In this document: piece after piece, positions 1 to 64,000 of the stretch | Position numbering within the stretch: the first letter of the stretch is position 1 | How the letters are laid out: each line of letters starts with the position of its first letter | Assembly (NCBI GenBank): GCA_963825865.1 | Contig: CAWGVG010000021.1 | Coordinates: 169,709-233,708, forward strand | Reading direction: 5' to 3' | Source of the DNA: an uncultured Nitrososphaeraceae archaeon | Lineage (GTDB): Archaea > Thermoproteota > Nitrososphaeria > Nitrososphaerales > Nitrososphaeraceae | Length of the DNA: 64,000 nucleotides | Notes under the pieces: model-generated | Databases searched by the model: none | The model's input: only the letters and a program-made list of their open reading frames with translations | Told to the model about the DNA's origin: nothing | Made by a program: the position numbers and the translations under genes

Positions 1-213
1 AGTATACTCTCTACAGTATAACCACCATTAAATTTGCCATCCAAGAATCTTTGAAAATGAACTAATGCAGTTTCGTAGTTCTTTTTGTCTTTAGACTATT
101 TCTCCCCACGCTATCTAAAAATGTTCTAACTTTTGGAAGGTTGTTAATTACTGTACGTGTGGAGATAGTTACCGACATTCCTAGTATTATCAACTAAAAT
201 TTAATATATACTT

Positions 214-612
214 TTAAAGTGTATGCTTTTTTGCATGTATCAATTTTTGCAGTTCTTTAACACAAGAACCCAACTCTTGCTTTGCCTCTTGTTCGTTTCC
301 TTTGTTAATTATGATTTCTCCCGGCCCAAATTTTGAACCATTGATTGTAAGTGGTATATCAAGATGTAGCATTTCAGCTATAAATTCAAAAAGATTTGGG
401 TAAGTTAAATTGTTTATATAAACATATGTGGTCGTTCCGTTGCTAACAACTCCTTCTTTCTTTAATGGAAACACAAAATCTGGCGAAGATATAGAATCAA
501 CGATGCTGATTGCTGCATTTTTTGATTCATACCATAATTTCTTATGTTGTTTTTTTAACTCTACGTATTTCTTTGCTGTATATTCTAGTTCATCTAAATT
601 AATCATTACCAC
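214..612 (-). CDS. hypothetical protein
   Basis: 132-aa ORF with protein-like composition, divergent from rnp4; no motif recognised. Confidence 0.6.
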   Translation of the reverse strand: MVMINLDELEYTAKKYVELKKQHKKLWYESKNAAISIVDSISSPDFVFPLKKEGVVSNGTTTYVYINNLTYPNLFEFIAEMLHLDIPLTINGSKFGPGEIIINKGNEQEAKQELGSCVKELQKLIHAKKHTL

Positions 613-744
613 CTAAAGATAATCACACTACAGGTTAATTACAGTATTTACTCGAAAACGAGTAACTAATGATGGGCCAATCAAAAACATAAAATAAATA
701 CTTATGTTTTAATTCGTATTTCGTATTATTGGGTATAATATTAG

Positions 745-1059
745 ATGAGAAAACAACAGATTGCAAAGGAGATTGCAAAGGAAAGGATTTACATTTTGAT
801 AACAAATGCTTTATATGAATTAAAAGAAGAAGATAAAGATAATCTTGTAAATGCTTATGCAAGGCTCGCTAAAAAAATTGCAATGCGTCTGCGCTTAAAG
901 CTTCCTTACGAAATTCGGCAGTTATATTGTAAAGGCTGTAAACAATTTATTTCTCCAGGAAAGAGTGCTAGAGTAAGAATAGGAAGATCAAATACAAAGG
1001 CCATAAGAATTACTTGCTTAAAATGTGGGCATGTTTATCGCAAAGTCTTAAATCACTAA
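745..1059 (+). CDS. rnp4: Ribonuclease P protein component 4 (Rpp21/Rpr2)
   Basis: IAKERI..L, YCKGCK and ITCLKCG Zn motifs; lies upstream of S19e as usual in archaea. Confidence 0.93.
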   Translation: MRKQQIAKEIAKERIYILITNALYELKEEDKDNLVNAYARLAKKIAMRLRLKLPYEIRQLYCKGCKQFISPGKSARVRIGRSNTKAIRITCLKCGHVYRKVLNH

Positions 1060-1139
1060 GGATTGATTACTTCAAAGTAATTCCTATAAATTAAGAATAA
1101 GGATTTATAAGGGATCTACCGCGTGATTATTTAGTAATT

Positions 1140-1592
1140 ATGGCCAAAGCTTATGATATTCCTTCTGATGATCTCATTGCAGTGTTATCTGAACAGCTAA
1201 AAAAAGACAAGAAAATTGAACCTCCAAGCTGGGCAGCATTTGTCAAGACCGGTGCTCATGTTGAAAAAATTCCCCAAAACAGGGACTGGTGGTATACAAG
1301 ATGCGCTTCTCTTTTGAGAAAAGTTTACATCCACGGTCCTATCGGTATTTCGGATCTAAAAAGTAAATATGGTGGCAGAAAACAAATTGGATACAACCTA
1401 TCTCACCATAAGGACGCAGGTGGAGCAATTATTCGTAAGGCATTACACCAACTGGAGGCAGCTGGTTATATCGTCAAAAAAAGCAAAGGTAGATTGATCT
1501 CAGATGAGGGAATGAAAAAAATCGATAGATTAGCCACCGAATCTTATAAAGAGATTATCAAGTCTTCGCCAGAGTTACAACGATACGCCTAG
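1140..1592 (+). CDS. rps19e: 30S ribosomal protein S19e
   Basis: PSWAAFVKTG, DWWYTRCASLLRKVY and IIRKALHQLE signatures. Confidence 0.97.
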   Translation: MAKAYDIPSDDLIAVLSEQLKKDKKIEPPSWAAFVKTGAHVEKIPQNRDWWYTRCASLLRKVYIHGPIGISDLKSKYGGRKQIGYNLSHHKDAGGAIIRKALHQLEAAGYIVKKSKGRLISDEGMKKIDRLATESYKEIIKSSPELQRYA

Positions 1593-1621
1593 GTTTTTCC
1601 TGTGAGGAGAGATGAAGAGGC

Positions 1622-1909
1622 ATGTCGATTCCTCAACCACAAGAACCAAGTGATGAAGACAAGAAGCGGGAAGCTGAAGCAGTGGCTATGCGGCAACGTG
1701 CTCTAATGGTTCTTTTAGAGCCTTCCGCACGTCAAAGGTTGATGAATGTTAGAATGGTCAAACCAGAACTGGCTACAGCAGTTGAAAATTATTTAATAAA
1801 TGCAGCTTCAACAGGAAAACTGAATAAATCACTGACGGATGAAGAATTGAAACAAATCTTACTTAGCATACAGCAACCAAAAAAAGATTTCAAAATAAAC
1901 AGACGCTAA
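1622..1909 (+). CDS. PDCD5/TFAR19-like dsDNA-binding protein
   Basis: LEPSARQRLMNVRMVKPELA..VENYLI; C-terminal FKINRR; conserved neighbour of rps19e. Confidence 0.92.
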   Translation: MSIPQPQEPSDEDKKREAEAVAMRQRALMVLLEPSARQRLMNVRMVKPELATAVENYLINAASTGKLNKSLTDEELKQILLSIQQPKKDFKINRR

Positions 1910-1916
1910 CTAAAAT

Positions 1917-2090
1917 TAATGTAGTTATGGACTTGCTTTAATAGCAGTTTTCTGATATTGATACCAACAACCGATGTCACAGAAAATCAAAATCAAAATC
2001 AATCAAATTTCTGGGTATAATTCAAACGAATATTATAGGAATTTCATCAATTCATGTAAATCTGAAGCCACAAGCGTGATTATCGCAAGG
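1917..2090 (+). repeat. left long terminal inverted repeat (174 bp)
   Basis: TAATGTAGTTATGGAC...TATCGCAAGG matches the reverse complement of 5843-6012. Confidence 0.95.
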
Positions 2091-2560
2091 GCTTAGGCTA
2101 TTTCATGGACTATATGAGCATTGAACCTGAAAAAGAAGATTATGCCAAGTTGATTGAAGGTAGAGATGTCAGGATTATTCAATCCGACATAATCAATTGG
2201 ATCACACATATGAAAGACACAGCAGGATTATCTCCTGCTTCAATCAAGCTTTACACTGCTGGCGTATATCATTTTTACAAAATGAATGATATAGTGCTAA
2301 ACAAAGATAAAGTCAATGCCTTCAAGCCTGAATTTCACAACGTTGTTGAAGACCAGCCATATACAAGGCAACAGATCAAGACAATGTTGGATAAAGCAGA
2401 ACCTAGAAATCGTGCTATAATTCTGTTACTAAGTTCATCAGGTATGCGTGTTGGTGCATTACCGAATTTAAAGGTAGGTGACTTGACGTCTATAGACAAA
2501 TACAACATATATCAGATACAAGTCTACAAACGTTCAAAATCCAAGTATATCACATATTAG
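1974..2560 (+). pseudogene. tyrosine recombinase/integrase, frameshifted near 2072 and truncated before the HxxR/Y catalytic motifs
   Basis: SAM-like N-terminus (LSPASIKLY) and box I RNRAIILLLSSSGMRVGAL..LKVGDL; ends abruptly at YITY*. Confidence 0.88.
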
Positions 2561-2561
2561 T

Positions 2562-2977
2562 ATGGAGCAACAGATTCGAGAAATTCTTAGTTCAATTCAA
2601 CGGTCCATCTGCATCCTTCCGTATTAACGAACCCATTGTAAGACACAACGATCCAAGTTCGCTCAAAGACATTCTTGAGCAATTTATGCTAGGCATTAGT
2701 GTTCCAAATCTCAAATCCGTTGAAGATATCAGATGCGACAAGTATGTTATGAATGGCAATGATGAAACATGTAGCACTGGTTTTTACTAGGACTGTGAGT
2801 TATCTTGATACAAATAAAATCGTCACATTGATGGTAATTTCAGAGCATGAGGGAGTTATGTATTATTTTACATATGAAGCACTTCCAGACAATTTTGATG
2901 CTATACTGCCAACCGTAGAAAAAATGATTAACTCTTTTAAAATATTGGCAAATACGACTCAGACTCTGTCCTCATAA
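2562..2977 (+). pseudogene. PsbP-like (Mog1/PsbP fold) protein fragment
   Basis: C-terminal YYFTYEALPDNFDAILPTVEKMINSFKI motif typical of PsbP-related proteins; no intact N-terminus. Confidence 0.55.
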
Positions 2978-3506
2978 CGTCGTCGCTATCCAACTCAAGA
3001 AGACTTTGAATACCGTTTGGAGAAATAGAGATGGATTATAAAATATGTAATTGGCACTGATTGAGGATTAATTCTCCAAGTTAAAGACAGATGATCAGAA
3101 ATACGACAGAATAAAAGGCATGATAACAGGATAGAAACTAAAACAGACCCACCTTTTAAAATCTGTGATCCCTGTGTTTATGGTGAATATAAGAGGCTTG
3201 AAAGACTATATTAGAAGACCTTATAGACCAGAAAAAGGTATGGTAAACCCTACCGATGGCAATATCTATGAATACGGGTAGGAAGAGTTGACGAACAAAT
3301 AGGCAAACGCTTAGGAATATCGTATGAAACTTAAATTATCCATCATGTTTGTTCATTTGAAAAACGTACGGCATTACAACCGTTCAATTTTGGAAAGTTT
3401 TACAGACCTATGATTAAGATGCTTTTCAAGTATAGGTTATAACTTACGTTATGTTTTGTTAGCTGAAGTAACGCCTCGCCATTACAGGCCTTTTGAGTTC
3501 AAATGT

Positions 3507-3585
3507 GCTATTTGACGGATTTGACGGCGTATTTGACGCGCTATTTGACCGCTCATTGACACATTTGACGCGCTATTTGACGGAC
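3507..3585. repeat. cluster of seven (A)TTTGAC(G) units
   Basis: TTGAC at 3512, 3521, 3533, 3545, 3556, 3565 and 3577. Confidence 0.85.
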
Positions 3586-3689
3586 ATATGATAAATATAT
3601 AAACTGATGTCACTATTTCTTAAGTAAGTAAATAAGAATATGCCTGAGCGATTCCAGAAACTATAAAATCACGAGTTATAATACAATGG

Positions 3690-3798
3690 CTCCAAGGCCT
3701 TATTAGTAAGGTATGAAAAAATCAGAGAACTATCTTGCACTGGTTTGCTTAGCTTGTTGTATTATTGTCTATAGGAGGATAATTTTGGGATAGGCTCT
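3690..3798 (+). pseudogene. IS5-family transposase C-terminal remnant with probable right end
   Basis: LLVRYEK../ENYLALVCLACCIIVYRRIILG* followed by TTTTGGGATAGGCTCT. Confidence 0.6.
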
Positions 3799-3829
3799 TC
3801 CCTGTCTTTTCTTATATGTTGAAAAATTC

Positions 3830-4911
3830 TATGGAGCTTAATCCAATATGACCCTACTATATTTTCGTTCTGTGATATGATATGTAGACATATGGATTAT
3901 ATTGTTCAGACTGGATGCTGGTAATAGCTCTAATACTTGCCATAGTAACACTTGCAGGTTTTATTTCTCCAGCAATCCTTTTAGGACTAATTTTTCTACT
4001 TGGGCTAGAGAGCAATAAGTACGCCTGCATTTTCTCCATTTTTGCTTGGAACAGTTCCTCGTAGCGAGATTAGAAGTGCTATAACATTAAATGGTGTAGC
4101 ATTAAACATTGGTCGAGGAATAGGACCTGCAATTGGTGGTATTATAGTATAGCGATATAGGACCTGCGAGCAGTCTTTCTAATCAACTCCTTGTCATTTA
4201 CTGGAATTGTAATAGTTCTTCTGCGGTACTAAGAACATGAACAGCACAGGGCAGCAAACAGACAGAAGAAATTAGTCGCCTTCCTGCAGAAAGAATGTTT
4301 GGTGCTATTCGGGGCTGGCTTGAGATATGTCAGAAATAGCCCTTCAATAAATAGTGTATTTGTTAGATATACTGCTTTTGCAGTATCATCAAATGCACTT
4401 CCAGCATTACTTCCATCATTATCGCGTTTTGCATTAAGATTAGACTCTACTGGCTATGGAATTTTGTTTGGTCTTTTTGGTGTGGGGGCAATCATAGGTG
4501 GAATTAAAATGTAACCAAGAGCAATTAAGAAAACATCTCCTGATAATTTGGTAGTTATTGCAAAAGCTTATTTTCTCAGTTTCATACATCATACTTGGAT
4601 TGATACATAATCTAGTTGTATTATATGCTCAAATGGTACATAGCTGGAATTGCACAGCTTATGGCATTTTCTACGTTGGTACTTATGTTCTATATCGTGG
4701 TTTGCCAAACTGGGTGATGTCCCGAGTTGCTTCTGTATATCAGTCGAGTTTTGCAAGTACCATAGTGGGTGGAACTTACTTTGGGTGTAAAACTGCTGAC
4801 AAATTAGGAATTAGGATTACGTTACTAATAACAGGTATTGCAATAGTATCAGCAGGATTAATCACAAAGTTAAAGTTCCCTCTCCTGCATGTAGAGGGAG
4901 AAGTCTCTTAA
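3830..4911 (+). pseudogene. MFS transporter pseudogene
   Basis: fragments AITLNGVALNIGRGIGPAIGG, AGLRYVRNSP, LDSTGYGILFGLFGVGAIIGG; several stops and frameshifts. Confidence 0.7.
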
Positions 4912-5842
4912 GACATTTAGTAATACTGTCTAAGACTTTATCTGTCTTCTATGGGTGCTATTTAAAGAACCAAAACGTTAGGCTGACTGAGTTAGGCAGA
5001 AAAAATTGTGATAAAGGAATATCTATTCCACCATCAACTCATCAGGCACGTTAACCTATGATAAGACTGACTAGTGAATAATCGGACCAACTACCATGGA
5101 TGGATGGATGATAATGCGGGCAATTGCAGATTTGGACATCTTGACCAAATTAAACAGATAAACAAACATGGATTTAATTTTTGAATTACAAACAGATCGT
5201 TACTGATGATCAGAAACACTATGTCCGAAAAATAGATAAATGGAATTCTTCCTTGTTAACTAATTTATCAAAGGATCAATGCTATACCTGGTTTTGATGT
5301 CCGATCCTTTTCTAGTTACATGCAATCACGAAGTAACCTTTTTCTATCCACTTTAGCATTTCTGCCGCTTACAGTTTCAGATGAAGTCCATTCCATCTCC
5401 TCTTCAGTCGCAGACTTAGAACTTCTAAGCTCATGCACACAAAACTTGTATCTGTTAACTGGTTTGTCTGGTTGGCTTTCATATGTAACTATCTCTTCGG
5501 TGGTTTTTTTGGGACAAATTGCAGTAACTTATGATCTCCATCTTTGAACTTGATGAATTTCGTGTTCCTTGAAGATGCTTTCTGGTCTCCAATTGTAACC
5601 TCATATCTGCTGCCTTACGTTTGGTTTCCTCACTTAGGACTTGTTTGCCTGTATTCTTTGTACTTGTTTTTTATTTACATTTACACTTGCAGTTTGATTT
5701 GCTGACATTTTACTATCAAGCAAGCATACAACGTTTACCAATATGGCTTTTTTCATCTTACATTGTTATCTAGATCATCATACTCTGTTGATTCTTTACA
5801 TACTCTATATGGCTTGAATTCTTTGCATTTACATTCAAACAA

Positions 5843-6012
5843 CCTTGCGATAATCACGCTTGTGGCTTCAGATTTACATGAATTGATGAAATTCCTATAA
5901 TATTCGTTTGAATTATACCCAGAAATTTGATTGATTTTGATTTTGATTTTCTGTGACATCGGTTGTTGGTATCAGTATCAGAAAACTGCTATTAAAGTCC
6001 ATAACTACATTA
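5843..6012 (-). repeat. right long terminal inverted repeat (170 bp)
   Basis: reverse complement of 1917-2090; encodes the same MSQKIKIKINQ...SEAT N-terminus (ORF 5753-5959). Confidence 0.95.
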
Positions 6013-6157
6013 ACTAAAATAGTTGTTTTATATATAATTTTTTGCACATATATATATATATATATGCTATCTCAGCTAACTTGACAAGGCATATCTCGTT
6101 AAAATTAGCGATTTGGGTTTAGTTAACTATATTAAGTCTTGACATCGTTTCAATTTT

Positions 6158-7208
6158 ATGAAGGCAGCCGTATTTCGGGAATATAATAAAGATCCTACAA
6201 AAGTTGTGAAGATTGAAGATATTGACATGCCAAAATTGAAACCTAACGAAGTTATGATGAAGGTAGAATCAGCATCATACAATTATAATGACCTTTGGGC
6301 TATTTGGGGAGACCCGCTTAAAGTTCCAATACCACATATTTCTGGCAGCGATGTGGCAGGTACCTATAGTAGAGGCTGGCGAAGATGTTACAAAATTCAA
6401 GGTCGGAGACAGGGTTGTCTCACATTCTAACTTAAGCTGCAGAGTTTGTAATATGTGTACATCTGGGAGAGAGTATGACTGCAATGATAGATTAGTCTGG
6501 GGATTCCAGACGGGTCCACTGTGGGGCGGTTTTGTTCAATATACACATCTACCAGAAGTAAACGTTGCCAAAATACCGGACAATATATCATTTGATGACG
6601 CAGCCGCAATCTCAATGGTTGGAATGACTGCATGGCACATGTTAGTAGGCAGAGCCAAGATAAAGCCTGGTCAAACAGTCCTGATCATGGGTGGGACCAG
6701 TGGAGTAGGCATGGCAGGAATTCAGATTGCAAAATTATACAACTGCACCGTCATTGCTACTGCAGGTAATAAAGAAAAAATGGACAAATGTTCAGAGATA
6801 GGCGCAGACTATGTAGTTAACCACAGAGAAGCAGATTGGCATAAGAAGGTAAGAGAGATTACAAAGAAACAGGGCGTAGATGTTATCTTTGAACATATCG
6901 GCAAAGCAGCATTTGCACAAGAAGTTGCCCTTTTGAAGATGGCTGGAACTCTTGTAGCGACAGGTGCAACTACTGGTTACGATTCAACTATTGACTTGAG
7001 ATATCTCTTCTTCAAAGGAACAAACTTGCTCGGCTCCACTCAGGGAACTAAAGCTGAACTAGAAGAGGTAATTTATTGGACGGGCAAGGGCAAGATAAAG
7101 CCCATTATTCATACAATTCTACCCTTTAGTGACATGGTAAAAGGCCATATAATGATGGCTAATGCTGAACAGATTGGAAAAATTCTAACTACACCACAGA
7201 AACTCTAA
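6158..7208 (+). CDS. Zn-dependent MDR-family alcohol dehydrogenase (candidate acryloyl-CoA reductase-type enzyme of the 3HP/4HB cycle); one frameshift near 6362
   Basis: PHISGSDVAG, structural Zn CRVCNMC..C, GGTSGVG NAD(P)-binding loop; split across ORFs 6158-6430 and 6288-7208. Confidence 0.88.
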
Positions 7209-7244
7209 TCTTCATCCTCCTTCTCTTGTCTTTCATACATACAG

Positions 7245-8165
7245 ATGATGTTCAGAAGTCTGATATTTGTTCCTAGCAACATCAAGCGTTTTATTAATAA
7301 AGTTAAGGTAGTAAATGCGGATATTATATGCTTTGATCTAGAAGATTCTGTCCCTGTAAATGAAAAAGCTGTCGCGAGGCAGACGATCATGGAGGCGCTG
7401 ACACAAAGGACGGAATATAAATCAAATGTCTATATCAGGATAAATTCCTTTGAATCTGGTCTAGCACTTCTAGACCTAAACGCAATAATTCGCAAGGGAA
7501 TTGATGGAATTGTCATACCAAAGGTAAATGACGAAATGGAATTTTCCAATCTAGTAGATCTTATTTCTACTCTTGAGCAGAAGAGGGGAATTGAAAAGAA
7601 CAGTATCAAATTGATGCCATCTATTGAAACTGCAAAAGGTGTGGTTAATGCTTATTCCATAGCAAAGACAGTTCAAAGAGTAAATGCGTTAGTTTTTGGA
7701 GTTTTTGATTTCCTTTATGATATGCGTCTTGATTATGATGAAAATGATGGAATTGAATATGCATATGCTCGCGCCAAAGTCTCTGTTGATGCAAGAGCTG
7801 CAGGAGTTGCCGCTATTGACGGCATCTGGCAAAAAGTCGACGATATTGATGGGTTAAGAAAAGATGCTATAATTGCAAAGCGATTAGGATATTCAGGAAA
7901 GAGTATAATTCATCCTAATCATATAGAAACAGTTCACAAAATTTTTGTCCCAAACAGAAAAGAAATTGAATGGGCAAAGAAAGTATTGGAAGCGCTGGGT
8001 GAAGCAATGGAAAAAGGAGCCAACAGAGGTACAGTTAAGCTTGAAGGAAAAATGATTGATGCTGTACATTACAAACAGGCAAAGGCAATTTTGGATGCTA
8101 TAAATAATAATAAAAATAAAAATAATAATAAAAATAAAAATTTGAATTTAGAAAATCCAAAATAA
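7245..8165 (+). CDS. CitE/HpcH-family CoA-ester lyase (citryl/malyl-CoA lyase-like)
   Basis: RSLIFVP, FDLEDSV, YIRIN, IETAKG, GKSIIHP and GKMIDA motifs. Confidence 0.92.
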   Translation: MMFRSLIFVPSNIKRFINKVKVVNADIICFDLEDSVPVNEKAVARQTIMEALTQRTEYKSNVYIRINSFESGLALLDLNAIIRKGIDGIVIPKVNDEMEFSNLVDLISTLEQKRGIEKNSIKLMPSIETAKGVVNAYSIAKTVQRVNALVFGVFDFLYDMRLDYDENDGIEYAYARAKVSVDARAAGVAAIDGIWQKVDDIDGLRKDAIIAKRLGYSGKSIIHPNHIETVHKIFVPNRKEIEWAKKVLEALGEAMEKGANRGTVKLEGKMIDAVHYKQAKAILDAINNNKNKNNNKNKNLNLENPK

Positions 8166-8166
8166 C

Positions 8167-9410
8167 GTCATAAAGATTGTCGGGAAGGAAACCCACATTT
8201 CTTTAGAAGTGGGAGGAATTCCCGACTATGATAAAAGCTAAATACTGGGTTATTGATAGATATTTCCAATATTCTTGCTTCAATCCCTAACGATCAGGCT
8301 TGAAACTTCAGAAGAAGATAAAATCACTTTGCTAGAGACTATGAGAAAATACAATGAAGCATGCAATTTTGTTGCTGAAAAAGCATTTTTCTTAAAGTTA
8401 ACTAACAAATACAAACTGCATAAGGAAGTATATAGAGAGATAAGAGAGAAGTTTAACCAAAGTTCTCAGTTCGCTGTTAGGATAATAGGGAAGGTTGTAG
8501 AGGCATACAAAAGAGATAAAACAACCAAGCCCAAGTTTAGAGAACTTGGAGCAATCCAATACGATCAGCGCAATTCCAAAATAGGAATTGACAAAGTATC
8601 AATAATGACATTAAACGGAAGGATCAAACTTGCAACCAGGATAGGCGAAGTACCAGAAATCAAGGTTTGACAGGGTAAAAGGGCAATCTGATTTAATTTA
8701 TAGAAATGGAATTTTCTACCTAATTGTAGTTGTTGATGCATCTGAGAAATCAAATGAATACGATCCAGTAGGTGCTTTAGGCGTTGATCTAGGAATTGAG
8801 AATATAGCAGTAGATTCAGATCGGCAGGTATTTGAAAGCAAGAAAGTTGAGAAATCAAGGAAAAGGTACTCTGGATTACGAAAGGAATTGCAGAAGGTAG
8901 GGACTAAATCAGCAAAGAGAAAGTTAAAGAAATTATCAGGTAAGGAACGAAGATTCAAGAAGGATGCTAACCACGTTATATCAAAGGCCATTGTCTCAAA
9001 GGCTAAAGGCACAGCTAGGGCTATAGGGATGGAAGACTTGACAAATATATGCACAAGCTCTAGGGCAACTGTTAACTTCAAAGGTAGCAAAAGAGACAGG
9101 CATTCAAAATGGAGCTTTGGAGAATTGAGGAACTTTGTAACGTACAAGGCAAAGAATGAAGGTGTCCCATTGAAGATTGTAAGTTCTAAGAACACTTCAA
9201 GGCAATGCCCTGAATGCGAATACATAGATCAGAGAAACAGAAAATCAAGGAATGAATTTGAATGCCTTCAATGTGGCTATAATGAAATGGCGGACTATGT
9301 TGCAGCAAAGAATATTGCTGCCAAGGCTAGGGCTGCAGTCAATCAGCCTATTGTAGCACCTCTTTTTTCGGTAGTTACAAGCCCACATACTTTAGTGGTG
9401 GGTAGTTGAC
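8167..9410 (+). mobile_element. IS200/IS605-family TnpB-only (IS1341-like) element
   Basis: left hairpin GTCGGGAA..CCCAC..GTGGG..TTCCCGAC (8179-8226), right hairpin CCCAC..GTGGG followed by TAGTTGAC (ends 9410); no tnpA; boundaries approximate. Confidence 0.8.
8275..9409 (+). CDS. tnpB: TnpB RNA-guided endonuclease (frameshifted between ~8640 and 8720)
   Basis: YNEACN N-terminus; RuvC-I LGVDLG, RuvC-II GMEDL, Zn finger CPEC...CLQC, RuvC-III ADYVAAKNI. Confidence 0.92.
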
Positions 9411-9439
9411 ATAAAATTATAGGATACAATATACCCAGC

Positions 9440-9502
9440 CCTCTAGTGCAATGTAATTTTATACTTGCTTGTTTATTTTAAATTGTTGATTAATTAATTG
9501 AT
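9440..9502 (+). repeat. attL-like direct repeat
   Basis: CCTCTAGTGCAATGTAATTTTATACTTGCTTGTTTATTTTAAATTGTTGATTAATTAATTGAT. Confidence 0.9.
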
Positions 9503-9530
9503 TAATCGGTATCTAATACTGGTTTATTAG

Positions 9531-10140
9531 ATGGATGATGACATTATTTTTCATATATCTATGAAAAAAGATGCACCTTCTTTTTATCATCATCAAACAA
9601 CGGATACCTCTTCTTCTTCTTCCATTACTGCTGATTATAAATCGATTGAAAGTAATTCAGAACTGTTATTTGATCGAAAGGTTGATCAAGCTACGGCAGG
9701 CTTAGATTCACACTATCGTGAGAGCCTAAAAAACAAAGTATCAAAGGAAAATGCTCTTGCAATATCAAATTTCGTCCTTGCAATGAAGTCTGAAATCAAT
9801 CTTTCAGATCATTATAGAAGGCTAATTATTACAGTGCTATGCAAATTCTCTTGCTTCCACAACAACAATCAGAAACCCTTTAGTGAAATATCTAGAGACG
9901 ATGTACTATCTTATCTGGACAGCCTTCGCAAACCAGAAGTGATAGATCCGTTGCATAAATGGTTAGGCACGTACAACCTTTACAGAATGTTATTAATGAG
10001 ATTTTTCAGATGGTTTTATTACCAAGATATAGAGCCAAACAAAAGACCAAAACCGAAGGCAGTTGAAAACATCGCCCAATTGAAAAGGAAAGAGCAGTCA
10101 ATATACAAACCTACTGACTTATGGAGCAAAGAAGATGACA
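9531..10140 (+). pseudogene. integrase N-terminal (core-binding) fragment, catalytic domain lost
   Basis: EINLSDHYRR, ISRDDVLSYLDSLRKPE..DPLHKWLGTYN..RFFRW, KPTDLWSKEDD as in Nitrososphaera-type integrases; protein-like sequence stops at ~10140. Confidence 0.78.
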
Positions 10141-10373
10141 TCTTCGTCATGAATATATCTAGGTGTAGCCGCCATAATCAGACAATCATATTTTTTAATT
10201 TCTTCTTCAATGTCCTCTAATAAATTTGACGGTGACTGCGTATATTTTCCTACTGTCCCTCCGGTAGAAAATCCTTTTGATTGCGCTAAATTTATAACAT
10301 TTTCTACAAAAGGTTTATCCTCTTCTCTCGAACTACAACTTAAGAAAGCTTTTATATTTTGATCGTCTGCCAT
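10119..10373 (-). pseudogene. TIR-like/NDT-like flavodoxin-fold domain, N-terminal fragment
   Basis: KAFLSCSSREEDKPFVENV and IEEEIKKYDCLIMAATPRY resemble TIR betaA-alphaA and alphaB-betaC; truncated. Confidence 0.55.
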
Positions 10374-11098
10374 TAATTGCTTAACAGAATATTATCAAAT
10401 TATTGTATTTTTAGGTTACTTGTTGTTTATTTCAACTTTTACTATTTTATGATTCATAAGGACCATTTATTGCTAATTAGCTAACTATCAGATTTTTGTA
10501 GTCAAATTTTTTAGCAATTCCTACGCCTGCATTCTATAACTATAGCGCTGTTACTACTGCTATCTTCGTCTTCTTTTCCGACGCATTGCAGGTTGTAGTT
10601 ATATGCATCTTTGTTGAATGCCTCTCATTGTAATTCTTCTTGTACACGTTCATTCGTTTAATTGCTGATTGAAGCTTGTGACAGAAACCATTTTTGATTA
10701 TATGTAGATTGGTCTGAACTAAGCTGACTCTGTGTTAGTTCAAGATGAGCCCTTTCATACTGCAAGTCTTTTATTCCATCCTTCGCATTGTGCATTTACT
10801 TGTGATGCTCTACTATCTAGAGCTATAAACACTAAAACTAACAATATTCCAACTATTGTGCTTGCTGTAGTCAAATACCCTAGCTGTTTTAAGCTGCCCT
10901 TTTTGATGTTATTTTAGCTGCAAAATTTTGTCAATAGCGTGTGTATACCATGCCACATAGAATTTCTTTGTTTATAAAATTTTTCATTGAAATCAACTAA
11001 AATTCAGTTTGTTTTAGAACAATTTTAAATGACTTTATATAATATTATTCATCCTTCGCTTAAGAGTATCGATGTGGTGCATTTTGTTACCTTAAATA

Positions 11099-12430
11099 GT
11101 GGGCTGTGAATAATTAGCCCTGGAAGCATTTCACACACCTTGTAAGGTCGGGTCTCCCTGTTTCTACAGCTGTCTTTGTCACCAGTAACATCACCATACT
11201 GATACACATTGAATGTAATGTAGCCCATTCTGTTCCTCTATGTTTTAACGAATCAAGGTTTAGCGAACCTTTTCCAATGGAGAATCCTTGTTCCGATAGT
11301 GTCCTTGCATCAAATTCCTTATCGAATTCTTCTGAGCCTGGGTCTACCCAGTAATTCTTGATAAAATTTCTGGCATAGAATCGATAACACAGTACCTTCC
11401 TTCTGGCCTTCTTCTCTTCTGGTGTGGAACCTTTAGATCTTCTTGTATTGAGCGGTATGAATGGTACTGCCTTCAGCCTTTTGACTATCTGTAGCCTAGT
11501 TTTATAGCCATCATATTCAGCATCTGCTAGGAATTTCCTGATTTTGATGAGAGGTAGATTCAGCAATACCATTTTGATAAACCATGAAACAGTTCTATTC
11601 TCTCCGTAACCTGCTTTTGTTATAGTAAGCATCACTGGAAGTCCAGAATCAGAATCAATCGCTACATGAACTTTGTATCCATAGACGTACTTTTCCCTGT
11701 GATGGTCCCATGTCCATGAAGCATCTCTATCTCTGCTCCTGTTACGCCTGCATTCCTTCTTATCGTGTCTAGGATTGTTACTCCATCTGCAGCCCTTGAA
11801 CCAAGCCCATATTATAGAACAGTCAAGGCTTACCTTCTCTCCTTTGATTATACCGAGGTTTATCAGCTGAATTACTACCTGTATAAATATTTCCAGCATC
11901 TTCTCCTGTCCAAGCATTCCAGCAAACTTGTAAAAGGTACTCCTGTCAGGCACCTTGTACTTTGTCTCTCTATGTACCGTCTTATTCAAGTTAAGTGTTA
12001 CGAGCCATTGATTATGAGCATTTAGAAAACGTATTAGATCCAGTATGCTCTCCATACTTTGTAGATACATCAGCAACAATGCCATGAATATAGAACTAGG
12101 ACGATATCCCTTGGGTCCTGACCTTTCCTTCCTGCCAGGGTCTACTATCTTGTCCACAAACGCGAAATCTGTTTTTGCAAAAATCAGTTCTGAAGGAAAT
12201 GAATCCTCTCTTACTGGTTTAGGTTGTTGTTTCCTATGCTTGCCGTCTTTATCTGCCTGTTGTTTGTATCTGCTATTCCCACAGGAGCCATTATCATCAT
12301 GGATAAGAGCTCTATCACAGCCATTGCTTCGGATCTATTATCACCAAAATCAATCCTTTGGGACGGTTCATAGCTTTACCGAATGAATCTGATTGACAAA
12401 ACGGTAAGATGCTAATTATTCACAGCCCTC
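11099..12430 (-). mobile_element. IS5/IS1182-like insertion sequence (1332 bp)
   Basis: 20-bp TIRs G(T/A)GGGCTGTGAATAATTAGC at 11099-11118 and 12411-12430; TAAATA duplicated at 11093-11098 and 12431-12436. Confidence 0.9.
11114..12157 (-). CDS. DDE transposase (DDE_Tnp_1-like); true start probably further upstream
   Basis: PDRSTFYKF, SLDCS, DRDASW, YGYKVHVAIDSDSGLP, FLADAEYD, R..SE. Confidence 0.9.
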   Translation of the reverse strand: MDKIVDPGRKERSGPKGYRPSSIFMALLLMYLQSMESILDLIRFLNAHNQWLVTLNLNKTVHRETKYKVPDRSTFYKFAGMLGQEKMLEIFIQVVIQLINLGIIKGEKVSLDCSIIWAWFKGCRWSNNPRHDKKECRRNRSRDRDASWTWDHHREKYVYGYKVHVAIDSDSGLPVMLTITKAGYGENRTVSWFIKMVLLNLPLIKIRKFLADAEYDGYKTRLQIVKRLKAVPFIPLNTRRSKGSTPEEKKARRKVLCYRFYARNFIKNYWVDPGSEEFDKEFDARTLSEQGFSIGKGSLNLDSLKHRGTEWATLHSMCISMVMLLVTKTAVETGRPDLTRCVKCFQG

Positions 12431-12729
12431 TAAATAAAATGAATATCAATATTTGTACAAGAATCGTGCTCTGATGGTGATAGTTGGAAATGAGTACAAT
12501 TTCTGATCTTCACAAAATGCTAAGAGAATACAAAGGCAGTAATCCTTATGGTTATTCGAATCTAAGAAAGAAATATACAAGACGTGATAGAGTTGTATTA
12601 AAATCAGGATATTTTCTTGGATAAGCTTATGGTAATTTGCGCAAATGTTGGCGTGGCTATAAAATTGCAAAGAATGATGGAGATGAAGAGAATATGATTT
12701 ATTATGCAAAAGGAATTCAAAAATATCAA

Positions 12730-13003
12730 GTACCGTCAAAAGTCCCACTAATTAGTTTTCCAATGAGTATTGTAATGCGAGAACTTCATATTCCTATACC
12801 TATTCCTGGAGTTCCCTGACCATTTGCTATTGCTGATACTGCTGTTCTCGAAAGCGCTATGTCAAAAACAGGATTCAGAAACATACATATTGAAAGACTT
12901 ACTGTAGCTTTTGAATTTGCTACAGTAGAAGATTATATTAGTTATACCAAAGCGACTGCTGCTCCAATTAAGAGCATATTAAATAAAGAACCTGTAAAGG
13001 TGA
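12730..13003 (+). pseudogene. class I SAM-dependent methyltransferase C-terminal fragment
   Basis: PGVP*PFAIADTAVLESAMSKTGFRNIHIERLTVAFEF resembles PGPFxLxD..L...AGF tails; in-frame stop. Confidence 0.5.
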
Positions 13004-13106
13004 GTCTTAGTATTCCAAAAGAGTAAATTGTTCTGCTCATACAGCGTAGAACACCTTCTTTTACTTATTTTTGTTGGCCTTTATTAAGACCATAATGTGA
13101 ATGTTA

Positions 13107-13681
13107 TTATAATGATATGAGTTCCTTATACCGAAAGCAACAGATAGTATGATCATTTACCATTCCAACAGCCTGCATCATAGAATAACAAATAGTAGAT
13201 CCTACAAAAATAAAACCTCTTTTCTTCAGATCATTGCTCAATACATCAGAAATTTGTGTCCTCGAAGGAACGTCGGTCCAGCTTTTCCAATGATTTTGTT
13301 TTGGTTTTCCATCAACGAAGCTCCACAGATATGAGTCGAAGCTCCCAAATTCTTTCTGTACCTATTATGAAAGCCCTTGCATTTTTTACAACGGATTGAA
13401 TTTTTAATCTATTTCTTATTATAGATGGATTTATAAGCAGTCTGTTGAAACTTTCCTTTATCATAATTGGCAATCTTCTGAACATCAAAATTGTCAAATG
13501 CTTTTCTGTATCCTTCTCTTTTTTTAAGTATTGTAGCCCAACTTAGACCTGCCTGTGCTGATTCTAGTAACAAGAATTCAAATAGCTTATTGTCGTTATG
13601 AACTGGAACAGCCCATTCATTATCATGATATTCAACATCAATTAGACTGCCATTCTCGGCCCATTTACAACGAACTTTCAT
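13107..13681 (-). CDS. tag: DNA-3-methyladenine glycosylase I (frameshifted)
   Basis: RCKWA, YHDNEW, LFEFLLLESAQAGLSWATILKKREGYRKAF, IIRNRLKI, GMVNDH...C across three frames. Confidence 0.9.
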
Positions 13682-13986
13682 TTGCTTATGATTTATAGAT
13701 CAATGATTCTGTGGATATATACTGATATATCTAATTTGTTTCTGTTTTTCTAAGTGTTTCATAAGATGAAATACGAGAACATTATGGACCGATGAAAGTG
13801 GAATAGCTGGATGTATTGGATTCAATTAAAGCAGCAAATTATATGAAATGACGTGAAGCTTTTTCAAAATATGACTCCGATAACATCTGCTAAGCAAGAA
13901 ACTTACTTTAGCCTACCATTAAGTACATAGATATCACATGTAATAATTAAAGCATGCTTTTTTGTTCTATGATTCAAATTATTAAT

Positions 13987-15014
13987 TGTTGGTACTTACA
14001 GTGATAGGTTACACTTTCGATTACCTACATAGGTTACACTTTCTTGCTTCTTCATTCTGCATACAGTCGAATTATTGAATCTTTGTATAAACATCTCAGA
14101 TGGAGTCATACCGTTTATTCCACCATGTTCTCTAGTTTCATTATATGCTTTGACAAACATATCATACCTTAGTTTTCCATCATCAATACTTGCTATATCT
14201 TCAATTTTCAGGAACTCATTCTTTACAATCTTGTTATATGCTTCTATCTTTCCTTGTAACTGTGGATAGGAATTTGGAATTGGTTTATCCTTTATATCAT
14301 TCCTATGCAGAAAGTGTTTGAATATTTTAGATGTAAACTGCTTACCGTTGTCATGCATAGTCTTTTTGGGCTTTCCGTTATCCATAATCCACTCCTCTAG
14401 TACATTCAAAACATCAATGCTCCTCTTTCTTTCAGACCACTTGCTAGCAACTTTTCTTGAACAGTCATCTATACAGTTTATCATGTAATTTCGTGTGTTG
14501 GAATAACGCAGATAAAAAGGTCCAAGAATATCCATTTGTACCATATCATTTGGATGTCTCATTTCAAATCTCTTGTACTTTCTATTATTCTTTATCTTAC
14601 ACTTGAGGATGTTGAGATCATGTTTCCTTAATGTCTTGTATATGGTTCTGCTACTCAATGATATTCCGATTCTCTTTAGTCTGAACCTGATCCTGTTACA
14701 GCCAAATCTCTTTAGCCGCAAATCTAGTATTGCTTCTTCCATCTTCTTGGTTGTCTTGTACTTGATATTATGAGGTGTCCTAGACAGGTCAGCGAGACCT
14801 TCTATTCCTTGTATTTTATATCTATTCTTCCACTTGTAGTACGTCTTTCTGGATACACCATATTTCCTACAAATACTATTTACGGTGTTACCAGTCCATT
14901 CATATTCATGAATGAGATTGAATTTTGTTCTAATTTCTATAGATATCCACTTCCTAGCAGAAGTGTTACCTATGTTTGTAGGTGATATTGTCACCTATCT
15001 CTGTAAGTACAACA
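13987..15014 (-). mobile_element. IS481-like insertion sequence, intact copy (1028 bp)
   Basis: TGT...ACA ends, subterminal ATAGGT(T/A/G)ACA repeats, ATTAAT duplicated at 13981-13986 and 15015-15020. Confidence 0.92.
13996..14994 (-). CDS. IS481-family transposase (HTH + rve integrase core)
   Basis: CRKYGVSRKTYYKWKNRY HTH; QMD, IDDCSR, HDNGKQF and QGKIE DDE motifs. Confidence 0.93.
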   Translation of the reverse strand: MTISPTNIGNTSARKWISIEIRTKFNLIHEYEWTGNTVNSICRKYGVSRKTYYKWKNRYKIQGIEGLADLSRTPHNIKYKTTKKMEEAILDLRLKRFGCNRIRFRLKRIGISLSSRTIYKTLRKHDLNILKCKIKNNRKYKRFEMRHPNDMVQMDILGPFYLRYSNTRNYMINCIDDCSRKVASKWSERKRSIDVLNVLEEWIMDNGKPKKTMHDNGKQFTSKIFKHFLHRNDIKDKPIPNSYPQLQGKIEAYNKIVKNEFLKIEDIASIDDGKLRYDMFVKAYNETREHGGINGMTPSEMFIQRFNNSTVCRMKKQESVTYVGNRKCNLSL

Positions 15015-15045
15015 ATTAATAACGAGTGATAAAATCGAGTGCACT

Positions 15046-15109
15046 CCTCTAGTGACAATGTAATTTTATACTTGCTTGTTTATTTTAAATTGTTGATAAA
15101 TTAATTGAT
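15046..15109 (+). repeat. attR-like direct repeat
   Basis: CCTCTAGTGACAATGTAATTTTATACTTGCTTGTTTATTTTAAATTGTTGATAAATTAATTGAT. Confidence 0.9.
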
Positions 15110-15187
15110 AAACAAGCTTTAATTTTCGATACCACGGTCTATATATGTTTTTTATAGAGTCGAAATTAATGATAAACAAGAATAGAG

Positions 15188-15799
15188 ATGTTTACTGGCA
15201 TCATCGAAGGAATTGGTGAAGTAAAATCAGCATCTAAATTTAAAGACAAGAACAAAGCAGCAAGTATGAGACTAAGCATATATCTTGGGAAGATCTATAA
15301 GGGTTTAAAGGTTGGCAATAGCGTAAGCATCAATGGGACTTGTCTTACAATTACAAAACTATGCAAACGAAGAACAGCGGATTTTGAGATTGTAGGAGAA
15401 ACTATCAAGCGCACCTGCCTAGGTTTAGTAAGACCAGGCGATAAAGTCAATATTGAGAGAAGTTTACGAGTGGGCGAGAGGTTAGAAGGGCATATCGTTC
15501 TTGGTCATGTAGATGCGACAGGGACAATAAAAGAGATTATTACATCCACAATAGAGACAAAAATATGGATAAAAATTGAGAAGAGAGAGGTCTTACGTTC
15601 AATTGTCTCCAAGGGATCAATAGCAATAGATGGAGTAAGTCTGACGGTTGTAGATATAAAAGATGATAAGGTTTCTATTTCTTTAATACCCCATACTTTA
15701 GCCAATACTACACTCGGATTGAAATCAAATGGCGACAAGGTTAATGTCGAGATAGACATAATTGGTAAATACATCATTAACAACTTACCAAAAAGTTAG
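15188..15799 (+). CDS. ribC: riboflavin synthase alpha chain (bacterial type)
   Basis: MFTGIIE N-terminus, SVSINGTCLT, GHIVLGHVD, KGSIAIDGVSLT. Confidence 0.96.
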   Translation: MFTGIIEGIGEVKSASKFKDKNKAASMRLSIYLGKIYKGLKVGNSVSINGTCLTITKLCKRRTADFEIVGETIKRTCLGLVRPGDKVNIERSLRVGERLEGHIVLGHVDATGTIKEIITSTIETKIWIKIEKREVLRSIVSKGSIAIDGVSLTVVDIKDDKVSISLIPHTLANTTLGLKSNGDKVNVEIDIIGKYIINNLPKS

Positions 15800-15854
15800 T
15801 AATTACTCGAATTTTAGTAAACTATATAATGAATTTCTGTTGCAAACTACTTAT

Positions 15855-16539
15855 TTGTCTCAAATTGAAGAAGCAATAGCCGCGTTACGAGACGGTAAAT
15901 TCGTTCTTGTCCATGATGATAAAGGTCGTGAAGATGAGGTTGATATGGTAATTGCTGCAGAACATGTTAGACCACAGCATATTGCAACAATGAGAAACGA
16001 TGCAGGAGGATTACTTTGTCTAGCTATTGCAAATGAAATTACAGTAAAATTGGGTCTAGTATATATGCACGACATAATACAGAGCCTATCAAACATCAAT
16101 CCAATATTTTCGAAATTAACTAGTGGCAAATCACCATATGGCGACAAACCATCTTTTTCAATTTCTGTAAACCATCGCGATACATATACTGGAATAACAG
16201 ATGTAGATAGAGCGTTGACAATTTTTAAAATGGCAGAAGTATGTAAGGAAATTGACTCCAGCGGAATAGATGAATTTGCAAAGGATTTCCGAGCACCAGG
16301 CCATATCCCAATTTTAATTGCATCAAAAGGCCTTCTTCAAGAGAGAATGGGACATACTGAACTTTGTATATATCTGACTCAGCTGAGCTAGATTGATTCC
16401 TGCAGCAGCGATTTGTGAAATGCTGGATTCTACTACGCACAGAGCATTGTCAGAGAGCCAGGCAAAAAAATATGCAGACAAAGCTGGCATTCCATTAATA
16501 GAAGCAAGCCAGATAAAGACGTATACCAAGGCGGCTTGA
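15855..16539 (+). CDS. ribB: 3,4-dihydroxy-2-butanone 4-phosphate synthase (frameshift near 16388)
   Basis: DDKGREDEVD, GLLCLA, TGITDVDRA, PGHI, RMGHTE; AICEMLD in shifted frame. Confidence 0.93.
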
Positions 16540-16546
16540 TTGATAA

Positions 16547-17012
16547 TTGAATAAAATCAAGATAGCAATAGTAGTCTCCGAGTTTAACAGTAGCATTACT
16601 TTTCAAATGTTGGATAAAGCAAAAAACCAGGCCCAAAAAGTCAAAGCAGATATCAAATATGTATGCTATGTACCAGGTTCATTTGATATGCCATTGGTAA
16701 TTGAAGAACTTTTGAAAAAGAAGGATGTAGACGCTGCAGTAACATTGGGCGCGGTAATCAAAGGTGAAACATGTCATGATGACATTGTTGCAGAAAATGC
16801 TGCTAGGCTGATTGCGGATCTTTCTCTGAAACATGGCAAGCCAGTCGCACTTGGAATTACTGGTCCAAATATGACTATGGAACAAGCAAGAGATAGGATC
16901 ACTTTTGTGCCGCTGCGTGCAGTAAATGGCAGCGGTTAATATGGCAATTAGAATTAAAAAATTAAAAAAAGAAAAACCGATCTCAGGAAGGACAGTGACA
17001 ATAATAGATTGA
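16547..17012 (+). CDS. ribH: 6,7-dimethyl-8-ribityllumazine synthase (frameshift near 16925)
   Basis: IAIVVSEFN, VPGSFDMP, LGAVIKGETCH, KPVALGI. Confidence 0.95.
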
Positions 17013-17788
17013 CAATACAAATCACAATTATCAGAATTGAAGGATATGGCCCATGGACGCTTAGACTGGGTAGCGATAGAGAAGCGCAGCTGCAAATGCT
17101 GCAGGCAAGGATCTATTATGATATACAACGGTTGTTTTCAGAAAAAGAATGTCTTGTATATTCAAACCGATTTGATGAGTATTTTGCAATAACTAACGGT
17201 CTTTCAGTCCAAGACCATATAGTCATCCAGAAAGAGCTTGCAAATCTATACAAGGACCTCGAAATATCAATGACAATTGGAAAGGGCATAACACCGTTTG
17301 AAGCCAATTTGAATGCTTACAATGCAAGGAAAGCAAAACAGCTTGATAGAAAAAGGAATTTTTTTGCAAAAACAATATCATCCTCTATATCTTCAAATTC
17401 AATATCCTCTCAGGAATTTGTCCAAATTATGCACATTGACATTGATGATTCTACGAAAGTTAGTTCCAAATTATCACCATATGAAATTACGTCTCTAGTA
17501 ATCAAGATCTATTCTAGATTGTCAGAAGAATTTCTTGGAAAAGGTTCGCTAACATTTTTCATTGGCGGAGACAATTTCATGGTTATATCAAACGGAACTA
17601 CAAAAGAGGATGCAGAGGAGATTATCAAGATAGTTACCACAGCTATTAATATTAAATTAAATTGTGGAATCGGTATTGGAAGAACTGGAAGAAAAGCCGC
17701 TCAGGCTGCAACCAAAGCACTTGATACCATCCGGGATTTAAGAGATGAAGGGAAAATTCAGTCAGTTTATGAAATGAAATGTCTCTAG
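17009..17788 (+). CDS. gch3: GTP cyclohydrolase IIa (III)
   Basis: YGPWTLRLGSDREAQLQMLQA, RFDEY, HIDID, FIGGDNFM. Confidence 0.93.
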   Translation: MTIQITIIRIEGYGPWTLRLGSDREAQLQMLQARIYYDIQRLFSEKECLVYSNRFDEYFAITNGLSVQDHIVIQKELANLYKDLEISMTIGKGITPFEANLNAYNARKAKQLDRKRNFFAKTISSSISSNSISSQEFVQIMHIDIDDSTKVSSKLSPYEITSLVIKIYSRLSEEFLGKGSLTFFIGGDNFMVISNGTTKEDAEEIIKIVTTAINIKLNCGIGIGRTGRKAAQAATKALDTIRDLRDEGKIQSVYEMKCL

Positions 17789-19066
17789 TAATCAAGAATG
17801 CAAGCCTATTACTTGGAAAAGATTTAACCTTTGTTAACTCTGGGTTTATTGAAATTGGAAAAAATGGAATAATAAAGAAAGCAGGATCTGGAAGTCATTA
17901 TAATAATATAGATGAAAATAATAGTGATAATGTAATAGATGCAGAAGGATTTCTAATAATTCCTGGATTCATCAATGCTCATACGCATGTAGGAGATTCA
18001 ATTGGAAAAGATATCGCAGTTGATTCCGGACTTGAGGCAAGAGTCCACCCTGTTTTTGGAGCAAAAAAGAAGATTTTACAAAAAAGTAAACCAGATCACC
18101 TCAAGATATTCATGAGAAGTTCTGCGATATCTATGATGAAAAAAGGGATTGTTGCTTTTGCAGATTTTAGAGAAGGTGGTCCTGAGGGTGTAAAACTATT
18201 GAAGGATGCAATTTCCGATCTACCTATCAAGTGCATGATATTTGGTCGAGTTGAATATTATCTTGATCCCTCAAAAAAAGGAAGAGGAAGAAGAAGTAAT
18301 ATAGGAGAAATGAAAAATGGCAGAAAACTTCCGCCATACGCATTACAAATGGCTTCGGATGTTTTGAAAATTGCTGATGGATTGGGAATTAGCAGTGCAA
18401 ATGAAAATACTACTGAATCACTTCAACAGTATCATAAATTATTGCATGAGAACAATAAGAATAAAACAAACAAGGAATTGCTAATAGCAATTCATGCCGC
18501 TGAGTCAAAAAATACTAATGAGTTTTCAAAATTAAAAACAGGTAAAACTGAAGTAGATATAATAATGCACTATTTGAAACCAGACATTATTGTTCATATG
18601 ACCAATGCAACTGACAACGATATTTCCATGGTGGCAGAAAAAAGAACTGCAGTAATAGTCTGTCCAAGAGCAAATGGAATACTTGGTGCTGGTATTCCAA
18701 AAGTTGCAAAAATGTTAAAACGTGGATGTACTATTGGGATAGGAACAGATAATGTGATGTTGAATTCTCCTGACATTTTCCGGGAATTGGACTATCTGTG
18801 GAAAGTATCAAGGGCAACAGAACCAGAATTGATTGATGCTAAAAACATACTAAAGATGGCAACAGTAAATGCGGCGAAAATTCTTAGGCTGAATTCCGGG
18901 CTGTATAGAAGCTGGACGGTCAGCTGACCTGCTATTTATAGATAAAAACCACATTGATTTGTACCCGATCCATAATCCCTATGCTTCAGTAGTTCAAAGA
19001 GCAAACCAAGATTCAATCAGAGCTGTGATGATCAATGGAGAATTCATAGATGAAGCATTACTCTGA
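17779..19066 (+). CDS. metal-dependent amidohydrolase, deaminase-like (frameshift near 18900)
   Basis: PGFINAHTH, IHAAES, VHM, CPRAN, GTDN; overlaps both neighbours in the rib operon. Confidence 0.9.
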
Positions 19067-19718
19067 TTTGCGAGTTACAATTAATACAGCAATGACAATT
19101 GACGGCAAAATTGTGACTATCCATGGAGACTCTGCAATTTCTTCAAAACAGGATCTAAAAAGGATTCATAAATTGCGATCCTCGGTTGATGCAATTATTG
19201 TTGGAATATCGACTGTCATTGCAGATAATCCAAGGCTCACTGTAAGACTAGTTAAAAAGAAAAGAAAAGAAGATCCTGCCAGAATCATAATAGACAGCAC
19301 AGGCAGAATACCACTTAGTTCGAAGCTTTTGCAAACTGCATATAAGATCAAAACGATAGTAGCAGTAACAAAACGTGCACCGGATTATAAAATTCGCGAA
19401 ATCAGGAATACTGGTGCAACAGTAATTATCGCAGGAACAAAAATAGTTGATCTGAAAGAATTATTTTTGAATCTGAAAGAGATTGGAGTTAGAAAAATTC
19501 TCGTTGAAGGTGGTGGAGAGTTGAATTGGTCTCTTCTTAGATTAGGAATTGTGGACGAATTAATTGTAACAATCGCACCAAGAATAGTAGGTGGTAGAAC
19601 GGCAGCTACATTAGTAGAAGGTGAGGGATATACAAAAATTTCAAAAGGCATAAAAATGAAGTTAAAGAACGTGTTGAGGCAAAATGATGGTGAGATCGTT
19701 TTGTATTACAAAATCTAG
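19050..19718 (+). CDS. arfC: 2,5-diamino-6-ribosylamino-4(3H)-pyrimidinone 5'-phosphate reductase (stand-alone RibD-C/Rib7 type)
   Basis: AMTIDGKI, HKLRSSVDAIIVG, DNPRLTVR, ILVEGGG; no deaminase domain. Confidence 0.9.
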   Translation: MKHYSDLRVTINTAMTIDGKIVTIHGDSAISSKQDLKRIHKLRSSVDAIIVGISTVIADNPRLTVRLVKKKRKEDPARIIIDSTGRIPLSSKLLQTAYKIKTIVAVTKRAPDYKIREIRNTGATVIIAGTKIVDLKELFLNLKEIGVRKILVEGGGELNWSLLRLGIVDELIVTIAPRIVGGRTAATLVEGEGYTKISKGIKMKLKNVLRQNDGEIVLYYKI

Positions 19719-19982
19719 TCCTGTAGAATAGATTTTAAGTATGGGATCCTATCAAACACCCATATACTAACCAATGGTATTATTATTATTACTTGACAAG
19801 AGGAAGAAAATGAAAAGCGATGGCAGATTACTACAGAACCAGAAGATTCAGATTGGATGTACCAAATATCTGTTAAGGAGTATAAAAGAATTGATTGTAG
19901 TGATGACATAAGATTAGAAGTCATCAGAAATAAGAGCAATAAAATTCCTGTAATGAATATAGTAACACTGCCAGGTAAATGA

Positions 19983-20955
19983 TCAAGAGTTCCCCGTAAT
20001 CCCCTGCGCAACAAGTATTGAATAACAACCAAGACCGCACTCTTCACAAATTGGTTTTAACGCTTTACTGTCTGCACTTCCTATACAACATGGCTCGCTT
20101 TACTCTTCCCATATGATCTAGTGAAAGTATGGCCCATGAAGGACATTGTATTGGTGTTGTACCAACTCCTCCCCAATTGCCTTTCATCAACGATAATTGC
20201 TTCTCGCTATTGATTACAAAATTTGGATATTTCTTTCTTAAAGAAACAAGATTATCAACCACTTCATTACGCCCTTTCCCAAATGGTATCCATAATGGGT
20301 CACCTTTTATAAATGGTGTATGGAACTGAAATCCTATTTTGTTCACATGTCCTTTCCATTCTTCTACTAAATCTTCAATTGTATTATAATTTAAAGAATT
20401 AATTGTCATTGTAATCCAGATATCTTTCCAAGCAGGTTTGCCATGACGATCTGGACCTTTTGTATACTCGAAAATATTTTGCTTAGTTTTTGCATATGAA
20501 CCTTCTCCTCTGATGCTATCATGTACTATTTCTGTACCATCTAAGGATATCCAGTAAAAATATAGATTTTCAAATCGGTTTAAAGGATATGTTCCATTTG
20601 TAACAACACATACTCTTCTGGGCATTTCTTCGCAGAAAACTTGAATTATGTCTGGCCGCATTGTTGGTTCGCCACCCACCAAAGTTACGATATAGATCTG
20701 CTGTTTTTTGAAAGTCTTTTTAATAATTTCTCTCCATCCTTCTGCATCTAGATCTTTTTCTTCATTTTTTCTGTTCAACCACCAATAACAGTGAGTGCAA
20801 TGTAAGTTGCAGACATTGTTAACATCTACAGATCCATATAGCGCTGGTTTTGCGTGTAAGAGTTTGATGCTAGTATATTTTTTAAATATACTAACAAAAA
20901 AAGGCATTTCGCGAATAAGATCCGTTATACCCCTACCGTAAACTAAGTCTGCCAT
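19983..20955 (-). CDS. radical SAM protein with Cys-rich (twitch/SPASM-like) C-terminus (frameshift near 20095)
   Basis: CNLHCTHC, GGEP, TNG, SLDG..HD..RG; shifted tail PCCIG..ICEECGLGCY. Confidence 0.88.
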
Positions 20956-21314
20956 ATATAATAATGCTGTAAAACTTCTGGAGTAAATAAGTTTATAGAG
21001 GCTGCCACTTTAGGTATTTTTGTTATGTCATTCTACTATTATGGGTTATTAATCTCTTACTCATAAAAGACGTTAGTAGAGAATTTATGCAAAGTGGTAG
21101 TATAATTTGACTCAATATAATGTGCGTAGTAGGTAAATCGGAAAAGTGTATCCAAAATAAACATCATTTATGTGAATGCGATACAATAAGTTATTAATGG
21201 TTCAAAAACAACAAAAATTTGTTCATGTCAATGTCATAACAATATTTATCAACTAATCCGAAGGATTCAGGCTGTAAATAGTCAGTAATAATTCATATAA
21301 TTATAATAGTATCA

Positions 21315-21899
21315 TTATTTCCTTGAAGACATATCTGCTGTTATTTGTTCAATCTTATAGCGCAATGCTTCCTTTACATTATTATTATCTACCATATTAA
21401 GCGATCGTTTGCAATTTGGACATTTGAAAAATACTTCAACAGCAGAGTCGAATTTTACACGAGGACAATCCTTATTTCCACAGTGATAAAACTCAGAAGA
21501 CTCTTCATATTCTAACCGCTTTTGCAACCTATCGAGAATCTTTTTCTTTTGATTATCAATAAAATTATCAACCTGATCCTGTTTTGCACGCCATCTATAT
21601 ACAAACCAGCCTTTCTTCTCATCTTTTACTCTTATACCGGTAATTAGAGCTTTGCCGAACATATCATAGAGAACTTTTCTTATGATGTTAATTCTCAAAC
21701 CAGTAGCACTGGCAATTTCTTCATCAGTTGCATCTTCAGCATTTAAAAGAGCTCGGGCAACCTTGAGATACTCTTCTCCTCCAATTAGACCTGCAATTTT
21801 AACGAAAGAATCTTCGTAACCCAACTGAGCGCATCTAATTGATTGAATCACCATTTTTAGATATATAGTTTTGTTATAGTTGCTATAAATTGACAGCAT
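21315..21899 (-). CDS. tfe: transcription factor E (start probably downstream of 21899)
   Basis: TDEEIASATGLRINIIRKVLY winged helix, GWFVYRW, Zn ribbon FKCPNC. Confidence 0.94.
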   Translation of the reverse strand: MLSIYSNYNKTIYLKMVIQSIRCAQLGYEDSFVKIAGLIGGEEYLKVARALLNAEDATDEEIASATGLRINIIRKVLYDMFGKALITGIRVKDEKKGWFVYRWRAKQDQVDNFIDNQKKKILDRLQKRLEYEESSEFYHCGNKDCPRVKFDSAVEVFFKCPNCKRSLNMVDNNNVKEALRYKIEQITADMSSRK

Positions 21900-22413
21900 C
21901 TGAATAGCAAACTTGACAATATGAGAATATGAAGAACATTTAAGTAAGTTCTGTTGATTCTTCAGGTGTTTGAAGCCGTTGTTGGAGAACGTTGGCAGTA
22001 AAGGAATTTCCCTATCTTTACCATTAGTTGACAGAAATAGCTTGTTCTTCCTTAGTATTAAAATGCAAGTGATAATACTCCTTTAATTGTTATTAAGAGT
22101 TAGAAAACGCTTTATTGCATACCAGAATTTACACATTTGTATCTCGGATTGTCTGAGGATGATTATGTGAACTGATTTCTTCAGGCGGATAATCTTCCAG
22201 AAGGAGTTGAAACGTCAGGCAGATCTATATAAGCAGCAGAATTACTTTACAGAAGAAGGATAGGACTAATCCCAAATGTACAGGAAGTTTATGCTAGAAG
22301 GGAGATCTTGTCCGTTGCGAATGACTTCTAGAACTTTTTTGTTCTTTAAGAGATAGCATAAGCATATCATTATAAGCAAATGAAAGAAGATAAGATAAGC
22401 AATTTTCTATTAC

Positions 22414-22674
22414 TTATCTTCTTATACTCTCGATAAAGAGCATTTCATCGAATTGGTTATACATCTGCAAAAAACGTATACCTTTTTCTGTTGTTCTCAA
22501 GAATTGTCTTCCTTCTTCATATTCCAATAGATCGTTTTCTAATAGGACTGTTAGGTATTCTTTTAGCTGAGCATAGGACAGAAAGGCCTTATACATTATT
22601 TTTGTCTTGGTAGCTCCACCGTTAGCGGCTTCTAGAATCAACCCAACTATATCAGTTCTGCTTCTATATTTCAT
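22414..22674 (-). CDS. winged-helix transcriptional regulator (HTH_45-like)
   Basis: MKYRSRTDIV..IL, ATKTKIMYKAFLSYAQLKEYL, TTEKG. Confidence 0.88.
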   Translation of the reverse strand: MKYRSRTDIVGLILEAANGGATKTKIMYKAFLSYAQLKEYLTVLLENDLLEYEEGRQFLRTTEKGIRFLQMYNQFDEMLFIESIRR

Positions 22675-22983
22675 AACAATGTTGTAATAAAAGATCAAGT
22701 ATTTATGAGAAGCCGTACTATTGATCATAGTATTCGATCGATGAAGTGATCATTCTACTAGATTAAATATGCTCTCATTATAAAATCACTATTTGATGAG
22801 CAAAGGCAAATTGTTAAAAAGTAATCATGGTTCAAAACATAGCATATGTATCCCAATAAACGCTTTTCACCAGTCGAATTTTTAAGAAAAGCAGATTCGT
22901 ATGCTAACATATCTTTTTTGGAACATCTGTCTTTAGGAATTCGTCCTATCGAATCTGAATATATACCCTGACTACAATAAAAT

Positions 22984-24294
22984 ATGCTAAGATGTAGTAC
23001 CAACCAGCAAACTAAGTTGGAAAGGTTGGATAAAGTCAATTGTGCTGGTGTTTTGACTTTGCTATTTGCTAGGATAATATATGCAATAATTTGGTTTAAT
23101 ATTGCCTCTATATTCTCGCATATAGCATCAGACTTCAAAGAGGATGTTTCTATGCTTGGATTAATTACTGCAAGCTTCTTTGTAGGTATAGGTATATTTC
23201 AAGTGCCTGGTGGAATTCTTGCTGCAAAAACAGGGTTCTAAGAAAACTGCAACATATGGAATGACAATAGCTTCATCTGCAGCACTACTTTGTGGTCTAT
23301 CTTCACAGTTACAACAGATAGAAGTATTAAGGTTTGTAGTTGGTCTTGGAATGGCATTTTTCTTTGGTCCCAGCGTTACTTTGATTACACGATACCTGGG
23401 AAGAAGGTCTGAAGGATTAGCAGTCGGACTACTCAATTCAGCTCATTCTATAGGTGGTATCATAGGGCTATTTGGATGGGTAATCATTGCAGAAAGTATA
23501 GGATGGAGGCAAAGCTTACTGGTAAGCGGAGGATTAGGATTGATCAGCAGTCTACTATTAATTGTATTATTGTCAAGAAAAGAACAACAGGAACAACAAG
23601 AATCAGGCAGAGGCTTTGAAATTAAGGTGTCTGATGTTCGCAGAGTGTTATTTGACAAATCTCTCTTTGGATTTGGATTAGTGTTGCTTGGAGCACAGAT
23701 AGCATGGGGTCTAACTTTGACATTTGTTGTGTTTTATTTGGAAGATTATTTGAAGATAAATTCATCAATGGCTGGTTTAGTTGGAAGTTTAAGTCTGATA
23801 TTTGCTCTTGTAGCAGCTCCTGTATTTGGAAGAATCTATGATAGAATTAGAAATATCCAGAAACTTTTGTTTGTCTGCGGCCTGGCAATGTCAATCAGCA
23901 TAGCGGCAATTTCTTCTGCAAATACAAATACATCATCAGCATTGTATATGGTTGTAATTTCAACTGTTCTGGTAGGAATCTTTTCAGCTGGAGTCTTTAC
24001 TATAGCATACGCTTCAGCAAAAGAAGCATATAGAATAGAAGAAGAAATGAAGCAAATGTAGAAAAAAGAAGAACAATAACTCCCCTGCAGCCCGAATACG
24101 ATACCCTTGCCATAAGCTGGGTTAATGGCTTATCGTTGTTTGGTGCTTTTTGGGTTCCAATTATATTTTCATTTATTGTACACCATCTAGGTTATCCTAT
24201 TGCATGGCTACTAGGAGGTATTTTCAGTCTTTTGTTCATATTACCAACACTTGGAATCAAATCATTCAAAGACAAAGACAAAAATGCTGACTAA
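22984..24294 (+). CDS. MFS transporter (frameshifted twice)
   Basis: QVPGGILAAK.G.KK motif A, LRFVVGLG, FGRIYDR; multiple hydrophobic helices over three frames. Confidence 0.85.
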
Positions 24295-25058
24295 ATTCAC
24301 ACCGACATTTATTTCATAAGCAATAAAAATAATTCTATGTGTTTATAGGTGGATATTTGGTTGTCTTGTAAAATATTCATTTTAAGCCTTTGACTGTTAA
24401 CCTCTTCTATATCCAAAACAGATTAGATTTTCTAATACAAACTTCATCAAGTCTAGCCAGATCTGCTTTAGATTGATAAGCAAGATGGTATTGCCGAGGT
24501 AGCTCAAAATTACTCCTGACGTTGTAAGCTTTTGACTAATGTTTGAGCCTGTAATAGCACAAGGTTGATTATCTATGGTTACATTTTAGCAATCATTCTC
24601 TTTTGCGAAGTTTCTTGTTTGATAAGATAGATTGTAGCTTCTTTATCATATAGGCCAGCTCAAATCGCAAATCGGATGAACTTCTACCTTTCAGACATGG
24701 ATCGTTTATTTGCAAATTGCCATAAGTCACCATTTTTAGACATATAGTTACAAACTTAATTTTTTTCTCACTCAACCTCAAATTTGTAATGAATAAATAA
24801 AAAATTAAGGGTTTTTTCGTAAGTCATTAATATATATCCTATGAGCCCTATAATAATAACTAAGATAATATAATAAAAAATAGTTCGAGTTATGTATGGC
24901 GTTCTATCTTTCTATTAGGATAAGTATTACTTCATTCATATCACTCTAAAATAAAATAAAATATGAAGTGCCTCCTAAGTGCAATTTAAATAATAAAGCA
25001 ACTAACCATGCTTTTTGGAGTCACTTTCAGTTATATTATCAATGTCTTCAACAGTGAA

Positions 25059-26478
25059 TTAAAATACCTGTCTTGCTTTTGTAGGTAATCTCAGTTCTAT
25101 TGAATCATTGTAATTGTAATTAATAATGGTAGCGATTTCGCACGTTACCACCTTGTCTTTGGCTTTGGCTATAGTTATAGCGTCTTCCCGACTACCATCG
25201 CCATATCTGGTTCCTCCTCCATAACTCTGCCTGCCTCTGTTATCATTACTATACCTACCTCTGCCTCGGTAAGTGTTGCCACCACCACCACCATAATTAC
25301 GTCTTTGTTGATATCCACCATACAAGCGTTGCCGAACTATAGGCACTTCGATTCCCATTTCTTCATTTAGCTTGCGAATAGGGTGTTCTGTCTGTCTCAA
25401 GACTCTTCCAAAATCTTCAACCCTATCTTGTGAAACCAATGAGATTGCTATACCAGTTCCTCCGGCCCTAGCAGTTCTTCCAATTCTGTGAAAATAAATC
25501 AATGGATCTTCAGGAATGTCATAGTTGATTACATGCCCTACTGCTGGAACATCTATTCCCCTCGCTGCAATGTCAGTAGCTACAAGAATGTCTTCACTTC
25601 CCTTTTTGAATCTATACATTGAGTTGTCTCGCTGCTTTTTGTGAAAGGTCTCCATGAATTGTAATTGCTTTAAATCCTTCCTGTTTCAGTTCGACAGCGA
25701 GTCTCTGCGTTCTTTGTTTGGTGGCTGCGAAAACAATCGTCTGCTTCTTATCTCTGTTCTTGATAAAGTGGCACAGGTACTTGAATTTTTCTCGCTCATG
25801 TATAACCAAGTATGACTGTTGTATAGTGTCAAGACCCACTTCTTCTTTGTTGAGTCTAATTTCCTCAATATTCTTCATATACTCCTGTGCTAACCTCAAT
25901 ATCGCTGGTGGCATAGTCGCGGAGAATAGACATGTTTGTCTGTCTTCATTTATATAGAACAATATGAACTTTATATCGTCAATAAAGCCCATATCGAGCA
26001 TTCTGTCTGCCTCATCAAGAACGACAAAATTTACATCGTCGAGCTGGATTGAACCCTGCTTGACATGATCAATCAACCTGCCAGGAGTTGCAACTACTAT
26101 TTGCACCCCTTTTTTCAGTTGATCGTGTTGAATGTTAATACTCTGTCCTCCATATATGGATACTGTTCTGATTCCAGTATATTTTGCTAATTTATTGATT
26201 TCAGTTGTTACCTGTACTGCTAGTTCCCTTGTTGGCACTAGTATCAGTGCCTGTATTGGGCCATTGCGCTTTACCTTTGTTAGTATAGGTAGCGAAAAAG
26301 CCGCTGTCTTGCCAGTTCCTGTATGCGCCTGGCCTATTACATCTACACCTTTTAAAATAAATGGTATAGCCTCCTCTTGAATAGGAAAAGGCGCTTCAAA
26401 TCCATTTTCTTTGAGTGCTTTGATAATTTCAGCACTCAATCCTAATTGTTGAAATGTTGTTGTTGTTGTTGTTGTCAT
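25059..26478 (-). CDS. DEAD-box RNA helicase with Gly/Arg/Tyr-rich tail (frameshifted; 3' end approximate)
   Basis: Q motif [43 protein letters not shown]. Confidence 0.95.
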
Positions 26479-26597
26479 TTTACCTTCTCACTTTGGAGAA
26501 ATTATACAAAAGCCACGGAAGATATGAGAAGCATTCTACTTAACAGATCCGCCGTAAACCTTTTGCTTGCTTAATCTGCAAATTACAAGCATATAAG
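26479..26597 (-). promoter_or_regulatory. TATA box and probable ~90-nt structured 5' UTR of the DEAD-box helicase
   Basis: minus-strand CTTATATG near 26589-26596; long stem GCAAAAG..TACGG/CCGTGGCTTTTGT and hairpin TTCTC-CAAAGT-GAGAA overlapping the SD-like GAGAAGGT. Confidence 0.5.
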
Positions 26598-26836
26598 GTA
26601 TGCGGACTGTGAAAGACGTTTTCTGTAGAATCAAGTTTATCATGTTCTAAAACTGCCTTTTTTACCAACGTGTATTCTTCATCAATAGCAATTGTAAGTA
26701 TCATAGAATTAATCTACTTTTCATAGAAAAGTATAAAGAAATAACAAGTATTTAACAATCTATACATATAATATCTTGATAGAAAAATAGAATGTTTTAA
26801 ATAACTTGAACAAACCAAATAGTATATACAAGTTCC

Positions 26837-27712
26837 ATGATGACTGAAGGAGATGATCTTCGCGAAAAGAAATTGCGTGGTTCTGGTGGATACGTTTTTG
26901 CAAAAATAACAGAAGAGGAACAGAAAAAAGGAAACCTTGGAGGGCCTGAACTGTTTATAGCAGGAGTAGGTAGATTGGATGAGGATCGATTTTCAAAGTA
27001 TTATTGTAGCAAATGTGAAAGAGAATATGAAGGCTCACCAGCAATTAATTATGAAAACCCAAATGAAGAGCTCGGAGAAGGAGTTACTCTGATGGAAAAA
27101 GGTGAATATAAATGCAGAACCTGCAATAACACATTAGCACAATATCGCAAATTCGATTCCCCTACTACTAATCCTACAACGGTGGTGAAGGAGGAGGAAG
27201 AGGATGATCAGCAGCCTTCCGCATCTGTGCAAGTGCGATCGCCTGAAGTTAATAATAAAAGTGAAGCACCTTCTGGTACTCTTTCCCAACATTCTATTTC
27301 TAGCACTACTTCTGCTACTAAAACAACTACAACATTGACAACTGAAGCAGGCTTTGTTCCGATTCAGTCACTTATTGGTATGCTTGCCTACGATAGTGAA
27401 GCACTACTGGTTGGCAGAGTTCAGGAAATTGGATTACGCAAGTCCTCAGAAGGAAATGCGCAGATCAGTATCAAAATTGTAAATGACGATAATAATAGTA
27501 GTGGTAGTAGTAGTGTTACACAAGCCAACGAAGTTTTTTGGAATAATATTTCAAAAATTGGAGACATTGTTCTTATTGGTAGCAGGACAAAAGTAGGAGC
27601 AACAAATCCTGCCTTTCCTAAGATAAAGGGATTGGGCAAATGTCTCTCATGTGGCTATCAAAATGAAGAAGATGCCATTTTCTGTGAAGAATGTGGAACC
27701 AAGTTAACTTGA
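26837..27712 (+). CDS. Zn-ribbon / PRC-barrel / Zn-ribbon protein
   Basis: CSKC..CRTC, low-complexity linker, LIGMLAYDSEA..VGRV..ISKIGDIVLI (PRC barrel), CLSCG..FCEECG. Confidence 0.75.
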   Translation: MMTEGDDLREKKLRGSGGYVFAKITEEEQKKGNLGGPELFIAGVGRLDEDRFSKYYCSKCEREYEGSPAINYENPNEELGEGVTLMEKGEYKCRTCNNTLAQYRKFDSPTTNPTTVVKEEEEDDQQPSASVQVRSPEVNNKSEAPSGTLSQHSISSTTSATKTTTTLTTEAGFVPIQSLIGMLAYDSEALLVGRVQEIGLRKSSEGNAQISIKIVNDDNNSSGSSSVTQANEVFWNNISKIGDIVLIGSRTKVGATNPAFPKIKGLGKCLSCGYQNEEDAIFCEECGTKLT

Positions 27713-27714
27713 CC

Positions 27715-29862
27715 TCACCTGAGATTAGTTCTTCTCAAACCTATTCTAACATCCACTACACGTGCTCCTTTTCCTTCTTCTAGCACCAGCAACGGATTGA
27801 TATCAAATTCTTCGATTTCAGGAAACTCCGTAACTAACTGCGAAAGTCGCAGGAGGCTATCTACCACAGCTTTCAAATCGGATGATTTTTCTCCCCTGAC
27901 ACCTTTCAGCAGTTTAATAGTCTTTATTGATTCGACCATTCTTGCTGCCTCCTGCTCGTCAATAGGAGCGAGCCTGAACACAACATCTTTGAGAACTTCA
28001 ACATAGATACCACCAAGACCGAACATGACAAGTGGGCCGAATAGTGGATCCCGTTTTGCGCCAAGAATTGTTTCCTTTGCAGATTTTACCATCTCTTGTA
28101 TAAGTACTCCTTTGATCTTTGCATCAGTATTGTATCTCTTGGCATTGTCCATTATTGTTTTAAATGCCATTCTGACTTCATCATCACTTTTCAATCCAAC
28201 TTTAACTCCTCCTATATCAGACTTGTGGACAATATCCGGCGACACAATCTTCATTACAACTGGAAGGCCAATTTCTTTGGCAGCCTTTACGCACTGCTCT
28301 TCACTGGTTCCAAGAATACTTTTTGGAGTAGGAAAGCCATAGGCAGTAAGAACCTCATAACCTTCTTCCTCTAATAGATTTGTTCTTCCCTGTTTTTTCA
28401 CATTATCAAAAACTGCTTTTACATTTTCCTTGTTGACCGTTAACCTTTTTATCTCTTCTTTTGGTCTTGATAGCCAATTTACGAAGCGATACATTGCGTC
28501 CAGAGTTTGGATCGCAGGTTCTGCATACATGAAGTGTGGTATTCCACCATCTGACAGAATCTGCTTATTCTCAGTACCTTCTGCAAGTCCCATCAACGCA
28601 GCAAGCGTTGTCTTGCCTATACCCTTTGATATTTTAACAATCGTTCTTGCCAGTTCATTGTAATCCAAGGTAGCGGACGGAGTACACATGGTAACTACCG
28701 AGCTGACATCTGGATTTGATAATACTTCAACAAGAACTTTTTCAAAGCGGTTAAAGTCAGCATCACCTACTATATCTACAGGATTTCTTGCCGAGCCATG
28801 GGACGGTATTATTCTGGCAATTACTTCTCTTGATGCCGATAGATCAGCCATTTTTAATCCAAATTTTGAGCAAGCATCAGTTGAAATAATAGCAGGTCCT
28901 CCAGCATTTGACACTATTGCAACTCCCCCATTACCTAGAGGTATAGGTTGTTTTGAGAAGGCAGTGGAAAGTTCGAATAGCTCTTGCATTGTATCTACTC
29001 TAATTACTCCAGATTGAGAAAACAGAGCGTCGTAAATTTCATCAGCTCCCATTAATGCTCCTGTATGGGACATTGCAGCCTTTGCACCTTCAGGAGTTCT
29101 GCCCGCTTTCTGTACTATAATCGGTTTCTTCTTTTCCTTTGTAATCTTTTTAGCAATTTCCATAAACTGTCTGCCGTCATGAATATCTTCAAGATACATC
29201 ACGATAACTTTTGTTTCTTGATCCTCGGCTAACAATTCAAGAATATCATTTTCATCCATATCCACCTTGTTACCCATGCTAATTACTTTTGAAAAACCTA
29301 TTCCCTGAGCCATTGCGTCTTCTACAGTGGCCGCGCAAATTGCACCGCTCTGAGATACCAGTGCGATGTTACCATGTTTTGGGGTAACTTTTAAAAAAGT
29401 TGCATTCATCATGTTGTGTTCTGATAGACTCATAATACCAAGACAGTTTGGACCTATGATCCTCGTGCCATACTTTTTACCGATTTCTCCTACTTCTTTT
29501 TCGAGTTTTGCACCTTCTTCACCAACTTCTTTAAATCCAGCCGAAACGATAATTGTGCCTTTGATTTTTTTCTTACCGACTTCTTCTATTACTGCAGGCA
29601 TAATCCTGTTTGGAGTTGCAACTACAGCGAGATCAATATTTTCGGGAACATCAAGAACGCTCTTATAAGCATTAATACCGAAAACAGTAGGATTAGACGG
29701 AGTAATTGGATAAATTTTTCCTTTGTATCCATTTATGATGTTAGAGAAGATTGCCTTACCGACACCCGGTTTTTCAGAAGCGCCTATAACAGCAATAGAT
29801 TGCGGATAAAGAAAGATGCTTTTTGAATCAGCGGACGATGGCATATTGAAAGATAAAATCAC
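27715..29862 (-). CDS. ADP-forming acyl-CoA synthetase, 4-hydroxybutyrate-CoA ligase type (3HP/4HB cycle)
   Basis: PQSIAVIGAS, GPNCLG, SQSGA, SHTGAL phospho-His, NPVD, HKSD ATP-grasp; closely resembles the thaumarchaeal 4HB-CoA ligase as recalled. Confidence 0.88.
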   Translation of the reverse strand: MILSFNMPSSADSKSIFLYPQSIAVIGASEKPGVGKAIFSNIINGYKGKIYPITPSNPTVFGINAYKSVLDVPENIDLAVVATPNRIMPAVIEEVGKKKIKGTIIVSAGFKEVGEEGAKLEKEVGEIGKKYGTRIIGPNCLGIMSLSEHNMMNATFLKVTPKHGNIALVSQSGAICAATVEDAMAQGIGFSKVISMGNKVDMDENDILELLAEDQETKVIVMYLEDIHDGRQFMEIAKKITKEKKKPIIVQKAGRTPEGAKAAMSHTGALMGADEIYDALFSQSGVIRVDTMQELFELSTAFSKQPIPLGNGGVAIVSNAGGPAIISTDACSKFGLKMADLSASREVIARIIPSHGSARNPVDIVGDADFNRFEKVLVEVLSNPDVSSVVTMCTPSATLDYNELARTIVKISKGIGKTTLAALMGLAEGTENKQILSDGGIPHFMYAEPAIQTLDAMYRFVNWLSRPKEEIKRLTVNKENVKAVFDNVKKQGRTNLLEEEGYEVLTAYGFPTPKSILGTSEEQCVKAAKEIGLPVVMKIVSPDIVHKSDIGGVKVGLKSDDEVRMAFKTIMDNAKRYNTDAKIKGVLIQEMVKSAKETILGAKRDPLFGPLVMFGLGGIYVEVLKDVVFRLAPIDEQEAARMVESIKTIKLLKGVRGEKSSDLKAVVDSLLRLSQLVTEFPEIEEFDINPLLVLEEGKGARVVDVRIGLRRTNLR

Positions 29863-29908
29863 GAAAGGAAGGTTATAAATGCATGCTGTTTTTGCTACTC
29901 ATATTCAA

Positions 29909-30960
29909 TAGACCTCTTGCGTAATTGAAAGCTTAGAGCTTTATTCTCCATTGATCCGTTCATATTACATACTCAGTTGATGTCTTACGCTCGCCTATCA
30001 AGAAGGCCGTTGTTATTTAAATCGTTTACTGGACTGGCTGTATCAGAATTTGATGTCATTGCTAAAGAAATAGAATCGAAATATGATGAGCATGAAAGAA
30101 AGCGTCTTTCCAATAGGAAAAGAAAAAGAGATATTGGTGCTGGTAGACCATTCAAGCTGAAAGCCAAAGAAAGATTCTTGATGCTTCTACTAGTCTATTA
30201 CAGACTGTACATTACCTTTACATTATCAGGATTTCTATTTGATCTTGACCAGAGTAATATCTGCAGAGATATATCCATTATAGAACCACTTATCAAGCAG
30301 TGTATCCCGCTGCCAAAGAAGTTGTATAAACGTACAAGAAGGCTTAGAACCATAGATGAAGTTGAGGAGTACTTTCCAGGCTTCAAGGCTTTCATAGATT
30401 CTTCCGAACAGGAGATACCAAGGCCAAAGAACAAAAGGAGAAGGAAGAGCTACTACTCTGGCAAAAAGAGGAAGCATACTATCAAGACACAATATATGGT
30501 AAACAATGAGGGTACCATACTACACAAAACAGGTCATGATGGGGAAGAATACATGATTATGAGATTTTCAAAAATAAACATCCTATAACTCCGCTGCAAG
30601 TTGAAAATGTCCTTGACCTTGGCTACTTGGGGAGTTAAGAATGACTTTCCCACTGTAAAGTATGTACTGCCATTTAGAAAAAAAAGGAAAAGTGAACTCT
30701 CAGATGGAGAAAAGAGATACAATAGAAAGTATTCCAAACTAAGGATAATAGTCGAGCACACGGTAAGCAGAATTAAAAAGTTCGGAATAATGGGTACTAA
30801 ATTTAGAAACAGGCTTGGAAGATATGATCATGCTTCTGACATTGTTTCAGGATTGGTAAATTTCAGAATAATACGAACTAATGGTGGGATGTCACTCTAA
30901 AAAAAGAGCAAAACTGACCATCATGAAGAGATTTTCTTTCGTAATTACGCAATAGATCTA
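29909..30960 (+). mobile_element. IS5-family (ISL2-group-like) insertion sequence
   Basis: imperfect TIRs TAGACCTCTTGCGTAATT / AATTACGCAATAGATCTA with TA at both junctions. Confidence 0.85.
29977..30900 (+). CDS. IS5/ISL2-group transposase (HTH_Tnp_4 + DDE_Tnp_4), frameshifted
   Basis: FKSFTGL, GAGRPFKL, FDLDQSNI, FIDSSEQEIPRP, YSGKKRKHTIK, RIIVEH. Confidence 0.9.
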
Positions 30961-31334
30961 TGGTTCTACTGCTCAATGATACTCCAAGTCTTTTTAATCT
31001 GAACCTGATTCTACTAGTACCAAAGGTCTTTAATCTTAAATCAAGTATTGTTTCTTCTATTTCTTTAGATACTTTGGTTTTGATGCTATGAGGCCTTCTA
31101 GATAGGTCTTTCAACCCGTCTATTCCGTGCTCTATGTATCTATTTTTCCACTTGTAATATGTCTTCCTAGATATTTCGTATTTATTGCAAATATCGCTAA
31201 TACTATTACCAGTCCATTCATGTTCATGAATGAGATTGAATTTTGTTCTAATTTCTATAGAGATTTCCACTTCCTAGCAGAAGTGTTACCTATGTCTGTA
31301 AGCTATATTGTTACCTATGTTAGTAAGTACAACA
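30961..31334 (-). mobile_element. IS481-like element, 5' third only, cut by the IS5 element
   Basis: near-identical to the reverse complement of 44848-45221; TGTTGTAC end at 31334; truncated after LSSRTI. Confidence 0.9.
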
Positions 31335-31754
31335 GCTAAGGAAGCAGTACTATATGCATTTGAAAGTATGATAATCGACAAGATAAAGAACTTTAAAGGA
31401 ATAGACGACTTAACAAGTTATACAAAAACAAGCACTAGATTTACTAATCTAGTCGATAACAAACTTGTATCTTTTGCCAAAGTAATAACAGACAAGGCTC
31501 ACGAGCCGACGGACCGTATTGCTATTAACACGGGGATTATCAAGGAATTATATGAATATGGGATAACCAAGGAGCAATTATCTAATCTCAAAGCATTAGC
31601 TGACTACATGAGTGCAAAACATCGTAAGTCTGATGGTAAAAATGTTATAGAAATATCACAGAAACAGCTAGAAATTTACTTTGGAGAACGGGAAGATGGA
31701 GAGCACAGGGAGCAGAGAGCACAGGGAGTGGTCATATACAAAGAGGTAGGATAG
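31335..31754 (+). pseudogene. C-terminal part of a gene interrupted by IS481
   Basis: open frame starts exactly at the IS end with no start codon of its own. Confidence 0.5.
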
Positions 31755-31758
31755 AAAA

Positions 31759-31956
31759 ATGTCAGAATATCTATGGACTGGTGAAAGTGCTTTCTGTCAT
31801 TGTGGTCATCATGTAAAGGATCATATGACTTGGCATCTTGTACTGGATCCTATATTTGTCTGTAATGGCGAAGACTGCGAAGGACTACAGCGTTGTGGAT
31901 GCAAGGAATTTGTAGCGTATAAAAGAAGAAATAGAGTTAGTTCGACCCGATCCTGA
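31759..31956 (+). CDS. small Cys/His-rich protein
   Basis: CHCGH..DH...C...C....CGCKEF; SD-like GAGGTAGGA upstream. Confidence 0.6.
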   Translation: MSEYLWTGESAFCHCGHHVKDHMTWHLVLDPIFVCNGEDCEGLQRCGCKEFVAYKRRNRVSSTRS

Positions 31957-32380
31957 ATACCTTGATACCTTCCGCTGCAAGTAGGTCATCATAGGAGCCT
32001 GTCCCTTCAAATGTAATTATGACGGAGTGGACTGGCTGCAACATCCTTCTGGTTAGGATCTCTTTGTATATCTTGATCTGACCCATTGCAGCCGAGATAG
32101 AATTCAGCTTGGGCTTGAACTCGCAGAGGATATACCGCTTTTCTCCTTCGTATCCTACTTCTATAAGACAGTCAACTATCGCTAGCAGGTAGGAGCAATT
32201 GTCGGAGTATAATGGAAATTCGATATCCTTTTTCAGAATTCTAAAATCGTCTGAGCCTAGGGCAAACTTGACAACCTCCCTCTGATTGCCTGGTTCAAAT
32301 ATGAATAGATGTATCTGGTCATACTGTACAGTCCTCGTACCACTATTCTTGAGTAACTTGGGTCTTCTGCTAGTAGCCAA
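31937..32380 (-). CDS. PD-(D/E)xK nuclease-like protein
   Basis: IEF...IVDCLI...ILCEFKP....AAMGQIKIYK fits E-D-ExK plus QxxxY. Confidence 0.6.
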   Translation of the reverse strand: MATSRRPKLLKNSGTRTVQYDQIHLFIFEPGNQREVVKFALGSDDFRILKKDIEFPLYSDNCSYLLAIVDCLIEVGYEGEKRYILCEFKPKLNSISAAMGQIKIYKEILTRRMLQPVHSVIITFEGTGSYDDLLAAEGIKVFRIGSN

Positions 32381-32406
32381 TAATATTCCACAAAAATGTT
32401 AGGTAA

Positions 32407-32595
32407 CTACCTAACCGAGCGGATGAAGTATCTCGTGTCTTTCGCTGACCCGCTACGGCTCACCTCTAAAATCGTCTTACCGTTTTTGAGTTCTTCATAT
32501 ATCTTTTGTATATGTAAACGACTAAGTTCTAGCGTTTTTTCCTTTCTGTTGGCATCATTAACTTCTATGACTGTGAACTGTGCTCGTTTGGCCAT
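32407..32595 (-). CDS. small hypothetical protein
   Basis: 62-aa ORF co-oriented just upstream of the nuclease-like gene. Confidence 0.5.
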   Translation of the reverse strand: MAKRAQFTVIEVNDANRKEKTLELSRLHIQKIYEELKNGKTILEVSRSGSAKDTRYFIRSVR

Positions 32596-32720
32596 CTTAC
32601 CATTGAAGTCGGGCTTTTCGACTATGCGTGTGAGGTTAGGCAGAAACTCCTACTAATTTGGTACTTATGGCATAGGCCGTGACAACTCAACTTAATTCAC
32701 TTACTCTACTGCTACTATTA

Positions 32721-33086
32721 CTATTTGATAATAATCTCTTTTTCCTTACCATCTTCATCAACTGTGAATACTTTGAGACTTACAGAGGACTTGTGCCTCC
32801 CATACCTATCCAATATGCGGTCATTCATCCGCTTCTTGTATGACTCTATGTATTTCTGTGCCTCTTCCTTTGATTCAAATAATGCCTCTCCTCGGAAGTT
32901 ATTATTCTGATCATAAAGCGCTACCGTGTCCCATTTCTTGCCGTTAGTATTTCGGATTAGTTTCTTTACCGCATATCTTTTAGGGTTTTGTTTAATAATG
33001 ATGGTTGGAGTTGTTGTTGTTCGAGCTGTTGTAGATGTGATTGTTGTAGAAGTTGTTGTACCTGTAGCTGTAGTTGTACCATTCAC
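32721..33086 (-). CDS. hypothetical protein with Thr-rich N-terminus
   Basis: 121-aa ORF with a globular C-terminal part (LFESKEEAQKYI). Confidence 0.55.
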   Translation of the reverse strand: MNGTTTATGTTTSTTITSTTARTTTTPTIIIKQNPKRYAVKKLIRNTNGKKWDTVALYDQNNNFRGEALFESKEEAQKYIESYKKRMNDRILDRYGRHKSSVSLKVFTVDEDGKEKEIIIK

Positions 33087-33791
33087 TCTGATTTAGAAAA
33101 GGGTTCGGTTTCCAAATTTAGACGTTTCTTCTTCCTACTACTATTTGGCCATGTTGTCCAAATCAACATCATCACCAATTACTACAACTGCTGTTGCATT
33201 AGCTGAAAGGTTGTAAAGACTTACGATGAATGATATGTTATTCAACTTAGAAGGAAGGAAGGTACAATTGCCGATTTGAATAGCATAATCAAATGTAATA
33301 CTACTTTCTGAAATCATATTCTCTTCAATCTATCCTATAGTGGTAAGAGATTACTTCTATAAAGGAGCCCTGAAAGTCTAAGGGTAGCTTATGATGATTA
33401 ATATAATAAAAACAATTGATTGATGTCACTTTATCTATAATTTAGTTATAACTGAATCTTACTATTAACAGGTAAATAAGTAATCTAACGATATTTCATA
33501 AATCAGCAGTAACTTACTCAAGTCAAATATATAGTATGATAGTGATACCTGGTAACATATGAACAACACAAAAAGCAAACATCCAAGCCTAACTCAGACC
33601 TTACCTTTCTTTCCTTAATATATAATCTAGTTATAATTGAATGCTACTAATAATAGTTAAATCAATAATTTCACCTCATTTGATAGTATCAATAGTTATA
33701 GCCAATTTGTTAACATTAAATCATACTAGATAAATCAGTATTAACTTCCTCAAGTCAAATATACAGATAACATTGTATAAGAATAGTAATA

Positions 33792-34403
33792 ATGAACAAC
33801 ACAACTACAAAACGAAATCTAGCGTTAGCAGCTGTCTTTATGGCAGCAACACTACTAGTAGGAACAGTAGCAGTAACAACCACAATAGCAACAAGAGAAC
33901 AATCAACAGCATTTGCTTATTCAAAGAAAGGTGCAGACAAGAAAGATGGTGGTGGAAACGGTAACGGTAACACAGTTACCATCGAAGACTGCAAAAACAA
34001 AGGTTCTGCAAGCGGATTTGATACAGCAGTAAACCAAGAATGCGAAAACCTGATATGTACTCACCCAGGCGGGAATGCAACCTGTGTACAAGAAGGAGCA
34101 GTAGCAACAACATCAACACCAACAACACCAGTAAAACTAACTTGCGAACAATGCTTGACAAAGTTCCTTAACGCTGACCAAATATCCTTCCTAACCAGGG
34201 AGACGAATGACTTGGCGTTCTTCTGTGCACGACTATCTGGAACATCAACAGATGAATTGCATGCTATTCTAATAAGAATAGGAGTTTCCGAGACAGGCAG
34301 CAGCTCAGCTAATTCAATGTCTAATAGATGCTGGATAACCGTTTGGTACTGGTTCTGGATAAGTAGTAGTCTAATAAAAGTAGTAGTGGTAACCGTACAA
34401 TAG
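33792..34403 (+). CDS. secreted Cys-containing hypothetical protein (3' end probably frameshifted)
   Basis: signal peptide KRNLALAAVFMAATLLVG..AFA; CKNKGSASGFD..QECENLICTHP; TCEQC. Confidence 0.7.
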   Translation: MNNTTTKRNLALAAVFMAATLLVGTVAVTTTIATREQSTAFAYSKKGADKKDGGGNGNGNTVTIEDCKNKGSASGFDTAVNQECENLICTHPGGNATCVQEGAVATTSTPTTPVKLTCEQCLTKFLNADQISFLTRETNDLAFFCARLSGTSTDELHAILIRIGVSETGSSSANSMSNRCWITVWYWFWISSSLIKVVVVTVQ

Positions 34404-35304
34404 AAAAAACGTCCTTCCCTTCTATTTTTTATATTGATTATTCCAGTCAAAAGAAACTTTTGATTACTCATAGCTAATCTATGCCTGGTTGTAAGCTACC
34501 TGTTTGAACACGGAAATCATGAATCTCCATCTGTAGTAGATTCATTACAAGAATCACATACTGCCACCAATCTTTCCAAGGCGTCTGCTATTCTCCCCAA
34601 TTCATGCAGTAAGTCAGACTTGAATTTACGTTGCTGGATGTCTGTGTTTATATTATTACGCATCACTATTTCAAATCCTCTGTTTTCAATCTATGGAAAG
34701 GATCGTATATCTCATAACATCTTTTGCACAGGTGCAGAATATTTCCAAAATCTGTATAGACTTTTAGTTAAGCTTTACGGTTACAAAGCCAGTAACAAGA
34801 AATAGAAGAAACAGGAGGAGGAGTACTACTAGTATCATTATCATCAAGGACATTAGATTGGTTACCGCCGGATGACGACCATTGGATTAGAAGAGTTAAT
34901 CATGTAACACTCTTAAAGTGATTATGGTCTCATTGAGTAACGTTTCACTATTTTCAACATTGTAGTCATATCAGGGATTTCGTTTGTCTGATGCTGGTCC
35001 TTGTTGAGATTCTTGGCTCATTTATCAAATCAAAACTCCCATTCTAAGGTAGCCAGTTTCCCTCAACTTTTGCCTGTTGAATTCCCGTTCTTCCTCTTGC
35101 ATTAACACCACTTGAAATTTGAATTCGTCTTTCTCTTCTTGTTCTGTCATTTTAATAGTCATGTTGTCAGTTCACCACCTTTTTTGTAACGAGTATCTGC
35201 AAAGTGTCTACATGAACGATATCATATTCCGCTGACACAGATTGAAACGCAGATACAACAACAACAACAACAGGCCCAACTGCAGGGAAAAAATGTAAGA
35301 GGCA

Positions 35305-35530
35305 TAGCAATATGATAGCTTTTACGTTTTGTTTCATTCTTATACTGATATCTCCGATAGCTGTCAATATCCATATGTCTACCTCTGTATCAGCCCAGGC
35401 AGCAAATTGTAAAAGATAATTCGTCCATTTTAATTCAGAAAGGTGTTGATCTTCTCTATAATCAAGGCAACAATACAGAAGCCATCAAATATTTTGATAA
35501 CATTCTAGCATTGCATTTTAACAATTGGTG
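35305..35530 (+). pseudogene. TPR protein fragment
   Basis: IQKGVDLLYNQGNNTEAIKYFDNILAL, a TPR-like helix pair after a broken signal-peptide-like stretch. Confidence 0.45.
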
Positions 35531-36126
35531 AGGATCATTCGGGTTTATCTACTCTTCCAACGAATCCATAGGTAAATATTCCAAATCCTGCTAACATGAC
35601 GACAACAAAGACTATTTCTAAGTCGATAGGTGATATGTTTTTGATTTGAGATTGCTTTTTGGAAATCCAAACGAGAGATCAAATATTAACCTTTTTAGAG
35701 GGAAAGATCAAAAGCGCTGAAGAAGATTGCGATGGACTATGGATTACTACTTGGAATCATTATTTGAGCCATTTAAACAACATTGTATTCACGTGAGAAT
35801 TTCGGGTATTCCTTGTAAACTGATGTGTCGAATAACTACGACTGGAAATAATAGCCGATTGATCTTTGTCTTGTTACTTCATCTTGTTGATGAACATATT
35901 ATAGAGGGACGCTTTTAGAAAGAGTTCGTTTATTATGTTCTCCCATTTCAATGATATAACATATTCACCAAACGTTCTCTTTATAGAGGAAAATGTCGAT
36001 TCAGCTATTATATTTTTTGTGAAAACAAACAGAGAGAGAGACTACCCACCATATAATATTATTTGATTTGGCGGACCAATCATTTGGCCATAATGGCCAA
36101 TTGCGCTTTAATGACTGATTCAGCTT

Positions 36127-36444
36127 TCAGACTCCTATATGTTTTCTAAGCACGTCTTCATCTGATGATGATGCTCCACTACCGCCGCCGCCATCATCTG
36201 ATTCTAATAATAATAATTGTTTTTCACTAATTTCGAAATGCTTTTCACATAACCAAATCATAGAAACAGATGGCTCATTACCTATGCACATTTTTCCATC
36301 TTTATTCAGAAAAACTCCATATTTACCACGCTCTTTGTTTTTATTGCTACAAATATCGCAGTATACGGGATCAGCGATCTTACAATCAGGTCTATTTTCT
36401 ACTTCTTTTTTTAGATCTTCTCCACCAAAGTCAGGACATACCAA
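36127..36444 (-). CDS. hypothetical Cys-rich protein
   Basis: YCDIC...WLCEKH Zn-binding-like pattern. Confidence 0.5.
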   Translation of the reverse strand: MVCPDFGGEDLKKEVENRPDCKIADPVYCDICSNKNKERGKYGVFLNKDGKMCIGNEPSVSMIWLCEKHFEISEKQLLLLESDDGGGGSGASSSDEDVLRKHIGV

Positions 36445-36730
36445 TTCAACAAAAAGTTATCAATTTATGGTAAACATTATCTTGGATTGCCTAGTTAGTC
36501 TAGGAGCGGGTCTCAATATCATACATTGTCTTCAGCTGTAGGTGCGTCTGCAGTAGTAGTAGGAGAAGTTAGCCTTACGATCTCTGCCTTATGGAGTTCA
36601 GGATCCTTGAACTTGCAGTGCTGCTCTACGGAACTTAGATCGATGAGTGGCCGATCCTTTGGATGCATCTTGCAGTAATACCATACTAGGCCATATTCCA
36701 CCTTCGAACCAAGTTGTCAAATTGTAAATC

Positions 36731-37048
36731 TCAGAATTTTTGAATGATTTGATGTCTAAAGTATAACATATTACACATATTATACATTAATCGTTCATAG
36801 TCAAGGTTTTTCGATTCGGCTAATGCTTCAGAGAAATTCCAAGAATTCATTGCTAATTGATTATAATATGGCGTAGCTTTCGATGTAGCATCAATTTTCT
36901 GCTTTGATTGTTCGACAAATTCTTCCCTCCTTTTGAAAACCCAATCGCGAAATGATTCAATCAAAACCACAGCAAGACCTGTTGATGCAATAGCTCCTAG
37001 AACTCCTACAAATAATTGCCAAGCAGTGATTACACCCGATTCTGCCAT
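36731..37048 (-). pseudogene. membrane-anchored hypothetical protein, probably truncated
   Basis: N-terminal TM helix then helical domain; abuts an unrelated fragment (36519-36701). Confidence 0.4.
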
Positions 37049-38380
37049 CTGGCCTGATGAACATTACTGTCAGAGATTTATAGACATCTTCAGCTATAGC
37101 TTTTCGTCCGACGATATGATACAGTTTAGAAAATTACTTTATCAGACGTTAATGCGACAGAACCTCAAATAATAATAATAATAATGATAATAGTGGCCTT
37201 GTTGTTCTTCCATCATCAAATGATCGTAAAGAGATCTATGATGCAGAAAATCCACCACTAGATGACATTGATAAAAGCAGTTATGTATATGGTCTATGGT
37301 GTATGAAATACAACCCGCTACATAATCACGGGTGTGAATGTGAATTTAAGTTTTAGTCTGCAGTTATATTATTACCATTGTCATAGTTAAGTATGAACCA
37401 TTCTCTAGTTTGTACATTACAAGATACATCACCCCATTTTTTAAGCGATTAAGTTGATTATCTAGTAGAGATACAAACTATACTGAGGATATTTTTCTTT
37501 AGCACGTTGTGTTATATCCGCAATCCTTCCATGTCCACCTATATCTTTCATAACCTGCAAAACTTTCGATTGTGACATTTATTATATTATTATTCAGGAT
37601 ATATTATAAAAAAAGCTATATCCATCTTGTTTTGATACAGAATTATTTGGCTTTAATCGAGCAAGATCAGCCTAAACAAGAACAGACACAACAACAAGAA
37701 CAGATAAAACCAAAAGAGAATAGTAAACCAGAGCAACCTTTTATCGTGGCCTAGCATGTTTCGATACATTGTGGGAAGCGGTGCAGTACCAAAGGAAGTA
37801 TGAAGATAGATTAATTAAAAGTCATCTGCGAGAGAATAAAGGTCATCATAATAATAATAAAAGTGGCCGTGCGCATAATGAGGTGAAGCTTTTTGTGGAA
37901 CATTCGATTCCTTCCATGTATCAATACAAGTCATTAGGTGGATAAATAGATAATTATATAAATATCCAACTCTTTGTTAAGCATACTTTTTGAATAGGCT
38001 TAACTCCAGCTAACCAAATTTGATCACAAATATAATAACTCAATATCTATTCAACTTATATAGTACACAAGTCTGAGCACACAGTTTTGGTATGACCGGC
38101 GAATGCATCTGCACCATTGTTCGTTTCATTCAGATTATAAAATTTCATATTCCTGGTTGATATCAGTATAACAGTGCTTACCAAATAATTTACTACAACA
38201 CATATCCAGAGATTATCACTAACGTGGGAATGTTACAGCTTCTTTAGAATGGTAGGTGTGGCTGGATAGTTTCTTTTTTAGTGGTAATAATGATATTAAC
38301 AATAATGGGTATATATTATGGAGGCAGACTCTTTGCATTGTCAATGTTTTTAGGGTACGTCGTATATCAGATATTTTACT

Positions 38381-39496
38381 ATGACCATGCCCAAAGGTTT
38401 CAAGCCAAAAGTTAACAAAAAAGAAAAAGGAGAAAAGTCTAAAAGTGTTACAGCTAAAGAAGATAATAATAACAATATAGATTCAAATGACATTAAAGTC
38501 ACCGCAGCAACAGCTGATGATTTTATGAATAAACAAGAAAATAAAATAATAACTGATAATATCTCTCCCAATCAAGAAGTAACTGTAGACGATATAAGAG
38601 TCGATGAAGATGCCGCTATTATTACTGCTGTTACCACTACCCCTACACAGGAAGGAGAAGTTCAATCAGAAACTGAATTAAAAGTACCGCTACAAGAAAA
38701 AGAAAAAGAAGTTCAATCAGAAACTGAATTAAAAGTAATGTCTTCTCCCTCATCCTCCGCTTTTGCAGAAGCAACTGATCCACCTACGATGTCATCATCA
38801 ACAAAACCGATAGAAGATTATCCAGAGAACAAAGAGGAAAAGGAGAAAGAACAAATGCAAAATATAACAGCTAATAGAGTATTAGATGAGGCGAAAGATA
38901 ACCTTAGAAGGTGTATAGATGAAGCAAGAAAAGAGGTTCCACGATATACCCAAGCAGTTAATGACTATCAAGAACAAACAATTCAAGCTGTTAATGAAAT
39001 AGCAGACAATTATATAGAATCACAAAAGGAGATTATTAATTCACTTCAATCAACCTGGTGGATCCCATATGTAGAAAACATATATGAAGTATATAGCAAT
39101 TGGCTGGCTCCGAGAAGAGTGGCTGAAATGTATATTAATACGGTTAGCAACTTCGCTGGCAATATAATCGCAGTAACTAGATTAGCAAATAATATGATGT
39201 TTGCAAACATGGAAGCATTTAAGACTTCAATGCAGCAAGCAAAAGACAATGCAAAGGAATTGTCTAGAATAGGTGTAAATGCTGCAAGATCCTTTGAACA
39301 AACATCATCATCATCATCATCAACACATCAAGAGATACTACTATTACAACAACAACTAACTCCCCACCATAGAAGAAGAATAGAAGTAATTGCAATTGCA
39401 AGAGAAATCACAATGATATTCATGCACTGGTCAGCTCAAGGCGATCTCAATACTATAATAAACAAGATTAAGGCTGTGTTAGCACAGGCTAAATGA
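38381..39496 (+). CDS. protein with acidic low-complexity N-terminus and helical, phasin-like C-terminal domain
   Basis: internal duplicate EVQSETELKV; amphipathic helical region ANRVLDEAKDN...AARSFEQ. Confidence 0.7.
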   Translation: MTMPKGFKPKVNKKEKGEKSKSVTAKEDNNNNIDSNDIKVTAATADDFMNKQENKIITDNISPNQEVTVDDIRVDEDAAIITAVTTTPTQEGEVQSETELKVPLQEKEKEVQSETELKVMSSPSSSAFAEATDPPTMSSSTKPIEDYPENKEEKEKEQMQNITANRVLDEAKDNLRRCIDEARKEVPRYTQAVNDYQEQTIQAVNEIADNYIESQKEIINSLQSTWWIPYVENIYEVYSNWLAPRRVAEMYINTVSNFAGNIIAVTRLANNMMFANMEAFKTSMQQAKDNAKELSRIGVNAARSFEQTSSSSSSTHQEILLLQQQLTPHHRRRIEVIAIAREITMIFMHWSAQGDLNTIINKIKAVLAQAK

Positions 39497-39634
39497 GAAT
39501 ATAATGTGTATAAAAAAACTACAAATTGCAATTTTCTCTTCCCCATTCTTTTTCTACCAATCCGTGATCATAGTTTTTTTCATATAATCATAAAAGTTCA
39601 AAACCTATTAAAGCAATAAAGACTCTCTACAGCA

Positions 39635-39781
39635 ATGTCATATCAGTGTCCTGTCTGCGGCGATGATTTAATGGAATACGCAGTTTTTAGCGAGTTTCGT
39701 GATAGTAATGGGTGGTATTGTAATCGTTGTAGGAAATTCTATAGTACAAAAAAAATTAAGAGAATAATATCCAGTGTTTAA
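39635..39781 (+). CDS. 48-aa zinc-finger microprotein (below the ORF-track cutoff)
   Basis: MSYQCPVCGDDLMEYAVFSEFRDSNGWYCNRCRKFYSTKKIKRIISSV; TATA-like TATTAAAG about 25 bp upstream. Confidence 0.65.
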   Translation: MSYQCPVCGDDLMEYAVFSEFRDSNGWYCNRCRKFYSTKKIKRIISSV

Positions 39782-40550
39782 AATGTTAGTATTAATATTC
39801 GCTTTCTTCATTTCTAGCAGGTAATATAAGACCTACTTAGAAATGGAAAGTCGTTTGAAGAAAGATCTGCGGTAACAGCAATAACTCATTCAAAAGGCCC
39901 TTTGTTAAATAATAGCTCTGCTTCCATTTCCATTTCTTTTAATAGAAATAACAGTCTAATGGTTGGAACAACAATATATCACTTTAAAGAAATTGTGGTC
40001 AAGTATATCCATGAGCATAATACTACGAAAAAATTATTAACAAAAGAAATTGGTAAAATTTAATATATTACCGATAAAGTAACTAATTTCCAAGACACTA
40101 TACACTATATATAACCTGCAAACCTAATAGCATTATCAACCACTGTAACATTTGTAAGAAAATTAACTTCATTGAATAACATTCTGTAGATAATGGCAAG
40201 GCTTGTTTCTCTTCTCTTTTTATCTTCAGTGGTTTTGTGCAATAGTCCATGCTTCTTTCAGTATTCTATGAAAAAACTAACCAAAACATTTCTCAACTTC
40301 AAATACATCAGAAACATCAAACAACTAATTTCACCATTTTATTGTTTGATTCGGTGATCTTTAATTTTTGAAACTAAAAAAAAGCGTGATATTATCATAG
40401 GGTTTTCTTATTTACATTTTCATTATCCTTATTCTGTATTGATTACACAAGATCATCATTAGATTAACTAATTTGGCTAGAGCCAGGAGTATCAGCACCA
40501 TCACAAAGTTGTAAATAGATTCAAGTCAGTAAAATGTACATATATCAAGA

Positions 40551-40811
40551 TTATGTTAACTTCTTCCGCTCAATGATGTTTCTAGTCAAATCTCTTGCAC
40601 TTAGCAACCTTTTAGACTCGAAACCGCAAAAGCAACAGAAATAATAGACCGAGCAATGCATGAAATCAATTTCAGAAGCACAGGATGTTAAATCTGGAAC
40701 AAGCGCGGCCTGTTTTATACTGTGCTTTTTGCAGTGCGGACAAACAAAGCCGTGTCTTACAATCAATCTGCTCATTTTAGCAAATATGTCATAGTCCTTG
40801 TTCGAAAACAT
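40551..40811 (-). CDS. small Zn-ribbon protein
   Basis: CPHC...CCFCGF. Confidence 0.6.
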   Translation of the reverse strand: MFSNKDYDIFAKMSRLIVRHGFVCPHCKKHSIKQAALVPDLTSCASEIDFMHCSVYYFCCFCGFESKRLLSARDLTRNIIERKKLT

Positions 40812-41151
40812 TAGGTTACATTCCCATCTTCAAAACCAGCAGAATATACTATTATTACTTTGTTGTAGATAATATACAGTTCTTAATCTATTATAATATA
40901 CGTTGTCTACAATTATAGTATAAAAAAAGGAAACGATATCACTGCTAAGAGCATAATTTCAAAGCTTATGAAGTTGCAGAGATGAACAAGACGTAGACAC
41001 GAAAATTCAGACTTTTATATCATACAAATTCAATACTTCCAATACTTCCTAAATCGCAAAAGCTAAAGATACCATCATTACTTACGGATGGTGTTATTAC
41101 ACTTCTTTTTCTTCTTATCCTGTTTTTATTGAGATTAGGGTTAGACCTTCT

Positions 41152-41508
41152 TCATGCTTTAATATCAGTAGTAGCTATCGTAATTTCTAAAGTAACCTTA
41201 TTTCCTATTTTTATACCAAGTTCTTCATATTCTCTTGTATTCATCTTAAAGGTGGTTGATTCTGGTGATACATTATTCCTACTGCCACCAAACGCACGTT
41301 CTATTGCATCAGATATTTTCTTTGGTAAATTCTTCAAATCGTCTAATGAAGTAATAGGTATGGATGCTACTCCAAAAGGATTTTCTGGGAATCCTTGTTG
41401 CCTTCTAGTGGGAGTAAAATTACCTCTAGTATCAGTCAATACAACATAAACATAAGGACTGCCATCTTGAGAAGTATCAATTTTCGAGACGATAAACTCT
41501 TTTTTCAT
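41152..41508 (-). CDS. conserved hypothetical protein, possibly arcadin-1-like beta-barrel
   Basis: FIVSKIDTSQDGSPYVYVVL N-terminus and EYEELGIKIGNKVTLEI C-terminus. Confidence 0.65.
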   Translation of the reverse strand: MKKEFIVSKIDTSQDGSPYVYVVLTDTRGNFTPTRRQQGFPENPFGVASIPITSLDDLKNLPKKISDAIERAFGGSRNNVSPESTTFKMNTREYEELGIKIGNKVTLEITIATTDIKA

Positions 41509-42220
41509 AATATACGATGATTTACTCAGTTACACAAATATAGACCTAGTCCTTCTATTTATTTGATCTTTAAGCCTCTTCCAGCATCTACTTCTTTAGA
41601 AAAGATTCTCATAACCATTGTTGCTGATTAATTTGTATATCTTCAAATATTGTTTGCATATTTCATTCATTCATTTTCTCTTTACTTTTAATAAACTCCT
41701 TGTATACCACATTCATCCTTTCGGTGATTTTACTAGATCATTGTATAACCCGTTATACCTTTGTATATTTTAAATATAATCTCGGCATAGATGGATTAAT
41801 CCTTTCAAAATATGCTTAAAAATTCACGATATATGTCACAAATCCATGTTATTTGACAATAATGTAATGCCAATGGCTACACTTGTGGATTAGGTCTATT
41901 AGATTGGACTGAGATGGTTTCGTAGAACAAATCCAGAACAACAACAACGTCGTGATGCAATAAATCGGACGTTCAGAAATATCTAATCCTATTGCTTCCA
42001 ATTCTGTTCCTTTGTAGTATCGTTACCAATAGTCGGTGGCATCACCCAATGGTCTATTATTTTTTGAATTTGATTTCTGTTGTATTTGTAGAAAATAGAT
42101 AATAAAATATATACAATATCCATATTACCTTCTATCAAATAAATAAATTTTATTTAAAATAAGTTAGTTCAAATCTTAAATAGTATGGTACGTAATAACT
42201 CTTTTGTATATCAATAAAAA

Positions 42221-43258
42221 TTGGACGATTCTAATACCTCAAAAGAGGCTACTAATAACAATGAGGATTTAAAGCATTCAACACGAGCTAAATCTTATGC
42301 TAATTTAATAAATGAAGGCATACTGGAAGGTCAAAAGATTGCCAAAGTTTCTATTGTAACTCTAATAAGTATAGGTATTGTGGAACTTCTAATTGGACAT
42401 GTAAGTGGTAGTGTGGTTGCTACTGCAGATGGAATAGATTCATTATCTGACGCCATGATATCGTTTATCGTATTATTAGGACTGCGAATTGCACACAGAC
42501 CCGCCGATAAGACATTCCATTTTGGTTACCATAAAGTAGAGAGCTTTGCAGCATTGATGGCTGCTATAGGGATGGTGATAATAGGATCTGTTATCCTTTA
42601 TCATTCTTACCAGGTATTAACACATCCAAGGGAAATTCAGCAGCCAATTTTAACTATGATAGTATTAGCGGCTGCTGGTGCAGTATCATTACATAGAGCA
42701 TTTCAGATGAGAAAAATTGCAAATAAATACGATATACTTTCACTAAAGACAGATGCCAAGAACTCAATAAAAGATGGTTCAGCTTCAGTTATTGGTTTCT
42801 TTAGTGTATTAGTCGCTTCACAATTTGGCTTTCTACAAGCTGATGCTATAGGTGGTATTATAATTGCGGGATATATTTTCTCAGTCTCATATGTTTCACT
42901 TAAACGATCTTCTCTTATCCTAGTAGATTCTTGGCAAAATCCAGAAGCTACAGATATTGTTAGGAAAAGCATTGAGGGGAAGTTTGGCTATGTACAGATT
43001 AAAGTTAGATCAGTCCTATTACGTCCTACAGGGATAGTATCTCAAGCGGAAGTCCATATAGAAGTAGATGGTAGCAAACCATTAACAGATGTAGAATTGT
43101 TGTCTTCAGAGATAGAGATGGAAATTCGCTCTAAGATTCCAACCATACAGAGAGTTTCAGTTGTTCCTCACTCCCTCAAAACATCATCATTACCATCATC
43201 ATTACCAAAATCTACCCCATGGAGAAAGTGGAGCGGTATCTTTATTAATAAAAAATAA
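42221..43258 (+). CDS. cation diffusion facilitator family transporter
   Basis: SGSVVATADGIDSLSD, RPADKTFHFGYHKVE, six TM helices plus C-terminal dimerisation domain. Confidence 0.92.
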   Translation: MDDSNTSKEATNNNEDLKHSTRAKSYANLINEGILEGQKIAKVSIVTLISIGIVELLIGHVSGSVVATADGIDSLSDAMISFIVLLGLRIAHRPADKTFHFGYHKVESFAALMAAIGMVIIGSVILYHSYQVLTHPREIQQPILTMIVLAAAGAVSLHRAFQMRKIANKYDILSLKTDAKNSIKDGSASVIGFFSVLVASQFGFLQADAIGGIIIAGYIFSVSYVSLKRSSLILVDSWQNPEATDIVRKSIEGKFGYVQIKVRSVLLRPTGIVSQAEVHIEVDGSKPLTDVELLSSEIEMEIRSKIPTIQRVSVVPHSLKTSSLPSSLPKSTPWRKWSGIFINKK

Positions 43259-43680
43259 GAAACATGTTAGAACGGTGTTGTTATTAGAACCATTATTTTC
43301 CTTTGTATTATTGTCATCATCTTGTCAGTTCTTATAACCAAAGTCATAATTAGTATTTTGATATAAATGGTAAGAAATGGAGTATACAGGAAGAGCAACC
43401 TTTGAACCAGGATGGAGTTGGTAAAAATGTGTAAAGCCAGTAGTCAAAACCAATAGATGCAATGCTCCAGCAGATAGACATTATCTTACACATTATAATC
43501 AAAGCTGCTCAAATGTAAAGTTGCTCGTCAGGTCAAATGGACGAAAGATTGGGTTCGTTATGGCATATACTGGTTATTTAAAGACAAATCAACTAACAAT
43601 TCTTACTTAATCCTCAACGCATTGAGCTTGATAATGATTATCCTGAGAAATTTATTAAATATAGTAGATGTATAATAATA

Positions 43681-44064
43681 ATGATGGATTTCAAAAAAAT
43701 AGATTACAAAAAGCTGTATGATGATATTATTAATGCCGATCCAAAGATTAGGTTAATTACTATATGCGATTTGAATGGTAGAGTGATGTACTCAGAACAC
43801 CGAGAAGGTGTAACAAATCTACTGACACCAGAAGAAAGCAAACAGTCACTTGAACTAGCTGTAAATTCATGGAAAATACGCAGCAAACTTGCACCAAAGA
43901 TTGGAAAAGGAAAATATGTTTTGGTAGAATATGAAAAGATTAAACGTATCACTATGCCCTTAAAAGATGACCATCTCCTCTATATAACTACAGAAGTAGA
44001 AGCTGATCATTCAAATATTATTCATAGGATTGATGAGCTAGTAATACGAAAGTTGCTGCTTTGA
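43681..44064 (+). CDS. roadblock/profilin-like hypothetical protein (DUF6659-like)
   Basis: DPKIRLITICDLNG, LLTPEE, IGKGKYVLVEYEKIKRITMP. Confidence 0.7.
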   Translation: MMDFKKIDYKKLYDDIINADPKIRLITICDLNGRVMYSEHREGVTNLLTPEESKQSLELAVNSWKIRSKLAPKIGKGKYVLVEYEKIKRITMPLKDDHLLYITTEVEADHSNIIHRIDELVIRKLLL

Positions 44065-44241
44065 AACTTGCAAATATGTTTAAACAAAAGTTAAGGTGAG
44101 ATTCTGTTGCTAACAACATTATAGATTATATAAGAATATAACAGGTGATCCTAAAATGGTCTTCGCTGATTAGTAAAATGTGATTTAACTCCACCGTAAC
44201 AAGGTCTATTTTATCAAAAATAGAATCACTTGGTTATATCA

Positions 44242-44550
44242 TTAACCAAGTCCCTTTAGGTACCCATCTTGTTCTAACTTATCTGCATGAGCTGCAATAT
44301 ATCGCCATACAATATCGGCCTTATCAGACTGGAAGTCCCATGGAGCAATTAATACTAAATCGTTATCTCTGATCCACATTCTTCGTTTAATCTTTCCACG
44401 AATGCGGCATGTCCTTATCTTACCATCGGTACACTTTACAATTATATTATCACCCCCTACGAGTTTGATAACACGGCCAAGCAATTCGCCTTTCTGTGGC
44501 ATGACCAATTCTTTTAGTGCCACTTCGCTCAATACTTTTCTTTTGCCTAA
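44242..44550 (-). CDS. eif1a: translation initiation factor aIF-1A
   Basis: VKCTDGKIRTCRIRGKIKRRMWIR..DLVLIAPWDFQ..ADIVWRY; start uncertain (44532 or 44550). Confidence 0.96.
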   Translation of the reverse strand, partial: LGKRKVLSEVALKELVMPQKGELLGRVIKLVGGDNIIVKCTDGKIRTCRIRGKIKRRMWIRDNDLVLIAPWDFQSDKADIVWRYIAAHADKLEQDGYLKGLG

Positions 44551-44847
44551 ATTTAAAACCTATGACGTTATCATTCATACAGAGATAAAAATGTAAGGAA
44601 TTCTAGATAAAGAAAGTCAAAATAATATAGACTATATGACAAACATTGAGAAATTAAGATGTAAAAGATACATAGCATCATCATTGAATTAGTCCTAACA
44701 TCAGGCATGTTATAAAAATGGAGAGGAGAACATCTATTACAGAAGTAACAGTTTTCCAAGTCATAAACTAGTCTGTAATGAAATTTGATTCAACAGATAG
44801 ATCCATCCATAATTGCATTGATTATTCTATATCCGCTAATTATTAGA

Positions 44848-45878
44848 TGTTGTATTTACAAACATAGGTAACAATATAGCTTACAGACATAGGTAACACT
44901 TCTGCTAGGAAGTGGAAATCTCTATAGAAATTAGAACAAAATTCAATCTCATTCATGAACATGAATGGACTGGTAATAGTATTAGCGATATTTGCAATAA
45001 ATACGAAATATCTAGGAAGACATATTACAAGTGGAAAAATAGATACATAGAGCACGGAATAGACGGGTTGAAAGACCTATCTAGAAGGCCTCATAGCATC
45101 AAAACCAAAGTATCTAAAGAAATAGAAGAAACAATACTTGATTTAAGATTAAAGACCTTTGGTACTAGTAGAATCAGGTTCAGATTAAAAAGACTTGGAG
45201 TATCATTGAGCAGTAGAACCATATACAAGACATTGAAAAAACATACTCTCAACGTTCTAAACTGTAAGGTAAAGAATAATAGAAAGTATAAGCGATTTGC
45301 AATGAAACATCCAAATGACATGCTTCAAATGGATATACTTGGACCATTTTACGTACGCTGTTCTAGCACAAGAAATTACATGATAAGACTGTATAGATGA
45401 CTGTTCAAGAAAAGTTGCTAGCAAGTGGTCTGAAAGAAAGAGGAGCATTGATGTTTTGAATGTACCTAGAGGAGTGGATTATGGATAACGGAAAGCCCAG
45501 GAAAGTTATGCATGACAACGGTAAGCAGTTTACATCTAAACTATTCAAACACTTTCTATATAAGAATAACATAAAGGATAAACCAATTCCAAATTCATAT
45601 CCACAGTTACAAGGAAAGATAGAAGCATATAACAAGATTGTAAAGAATGAGTTCTTGACAGTTGAAGAAATAACAAGTATTGATGATGGAAAACTAAGGT
45701 ATGATATGTTTGTCAAAGCATATAATGAAACTAGGGAACATGGTGGAATAAATGGTCTTACTCCTTCTGAAAGGTTTGTACAAAGGTTAATTAAATCTAA
45801 GACATATACAAAAAGGAAGCAAGAAAGTGTAACCTATGTAGGTAATCAAAATTGTTACCCATCTGTGTAAGTACAACA
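44848..45878 (+). mobile_element. IS481-like insertion sequence, full length, transposase frameshifted
   Basis: TGTTGTA...TACAACA ends; ATTAGA duplicated at 44842-44847 and 45879-45884; ORFs 44912-45400 and 45460-45870. Confidence 0.93.
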
Positions 45879-45958
45879 ATTAGATACAAAAAAAGCAATA
45901 CAATACTTACAAGAATATATTATTATTATTATTATCAATTCCCAGAAACAAATAAAAA

Positions 45959-46231
45959 TTATTTTTGTTGTTTAGTTTCTTTTTTGGCCTTTCTTGAACT
46001 TTCTTTTGATTTTGTTCTTGTCTCTAGTGTTTTTGCAATTGGTTTTAATTGTTCAATGTTTTCAGAGTAGGAGGTTTTTCTCAATACATCAACTTGTATT
46101 CCATGGGTTCTTGCAAGGTCAATGTTATCGAATCCTGCCTGTTTTAATTCGCCTTTTGAATAGCCTCTACCATTTCTGATTAATTCCCTACCTCTACGCT
46201 GTTGTTTTACAATCGGTTTCTTTACATTCAT
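45959..46231 (-). CDS. rpl13e: ribosomal protein L13e
   Basis: RNGRGYSKGELKQAG..ARTHGIQVDVLRKT...NIEQL. Confidence 0.88.
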   Translation of the reverse strand: MNVKKPIVKQQRRGRELIRNGRGYSKGELKQAGFDNIDLARTHGIQVDVLRKTSYSENIEQLKPIAKTLETRTKSKESSRKAKKETKQQK

Positions 46232-46425
46232 TTATGAATCATAAATATGATCTGCCGTTAAAAATGTTTTATCAGCTAAAAACTAGGTGACACCATGTTA
46301 CATGGTCCCAAGGTATAATATTTATCATCTTTCTGTTAGCAAAAAGATCCTTTTGAGAAACTACCTTTCTGTGAAAGAATCCTTTTATATAATAACCCAT
46401 ACAATTTATACTGGCAGCAATTAGA

Positions 46426-46845
46426 ATGCTATTACCTTCCGAAATTGAGGCTAAATCGTTAATTCCAGCCATTAGAGCGATTCTAGCAAGAAAACTTATC
46501 AACGAATACGATCTCAAGGAAGAAGTTGTAGCCAAAGTACTTGGTATTACTCAAGCAGCTGTAAGCAACTACATAAGAGGCACCAGGGGTGACATCGAAC
46601 TGATCTCAAAGCTTGGCTCGATATATGAAGTAATGCGCATGATTGATGACATTGCAACAGATCTTGCCTCAAACAAAGCATACACACCAAGCACCATGGC
46701 CAAGTTTTTCCAGTTGTGTAACTATATGCGCTATACATTCATTATCTGTGACGTTCATCGTAGTATAGAATCCCATATAGACGAAAAGGTATGTGAACAA
46801 TGTGAAGTCATTTTAAAGGATGGGCGATATAAACTGCAATTTTAA
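46426..46845 (+). CDS. XRE-type HTH transcriptional regulator (COG2522-like)
   Basis: MLLPSEIE..IPAIRAILA, VAKVLGITQAAVSNYIRGTRG, ICDVH..CEQC. Confidence 0.85.
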   Translation: MLLPSEIEAKSLIPAIRAILARKLINEYDLKEEVVAKVLGITQAAVSNYIRGTRGDIELISKLGSIYEVMRMIDDIATDLASNKAYTPSTMAKFFQLCNYMRYTFIICDVHRSIESHIDEKVCEQCEVILKDGRYKLQF

Positions 46846-47146
46846 AGATAACAGTTACCTCTATATATATGTATATACTATTTATCAGAGTATTGTGACA
46901 GCAGTTCTATTATTAATAGGGCCAAATGTTTCACTCCAGAAAATTTGATTCAATTTTACTATCAAACAACCAGATCTTATGTTTTAATAAATTGACTGAG
47001 ATGTTGTTCTCTAAAATATTCTTAAATAAAATATGCTAATGCTCTTTTTTTCAATCTTTATTTTAGGTCTAAGTTGGAATGTAAAATCTGTGAACAAAAA
47101 CTATATGGACTACATACCCTATAATATTCATAGCATATATGTATCT

Positions 47147-48073
47147 ATGAGTATATGGAATCACCATAGTCCTGATTATTTATTAGTGGAACGGCTACTC
47201 TTAAGATTGGCCAAAAAATGGGCTGCAGGTGATGATATGGAAGACGCACTTATGGCGGCTAAAAGTTGCAATATGAAAGGGCAAAAAGCAATTTTGAATT
47301 GTCTTGGTGAAGATTATACCGAGGAAGAAAGGATAAATCAAACTATCAAAGAATATTCCATGCTATTAGAAAGATTATATTTGAGGAAAGTTGAAGGATG
47401 CATATCCATTAAACCTTCACAACTTGGGATTATCCATTAGCTATGATTTATGTTTGAAAAACTTGAAAGCTCTTGCTCAAAAGAGCAAGAGAGTTTCGCA
47501 GGTTCATCTGGATCGATATGGAATCTTCCAAATACACTGATGATACATTAGTAATTTATCTTGAACTTATCAATTATCACCAGGAATATAGGAGTGGTTC
47601 TTCAATCTACACTCAGACGTAGTGCAAGTGATCTTTTACATTTGGTTGAAGTAGGAGGTAAAGTAAGGTTAGTCAAAGGAGCATACCAAGAAAATGAACA
47701 AATTGCATTTCATTCCAATGACAAGATTAATGCAAATTACATAAAATTATTAGAAATGCTATTTACGCATCATCATTTAAAGAATAAAGAAGTTGATAAT
47801 AATACCCTTATGTTTGCTATTGCAACGCATGATTCCCAACTAATTGAATATACAATCGAATTATGGAAAAACTCCAAAATTGGTATAAAAAATTTTGAAT
47901 TTCAATTTCTAAGAGGTATTCGTGATGAATTGAGGAAGGATTTAGTTGAAAAGGGATTTAGAATTGCAGAATATATACCCTATGGCAGTGAATGGCTCCA
48001 TTATTCAATTAGGAGATTAAGAGAAAGAAAGAGAAACATATTCTTATTGGCTCGCTCCTTAGTTCAATCATGA
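47147..48073 (+). CDS. proline dehydrogenase (frameshifted)
   Basis: WAAG, ISIKPSQLG, IDMES, VRLVKGAY, IATHD, FEFQFLRGIR, YIPYG...YSIRRLRER. Confidence 0.9.
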
Positions 48074-49194
48074 GCATCCAATAATAATCACCGCCTAAAC
48101 AAACACTATCACCTTTTGGTTAATCGAGAAAAAATGCCGTAGCAGGGGAGTCAGATAGTAAAAGAGTAAAAGCACACAGGGTTTCATATATAAGCCGTTG
48201 CTAATATTATATGCAGCTCATTTTTGTTGTTTAAGTTGAATTGTGATATGTCAAGTGAAAACATATAATTAAATTCATTTCAGCACAGATTTGGATTAAA
48301 TGTATCATTCTTCTACAAGGGCTAAATGAAGACAAAATTCCTTGGCCATTTGAACTTCCCACTTATCTCATGACCTATATTTTCTGCTATGCGTAATGAA
48401 TATTAGCACTGGGAGCTTTTTTGAATAAATTGACAAGCATTATGTTCTCTTTTAGGAATATCGGTTCGTTTCCTCCAGAAAATATGAAGGCATGAACAGG
48501 TTTACGGCTTAACAAACACAACAAAATTACAGACATAGCTAATAAAGGAAAACAAACTTGCAGCCGCTCCGATGACGATGTGAATGTCAATGTTGTTAAC
48601 GACAATAACATTTTGATGTTGTGAGTCATAAGTACTTAACAAACATAATAGTAGTGTCTATATAGACAGCATTACATAACGAGCAGTTTTTGTTGCTAAG
48701 CATCACTACTTCTATGCGTTTGGTCAATATGTACGCTCAATTCATGAATGTCATCAAATTCTTTTCCGCAAACCTCACATACAGGGTGGTGAGGATGCTC
48801 ATCAGTGTTTGTTTTCATGACATAACATTAACAAAACAGAATAAAAAAGTTACGAGGCTTGATTCCTCATTGATAGAACGTTGTGGATTAGAAAGAGTTG
48901 AGGAAAGATGGATTTATTATATTACTTTTTATAATATACTTTATATCTTAATACTGCCGTCAACTTGGCTTTTTTGTACATATTGGGGCCAAAGTTAGAT
49001 TCCAAAGGAAATCATTGAAGTTGATTTTATCTAAATCACTATTACTATCTTTTCATATTACATGAAACAGATATCAGCATATTTTCAAGCGAACTCATAT
49101 ACATATCTTACAATAATACACAGGACAGAAATTGGTCTGCTGCTGCTGTCGTTATTCATCTAGTATTATATATATTACAGCTTGTTTATTTGTT

Positions 49195-50172
49195 GTGCTG
49201 GCTATCAAAGCAGCGGAAATTACCAAGGTATACAAAGGCTCTAGAGATATTGCTTTAAACAGCGTTTCGTTGAATATAGAATCTGGTAAAATCTTTACAC
49301 TGTTAGGTAGAAATGGTGCTGGCAAAACCACTTTCGTAAGAATCTGTGCTACCCAGTTAATGCCAACTACCGGATCTATACACGTTCTAGGATATGATAT
49401 TTTGAAGGAGCCAGGAAAGATAAGGAACCTTATTTCTATAGTGCCTCAGGAGGGTCGGCCGTTAAGAGCACTGACACCTTGGGACCATGTTTATAACTGG
49501 CTACAAATTAGGGGTGAAAACAAAGATGAAGCGAAAGAAAAGACCGAAAATATTTTACATAAACTAGAAATTTATGAAGCGAAAGATACGCCTGCAATGA
49601 ACCTTTCAGGAGGCATGAAACAAAAAGTTCTACTCGCAATGTCAATGGCTATAGACACTCAATTACTATTTCTTGATGAGCCTACGATAGGACTTGACCC
49701 TATCTCTAGACGTCAGGTCTGGTCAGCTATCAAGGATTGGAAAAAGGATGGCCGGTCGATCCTTTTGACAACCCATTACATGGATGAAGCTGAGATGCTT
49801 TCAGATAATATTGTGATAATAGATAAAGGTAAAATAACTGCGCAGGGGAGAATGCAAGACTTGCGAAAGATAATACCGCAGAATATAAGAATAGATATTG
49901 CAAAGAACGGAATTGATACGGATCTACTAAAGTCTTTTGGATCCGTGGTAGACACTGGATCAGGCACTATGAGAGTGTTCACTTACGAATCAGCTATCAA
50001 AGAATTATCCGAACTAGCTATGAAAATGAAACTTTCCTTTACAATTTCACCGATAACATTAGATGATGTATTTGTTTCAATTGTAGGGGGAGATGAAAAA
50101 GGTGGTAACAATTGGGAATCCCACTCCATTGATGGCAGACAAAAAAATAATAATAATAATACTAACGATTGA
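49195..50172 (+). CDS. ABC transporter ATP-binding protein (DrrA/NodI-like)
   Basis: GRNGAGKT, LSGGMKQK, LFLDEPT.GLD, TTHYMDEAE; GTG start about 25 bp after a TATA box. Confidence 0.93.
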   Translation: MLAIKAAEITKVYKGSRDIALNSVSLNIESGKIFTLLGRNGAGKTTFVRICATQLMPTTGSIHVLGYDILKEPGKIRNLISIVPQEGRPLRALTPWDHVYNWLQIRGENKDEAKEKTENILHKLEIYEAKDTPAMNLSGGMKQKVLLAMSMAIDTQLLFLDEPTIGLDPISRRQVWSAIKDWKKDGRSILLTTHYMDEAEMLSDNIVIIDKGKITAQGRMQDLRKIIPQNIRIDIAKNGIDTDLLKSFGSVVDTGSGTMRVFTYESAIKELSELAMKMKLSFTISPITLDDVFVSIVGGDEKGGNNWESHSIDGRQKNNNNNTND

Positions 50173-50385
50173 GAGATATCCAACTGGAATTGGGCATTTG
50201 TCTAAATCCCTCCCAGATTTAGGAACTACTCTAAGAATATGAACAGATAGCGGGGTGGGGAGACATTTCTTTCCTGTTTCCACACATTAGTAGTGTACTA
50301 CACCACTATTACCTAACGGCCGGGGTTTTTTAGCATCATATATATTATGAAATGTTAGCGATCCGAATTCTAATATGATTTTTAA

Positions 50386-50733
50386 TCAGAATTTACGCAT
50401 CTTAAGAAGGTTACCTCTAATAATATCGAAGCCAGGAGAACTATAAGTTCCTGGATTCAAATATCTGCTTGAAAGGTATTTGGTAATGTCTCCTCCAGAT
50501 AACATATCATGTTTGCTCCACGCCGTAAAGTTGGTCGAAAGGTCTGATAACCCCGTATCGTCCCTTGTATCACCCACAATATTGCAATAGGTGCTTGTAG
50601 GAGAACATACTGCTTGAATATTGGTTCCTTTTTTAATCCATTTTAGGTAAAGACTCTGGTTAGAGTCAGTTAATTTTTCCCAACAAGGGTCAGTTTCAAC
50701 TGCCCATCTAAGAATTTTCTGTGCATCTTGCAT
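50386..50733 (-). CDS. hypothetical protein
   Basis: 115-aa ATG-initiated ORF, no motif recognised. Confidence 0.5.
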   Translation of the reverse strand: MQDAQKILRWAVETDPCWEKLTDSNQSLYLKWIKKGTNIQAVCSPTSTYCNIVGDTRDDTGLSDLSTNFTAWSKHDMLSGGDITKYLSSRYLNPGTYSSPGFDIIRGNLLKMRKF

Positions 50734-51313
50734 TCACTTTTTTTAGTGTTAGCTATTAATTAATTTTTTGAATCCAATATTTTCATTTTTTGCTCAGTTA
50801 TATATTGGGGGTTGTAGGCATACAAGAATAAACTTGAATCTGAATATATCGCAAGTTTACAGTCGCAAGTTGCGTTTATCGACAGAAAAATGAAATTATC
50901 AGAAATATATCCAAATCATTCATAAAAAGATATGGTCAGTGTTATAAGAAGCAAAACCTATGCTTTTAACTTGTTTAAGTAATTATAAAGAATATTTACT
51001 AATAAAAATATAACAAAAATATGGAGATAAATTGAAAGAAGGCATAAAAATCTACTTTAATGAATTTACTGTCTCCTCCGAGATAATAACGGTCAAATTA
51101 GTAAAATGAGAATACGTCTTTAAATCTTATTGTTCTCTTTCTCTTTTCTATCAATAATCTATAAATAATACAGATAATATCTAATATTTTAGCTTAAAAA
51201 GATGGAAATCAGCTAAATCTATCAAAGTGATGCTAAAACAAACGTCATTAATCATAATGTTTATATATTAAAATAAAATATTTATAAAAGATGGCGACTG
51301 CCGTCAAGATTTT

Positions 51314-52244
51314 GTGGAGAAAAAATTGGTAAGAGATATATCAATGTTTAGCGGTAATAGATGTCCCCGCTGTGGAAAGGGCCCAATGGTTACTGATAAC
51401 TCTAGCGGAGAGATGTTCTGTGGTAACTGTGGATTTGTGGTTACTGAGAGAATAGAAGAAACAGGGCCTGAATGGCGTGCATTTTCTAAAGAAGAACATG
51501 AGGACAGAAGCCGTGCAGGTATTCCTACGTCACTTGCTATGCACGACATGGGTCTTGCAACCATTATCGGACCTGTCGACAAAGATGCTTCTGGAAAACC
51601 ATTGTCTGCATCAATGAAAAGTACAATTGAAAGGTTAAGAACATGGGACAGCAGAAGTCAGGTTCACGAGCCTGTCGATCGTAATTTTAGACAAGCATTT
51701 AGTGAATTAGATAGATTAAAGGATAAACTAGCAGTAGGCGATGCTGTAATTGAAAAGGCTGCTTATGTATATAGAAAAGCTCTTGAAAAAGGACTGGTAA
51801 GAGGACGATCAATTTCTGCTTTGGTAGCAGCTGCGCTTTATGCTGCCTGTCGAGACACAGAAACACCAAGAACACTAAAAGACATTGCTAATGCAAGTAA
51901 CATCAAGAAAAAAGATGTTGCAAGATGCTATAGATTACTTATCAGAGAACTTGATCTCAAAATGCCAGTAGTAGATCCAGTCAAATGTGTTGCAAGGATT
52001 GCAAGCAAAGCTGGGCTTTCAGAAAAAACAAAACGCAAAGCACTTGAAATATTAAAGAAGGCGGAAGAAGGCAAGATTTCAGCTGGCAAAGACCCAATGG
52101 GTCTTGCTGCAGCGAGCGTTATATGTTGCCTGTGTAATGAATGGAGAGAATAAGACACAAAAAGATGTTGCAGAAGCAGCAGGTGTAACTGAAGTTACTA
52201 TCAGAAATCGATACAAAGGCCTAAAGCTCCACCTCAAGCTTTAA
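51314..52244 (+). CDS. tfb: transcription initiation factor IIB (frameshift near 52115)
   Basis: CPRC..CGNCG Zn ribbon, GPEWRAF, two cyclin repeats, [20 protein letters not shown] in shifted frame. Confidence 0.96.
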
Positions 52245-52686
52245 TGGCATCCACTAACTTTCTTCTTTTATTTAATAATTCTCTCAAAATAGCTAAATCT
52301 TCATCAATTCCTGAGGAATTGTTGTTGTTAGACTTTAACACCTCTTCAATTGTGAGAAGGAGCATAGCAATATCCGAATCTGCAGACAAAAGCCTATCTA
52401 ACTCATTTACCTTGACAATTCCATTTGGTGTCAAGGTAAATTCATAACCACTTGACACTACAGTCGAAATAGATAATAATTCCTGGTAATTGCTATTACT
52501 TATAAGTGGTTTTATCGAATTTATCCTCGATTTTGTATTATACGCAACCAATCTACTCACAGCACGCATCTCCACATAACTTGAACGTCCCGTAGCCATG
52601 CTTTTTTGTGTAATTGCTGCAATTCTAATTGTTCCATTTAAATTCGATGCTTGTCTATTCTTTTGAGGCCTTATGGATTTATGCAT
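52234..52686 (-). CDS. hypothetical protein
   Basis: 150-aa ORF convergent on tfb. Confidence 0.55.
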
Positions 52687-52832
52687 TAAGCGGGATTTTA
52701 CCCGGCCGGCTTAAATGCCTTCGGTTAACGGTAAATAAGGAAGTTTAGCATACATAGATAAATAGATATACTACCGCTAATGTGACAGGTGTGTAGATTA
52801 TATTTTTTTGTAGTATGTAATTTAGAATTATT

Positions 52833-53141
52833 CTACTGCACTTCTATTGCAGATTCGTTAAAGCCCATCTTGACAAGATATCCTTTGACATCCTCCTTAT
52901 GATCACCTTGCAGCATAATGAAACCGTCCTTTGCAGTTCCACCACATGCAAGCCTGCTCTTTAATTCTTTGACAATATGTTGAATATCACTCAACTTGGG
53001 ATCTATACCTTCAATCATTGTAGTTGTTTTTGAAAAACGTCTTTTTTCCAGGCGGACTACAATTCGAGTATCTTCTTTATCGAGTTCTCCACAAGCACAC
53101 AAATCATCTGGCAGACCACATTTTTTGCATATAACCGCCAT
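52833..53141 (-). CDS. sui1: translation initiation factor SUI1/aIF-1
   Basis: CGLPDDLCAC, RRFSK.TT.IEG, LKSRLACGGT, LQGDH. Confidence 0.95.
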   Translation of the reverse strand: MAVICKKCGLPDDLCACGELDKEDTRIVVRLEKRRFSKTTTMIEGIDPKLSDIQHIVKELKSRLACGGTAKDGFIMLQGDHKEDVKGYLVKMGFNESAIEVQ

Positions 53142-53418
53142 CTTTTAGTAACCTATGTTCTCGTTTCCTATTATTAAGCCTTGCCCGATTAATTTTCAAC
53201 ATTTTATTGTAATCACTTATAACAGAAAGCAAAATGTATGAACTTTTAAATTGATCTTCTCTCTCTCTGTCTCTAAAAATAGATCTTCTTCCATAATCCA
53301 TACTATCAAAAAATTGGAATCTAATCTGTAAAATAATATAGTAGATCTAAATCGTTAACAGGCACTCAAATTATTCGAACGGAATGTATTTAAAGCCTGC
53401 AAATAACCTTGATTTATA

Positions 53419-53586
53419 ATGAGTAGCAAGAAGAAGAATGCTCCTTTGCCTGCTTCAAGCGCTGGCCTATTGAGATTCTTTGAAGATGAGACAAGAGGAG
53501 TGAAGGTGAAGCCTGAAGTTGTATTGGGTATCACTGGAGGGCTCATTGGTATATCTCTCTTGATAAGAGTCATATTTCCAGTGTGA
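53419..53586 (+). CDS. secG: preprotein translocase subunit Sec61beta (55 aa, missed by ORF track)
   Basis: MSSKKKNAPLPASSAGLLRFFEDETRGVKVKPEVVLG followed by one TM helix. Confidence 0.92.
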   Translation: MSSKKKNAPLPASSAGLLRFFEDETRGVKVKPEVVLGITGGLIGISLLIRVIFPV

Positions 53587-53603
53587 GAATGAGAATGACC
53601 TGA

Positions 53604-55380
53604 ATGTTTAATTCCAGAATGGATAGTGTATCCAACATTCATAGAAGATGGTCTCTAACAAGGCTAAATCCCTCTTCCTATAAAATCTCTTACATCATAT
53701 CGGTTCTAAGTGCAACAATCCTCATCTTTATCTTTCATATGTATTACACTAAAACAGATCAAATCAACTTGGTAATTTCACTACCTCTAGGAATAACTGC
53801 ATTAACAGGTGCAAATTTTCTAGATTTTTTTGCTCTTCGTGGAACCCCTATAAACAAAATTTCGAAAATTGTTCATGTTTCCGCATTTGCCAATTTTCTT
53901 TGGGTTTCCACCGTGTCGTTTGGAATTGCTTCAGACGCATTATTCTCAAAAACTGGAAGTTCAGTCAATTACGTTATTGAAGGAATGTTGCTAGCTGTTG
54001 GCTTACGTATAGGCATACTCTCCTCAGTTTTTGGTGCAAGTCTTCGCAGAGCTATACCAGTATCCTTCATTCAGCCATTAATTTTTCTATTTACTATTGT
54101 AAATTCTTTTGTCTTTTATCATGATGCTTTAATGTATCCAATTGGCCTTGGTTTTGGTTTTACTCTTGTAATGCTCGCTATTATATGGTCCATTATCGCA
54201 GATAGGGCTGGAAGACCAGCTATTAGAAGTACATTTGGAATTTTACAAGCATTTCTTGCGGCATGGACCGACAATAAAGCAGACAAGATGGAAGAAATTG
54301 CAGAATCTAAAGCTCAGAATAGAGTTGTCACTACATTTATTACTAAATTTAAGCGTCTAAATTCCAAGGAAATATCAATTATTCTACCTGATGTGCACCC
54401 TGGTCCGTTTAATCCGATTGGCGGCAGCAATTTGCCTTATGTATTGTATGAGCTATTTTCTAAAAATGCCTTGATTATGCATAGTGTATCAGATCATTCA
54501 CTCAATATTCCTTCCAAAATAGAAGTAGAGAGATATGTTCAAACGTTATCTAAGGCAACAATATTAGAAAAGAGTAATGTCTGTACTATTCCAGTTCAGA
54601 TTAACATTGACAAAAGTATTGTAACAGGAATTGCATTTGGTAACGTAGCAGTGGTAATTCTTTCACTGGCTCCTACAGGTATGGAAGATGTACCTGAAAA
54701 TATACGCACTGACTTAGATCAATATTCTTCACATCTTGGCTTTCATCACATCCTCATCATTGATAGCCATAATGCAATAGGCGGTTATCTAAAAAAAAGT
54801 GATAGTGACAATTTATTATTAGCAGGAAAACGATGCTTGGAAAAACTGAAGAATCTACAACAGCATGAATTTAAAATTGGTTTTTCCAATTCTGATGAAA
54901 TCCTTTATAATACAAATTCGATGAGAGATTTGGGACAGTGTGGTCTTGCAGCACTAATCATAGAAGTCAAAGGAAATCAATACGCCATAGGCTGGGCTGA
55001 TGCAAACAATATGGAAAATGGGATACGAGATCATATTATTTGTAGATTAAATAATAATGGTATACAGATGATAGAAGTATGTACTTTCTGATACACACTC
55101 AACATCGGGAAAGAGAACGAGGCAAGGTTACTATACTCTAGGTAATCTGAGCAGTCCTGACAAAGTTGCAGCAATGTATTTTCAAATATCAAAAAAATCA
55201 ATTGAAAATGCTGGCATATCTACATTTGAATTGCTCTCAACAGAATCTAATATCAGAGTAATGGGAAAAAATCAATTTGATGAGTATTCTTTGGCACTAG
55301 ACAAATCAATGAATATTACCAAAATTTTTCTTGGGATTACTTTCGCATTATTTGTAGTTATGTTAATTGTTACCCAATAA
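53604..55380 (+). CDS. DUF2070-family membrane protein (frameshift near 55088)
   Basis: multi-TM N-terminus, PDVHPGPF..GGSNLP, DSHN, DANN, TSDTH in shifted frame. Confidence 0.85.
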
Positions 55381-55439
55381 TAATAAAATAATAATAAATT
55401 AAGATTTTGTTATTGTAGAACGACAACTATTTTAGTGAA

Positions 55440-55514
55440 TGGATGGGGAGAGATTTGAACTCTCGACCACCTGTGTGTGAGACAGGTATCCTAACCAAGC
55501 TAGACTACCCATCC
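55440..55514 (-). tRNA. tRNA-Val(CAC)
   Basis: acceptor stem GGATGGG/CCCATCC, anticodon arm CCTGT-CTCACAC-ACAGG, T arm GAGAG-TTCAAAT-CTCTC; no intron. Confidence 0.96.
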
Positions 55515-55792
55515 AGCTGAGTATATATAATCACAACACACCCAAGAGAAGCAGTTACAGTTTTTCAGATAAAGTTGAATATATGGTTATTGTTATTTCA
55601 GGATATATAATAATACCAAGATATATTTTTATCATTCCATTATATCTACAATGTGTTTGATATTATAACTGAGCGAAATAAAAAGGAATTATTATTATTA
55701 TACTTTCTCGTTGTAATTAAAATAGCCAAAGGATATAAGAGACTTTCATATACTATACTATAACAGACGCTCGTTAAGAAAACAAAAACTAG

Positions 55793-57076
55793 TTAGGTTC
55801 CTTCATTAAATCCATCCAAATAAGTCTTCTGCTCAGGTGTAAGGCTATCGATTTCTAAACCCATAGACTCTAACTTAGCAATAGCAATTTCTTGATCCTG
55901 ACTCTTATGGATATTATATACCATGGGTTCCATACTGTTTCCATCTTTAGCAAGTTTCAAAACAGACAAGAATTGGTTGGCGAAACTCATATCCATGACC
56001 TCAGATGGATGACCTTCAGCAGCAGCCAAGTTTACCAATCTCCCTTCACCTATTAAATAAACTTTAACACCATTCTTCAAATCATACTGCATCGTATGCT
56101 CATTGATCTGTTCCATATTCGTAGCAAGCTTTTCAAGCGCAGGAATAGAAATTTCTACATTGAAGTGACCTGCGTTAGCTAATATAGATCCATTCTTCAT
56201 TATAGCAATATCTTCTTCAACAATCACATCTTTACATCCAGTAGTTGTTATAAATATATCACCTTTCGTAGCTGCATTTTTCATGGGTGCCAAAGAGTAA
56301 CCGTCCAACTTTGCCTTCAATGCAGCTATTGGATCAACTTCTGTAATAATGACATTAGCTCCCATACCTGACGCACGCTTCGCTATACCCTTACCAACAT
56401 GTCCATATCCTGCAATGACTACATTCTTACCTGCGAGTAATACATTTGTAGCACGGATAATACCATCTAATGCGGACTGTCCTGTTCCATAAACATTATC
56501 AAAATCATGTTTAGTTTCCGCATCATTGACTGCAATTATAGGATACATCAATTTAGATGACTTCTGCATTGCACGTAATCTAATAACTCCTGTCGTAGTT
56601 TCTTCTGTACCACCATAGATCGTAGATTTGGATTTGTTAATCTTTTTGTGCATTTCTATTGTCAAATCTGCACCATCGTCTATTGTTATATGTGGATTAA
56701 ACTTCATGACTGAATGAATATCGTCATAGTATTCTTTTGTTGATACACCGCGACTAGCAAATATTGATATGTTTTGGTCTTTTGCAAGTGATGCCGCGAC
56801 ATCATCCTGCGTGCTCAGTGGATTGCAGCCACACCATGATATTTCTGCCCCTGATGCCATAAGTGTTCTTACCAATACACCTGTTTCTTTTGTTACATGC
56901 AAACAACCGCCGACTCTAATACCTTTAAGAGGTTTGGTTTTCTCAAACCTTCGTCTTAATGCAACCAGTACATGCATATGGGCCTCTGCCCAATTAATTT
57001 TCTTTTTGCCCTCCGCCGCCAAAGAAGCATTCTTGACACGATAAGCCATACAGAATTGTGGAACAAAACTTGCCAT
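55793..57076 (-). CDS. ahcY: adenosylhomocysteinase
   Basis: GCLHVTKET, NPLSTQD, DDGADL, EETTTG, FDNVYGTGQS, GHFNVEI, GHPSEVMD. Confidence 0.97.
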   Translation of the reverse strand: MASFVPQFCMAYRVKNASLAAEGKKKINWAEAHMHVLVALRRRFEKTKPLKGIRVGGCLHVTKETGVLVRTLMASGAEISWCGCNPLSTQDDVAASLAKDQNISIFASRGVSTKEYYDDIHSVMKFNPHITIDDGADLTIEMHKKINKSKSTIYGGTEETTTGVIRLRAMQKSSKLMYPIIAVNDAETKHDFDNVYGTGQSALDGIIRATNVLLAGKNVVIAGYGHVGKGIAKRASGMGANVIITEVDPIAALKAKLDGYSLAPMKNAATKGDIFITTTGCKDVIVEEDIAIMKNGSILANAGHFNVEISIPALEKLATNMEQINEHTMQYDLKNGVKVYLIGEGRLVNLAAAEGHPSEVMDMSFANQFLSVLKLAKDGNSMEPMVYNIHKSQDQEIAIAKLESMGLEIDSLTPEQKTYLDGFNEGT

Positions 57077-57404
57077 ATATTACTTTACGTTAGAGATTTT
57101 CGAATAAAATACAAAATTACGTTAATGTTACGTAGTTTGACATGCACAAAGTTATATATATCATTTTTGCGAACCTTATACTAAAAATATTAACTAGAAG
57201 TAGTGTGACAGAAATGGTATTATTAACTAATCAGAAGCAACTTGTTTTTTATTATTTATCCACGTTATCTTATTTCAATGTTTTTGTGTCTAAAGACTCT
57301 ATATAGAAATAATCTATATGAGATTGATAGTTTAAACACCATGGTCTATTGATTTAACAATAAAGGACGCATTTACGTTACATTCAATGGTTTAACAATC
57401 AAGA

Positions 57405-57763
57405 AAGTAATGCCATGCTAAAAGCGGAGGGCTTTGTATCAGATGAAGGTTCTGAAGTTGAAAAGCTAAAGCCAGTCTGCTACTGCAGCAACTGTAATGA
57501 AGCTAATATCAAAAATGCCAAGTGATGTTCAGGTGCAGCATGGTTGTTTTGTCATTTTCCGGCTACCAAGAAACGCTTAAAGAACAAAAGCACAAAGACG
57601 AGAAGAGAAAATTGACCTGATTGAAAAGAAGCAGGCTTGAAGTACAAAGCAATCAACTAAAAGCTTTGATAATATCTGCACTAGGAAACATTAATGATCA
57701 GAGCCAAGTTAATCAAATGGCTCAAACATTATACAGTTCTGGTATTTTGAATGCATCTCAGTA
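57405..57763 (+). pseudogene. integrase C-terminal (Zn-ribbon tail) remnant
   Basis: LKAEG...LKPVCYCSNCNEANIKNAK*..RCSMV..YQETL..QMAQTLYSSGIL resembles the tail of Nitrososphaera-type integrases; stops and frameshifts. Confidence 0.55.
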
Positions 57764-57915
57764 GTCATCAAAAAAGCATGGGAGCAACCAATGAATCATT
57801 ATTATAATCAGCTTTTGAATTAAGGTGTCTTGTGGTTGTTTCAATCCTATATTAGTCAGATACGATTGTTAACCTTAACACAGCCGGCTCAACTCACACA
57901 TCTGGTTCTTCGAGT

Positions 57916-59559
57916 TTACAATCCCAGCTTTTTCTTCATCTTTGCAACAGGAAATGGAGGCAGATTCTTTCTGGAATTTCTTGCGTCTGTATTTTCGATA
58001 TCCTTAAGAAGTTCTTTTAACACATTTCTACCCTTCTCTGTTTTAGCTGCCTCTACGGGAGTCATGTTGTCAAGTGCAGGTATTTTCAAGTAAAGCCAAT
58101 TTTCATAGTATTCTTTAAAGTAATTATCGATTTGCTGTTTTACTTCATTAGGGAGTTTATCTTCAAAAACTTCTTGCTCTGGAACCTTTACTCCTCGTTC
58201 TCTTTCTCCTCATCCTCACTCAATCCATGCTCATGTTTTTCATATTCCATCCAAGAGTCCTGTCTTATACCTTCAGTATTAGGTGGCATCAACTCGGAGT
58301 AACTATCGCCAAGGTGTATGAGATGTTTGCTACCAACTAGACGCAGGATTGTGTCATTGCACCTTTCGAGTAACCTGTCTGATAGGCACTCAACTATTAG
58401 CATCTTTCCTGTTAGTGATAGATTTCCAAGGACCCGATAGGGCGTATATTGTTCTCCTATTTTGTCTTTTTTGTCTTTTTTGTTTTTGCCTTTGCTGCTT
58501 GAATGCAACGAAGTATCTTTCTCCTCGTTAGGCGGCAACCACAGGATTGTCCTGAAGGTCAGCTTTTCTGGTTCTGATACATAGTCTGTTTTCTGCTCCC
58601 CTCTGCGTGTGCCTGTGTTTACATCCTGATGATGATCACCATTTTCATAACCAAATTGTTTGTTATTCTCTAATTGTTCAATCCAATCATATCTTATCGT
58701 TTTTCCTTCATTTTCTAAACGCGCAAACTCTTTTTTTGAAGAGTTTAATGCTAACAGAACGCTACGCCTGTTTTTTTTAATAGCAAATTCACTCTTACAA
58801 AATACTGAAATATCGCCTTCAGGAGTCATGACTGTTGGACTCAATTCTTTTAATGAATCCAAATAATGTATAATTGAAAGACTTTCATTCCTTAAATATG
58901 TGTCAAAAGCTAGATTTCCCGTATTATCATTTAATTGGTGAAATTCTCTTGAGCTCCCAAGGTTATACAAAACATATTTTTTAATATGAGGCAAAAAATG
59001 ACGAGCCAGTATAATCCCGCTTCCTGCAAGTCTAGTTATATTTCCTATAGGATATGGTCTTGAATATAGAATATCATATTTGTTCAAAGATTGAGAAGAT
59101 GACCTATCATGTACAAAAAACTCATTGGTTTCATTGAAAATATCTTTTACCTTATAACCTACTCCTCTTCGAATATCTAAAATTTCTAAAAACCTCGATA
59201 CAGAGTCAGACCATGCTTTGACAGTATCTTTTTCTAGATCAGTAAGAGTGCTTTCATATTCTTTAGTAAATAACTTGATTATAGTATTATTTTTGTTAGG
59301 TACAATGTAATCGTGTATATACCAATCATAAAACAACCTTCTGTCAGCAAGGTCGCTATGGCTATTCACGTCTTCTTTTCCATAAGCTATCAAGGCACCT
59401 TCTCTGTCGAAGAATTCGTTACAGTATTCGTTTATTTGTCCCCTAAGTTTGTCCTCTAAATCATCACATCTCGATTCTTTCCTGGTCCAGACTAAGACAA
59501 CAATGTTTGTATTTCTTCTTGCTACCACATGGACAAGGAGAATTTCTGTCCGATTTCAA
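57916..59559 (-). CDS. SEC-C motif protein with C-terminal Xre/MbcA/ParS-like antitoxin domain (frameshifted)
   Basis: RNSPCPCGSKKKYKHCC; LFYDWYIHD; shifted tail YYENWLYLKIPALDNMTPVEAAKTEKGRNVLKELLKDIE. Confidence 0.75.
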
Positions 59560-59737
59560 CCTACAAGGAATAAATAAACACAGCAATGTGAAAAGTATTT
59601 CTGCAAGGTCAAAGAAAGAAAGACTGAGTGAGTGAGCTCTTCTCACTTGGTTGTATGATGATACGAATGAGACTTTTCAGATGATTTCATTGATGATTAG
59701 ACTGATATAATAGCAGTTGGTCAACTCTCAATGTTAG

Positions 59738-61470
59738 TTGGTCAACCAGGGCCCCAGAGATGAGGATGCAAATTTATTGCCACAAGAGATGGAGGAAAAG
59801 AAGAAGCAGAAGCAATTACCATCATCATCATCATCATCATCATCACGACATGGACAAATTAGAGTAAAAGAGCGTAACGTTGTATCGATAAAAGCCAAGA
59901 AGAATCAGCCTCAGTTTGTATATAATCGAGCATATGTTGGAATACAGGCTGGAAAGTGCCAAGAGTATATTATAGACGGTAACACTTCGCTTCTAACAAG
60001 AGACGAACGCTTCAAGGAATTTATGGACAGGCCGTACGCAGTTATTCCCCAAGGAAATTATAAAGAAGAAGAAGGAAAAGCTTACCTGTTGATATCTCCC
60101 AAATGGACTGGTTTTAGAGCAGGGTGGCTGGAATCACAGACTGAGACCTACAACATTTTTCGAGTTGATAGATATGTCGCTTGGTCTGGATTAGTTCCTG
60201 GACGATCTTAAAGAAGACTTTGACTTATCTCCTAGGTATTCTTCGATCAAAATATTACAGAACGGTGATTACATTGTAGGCAATGAATTTGAGCTTGAAG
60301 ATGCTTGGATAAGATACAGAGAGCATCTGCTGAGAAAGGAAAAAGATATCGGAATACGAGTCAAATCCACAGCTTCTGCTAGGTTTAATCTTGCTTCTAA
60401 GCTAGTATCCGATGGCGTTATTCCATGGACACCAAGAACAGTAAAAAATCAACAATCGTGGAAATGGCTCACTGATATCAAACTAAGACCATACCAACAA
60501 GAAGCGATGGATTTCTTCATAAGGCATGGCGCAATGACACTTGTCTACCCTTTTGGTGCTGGTAAAACACTATTTGGAGGTACAGGCTATCTCTTGCATA
60601 TCAGATAGGACTCTAGTAGTAGTACCATCGGTTTCTCATATAGCAGTATGGCAAAAATATATTGAAGAGCATCTTCTCAAAAAGAATAACATTAACAATA
60701 ACACACAGCCTCGGATAGCATTATTGTATGGAGGAGCTAGTAGAAAGGACACAGCCAAAAGATACGCAGATATAATAATATCCACATATGAAAGTGCTTT
60801 AACACATCTGACAGACGAGCGATTCAGACTTCTTGTCTTTGATGAGTGCCATCACTTTCCAGCTAACACCTATTCTAGGCTTGCTTTTTTAGATGCAGAT
60901 TACAGGTTAGGATTGTCAGGTAGCCCTTACAGAGAGGATGGCCGTCTCTGAGTTAATTTATGTACTTTCAGGCTACCCTTATGGAAGTGATTGGGATAGG
61001 CTCTTCGAGGAAGGATGGGTTAAAAAACCCGAGATAGATTCTGCATATTACACCTGTAAAGCTATCTTTTCTACAATCTCTACTTCAAACTTTGAAAGGT
61101 AATACTGTTGTATTCTGTGATAGTCTGGCTATAGGTGAAGAGGCATCCAGACTTACTGGAATTCCGTTCATATATGGAGAGCATAGTTTGAAGGAGAGAA
61201 TAGACGCACTAAATAATAATCAGAGGTTCATTTGCAGACAGAATATTTGATGAAGGAATGGATATGCCAGATGTAAAAAATATAATTGAACTTGACTTCC
61301 TTGGGGGGTCAAGAAGACAGCAACTTCAAAGAGTAGGAAGGCTTATGCACTCCCTTATAGATGGGGTTGAATACCATCTGCTCATGTCCCCAGAAGAGCT
61401 GAAAAAATATGAGAGGCGGCTGTATGGATTATACTCAAGGCAGTTTAAAGTGAATGTGGTAAAGCATTAA
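59738..61470 (+). CDS. XPB/Ssl2-like SF2 helicase (several frameshifts)
   Basis: LRPYQQEA, PFGAGKT, LVVVP, STY, DECHH, GLSGSPYREDG, DEGMDMP, QLQRVGR. Confidence 0.88.
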
Positions 61471-61587
61471 GAAAGATACGGGACAAGACGAATAACAAAT
61501 AAAGCAAGAGACATATAATATAATAACTTACCAAGACCAAGCTAATAATATAATATCGACGTCATTCTTATCAATTATCTCATCAAC

Positions 61588-62266
61588 ATGTCGTCATCAT
61601 CATCAGAAGTAGTAGACAGTAATAACGATGCCAGTTTAGGGGAGGAGGAGCAAGATGTAAGTGTATCGATAACAACACAGGCTATGAATGTACAATTCAA
61701 AGGTCCTCTACAATCTGTTCTTAAGAGTACCTGTAGATTTCTTTATTAAGCAATTTCCAAAAGTAGATCTAGCCAGGAAAATATCTCTATGCTATGATAA
61801 AGATTATCTTATCGAAAAGTATTCCAGCCTAATCAAAATCAGCCCTGAAGGAGTGCAAATGTTAGTTCAATCAGACACATCATCATCATCAACAGTAGAA
61901 GACATAATACAAGAAGAAACACCAAACGAATCAGGCCTCAAAGATGATAAGGTGGTCGCTGTGGCGGCAGGAGGAGCTGAATCTTCTAAAACCAAACACG
62001 AGGCAAAATGGTCTATCAAAGAGTTTATTGCTCTACAACTTGTTGCATCAAGGATTGCTAAAGGCCTTGGAATAGTCCAAGAAGAAGGCATGAAGATATC
62101 TGACATTGAGTCTGCTACAACTAAAGCCAATCCCAAATCAGTAACCCCAAGGTTATCAGAGATGATCAGATTCAGGACATGTAACAAAAGACTTGAGGTT
62201 TGGTACCGAAAAGTGCGGCAGAAACAAAAGAAGAAGAAGAAAAACCTTCCACAATATACAGAATAA
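61588..62266 (+). CDS. hypothetical protein with C-terminal winged-helix-like region (frameshifted)
   Basis: VQFKGP..SVL, DLARKISL, IKISPEG, IALQLVA, MKISDIESAT..NPKSVTPRLSEM. Confidence 0.6.
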
Positions 62267-62452
62267 CCACTGCTGGAATTCACTGGTTGAATAATATAAT
62301 AGACAAGAAGGTAAAAAGACTGTAAATGGATAATAAAAGAACATATACAAATATTGCTTAATTTCTGATACATTCAAAAGAATAGTTCAAAGATTTATGT
62401 TAAAGTATCTTTTTAGTCATCTATTCCCAACTACAATAGGCATAAAGTTAAA

Positions 62453-63973
62453 TCAGCATATCACAGACCTGGACTCGGTAAACCTGTAGTAGCACATTGC
62501 CAGCCTGAAGGCGTCAAATATATCGTCGTATGATGTGGCTTCCTTGTCCAGCATGCCATCATTTTCTACTGCCGTTCTTAGTGATGTTATAAGCTTGTCA
62601 AATTTTGGATTTATAGCTATATATCCCCCATCTCTTTCCAGGAACATTTTGCAGTTTCCAAGCATGGATTTGTGCTCAGTCTGCGAAACTTACAGGAACT
62701 ACATCCATGCTAAATTCATAATTTCGCTTTCTGCTCTTTGCTTCTTTTATTATTTCCTCGTATTCTTCGTCTTCGCCTATCTGTATTTTAAGAGCCCGTA
62801 TGAATGATGGGTTGGAGCCGTCGATGTATATCTTGTTTATCTTACCAAACCTCCTGAAGAGATCCCATACTACAGACAGCATCTGGTTAAAGTCAGGCCT
62901 CTGGTATTCCTCGGCATGCATTATCTGTATCTGGTTGTCAGCCCGCTGCGTAATTACAATTCCAAAAGCAGATGATCCAAAAGCTGGGTCTATGCCCATG
63001 GATTTCTGAGAAAATGAATTTATTTGATCTGGGCTGTATTGTGTACCTTTCTGTATCGCTGCTTCAATATCTTTGGTATGAAAGACATTTCCAATAAGCC
63101 CCAGGTATTTTAAATTGTACTCTCTTTCAAATGATGGCGAGGCTCTGGCTTTGTCTATCTCCTCCTGGGTGTATATTTTACCAAGGCCATAAGTATAATC
63201 CAAAAGCAGTCTTTTGTACAGGCAAGTTTCCTCGTCTTCTCTCTCTATATGTTCAAACAAGCCGTCAGGCGCATTTGGAGTTGAGACCATCACAATGTAA
63301 GGGTCTGACTTTGCAATGTAACGTTCGGAAACATGCCTGACATCTTCCTGTTCTCCTTTCCTGAAAAAGTCAGCTTCGTCTAGCAGTATGAATTTAGGGT
63401 TATCTAAAGCTCTGTAGGCGTCTATGTGGTTTGAAGGATATGCTTCAATTCTCCAGCCATTTAATTCAAGGACTGTTTCTTTATTTGCAAAAGTTAATCC
63501 CAGTTTTCGATCAAATAACCCTTTCATCCTCTTGATTAGCTTGATGGCAATGTCTATGTTAGGGCCTGTAACTATGCACATCTGGGAATTTCTATAGTCA
63601 TCATTTCTCAAGCAAAGCCATGCCATGAACCTGAGGAAAAATTCGGTAACTCCTAAGCCGGTTGCCTTCTTTATCCACAGATGCTTATCCTTGAAACCAT
63701 GATTCAGAGGATTGCAAAAGTCTGGCGAGAGCAAAGCCTCATACAGCAATTCCTGGTAGTCGAAAATTGGTTTTTCTAATCCGTCTTTTGTAGGCAAGCC
63801 AATTATGTGATTAAAGCGAGCACTCTCCTTTTGTCCTGATATCTTCTTGTTTATGCTCTTCTATGTCCCAAATCCAGAATGGTTTGTTCTGTAATTTGTC
63901 AAGAGACTGTGTTTGTTGTTGCTGTTGATTGGAGTCTGCTGTTTATCCTCCTCTTCAGGTCTTTGAATGTCAT
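62453..63973 (-). CDS. terminase large subunit-like protein (frameshifted), degenerate Walker A
   Basis: DYQ, KKATGLGVTE, Walker B FILLDEAD, VSTP coupling motif, FEREY, nuclease GIDP, IDGS, DDIFDAFRLA. Confidence 0.82.
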
Positions 63974-64000
63974 TGTTGTCCTGTTTCTTATCTACAGTAA

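Follow-up and report, generated by a model that had tools for sequence, protein, structure and literature searches.

A 4.1-kb element with long, integrase-derived inverted arms at the PDCD5 stop codon of a soil ammonia-oxidising archaeon, consistent with descent from a tyrosine-integrase element

An element of about 4.1 kb lies downstream of the core gene PDCD5 in the genome of a soil ammonia-oxidising archaeon of the family Nitrososphaeraceae. It is framed by long terminal inverted repeats (TIRs) and a short direct repeat, and the inverted repeats themselves are made from the beginning of a tyrosine-integrase gene. The question raised by this locus is which kind of enzyme placed the element there. 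It was studied within a window of 64,000 nucleotides, whose numbering is used for all positions given without a contig name. The explanation considered best, to which a rough probability of 0.55 is assigned, is that the element is a non-autonomous derivative of a tyrosine-integrase element. According to this explanation, the apparent target-site duplication (TSD) is a crossover region, the tips of the inverted repeats are half-sites, and one of the two arms is an inverted duplication.

The inverted copies were located at 1917-2090 (left arm, forward strand) and 5843-6012 (right arm, reverse strand). The repeat search returned two pieces, one of 155 nt with 99% identity (1936-2090/5843-5997) and one of 19 nt with 100% identity (1916-1934/5995-6013), which were joined into one repeat by pairwise alignment. 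The arms differ only by one T/C substitution and one 4-bp gap, TTGC being present in the left arm only. Bases are found at the indel position in the integrase upstream regions of both the C27 and the C29 paralogs, which indicates that the left arm has the ancestral length and that the right arm carries a 4-bp deletion. Both arms contain the integrase upstream region and the first ~38 codons, and the gene continues from the left arm only. The direct repeat ACTAAAAT abuts both tips (1909-1916 and 6013-6020) and grows from 8 to 10 bp (TAACTAAAAT) when the terminal TA of that arm on the right side is included. The chance of an exact 8-bp match at fixed positions was estimated by us as ~3e-5, assuming a G+C content of ~35%. 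On the left side, the repeat overlaps the stop codon TAA (1907-1909) of the gene for a PDCD5-like dsDNA-binding protein (1622..1909, forward strand; PF01984, E = 6.6e-25). On the right side follows the gene for a zinc-type alcohol dehydrogenase (ADH; 6158..7208, forward strand; PF08240 and PF00107), the conserved right neighbour of PDCD5. A preliminary description of this DNA had named the long near-perfect TIRs, the exact 8-bp (up to 10-bp) repeat, the insertion at the PDCD5 stop codon and the integrase content of the arms, and all of these features were recovered.

The same description had suggested looking in relatives for an empty PDCD5-ADH site, and such a site was found. Of 80 loci in species genomes of the Nitrososphaeraceae, 74 contain both genes, with a gap of 56-393 bp in 68 of those 74, and no integrase was detected at any of the 80 loci. 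When 40 other genomes were searched for the flanks of the element, 15 had both of them on the same contig, with 41-200 bp between them. In close relatives, the PDCD5 stop is followed by a single copy of TAACTAAAT-like or TAGCTAAAAAT-like sequence. The TAACTAAAT-like sequence at this position shows that the direct repeat is host-derived. Two contigs of soil metagenomes from near-identical strains, one from run X2 (2565 nt) and one from run X6 (12981 nt), map to both 1400-1920 and 6075-6600 with few other differences. The number of letters between the mapped flanks was 50 and 47, respectively, which fits a clean empty site with one ACTAAAAT (54 nt predicted between 1916 and 6075), as judged by spacing on Logan contigs whose left piece maps to 1920 and not to 1916. 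The 4.1-kb element is a real and recent insertion, which is polymorphic among near-identical soil strains and, among the genomes searched, specific to this genome.

The structure is unlikely to stem from misassembly of this metagenome-assembled genome, be it a spurious inverted duplication or a chimeric join, and we consider this very improbable. The genome consists of 62 contigs with 82% completeness, and neither flank-TIR junction is bridged by any of the contigs listed. In addition, the differences from the metagenome contigs are mainly single-base gaps, for example one extra base at ~6363-6365 in the ADH gene, which alignment with relatives and metagenome contigs showed to be absent from the X1, X2 and X6 contigs. 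These points would suit an artefact. On the other hand, the arms differ near the tip by the 4-bp indel and the substitution, so that each junction has its own sequence. In run X1 the depth of the TIR bin was 14.7 as compared with 8.4 in the flanks, about twice that of flanks and interior. One of the X1 contigs can be placed at two positions of the stretch, and contigs of this run break off at 1910 and resume at 6018, as is expected for a real repeat. Pieces of the interior were found in all four metagenome runs.

The gene that starts in the left arm is a truncated tyrosine-integrase gene (1974..2560, forward strand), of which the SAM-like N-terminal part and the beginning of the catalytic domain are preserved. 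The Pfam search gave a partial match to PF00589 (23 bits with a cut-off of 27.1, profile positions 4-68 of 172). About 195 N-terminal codons are left before the stop at 2558-2560, and the homology to all integrase paralogs was found to end at 2557 (tblastx). No match to the C-terminal half was detected anywhere within the element. Since a complete tyrosine-recombinase catalytic domain is missing, the element is a derivative and not an autonomous member of the thaumarchaeal integrase elements. This agrees with the earlier proposals that it is non-autonomous and that it originated from an integrase locus, the arms being the start of the gene and its upstream region. The locus is an example of a mobile-element insertion that is polymorphic among near-identical soil strains although the element has no working recombinase of its own. 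As a correction to the first account of the integrase, a frameshift was observed at ~2070, inside the repeat and in both arms (ACAAG here, ACAAAG in the C29 paralog).

The integrase family was matched in 148 of 238 Nitrososphaeraceae genomes. The truncated gene has 64% identity to the C27 integrase. The upstream regions of the paralogous integrase loci on two other contigs, C27 and C29 (the latter a remnant), align with the arm as far as its tip and diverge beyond it. The 11-bp tip TTAATGTAGTT is identical at the end of the C27 island, and a looser likeness is seen in the C29 remnant. According to these alignments, the TIR tip is where elements of this integrase family naturally end, an integrase-side end that is common to autonomous relatives. 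The C27 island itself is an ordinary integrase element of ~12.5 kb, encoding the integrase and a Prim-Pol/D5-type helicase, and genomes G010, G009 and G015 have no such island between their Lrp-like and TtcA-like genes. Its borders are marked by an ordinary 14-bp att direct repeat, CATTAAGAATGATT, which overlaps the tip and extends 5 bp into it, and no long inverted repeat was found in this island. The C27 integrase is frameshifted as read in the assembly, either truly or through an assembly indel. The tip motif was not found upstream of more distant family integrases; among 30 loci scanned, an exact match occurred only at the C27 locus.

Target duplications of 8 bp are made by, e.g., IS6, ISL3, IS1595 and hAT types. 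With DDE insertion sequences, MITEs and composite transposons the element shares near-perfect TIRs flanked by an exact 8-bp repeat, a clean empty site and the lack of an internal transposase or working recombinase. It could be a true cut-and-paste or replicative transposon, with tips that are recognised by a transposase (DDE or other) whose gene lies elsewhere, the 8 bp being a fill-in TSD and the integrase DNA having been recruited for the ends. The 8-bp repeat with TIRs is also exactly the product of several DDE families, and a single copy cannot separate the mechanisms; TIRs with a fixed-length flanking duplication are common to tyrosine-recombinase core sites as well and are consequently not diagnostic. 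Nevertheless, a transposon is quite improbable in view of the searches. Several copies with the same TIR and different duplications, and a cognate transposase, were not found: in the 4.98-Mb genome, blastn and fuzzy matching revealed only the two arms, with no second TIR or tip copy, and no transposase with matching tips was detected. Matches to the 16-mer tip with up to two mismatches sit inside another repeat family of ~1 kb and not at its ends. No TIR match was found in 237 other genomes of the family among two candidates scored per genome. The exact 29-nt TIR pattern gave 0 matches in metagenome contigs. In contrast to DDE elements, the element is single-copy, its ends come from an integrase gene and its tip is att-side. 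Furthermore, an integrase island ends at this very tip, and its 14-bp repeat reaches 5 bp into it, which is not predicted by a fill-in duplication.

The casposase version of this alternative was also evaluated. Casposons are similar in their variable-length TIRs, flanking direct repeats, occurrence in Thaumarchaeota and frequent insertion at gene 3' ends, according to PMC8464041 and PMC6563490. However, no Cas1 (PF01867) match was obtained in this genome (82% complete), the control search being positive in 7 of 14 known genomes. Among the ORFs scanned within the element, none reached a Pfam polymerase family. A casposon TSD of ~13-15 bp is not seen either, the repeat being 8 bp, or 10 bp with the overlap, as compared with 13 bp in family 1 and ~14 bp in family 2 (PMC8464041). 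With the tip being an integrase-island end, and with no Cas1, second TIR or matching transposase found, the undescribed type of transposon proposed in the preliminary description is not favoured, and the further TIR copies with TSDs and the autonomous partner that it suggested looking for were not found in the genomes searched.

It had further been argued that TIRs with an 8-10-bp repeat point away from a tyrosine recombinase. This argument is not supported. According to PMC6563490, thaumarchaeal att repeats are as short as 8 bp (median 17), and of 68 integrase elements 14 are inserted in the 3'-distal portion of a protein gene and 15 in intergenic DNA. Tyrosine-recombinase core sites are described in PMC8371274 as inverted repeats flanking a 6-8-bp overlap (7 bp in lambda, 11+6+11 in dif). 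Since integrase att sites may be 8 bp, a TIR with a short TSD is not sufficient by itself to call a transposase-type element in Nitrososphaeraceae.

In the integrase-derived explanation that we prefer, 1917-6012 would be a defective thaumarchaeal integrative ("cryptic integrated") element, site-specifically recombined into an attB that overlaps the PDCD5 stop. ACTAAAAT would represent the overlap (crossover) region common to attL (1909-1916) and attR (6013-6020), not necessarily a fill-in duplication. The outermost ~11 bp of each arm (TTAATGTAGTT) would be a putative integrase core-binding half-site, although in our reading of the sequence the attB half-sites resemble it only weakly, which speaks against this explanation. 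The right arm would be the integrase-proximal end duplicated inversely, which would have turned a short imperfect inverted core repeat into a near-perfect one of 174 bp. Its origin may lie in a switch of template within the short inverted core repeat, or in gene conversion with the left end as donor; both are guesses of ours. Because its own integrase is devoid of the catalytic half, insertion and excision would need a paralogous integrase reading the same tip, for which the C27 integrase is a candidate. The tip/ACTAAAAT site and this related integrase constitute a testable pair for the first biochemistry of a very common uncharacterised thaumarchaeal integrase family.

The predicted excision product is lox/FRT-like, namely arm, 8-bp asymmetric spacer and inverted arm. 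Both lox and FRT are 13-bp inverted repeats around an 8-bp spacer, and in the yeast 2-micron plasmid FRT forms part of long inverted repeats. As in these sites and in dif (PMC8371274), inverted binding elements would surround the spacer, and inverted ends with an 8-bp direct repeat would remain after integration, the junction here being predicted from the two ends. In metagenome contigs, neither an excised circle nor such an arm-spacer-arm junction was seen, and the palindromic tip pattern was present in 111 stretches, with a related integrase nearby in none of the 80 examined; this speaks against the preferred explanation. Unlike in those sites, the arms are more than 10 times longer than the binding element, and the integrase belongs to an archaeal family, not to Cre/Flp. 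The thaumarchaeal cryptic integrated elements that encode a tyrosine integrase and a primase-helicase (Krupovic et al. 2019, PMC6563490) have in common with the element the integrase family, a very short direct repeat, the 3' end of a protein gene and an empty site; its sister C27 island carries integrase and Prim-Pol/D5 helicase as a complete module. In contrast, the element has no integrase catalytic half, no replication gene and fragmentary cargo.

The sole unusual feature is the length of the arms. The available portions of PMC6563490 and PMC8371274 contain no case of a 174-bp inverted integrase-proximal copy at the far end. An inverse repeat of the integrase 5' region within 45 kb was found at one of the 18 loci tested in this genome, i.e. 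at no other. A pair on C14, 41 kb apart, was considered as a second long-arm case and proved to belong to another repeat family. Because a single such element was found in what was searched, the long arms may have arisen once by chance and serve no function.

A doubtful extension of the integrase-derived explanation is that the long arms are functional and that the element represents a class of non-autonomous cargo modules mobilised in trans, in which inverse duplication created a symmetric lox-like site that is moved by the resident integrase of another element. In bacteria, plasmids of Acinetobacter contain pdif modules, which depend on Xer and have sites of 28 bp. These, too, are discrete units of cargo that lie between inverted tyrosine-recombinase sites and are mobilised in trans, as would be proposed here, and they are not known to have long arms derived from the recombinase gene. 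If this were true, the element would be a tyrosine-recombinase counterpart of MITEs or pdif modules in ammonia-oxidising archaea, and the presence/absence polymorphism among near-identical soil strains would reflect current activity. An active symmetric long-armed site would be a new way to build trans-mobilised modules.

The arms also have a promoter region and a start codon each, facing inward to two different genes. It is conceivable that a recombinase flips the interior as a phase-variable segment, thereby switching which gene receives the integrase promoter and 38 codons. We regard this as highly improbable: with identical arms an inversion only mirrors the element and changes nothing except its orientation to the flanks, the integrase is truncated, and the right-arm ORF, in our reading, stops two codons past the arm once the frame of the paralogs is restored.

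The interior is a mosaic of the cut integrase, pieces of an MFS transporter and fragments of genome-wide repeats. Truncated genes and pieces of repeats patched together in this way suggest that the element has resided here for long or has been rearranged repeatedly. This would suit an ordinary integrase element that integrated with a normal, non-repeated right end and decayed in place, an inverted copy of its left end having later replaced the right one through gene conversion or a template switch, as would the absence of long arms from every other integrase locus tested. The TIR unit would then never have moved, and the strain polymorphism would stem from the original integration or from deletion between the 8-bp repeats. 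This course of events is rather unlikely, given that the right arm stops exactly at the tip, beside an intact 8-bp repeat, and that ~99% arm likeness and an empty site in near-identical strains fit a young insertion better. It is a variant of the derivation from a tyrosine-integrase element and does not contradict it.

Besides the integrase part, the mosaic contains a fragment of a repeated locus at 3370..3700 (reverse strand), namely the 5' end of an HTH-protein gene with its upstream DNA, with 88% identity to C26:200583-200932 and weaker matches on C2 and C22. This fragment includes short direct repeats of the ATTTGACG type at 3507-3582 (repeat families D4 and D6). It is followed by a 100-bp end piece (3701..3799) of an ~880-bp repeat family that is common in this genome and in Nitrososphaeraceae, and a depth spike was observed in this bin in all four metagenome runs. 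At 5260..5750 (reverse strand) lies a copy of a small-protein gene family, broken in the assembly and with no Pfam family match, of which an intact 139-aa paralog is encoded at C21:136779-137195. The MFS_3 transporter gene (3915..4911, forward strand) is spread over several frames, two ORFs matching PF05977 with E = 1.6e-14 and 2.2e-7. Its frame breaks may partly be assembly indels, as nine gaps were seen in the comparison with a 683-nt metagenome contig.

The repeat search of the window returned inverted arms at 1936-2090/5843-5997 (155 nt, 99%) and at 1916-1934/5995-6013 (19 nt, 100%), and pairwise alignment joined both pieces into a single repeat, 1917-2090 versus 5843-6012. The same alignment showed that the arms differ by a 4-bp indel (TTGC, in the left arm only) and one T/C substitution, and by nothing else. 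The octamer ACTAAAAT adjoins both arm tips, at 1909-1916 and 6013-6020, and the direct repeat reaches 10 bp if the terminal TA of the right arm is included. At the indel, the integrase loci on contigs C27 and C29 of the same genome (G000) also carry bases, showing that the left arm has the ancestral length, and the right arm was therefore taken as the copy. As judged from these alignments, the far end of the element is an inverted copy of its integrase-proximal end, which stretched the inverted repeat to 174 bp, the unusual feature of this element. As to the origin of the copy, a template switch seeded by a short inverted core repeat and gene conversion are both guesses; the copying could have preceded or followed integration.

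The left flank ends with a PDCD5-like gene on the plus strand (TAA stop at 1907-1909; PF01984, E 6.6e-25), preceded by the ribosomal protein S19e and RNase P Rpr2 genes, while a zinc-type alcohol dehydrogenase (ADH) gene and an HpcH/citrate-lyase-like gene lie downstream of the insert. All relatives of the S19e protein were Nitrososphaeraceae or Nitrososphaerales records, with identity up to 85%. A search of 40 other genomes with 1000-7300 as query showed the flanks 41-200 bp apart on the same contig in 15 of them, and about 1 kb apart in G017, where an ordinary small gene fills the gap. For comparison of the PDCD5-ADH gap, 80 loci around S19e were taken from species genomes. Both genes lie on the same strand in 74 of them, with a gap of 56-393 bp in 68/74 and of 795-2133 bp in 6/74. 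The larger gaps were considered as mobile elements and rejected, as ordinary genes are found there, e.g. for a 127-146-aa membrane-anchored protein. This additional gene lies between PDCD5 and ADH in the fetched loci L172, L177, L171 and L179 and in G017 (L004), so this intergenic region is also variable for reasons other than mobile elements. No relative of the integrase of the element was present in any of the 80 loci. Directly after the PDCD5 stop, the closest relatives have ...GACGTTAGCTAAAAATTATT... and ...GACGTTAACTAAT..., which shows that the octamer belongs to the host and occurs there in single copy.

Logan contigs (contigs, not reads) of four soil or rhizosphere metagenome runs, X1, X2, X4 and X6, were compared with 1400-6600. 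One X2 contig (2565 nt, depth 7.8) and one X6 contig (12981 nt, depth 21) match 1400-1920 and 6075-6600 with 50 and 47 letters between, respectively, and very few other differences. If the empty site is clean and has one octamer, 54 nt should separate 1916 from 6075, which equals the 50 letters plus the 4 aligned on to 1920; this is a fit of spacing, the letters between the flanks being unseen. The shorter spacing in X6 can be explained by the (TA)n tract at 6036-6074. The insertion site and the ADH promoter lie on either side of this microsatellite, whose length seems to be strain-dependent (47 versus 50 letters in the empty-site contigs). Interior pieces of the element are present in the same runs at lower depth (2.5-4.8). 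The preliminary description had proposed an insertion at the PDCD5 stop codon, and this was borne out by the adjacent flanks in relatives, their single octamer-like copy and the spacing in the X2 and X6 contigs. The 4.1 kb is an insertion, and a young one.

The X1 contigs stop at 1910 and start at 6018. Their depth is 14.7 in the left-arm bin, compared with 8.4 for the flanks and 2.6-7.6 for the interior bins next to it, and one X1 contig fits two places of the window. Among the listed contigs of the four runs none bridges a flank-arm junction, and regions without contig cover in X2, X4 and X6 carry no evidential weight. Together, the contig data fit a real molecule carrying both copies of the inverted repeat, and an insert that is present in some and absent from other near-identical strains. 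That the structure was created during assembly is unlikely, given that the arms differ from each other and given the depth pattern of the contigs. An invertible switch makes little sense, since inversion between identical arms would only give a mirror-image product.

The left arm continues into an integrase gene, 64% identical to its paralog on C27. The frameshift near 2070 falls within the repeat and hence in both arms (ACAAG in the window, ACAAAG in the C29 paralog). The reading frame stops at 2558-2560, and in tblastx the similarity to four paralogs (C27, C33, C28 and C62) goes no further than 2557. No match to the C-terminal catalytic half was detected anywhere in the element, and the Pfam match to PF00589 was below cut-off and confined to positions 4-68 of the 172-position profile. 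X1 likewise has a stop (TAA) at this codon; based on this and on the absence of the catalytic half, the truncation is independent of assembly indels. With its integrase truncated, the element would require an integrase in trans in order to move in its present form. The C27 enzyme, having an identical tip, would be the obvious candidate; its gene is frameshifted as assembled, and that frameshift may or may not be genuine. Integrase relatives were found in 148 of 238 family genomes, a tally in which six genomes marked as unpublished (G250, G235, G156, G183, G184 and G117) are counted, and in IMG/VR the C27 integrase gave a single weak match (32% identity).

The upstream regions of the C27 and C29 integrases align with the arm as far as the tip and diverge past it. 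In the tip region C27 is identical (TTAATGTAGTT), and C29 has TTAACATACTT. The C27 locus (C27:158638-171201; L013:3139-15702) is an island between Lrp-like and TtcA-like genes, and the corresponding ~12.5 kb are missing between these genes in G010, G009 and G015. Its cargo comprises the integrase, a Prim-Pol/D5-type helicase, a wHTH protein and a DUF5678 plus aspartyl-protease pair. The island is bounded by the 14-bp direct repeat CATTAAGAATGATT, made of the last 5 bp of the tip and 9 bp of flank. Its far end (TATCTGGTT...) resembles, in our own reading, the inverted tip weakly at best, and no long inverted repeat was found within the island. As an integrase island it is ordinary, and it is typical of cryptic integrated elements. 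In both the window element and this island the direct repeat starts at the same place relative to the tip. Since the C27 and C29 upstream regions align up to the tip and the C27 repeat bounds there, the tip was assigned as the att-side end of this integrase lineage.

The C29 locus is another decayed element end. At C29:110320-111062 (L014:6318-7063), the 5' part of an integrase gene, 86% identical to that of the window, is fused in frame to what by eye resembles a helicase/ATPase fragment. The fusion is located between a conserved 77-bp stretch, which we take to be probably a tRNA gene, and pyrB. Upstream of 30 family integrase loci (38-100% identity) the tip motif matches exactly only at the C27 locus, so that a family-wide consensus is not derivable; loci of two of the unpublished genomes are among these 30, and no other claim depends on those six genomes. 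At the other 17 integrase loci of G000, no long inverted copy of the 5' end of the gene was found.

Published surveys describe unusually short att sites for thaumarchaeal integrase elements, down to 8 bp with a median of 17; of 68 elements, 14 occupy the 3'-distal portion of a protein gene and 15 are intergenic (PMC6563490; repeated in PMC8371274). The second paper describes tyrosine-recombinase core sites, e.g. of lambda, SSV and dif, as inverted repeats for binding that flank an overlap of 6-8 bp (PMC8371274). The free form of the element would read arm, ACTAAAAT, inverted arm, and its recombination with a target sharing the octamer would produce inverted ends and an 8-bp direct repeat, exactly as observed. 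Because such recombination would yield this structure, we take what had been described as a target-site duplication for the crossover region and the tips for putative integrase half-sites. On this reading, the element derives from, and would work like, the cryptic integrated elements of Thaumarchaeota. In contrast to an autonomous member of that group, it has no catalytic domain. With a lox/FRT-type site it shares the layout and nothing more. It is also quite possible that the element is dead in place, having integrated normally before its right end was overwritten.

The inverted repeats, the 8-bp repeat and the clean empty site would also fit mobilization by a transposase encoded elsewhere, but neither a second copy nor a cognate enzyme was found, and the shared tip and the C27 repeat reaching into it would be left unexplained. 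The further copies expected of such a transposon did not appear: the inverted repeat has no second copy in the 4.98-Mb G000 and none in 237 other family genomes, in a search of limited sensitivity. A casposase as the driving enzyme is further disfavoured by the 0 Cas1 matches in G000 (82% complete) and by the published target-site duplications of 13-14 bp (PMC8464041). Derivation from an integrase element is preferred here. No description of an archaeal integrase element with long inverted ends made of the integrase gene start was found in the parts of the literature available, which is not proof of absence. The element is of interest mainly as a polymorphic module that lacks an integrase and has a symmetric site with long arms, and as a handle for testing this integrase family.

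Outside the integrase, the interior is a mosaic. It includes the 5' end of an HTH-protein gene together with its upstream DNA (3370-3700; 88% identical to C26), a 100-bp end of a ~880-bp repeat family (3701-3799), pieces of an MFS_3 transporter in several frames (3915-4911) and, on the minus strand at 5260-5750, a broken small-protein gene, of which the intact paralog has 139 aa and no Pfam family. The ORF 2753-2977 gave E 0.062 against a C27 island protein and a short tblastx match to C29; it could be, with uncertainty, a 3' fragment of a secreted-protein family. The tRNA and Rfam scans of window 1-12000 returned nothing, and the whole element had no match in phage and plasmid collections. 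Upstream of the HTH-gene fragment, at 3507-3582, there is a cluster of short ATTTGACG(N)-type direct repeats. Copies of this region also exist on C26, C2 and C22, and the short repeats may belong to another mobile element, as iteron-like or operator sequences. The ~880-bp family has many copies both in G000 (e.g. C21:147608-148485, C15:98944-99815 and C45:22085-22971) and in other Nitrososphaeraceae genomes, and these frequently lie at the ends of contigs. Its depth was 48-157 in the four runs, versus ~8-21 for the flanks in the three runs covering them.

The window differs from the X1 contigs mainly by single-base gaps over 3839-5260, e.g. 9 gaps in 683 nt of the MFS region, and for this reason some of the frameshifts are probably assembly indels. 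An extra base at 6363-6365 that breaks the ADH gene is absent from X1, X2 and X6 contigs. Frameshift 'pseudogenes' of G000 are not trustworthy without reads. Further along the window, a TnpB/Cas12f-like gene (8275-9409; PF07282 TNB domain) is split in two ORFs, which looks like an IS200/IS605-type remnant or a further assembly frameshift.

Public metagenome contigs were searched for the excised form or other copies. The exact 29-nt pattern of the inverted repeat gave 0 matches, and a palindromic pattern made of the 9-nt tip, N8 and the inverted tip matched 111 stretches. The 80 of these that were retrieved (L059-L138) were rejected as uninformative, their contexts being unrelated and mostly palindromic and operator-like, with no related integrase nearby. 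This palindrome, ACTACATTA-N8-TAATGTAGT, has recurrent spacers (TAATGTTA 13 times, CTATATAG 11 times) and looks like the operator of an unrelated, widespread system. Matches to the tip 16-mer in G000 (up to 2 mismatches) lie inside a ~1-kb repeat family and not at element ends, and were taken as coincidence. This family (C14:153594-154205, C26:120961-121730, C47:8688-9669, C54:7117-7847 and C57:22799-23142) includes fragments of a distant integrase paralog and carries TAATGTAGTTAAGAAC, 2 positions off the tip, within a coding region. Two of its copies on C14 are 41 kb apart and inverted.

Follow-up and report, generated by a model that had tools for sequence, protein, structure and literature searches.

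A large-terminase gene at a contig end of a Nitrososphaeraceae archaeon, one of a multicopy family and a likely packaging gene of capsid-less integrated elements

The window analysed here, a stretch of 64,000 nucleotides from an uncultured Nitrososphaeraceae archaeon, ends with a gene on its minus strand that is, by sequence, a homologue of TerL, the terminase's large subunit, with homology spanning both domains. Its 373-aa main ORF matches the PHROG family phrog_2, 'terminase large subunit', with E=5.1e-18, and the matches of its relatives to the same family reach 1e-23. A profile of 48 TerL family sequences found its best solved-structure matches in gp17 of T4 and RB49 (E=2.8e-10), and both results bear out the homology proposed in an earlier reading of the DNA made from the letters alone (the sequence-only reading). 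Pfam Terminase_6C matched the window ORF with E=0.029 only, under the Pfam cut-off. The gene and its motifs are located as follows.

62453..63973, minus strand: TerL-like gene, in four frame pieces as assembled, with its ATG at 63973
63820..63882, minus strand: N-terminal piece of TerL with PFWIW..H..GEC
62676..63797, minus strand: main ORF of TerL, 373 aa, with the phrog_2 match
62453..62665, minus strand: C-terminal ORF of TerL, 70 aa, which holds the third nuclease acidic motif as assembled
63645..63668, minus strand: deviant Walker A motif (P-loop), K101-A-T-G-L-G-V-T108, which reads WIKKATGLGVTE
63363..63389, minus strand: Walker B motif ILLDEADFF, which includes the catalytic Glu (D197 conserved in at least 90%, E198 invariant)
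63273..63290, minus strand: coupling (C) motif, MVSTPN (S229 and T230 at least 90% conserved)
62976..62996, minus strand: first nuclease acidic motif, GIDPAFG (D327 invariant)
62814..62831, minus strand: second nuclease acidic motif, IYIDGS (D383 invariant)
62507..62530, minus strand: YDDIFDAF, the third acidic motif of the nuclease (D482 and D485 conserved in at least 90%), situated in the separate 70-aa ORF

Across the 48 aligned family sequences, K101, R186, E198, K220, E283, D327, D383 and K475 are invariant, while G104, G106, D197, S229, T230, D482 and D485 are conserved in at least 90%. The Walker B motif, coupling motif and RNase H-like acidic residues, which the sequence-only reading described as kept, are all present, and their Asp and Glu residues are conserved throughout the family.

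The same reading took 62453..63973 as one gene, but as assembled it is not one open frame. Compared with an intact 507-aa paralogue on contig C4 (89.5% nucleotide identity), the gene carries three frameshifts, one near 63932-63935 (a stretch of +4 nt, net +1) and two from single extra bases at 63818 and about 62680, as well as a gap of about 40 nt at 62468. Two of these sites are covered by contigs from public sequencing runs.

63818: extra base, disrupting the frame between ...GEC and FNHIIGLP and absent from the contigs of 4/4 public runs
About 62680: extra base that cuts off the C-terminal ORF from the main ORF; it is spanned by two public-run contigs, with one gap each

The two contigs at the second site span 62612-62823 and 62630-62748, and their gaps are consistent with an extra base at 62680. 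At six more sites, in the helicase and wHTH genes next door, the public-run contigs (4/4 runs) likewise lack a single base, and they otherwise match the window at 99-100%; one contig of 873 nt shows 0 mismatches and 3 gaps. Because these contigs lack the extra base at 63818 and at the six neighbouring sites, the TerL frameshift at 63818 is probably an assembly error, as the other two probably are, with the public-run evidence covering 63818 and 62680. Frameshifts in this assembly should not be taken as marks of pseudogenes without reads. A search of public metagenomes for a near-identical intact protein returned, among the 120 best matches, a closest protein about 95% identical to the window copy, and no RNA dataset is listed among the public runs that match the window stretch.

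The end of the window is also the end of contig C21 (233,708 nt), and the assembly holds no further upstream sequence. The remark in the sequence-only reading that the upstream context lies outside the window therefore holds more strongly than intended, since there is no next window. The sequence stops 26 nt into a conserved TerL 5' leader, and TerL copies hold both ends of contig C21, which suggests that TerL repeats break assemblies. No integrase, primase or copy of gene X (a small HTH gene found ahead of other TerL copies) was detected in the last 12 kb of the window, the nearest integrase-like pieces lying about 60 kb from the TerL copy, and the closest paralogue, on C4, has membrane-protein genes upstream in place of gene X. 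On its 3' side, the gene is abutted by a repeated segment that is not part of the conserved neighbourhood of the TerL family.

57363..62468: repeated segment of about 5.1 kb abutting the TerL 3' end
58188..59646, minus strand: SEC-C-motif protein, in the 5.1-kb segment
59738..61470, plus strand: XPB/PbeA-like helicase, split by assembly indels, in the 5.1-kb segment
61688..62266, plus strand: wHTH gene, in the 5.1-kb segment

The wHTH ORF is convergent with TerL and is the nearest gene past its 3' end, so that the gene in this position is not a portal gene, as the sequence-only reading had seen. The trio of SEC-C, helicase and wHTH genes adjoins a TerL copy at 3 places in the genome, and a fourth, partial copy stops at a contig end; between copies the trio is about 98% identical, and the adjoining TerL 89.5%. 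The island that was proposed to join TerL with the helicase and SEC-C genes exists locally at these 3 places, but the trio is not among the conserved neighbours of TerL in other genomes. A search for direct and inverted repeats over 57100-62700 found nothing convincing at the ends of the 5.1-kb segment. The sole tRNA/Rfam match nearby is a tRNA-Val at 55439-55515, outside the segment. The window copy has either lost its upstream partner gene or has it past the contig end, and it now stands beside an unrelated helicase segment, either as a still-coding stray or as a young relic.

The gene is far from alone, and 46 TerL-like loci, mostly short fragments, were counted in this genome. The same genome gave 0 tblastn matches to 19 portal-like and 10 capsid-like proteins of related viral contigs. 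Of 61 related genomes, 39, this one among them, match a TerL profile, as do 30 of 36 within the same family, whereas a portal profile built on 8 sequences from soil viral contigs matches 1 of the 61, a true provirus in genome G003 in which TerL is followed by the portal gene. These results uphold the earlier observation that no portal or capsid genes follow this TerL. Copy number ranges from 0 to 28 profile matches per genome, many with internal stops; a scan of the genome collection with a single protein had returned 7 loci only. Between intact paralogues dN/dS is 0.039-0.082, at dS of 1.0-2.1, and it is 0.047 for the window main ORF against the C4 copy. Selection on the TerL paralogues is purifying. 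The low dN/dS could date from viruses before integration. When the flanks of truncated TerL loci were checked for abutting IS copies, most proved single-copy; the genome as a whole is riddled with IS copies. Orphan terminase genes are a regular, multicopy component of Nitrososphaeraceae genomes, and surveys that use TerL alone as a viral marker would count such copies as viruses.

Relatives of the family are also found on viral contigs. A scan of the IMG/VR viral collection with a single protein gave 0 relatives, and a 12-sequence alignment gave 51 (L032-L082), with 33-50% identity over nearly the full length. A portal-like ORF lies 1-5 kb downstream of TerL on 42 of these 51 contigs, many of which also have a capsid-like ORF; on L047, the downstream ORFs match portal phrog_9232 and major head protein phrog_544. 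The genomic and viral copies have the P-loop in common, but portal- and capsid-like ORFs follow the viral copies only.

The better-preserved TerL copies in the genomes sit in elements of about 10-12 kb that combine integrase, primase-helicase and small HTH genes and lack structural genes. Among 17 loci examined, gene X lies upstream of TerL on the same strand in 8, from 4 genomes; 7 loci, from 5 genomes, have an integrase, and 3 have a primase. Locus L095 of genome G012 has the order primase-helicase, gene X, TerL and integrase with no structural match; gene X ends 31 nt ahead of TerL, and an imperfect 18-nt direct repeat, its copies 12,269 nt apart, is a candidate for the element ends only. 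No PHROG or Pfam match to portal, capsid or tail proteins was found among the neighbours of 9 genomic loci and L095. These integrase and primase-helicase elements, together with the lack of head-gene matches in the present genome, favour the earlier suggestion that the gene was part of a capsid-less element. Gene X can be called small-terminase-like by its position and HTH content only, as comparison with viral ORFs in the TerS position gave hhalign probabilities below 5% for 14 clusters. A second family of small genes adjoining TerL is homologous to the TerS-position ORF of soil viral contigs (hhalign probability 98.4%). For gene X, the clusters returned by an ESM Atlas look-up were for the most part unnamed ones of Nitrososphaerota, with one set of viral HTH_23 clusters besides, which is a lead only.

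We consider it likely that the window gene belongs to an extensive, multicopy family of TerL genes in Nitrososphaeraceae-type archaea, and that this family derives from terminases of thaumarchaeal head-tailed viruses and serves as the packaging gene of capsid-less integrated elements resembling NitKor-E1. The preserved neighbourhood would be an integrative element of about 10-12 kb with a tyrosine integrase, a D5-type primase-helicase, an HTH gene in the small-terminase position and TerL. Such an element would replicate by means of its own primase-helicase, and its own terminase would cut the element DNA and load it into procapsids of a co-infecting tailed virus, while the copies that stay in the chromosome would degenerate, undergo recombination among themselves and cause breaks in assemblies.

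The closest described system is NitKor-E1 of Ca. Nitrosopumilus koreensis AR1, a cryptic integrated element which in the passages that Krupovic et al. (2019; PMC6563490) devote to it carries TerS, TerL and a tyrosine integrase with no other recognisable tailed-virus gene. The authors term its terminase 'enigmatic', state in the same passages that a terminase had not been identified before in non-viral mobile elements, and read this single element of a marine genome as a probable relic (PMC6563490). The likeness, drawn from that description and not from sequence comparison, is that of a thaumarchaeal, capsid-less integrated element with a terminase and an integrase. In contrast to the single element described there, the present family occurs in 30 of the 36 genomes sampled from a soil family, in multiple copies that evolve under purifying selection, and it is linked to a primase-helicase; unlike NitKor-E1 as it is described, the window copy has no visible integrase or partner gene. 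Our literature search found no paper on this orphan family beyond that one enigmatic case, and further TerL-bearing elements may be listed in the supplements of Krupovic et al. 2019.

A satellite lifestyle of these elements is possible. SaPI/PICI and P4 satellites are integrative and self-replicating, have no capsid gene and carry one or more packaging genes; they usually carry a small terminase or a redirecting factor only, and their dependence on a helper is proven. The elements described here, in contrast, carry a complete TerL and are known from sequence alone. We put forward only tentatively that pairs of a small gene and TerL might mark widespread satellites of thaumarchaeal head-tailed viruses, which would be integrative and self-replicating, own a complete terminase but no shell, and use the procapsids of a helper. 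Most copies in this genome are short fragments, which is compatible with simple decay too. As far as the relevant part of a recent preprint goes, the archaeal satellites described before 2025 were only pSSVi and pSSVx, both of spindle-shaped viruses (10.1101/2025.02.15.638363). If the satellite reading is true, archaeal tailed viruses would gain their first satellites in these elements, whose possession of the whole packaging motor would make them an unusual kind, and the many chromosomal copies of the elements would shape genome rearrangement in soil ammonia oxidisers. If helper viruses package them, satellite biology would be extended to archaeal tailed viruses, which matters for gene flow in a group responsible for soil nitrification.

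It could be argued that the loci are leftovers of complete proviruses whose structural genes were deleted, with TerL as the most recognisable remnant. Most loci are indeed fragments, the genomic copies interleave with viral TerLs in the tree, the abundant IS copies could drive deletions, and one real provirus with TerL followed by portal exists in G003. We nevertheless find plain decay unlikely: 46 TerL loci stand against zero portal or capsid fragments in this genome, the TerL profile matches 39 of 61 genomes and the portal profile 1 of 61, and the compact architecture of integrase and primase-helicase recurs in several genomes within about 12 kb, too little space for a head-tail module. Since the portal profile is built on 8 sequences and no viral member falls into the window-type TerL clade of the tree, the cognate portal of the window-type TerL could be too divergent for detection.

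The strong purifying selection would also be expected of a host-retained gene whose stand-alone terminase cuts or mis-packages the DNA of related viruses, as a means of defence or superinfection exclusion. Defence-type neighbours fit this idea, with GmrSD-like and NurA/HerA genes after TerL in genome G013 and the PbeA-like helicase beside the window copy. TerL itself has no PADLOC match, though, and instead of a conserved host locus the genomes show 0 to 28 matches each, many with internal stops, near integrases and primases that suggest mobile elements, so that a role in interference appears quite improbable.

That the TerL-like ATPase-nuclease is its own transposase or homing enzyme, moving as a single-gene unit, we regard as very unlikely. 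Homology between copies does start 55-70 nt before the ATG and stop within the last codons, with mostly unique flanks, and solo fragments of the 5' leader are scattered across the genome. No shared termini of the kind seen in IS-like transposons were found in alignments of 10 5' ends and 7 3' ends or in inverted-repeat scans of 4 full-length copies; neither common terminal inverted repeats nor target duplications were seen. The gene-sized homology can be explained by divergence, because at dS of about 1 between paralogues neutral flanks would have diverged past detection while the constrained gene stayed alignable, and subgroups do have further upstream sequence in common, which is the tail of gene X. 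A 21-nt, 76%-complementary pair in the C4 copy was considered as a terminal inverted repeat and rejected, as it is not shared by the other copies.

The sequence-only reading reported the Walker A lysine as missing, and the classical position is indeed occupied by Val; the loop K-A-T-G-L-G-V-T is nonetheless a deviant P-loop with Lys at position 1, and this residue (K101) is invariant in 48/48 aligned family members, with G104 and G106 conserved as listed above. In the alignment of the family profile with gp17, K166 of T4 stands opposite V107 and R162 of T4 opposite T103. Mitchell and Rao reportedly described a 'deviant Walker A' class in 2004. The Walker A motif of lambda gpA, KSARVGYS (PMC6379665, Table 1), has the same spacing as the window loop, K-x-x-x-x-G-x-[S/T], and neither has a Lys before the Ser/Thr. 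The two differ in the P-loop Arg, which lambda gpA has at position 4, whereas the present family, like T4, carries Arg or Thr at position 3, and beyond the motif no sequence similarity of the family to lambda gpA is detectable. A loop of the type W[IV]KK[AS][TR]G[LI]G is present in 51/51 IMG/VR relatives, a figure that proves its occurrence there only, as this loop was one of the two search patterns. Judged from these alignments, the loop of the window copy is of the deviant type K-x-x-G-x-G-x-[T/S], and its P-loop would rely on the N-terminal lysine K101 in the way that lambda gpA relies on K76. Because such an odd loop is ordinary in this virus group, the enzyme is unlikely to be disabled, and the alignment predicts that it is most likely an active ATPase-nuclease. 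A terminase with a dead ATPase, repurposed as a nuclease or packaging decoy as the sequence-only reading had it, is hardly tenable: position 7 of the loop lacks Lys and this subfamily has Thr where T4 has its P-loop Arg, but K101, the Walker B Asp-Glu pair and the coupling motif are all conserved, lambda gpA with equal spacing is a working terminase, and bona fide viral terminases have this motif too, with a portal-like ORF downstream in the 42 relatives mentioned above and in several a capsid-like ORF too. A 'missing' Walker A lysine does not equal lost terminase function if a lambda-type N-terminal lysine is present. In the tree that includes both sources, where genomic and viral copies interleave, the N-terminal motif H...CCFNH occurs in 4 of the 23 viral TerLs (L038, L039, L078 and L082).

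The window gene (62453..63973, minus strand) is a real terminase large subunit (TerL) gene, with a deviant P-loop that is ordinary for its own clade. It lies at the end of contig C21 (233,708 nt), of which the window covers positions 169709-233708, the final base of the window being the final base of the contig, and all TerL motifs named in the sequence-only reading were located in it. Its frame is divided into four pieces:

ATG at 63973, minus strand, first piece, MTFKDLKRR..., reading into a stop
63820..63882, minus strand, second piece, ...PFWIWDIEEHKQEDIRTKGEC
62676..63797, minus strand, third piece, a 373-aa ORF
62453..62665, minus strand, fourth piece, a 70-aa ORF

The 373-aa ORF matched phrog_2 (terminase large subunit) in PHROG at E=5.1e-18, and Pfam gave no match above cut-offs for the window TerL ORF. 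The neighbouring genes (TFB, SUI1-like, DUF2070 and SAH hydrolase) and a G+C content of 35% point to an archaeon, and those of its protein relatives that carry a name belong to MAGs of Nitrososphaeraceae and Nitrososphaera.

Compared with P0001, an intact 507-aa paralogue on contig C4 of the same genome, G000 (L001:15722-17242), the window TerL has an additional 4-nt stretch near 63932-63935 and one additional nucleotide each at 63818 and 62680, as well as a gap of ~40 nt at 62468. Contigs of four public sequencing runs from four studies (X1, X2, X3 and X7, of which X1 is a possible source sample and thus not independent) were compared over window positions 60500-64000. Among the indel sites listed, 60579, 60945, 61039 and 61238 in the helicase gene and 63818 in TerL have one base fewer in the covering contigs of 4/4 runs, and sites 62171 and 62209 in the wHTH gene have one base fewer in 3/4 runs, X3 being without the deletion at each. 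An 873-nt public contig over 60737-61612 shows 0 substitutions and 3 gaps and therefore derives from the window locus, the paralogues being only 92% identical. Two public contigs (62612-62823 and 62630-62748) have one gap each, consistent with the 62680 site, and X1 carries at 62468 a 40-nt insertion, which is the segment held by the C4 copy and missing in the window. The helicase, a single 578-aa ORF on C4, is split into four ORFs in the window by an assembly artefact, since the extra bases are missing in the public-run contigs. The TerL frameshifts are very likely artefacts too, and the gene is probably intact in the organism. The single extra bases at 62171 and 62209 also alter the wHTH gene, and the same assembly error may affect other seemingly truncated window genes, such as TFB at 51314..52153.

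The missing Walker A lysine had been read as a possible sign of an altered ATPase, which we reject on sequence comparison: the first lysine of the loop, K101, is invariant in the family, the loop has lambda-type spacing and it occurs in viral TerLs. In an alignment of 48 TerLs (P0001, the C48 paralogue and 46 of 150 listed cluster representatives, chosen as roughly full-length), K101, R186, E198, K220, E283, D327, D383 and K475 are invariant, and conservation reaches at least 90% at C50, C51, G104, G106, D197, S229, T230, D482 and D485, with the loop consensus K101-[A/S]-[T/R/G]-G-[L/I]-G-x-[T/S]-E. The best solved-structure matches of the family profile were RB49 gp17 (E=2.8e-10) and T4 gp17 (E=3.4e-8), and the alignment to gp17 places V107 opposite T4 K166, position 103 opposite T4 R162 and K101 opposite a Leu. 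Mitchell and Rao are said to have named such loops 'deviant' in 2004. Table 1 of PMC6379665 gives the loop of a working terminase, lambda gpA, as KSARVGYS, with Lys at position 1, Gly at 6, a non-Lys residue at 7 and Ser at 8. Because this spacing is that of the window family, the window-family loop is, judged by sequence, of a known working type.

The sequence-only reading had named occurrence of the motif in bona fide viral terminases, together with a complete head module just upstream, as evidence against a repurposed enzyme, and the occurrence in viral terminases was observed. A search of IMG/VR viral contigs with a 12-sequence alignment gave 51 TerL relatives (33-50% identity), and the loop W[IV]KK[AS][TR]G[LI]G.. 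was present in 51/51; as the loop itself served as one of two search patterns, this count shows only that it occurs in viral contigs. A same-strand portal-like ORF lies 1-5 kb downstream of TerL in 42/51 contigs, many with a capsid-like ORF; both families were BLAST-expanded from seed ORFs of two contigs, those of L047 matching phrog_9232 (portal) and phrog_544 (major head protein), and those of L078 sitting before a minor head protein. Eight of the 9 contigs without a portal-like ORF have at most ~3.1 kb beyond TerL, and in L036 none was found in the 10 kb after TerL. The N-terminal H...CCFNH motif is also found in viral TerLs (L038, L039, L078 and L082).

The window TerL is orphaned from any head module. 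A search of G000 with proteins of the viral contigs, 19 of them portal-like and 10 capsid-like, gave no match at E<=0.01. With P0001 as tblastn query, 46 TerL loci were found in G000: single-HSP, near full-length copies on C4, C59 and C48 (the last at 41% identity), multi-HSP copies on C61, in the window, at C3:225238 and at C62:200868, and fragments, mostly with single-copy flanks. The TerL profile matched in 39/61 related genomes, G000 counted, and in 30/36 of the same family (38/60 and 29/35 without the unpublished G034). The number of matches in one genome reaches 28, and internal stops are present in many of them; in genus g2 the profile matched in 0/3 genomes, two of them closed. A portal profile built from 8 sequences matched in 1/61 genomes, at G003:C18. 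This contig holds a genuine provirus, in which TerL (503 aa), a portal-like protein (550 aa) and further large ORFs stand in a row on the minus strand (L089, G003:C18:12000-31000, at 5449-13799); its TerL is very divergent, with a lambda-like loop, KSNKVGET. Among public proteins the TerL family comprises 3,898 clusters (50% identity, E<=1e-3), 596 of them at E<=1e-30, viral members counted. A quick maximum-likelihood tree was built from 87 rows: 46 metagenome representatives, 17 ORFs from genomes, 1 provirus and the 23 viral ORFs that were left of 48 once near-duplicates had been removed. Genome copies interleave with viral copies in it, and the window-type clade consists of 9 rows from genomes and 1 from metagenomes, with no viral member among the 23 viral rows.

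The best available reading is that the window TerL is one of many packaging-gene copies from capsid-less integrative elements common in Nitrososphaeraceae. When ORFs within 7 kb of TerL were clustered at 17 loci from 7 genomes, gene X, a small multicopy HTH gene in the small-terminase position, was upstream of TerL on the same strand at 8/17 loci (4 genomes), stopping 31 nt ahead of TerL in G012. A tyrosine integrase was near TerL at 7/17 loci (5 genomes), a primase at 3/17 and a 233-aa ORF downstream at 3/17. The G012 locus, L095, has the order primase-helicase (D5_N and DUF5906; phrog_864 at 5e-75), X, TerL (phrog_2 at 1e-22), 233-aa ORF and integrase, and is flanked by a cupredoxin gene and Nre; its candidate end is a direct repeat of 18 nt, imperfect, whose two copies are separated by 12,269 nt. 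On C62 of G000 an HNH endonuclease gene comes first, followed by X, TerL and integrase, and in G013 GmrSD-like, NurA and HerA genes come after TerL, with no portal there. The sequence-only reading had listed a capsid-less, satellite-like element among its options; the capsid-less element stands as the best reading, while its satellite mechanism is something that we infer.

Krupovic et al. 2019 (PMC6563490) report five TerL matches among 20 thaumarchaeal genomes, describe an element, NitKor-E1, termed enigmatic, as having TerS, TerL and integrase with no other viral gene, and state that terminase had not previously been seen in non-viral elements. A 2025 preprint (10.1101/2025.02.15.638363) gives pSSVi and pSSVx as the sole archaeal satellites known, and a 2026 preprint describes a putative Asgard satellite without terminase. 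Our literature search found no description of this orphan TerL family.

The product of gene X is 160-200 aa long, contains an HTH (weak HTH_23, HTH_38 and Sigma70_r4 matches) and has an acidic tail ending NQVF, and tblastn gave 65 HSPs at ~45 loci in G000. It showed no homology to the TerS-position ORFs of soil viral contigs; a second small family, immediately upstream of TerL at L014:9544-9990 and also in L005 and L017, is homologous to such an ORF (hhalign 98.4%, E=4.6e-15). One example of gene X is at C59:20209-20832 of G000 (L083:1207-1809, minus strand), and at C51 ~33349-33624 its conserved C-terminal domain forms the C-terminal ~80 residues of a 494-aa prim-pol-like ORF. The C62 locus (L006, C62:191000-210999) carries at 7729-14599 the HNH endonuclease, X and a gene for a protein with a signal peptide, along with a tyrosine integrase gene that is split and a divergent TerL of ~36% identity that has frameshifts in the assembly. 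In G013 (L091, G013:C146:44000-62000, at 9647-16040) an intact TerL is directly followed by a GmrSD-like DUF262+HEPN protein and then NurA and HerA homologues, which are defence-type cargo in an integrase-bearing region.

An island formed by TerL with the helicase and SEC-C genes had also been proposed as a possibility, and it holds only locally: the segment adjoins TerL copies in G000, but has a separate, recent history and is not among the conserved TerL neighbours elsewhere (17 loci, 7 genomes). Further copies of the segment at 57363..62468 are on C30, on C4 and, in inverted orientation, at the start of C21. The window and C4 helicases are 98.3% identical (dS 0.043) and the wHTH genes 96%, whereas the TerL copies are 89.5% identical (dS 0.53), a contrast from which the separate history follows; SEC-C is ~98% identical to the C30 and C21-start copies, and C4 is without it. 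High identity to the C4 TerL is confined to the final ~270 nt (62468..62734, 94-100%), and the rest (62735..64000) is 82-94% identical to C4 and equally close to C59. The window TerL is thus a mosaic, a pattern which indicates that TerL paralogues recombine with one another. The segment is 5.1 kb long and encodes a SEC-C-motif protein, a wHTH protein and an XPB/PbeA-like helicase whose N-terminal extension is long. It is present in 3-4 copies at ~98% identity, the others at C21:1-5551, C30:1-2300 and C4:31000-33707, and adjoins the 3' end of a TerL copy wherever its end is visible.

A single-gene transposon was first suggested by the gene-sized BLASTN homology among G000 TerL copies, from 55-70 nt before the ATG to the final codons, and is countered by three observations: no inverted termini common to the copies were found, the paralogues have dS 0.6-2.1 with dN/dS 0.04-0.08, so that neutral flanks would be past alignability, and subgroups have in common ~100 nt more upstream, which is the 3' tail of gene X. 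This tail persists as leader of several TerL copies, and solo upstream leader/promoter segments of ~90 nt, with no TerL ORF behind, occur in G000 at C4:26475-26561, C40:22420-22561, C36:25923-26009, C45:12992-13080 and C49:34017-34099. The genome is very IS-rich, with a ~1.05-kb stretch present ~50 times at 98-100% identity, a second set of ~17 copies at ~76% and a ~1.17-kb stretch in ~15 copies; examples of IS are at C59:15444-16500 and C59:11630-12805.
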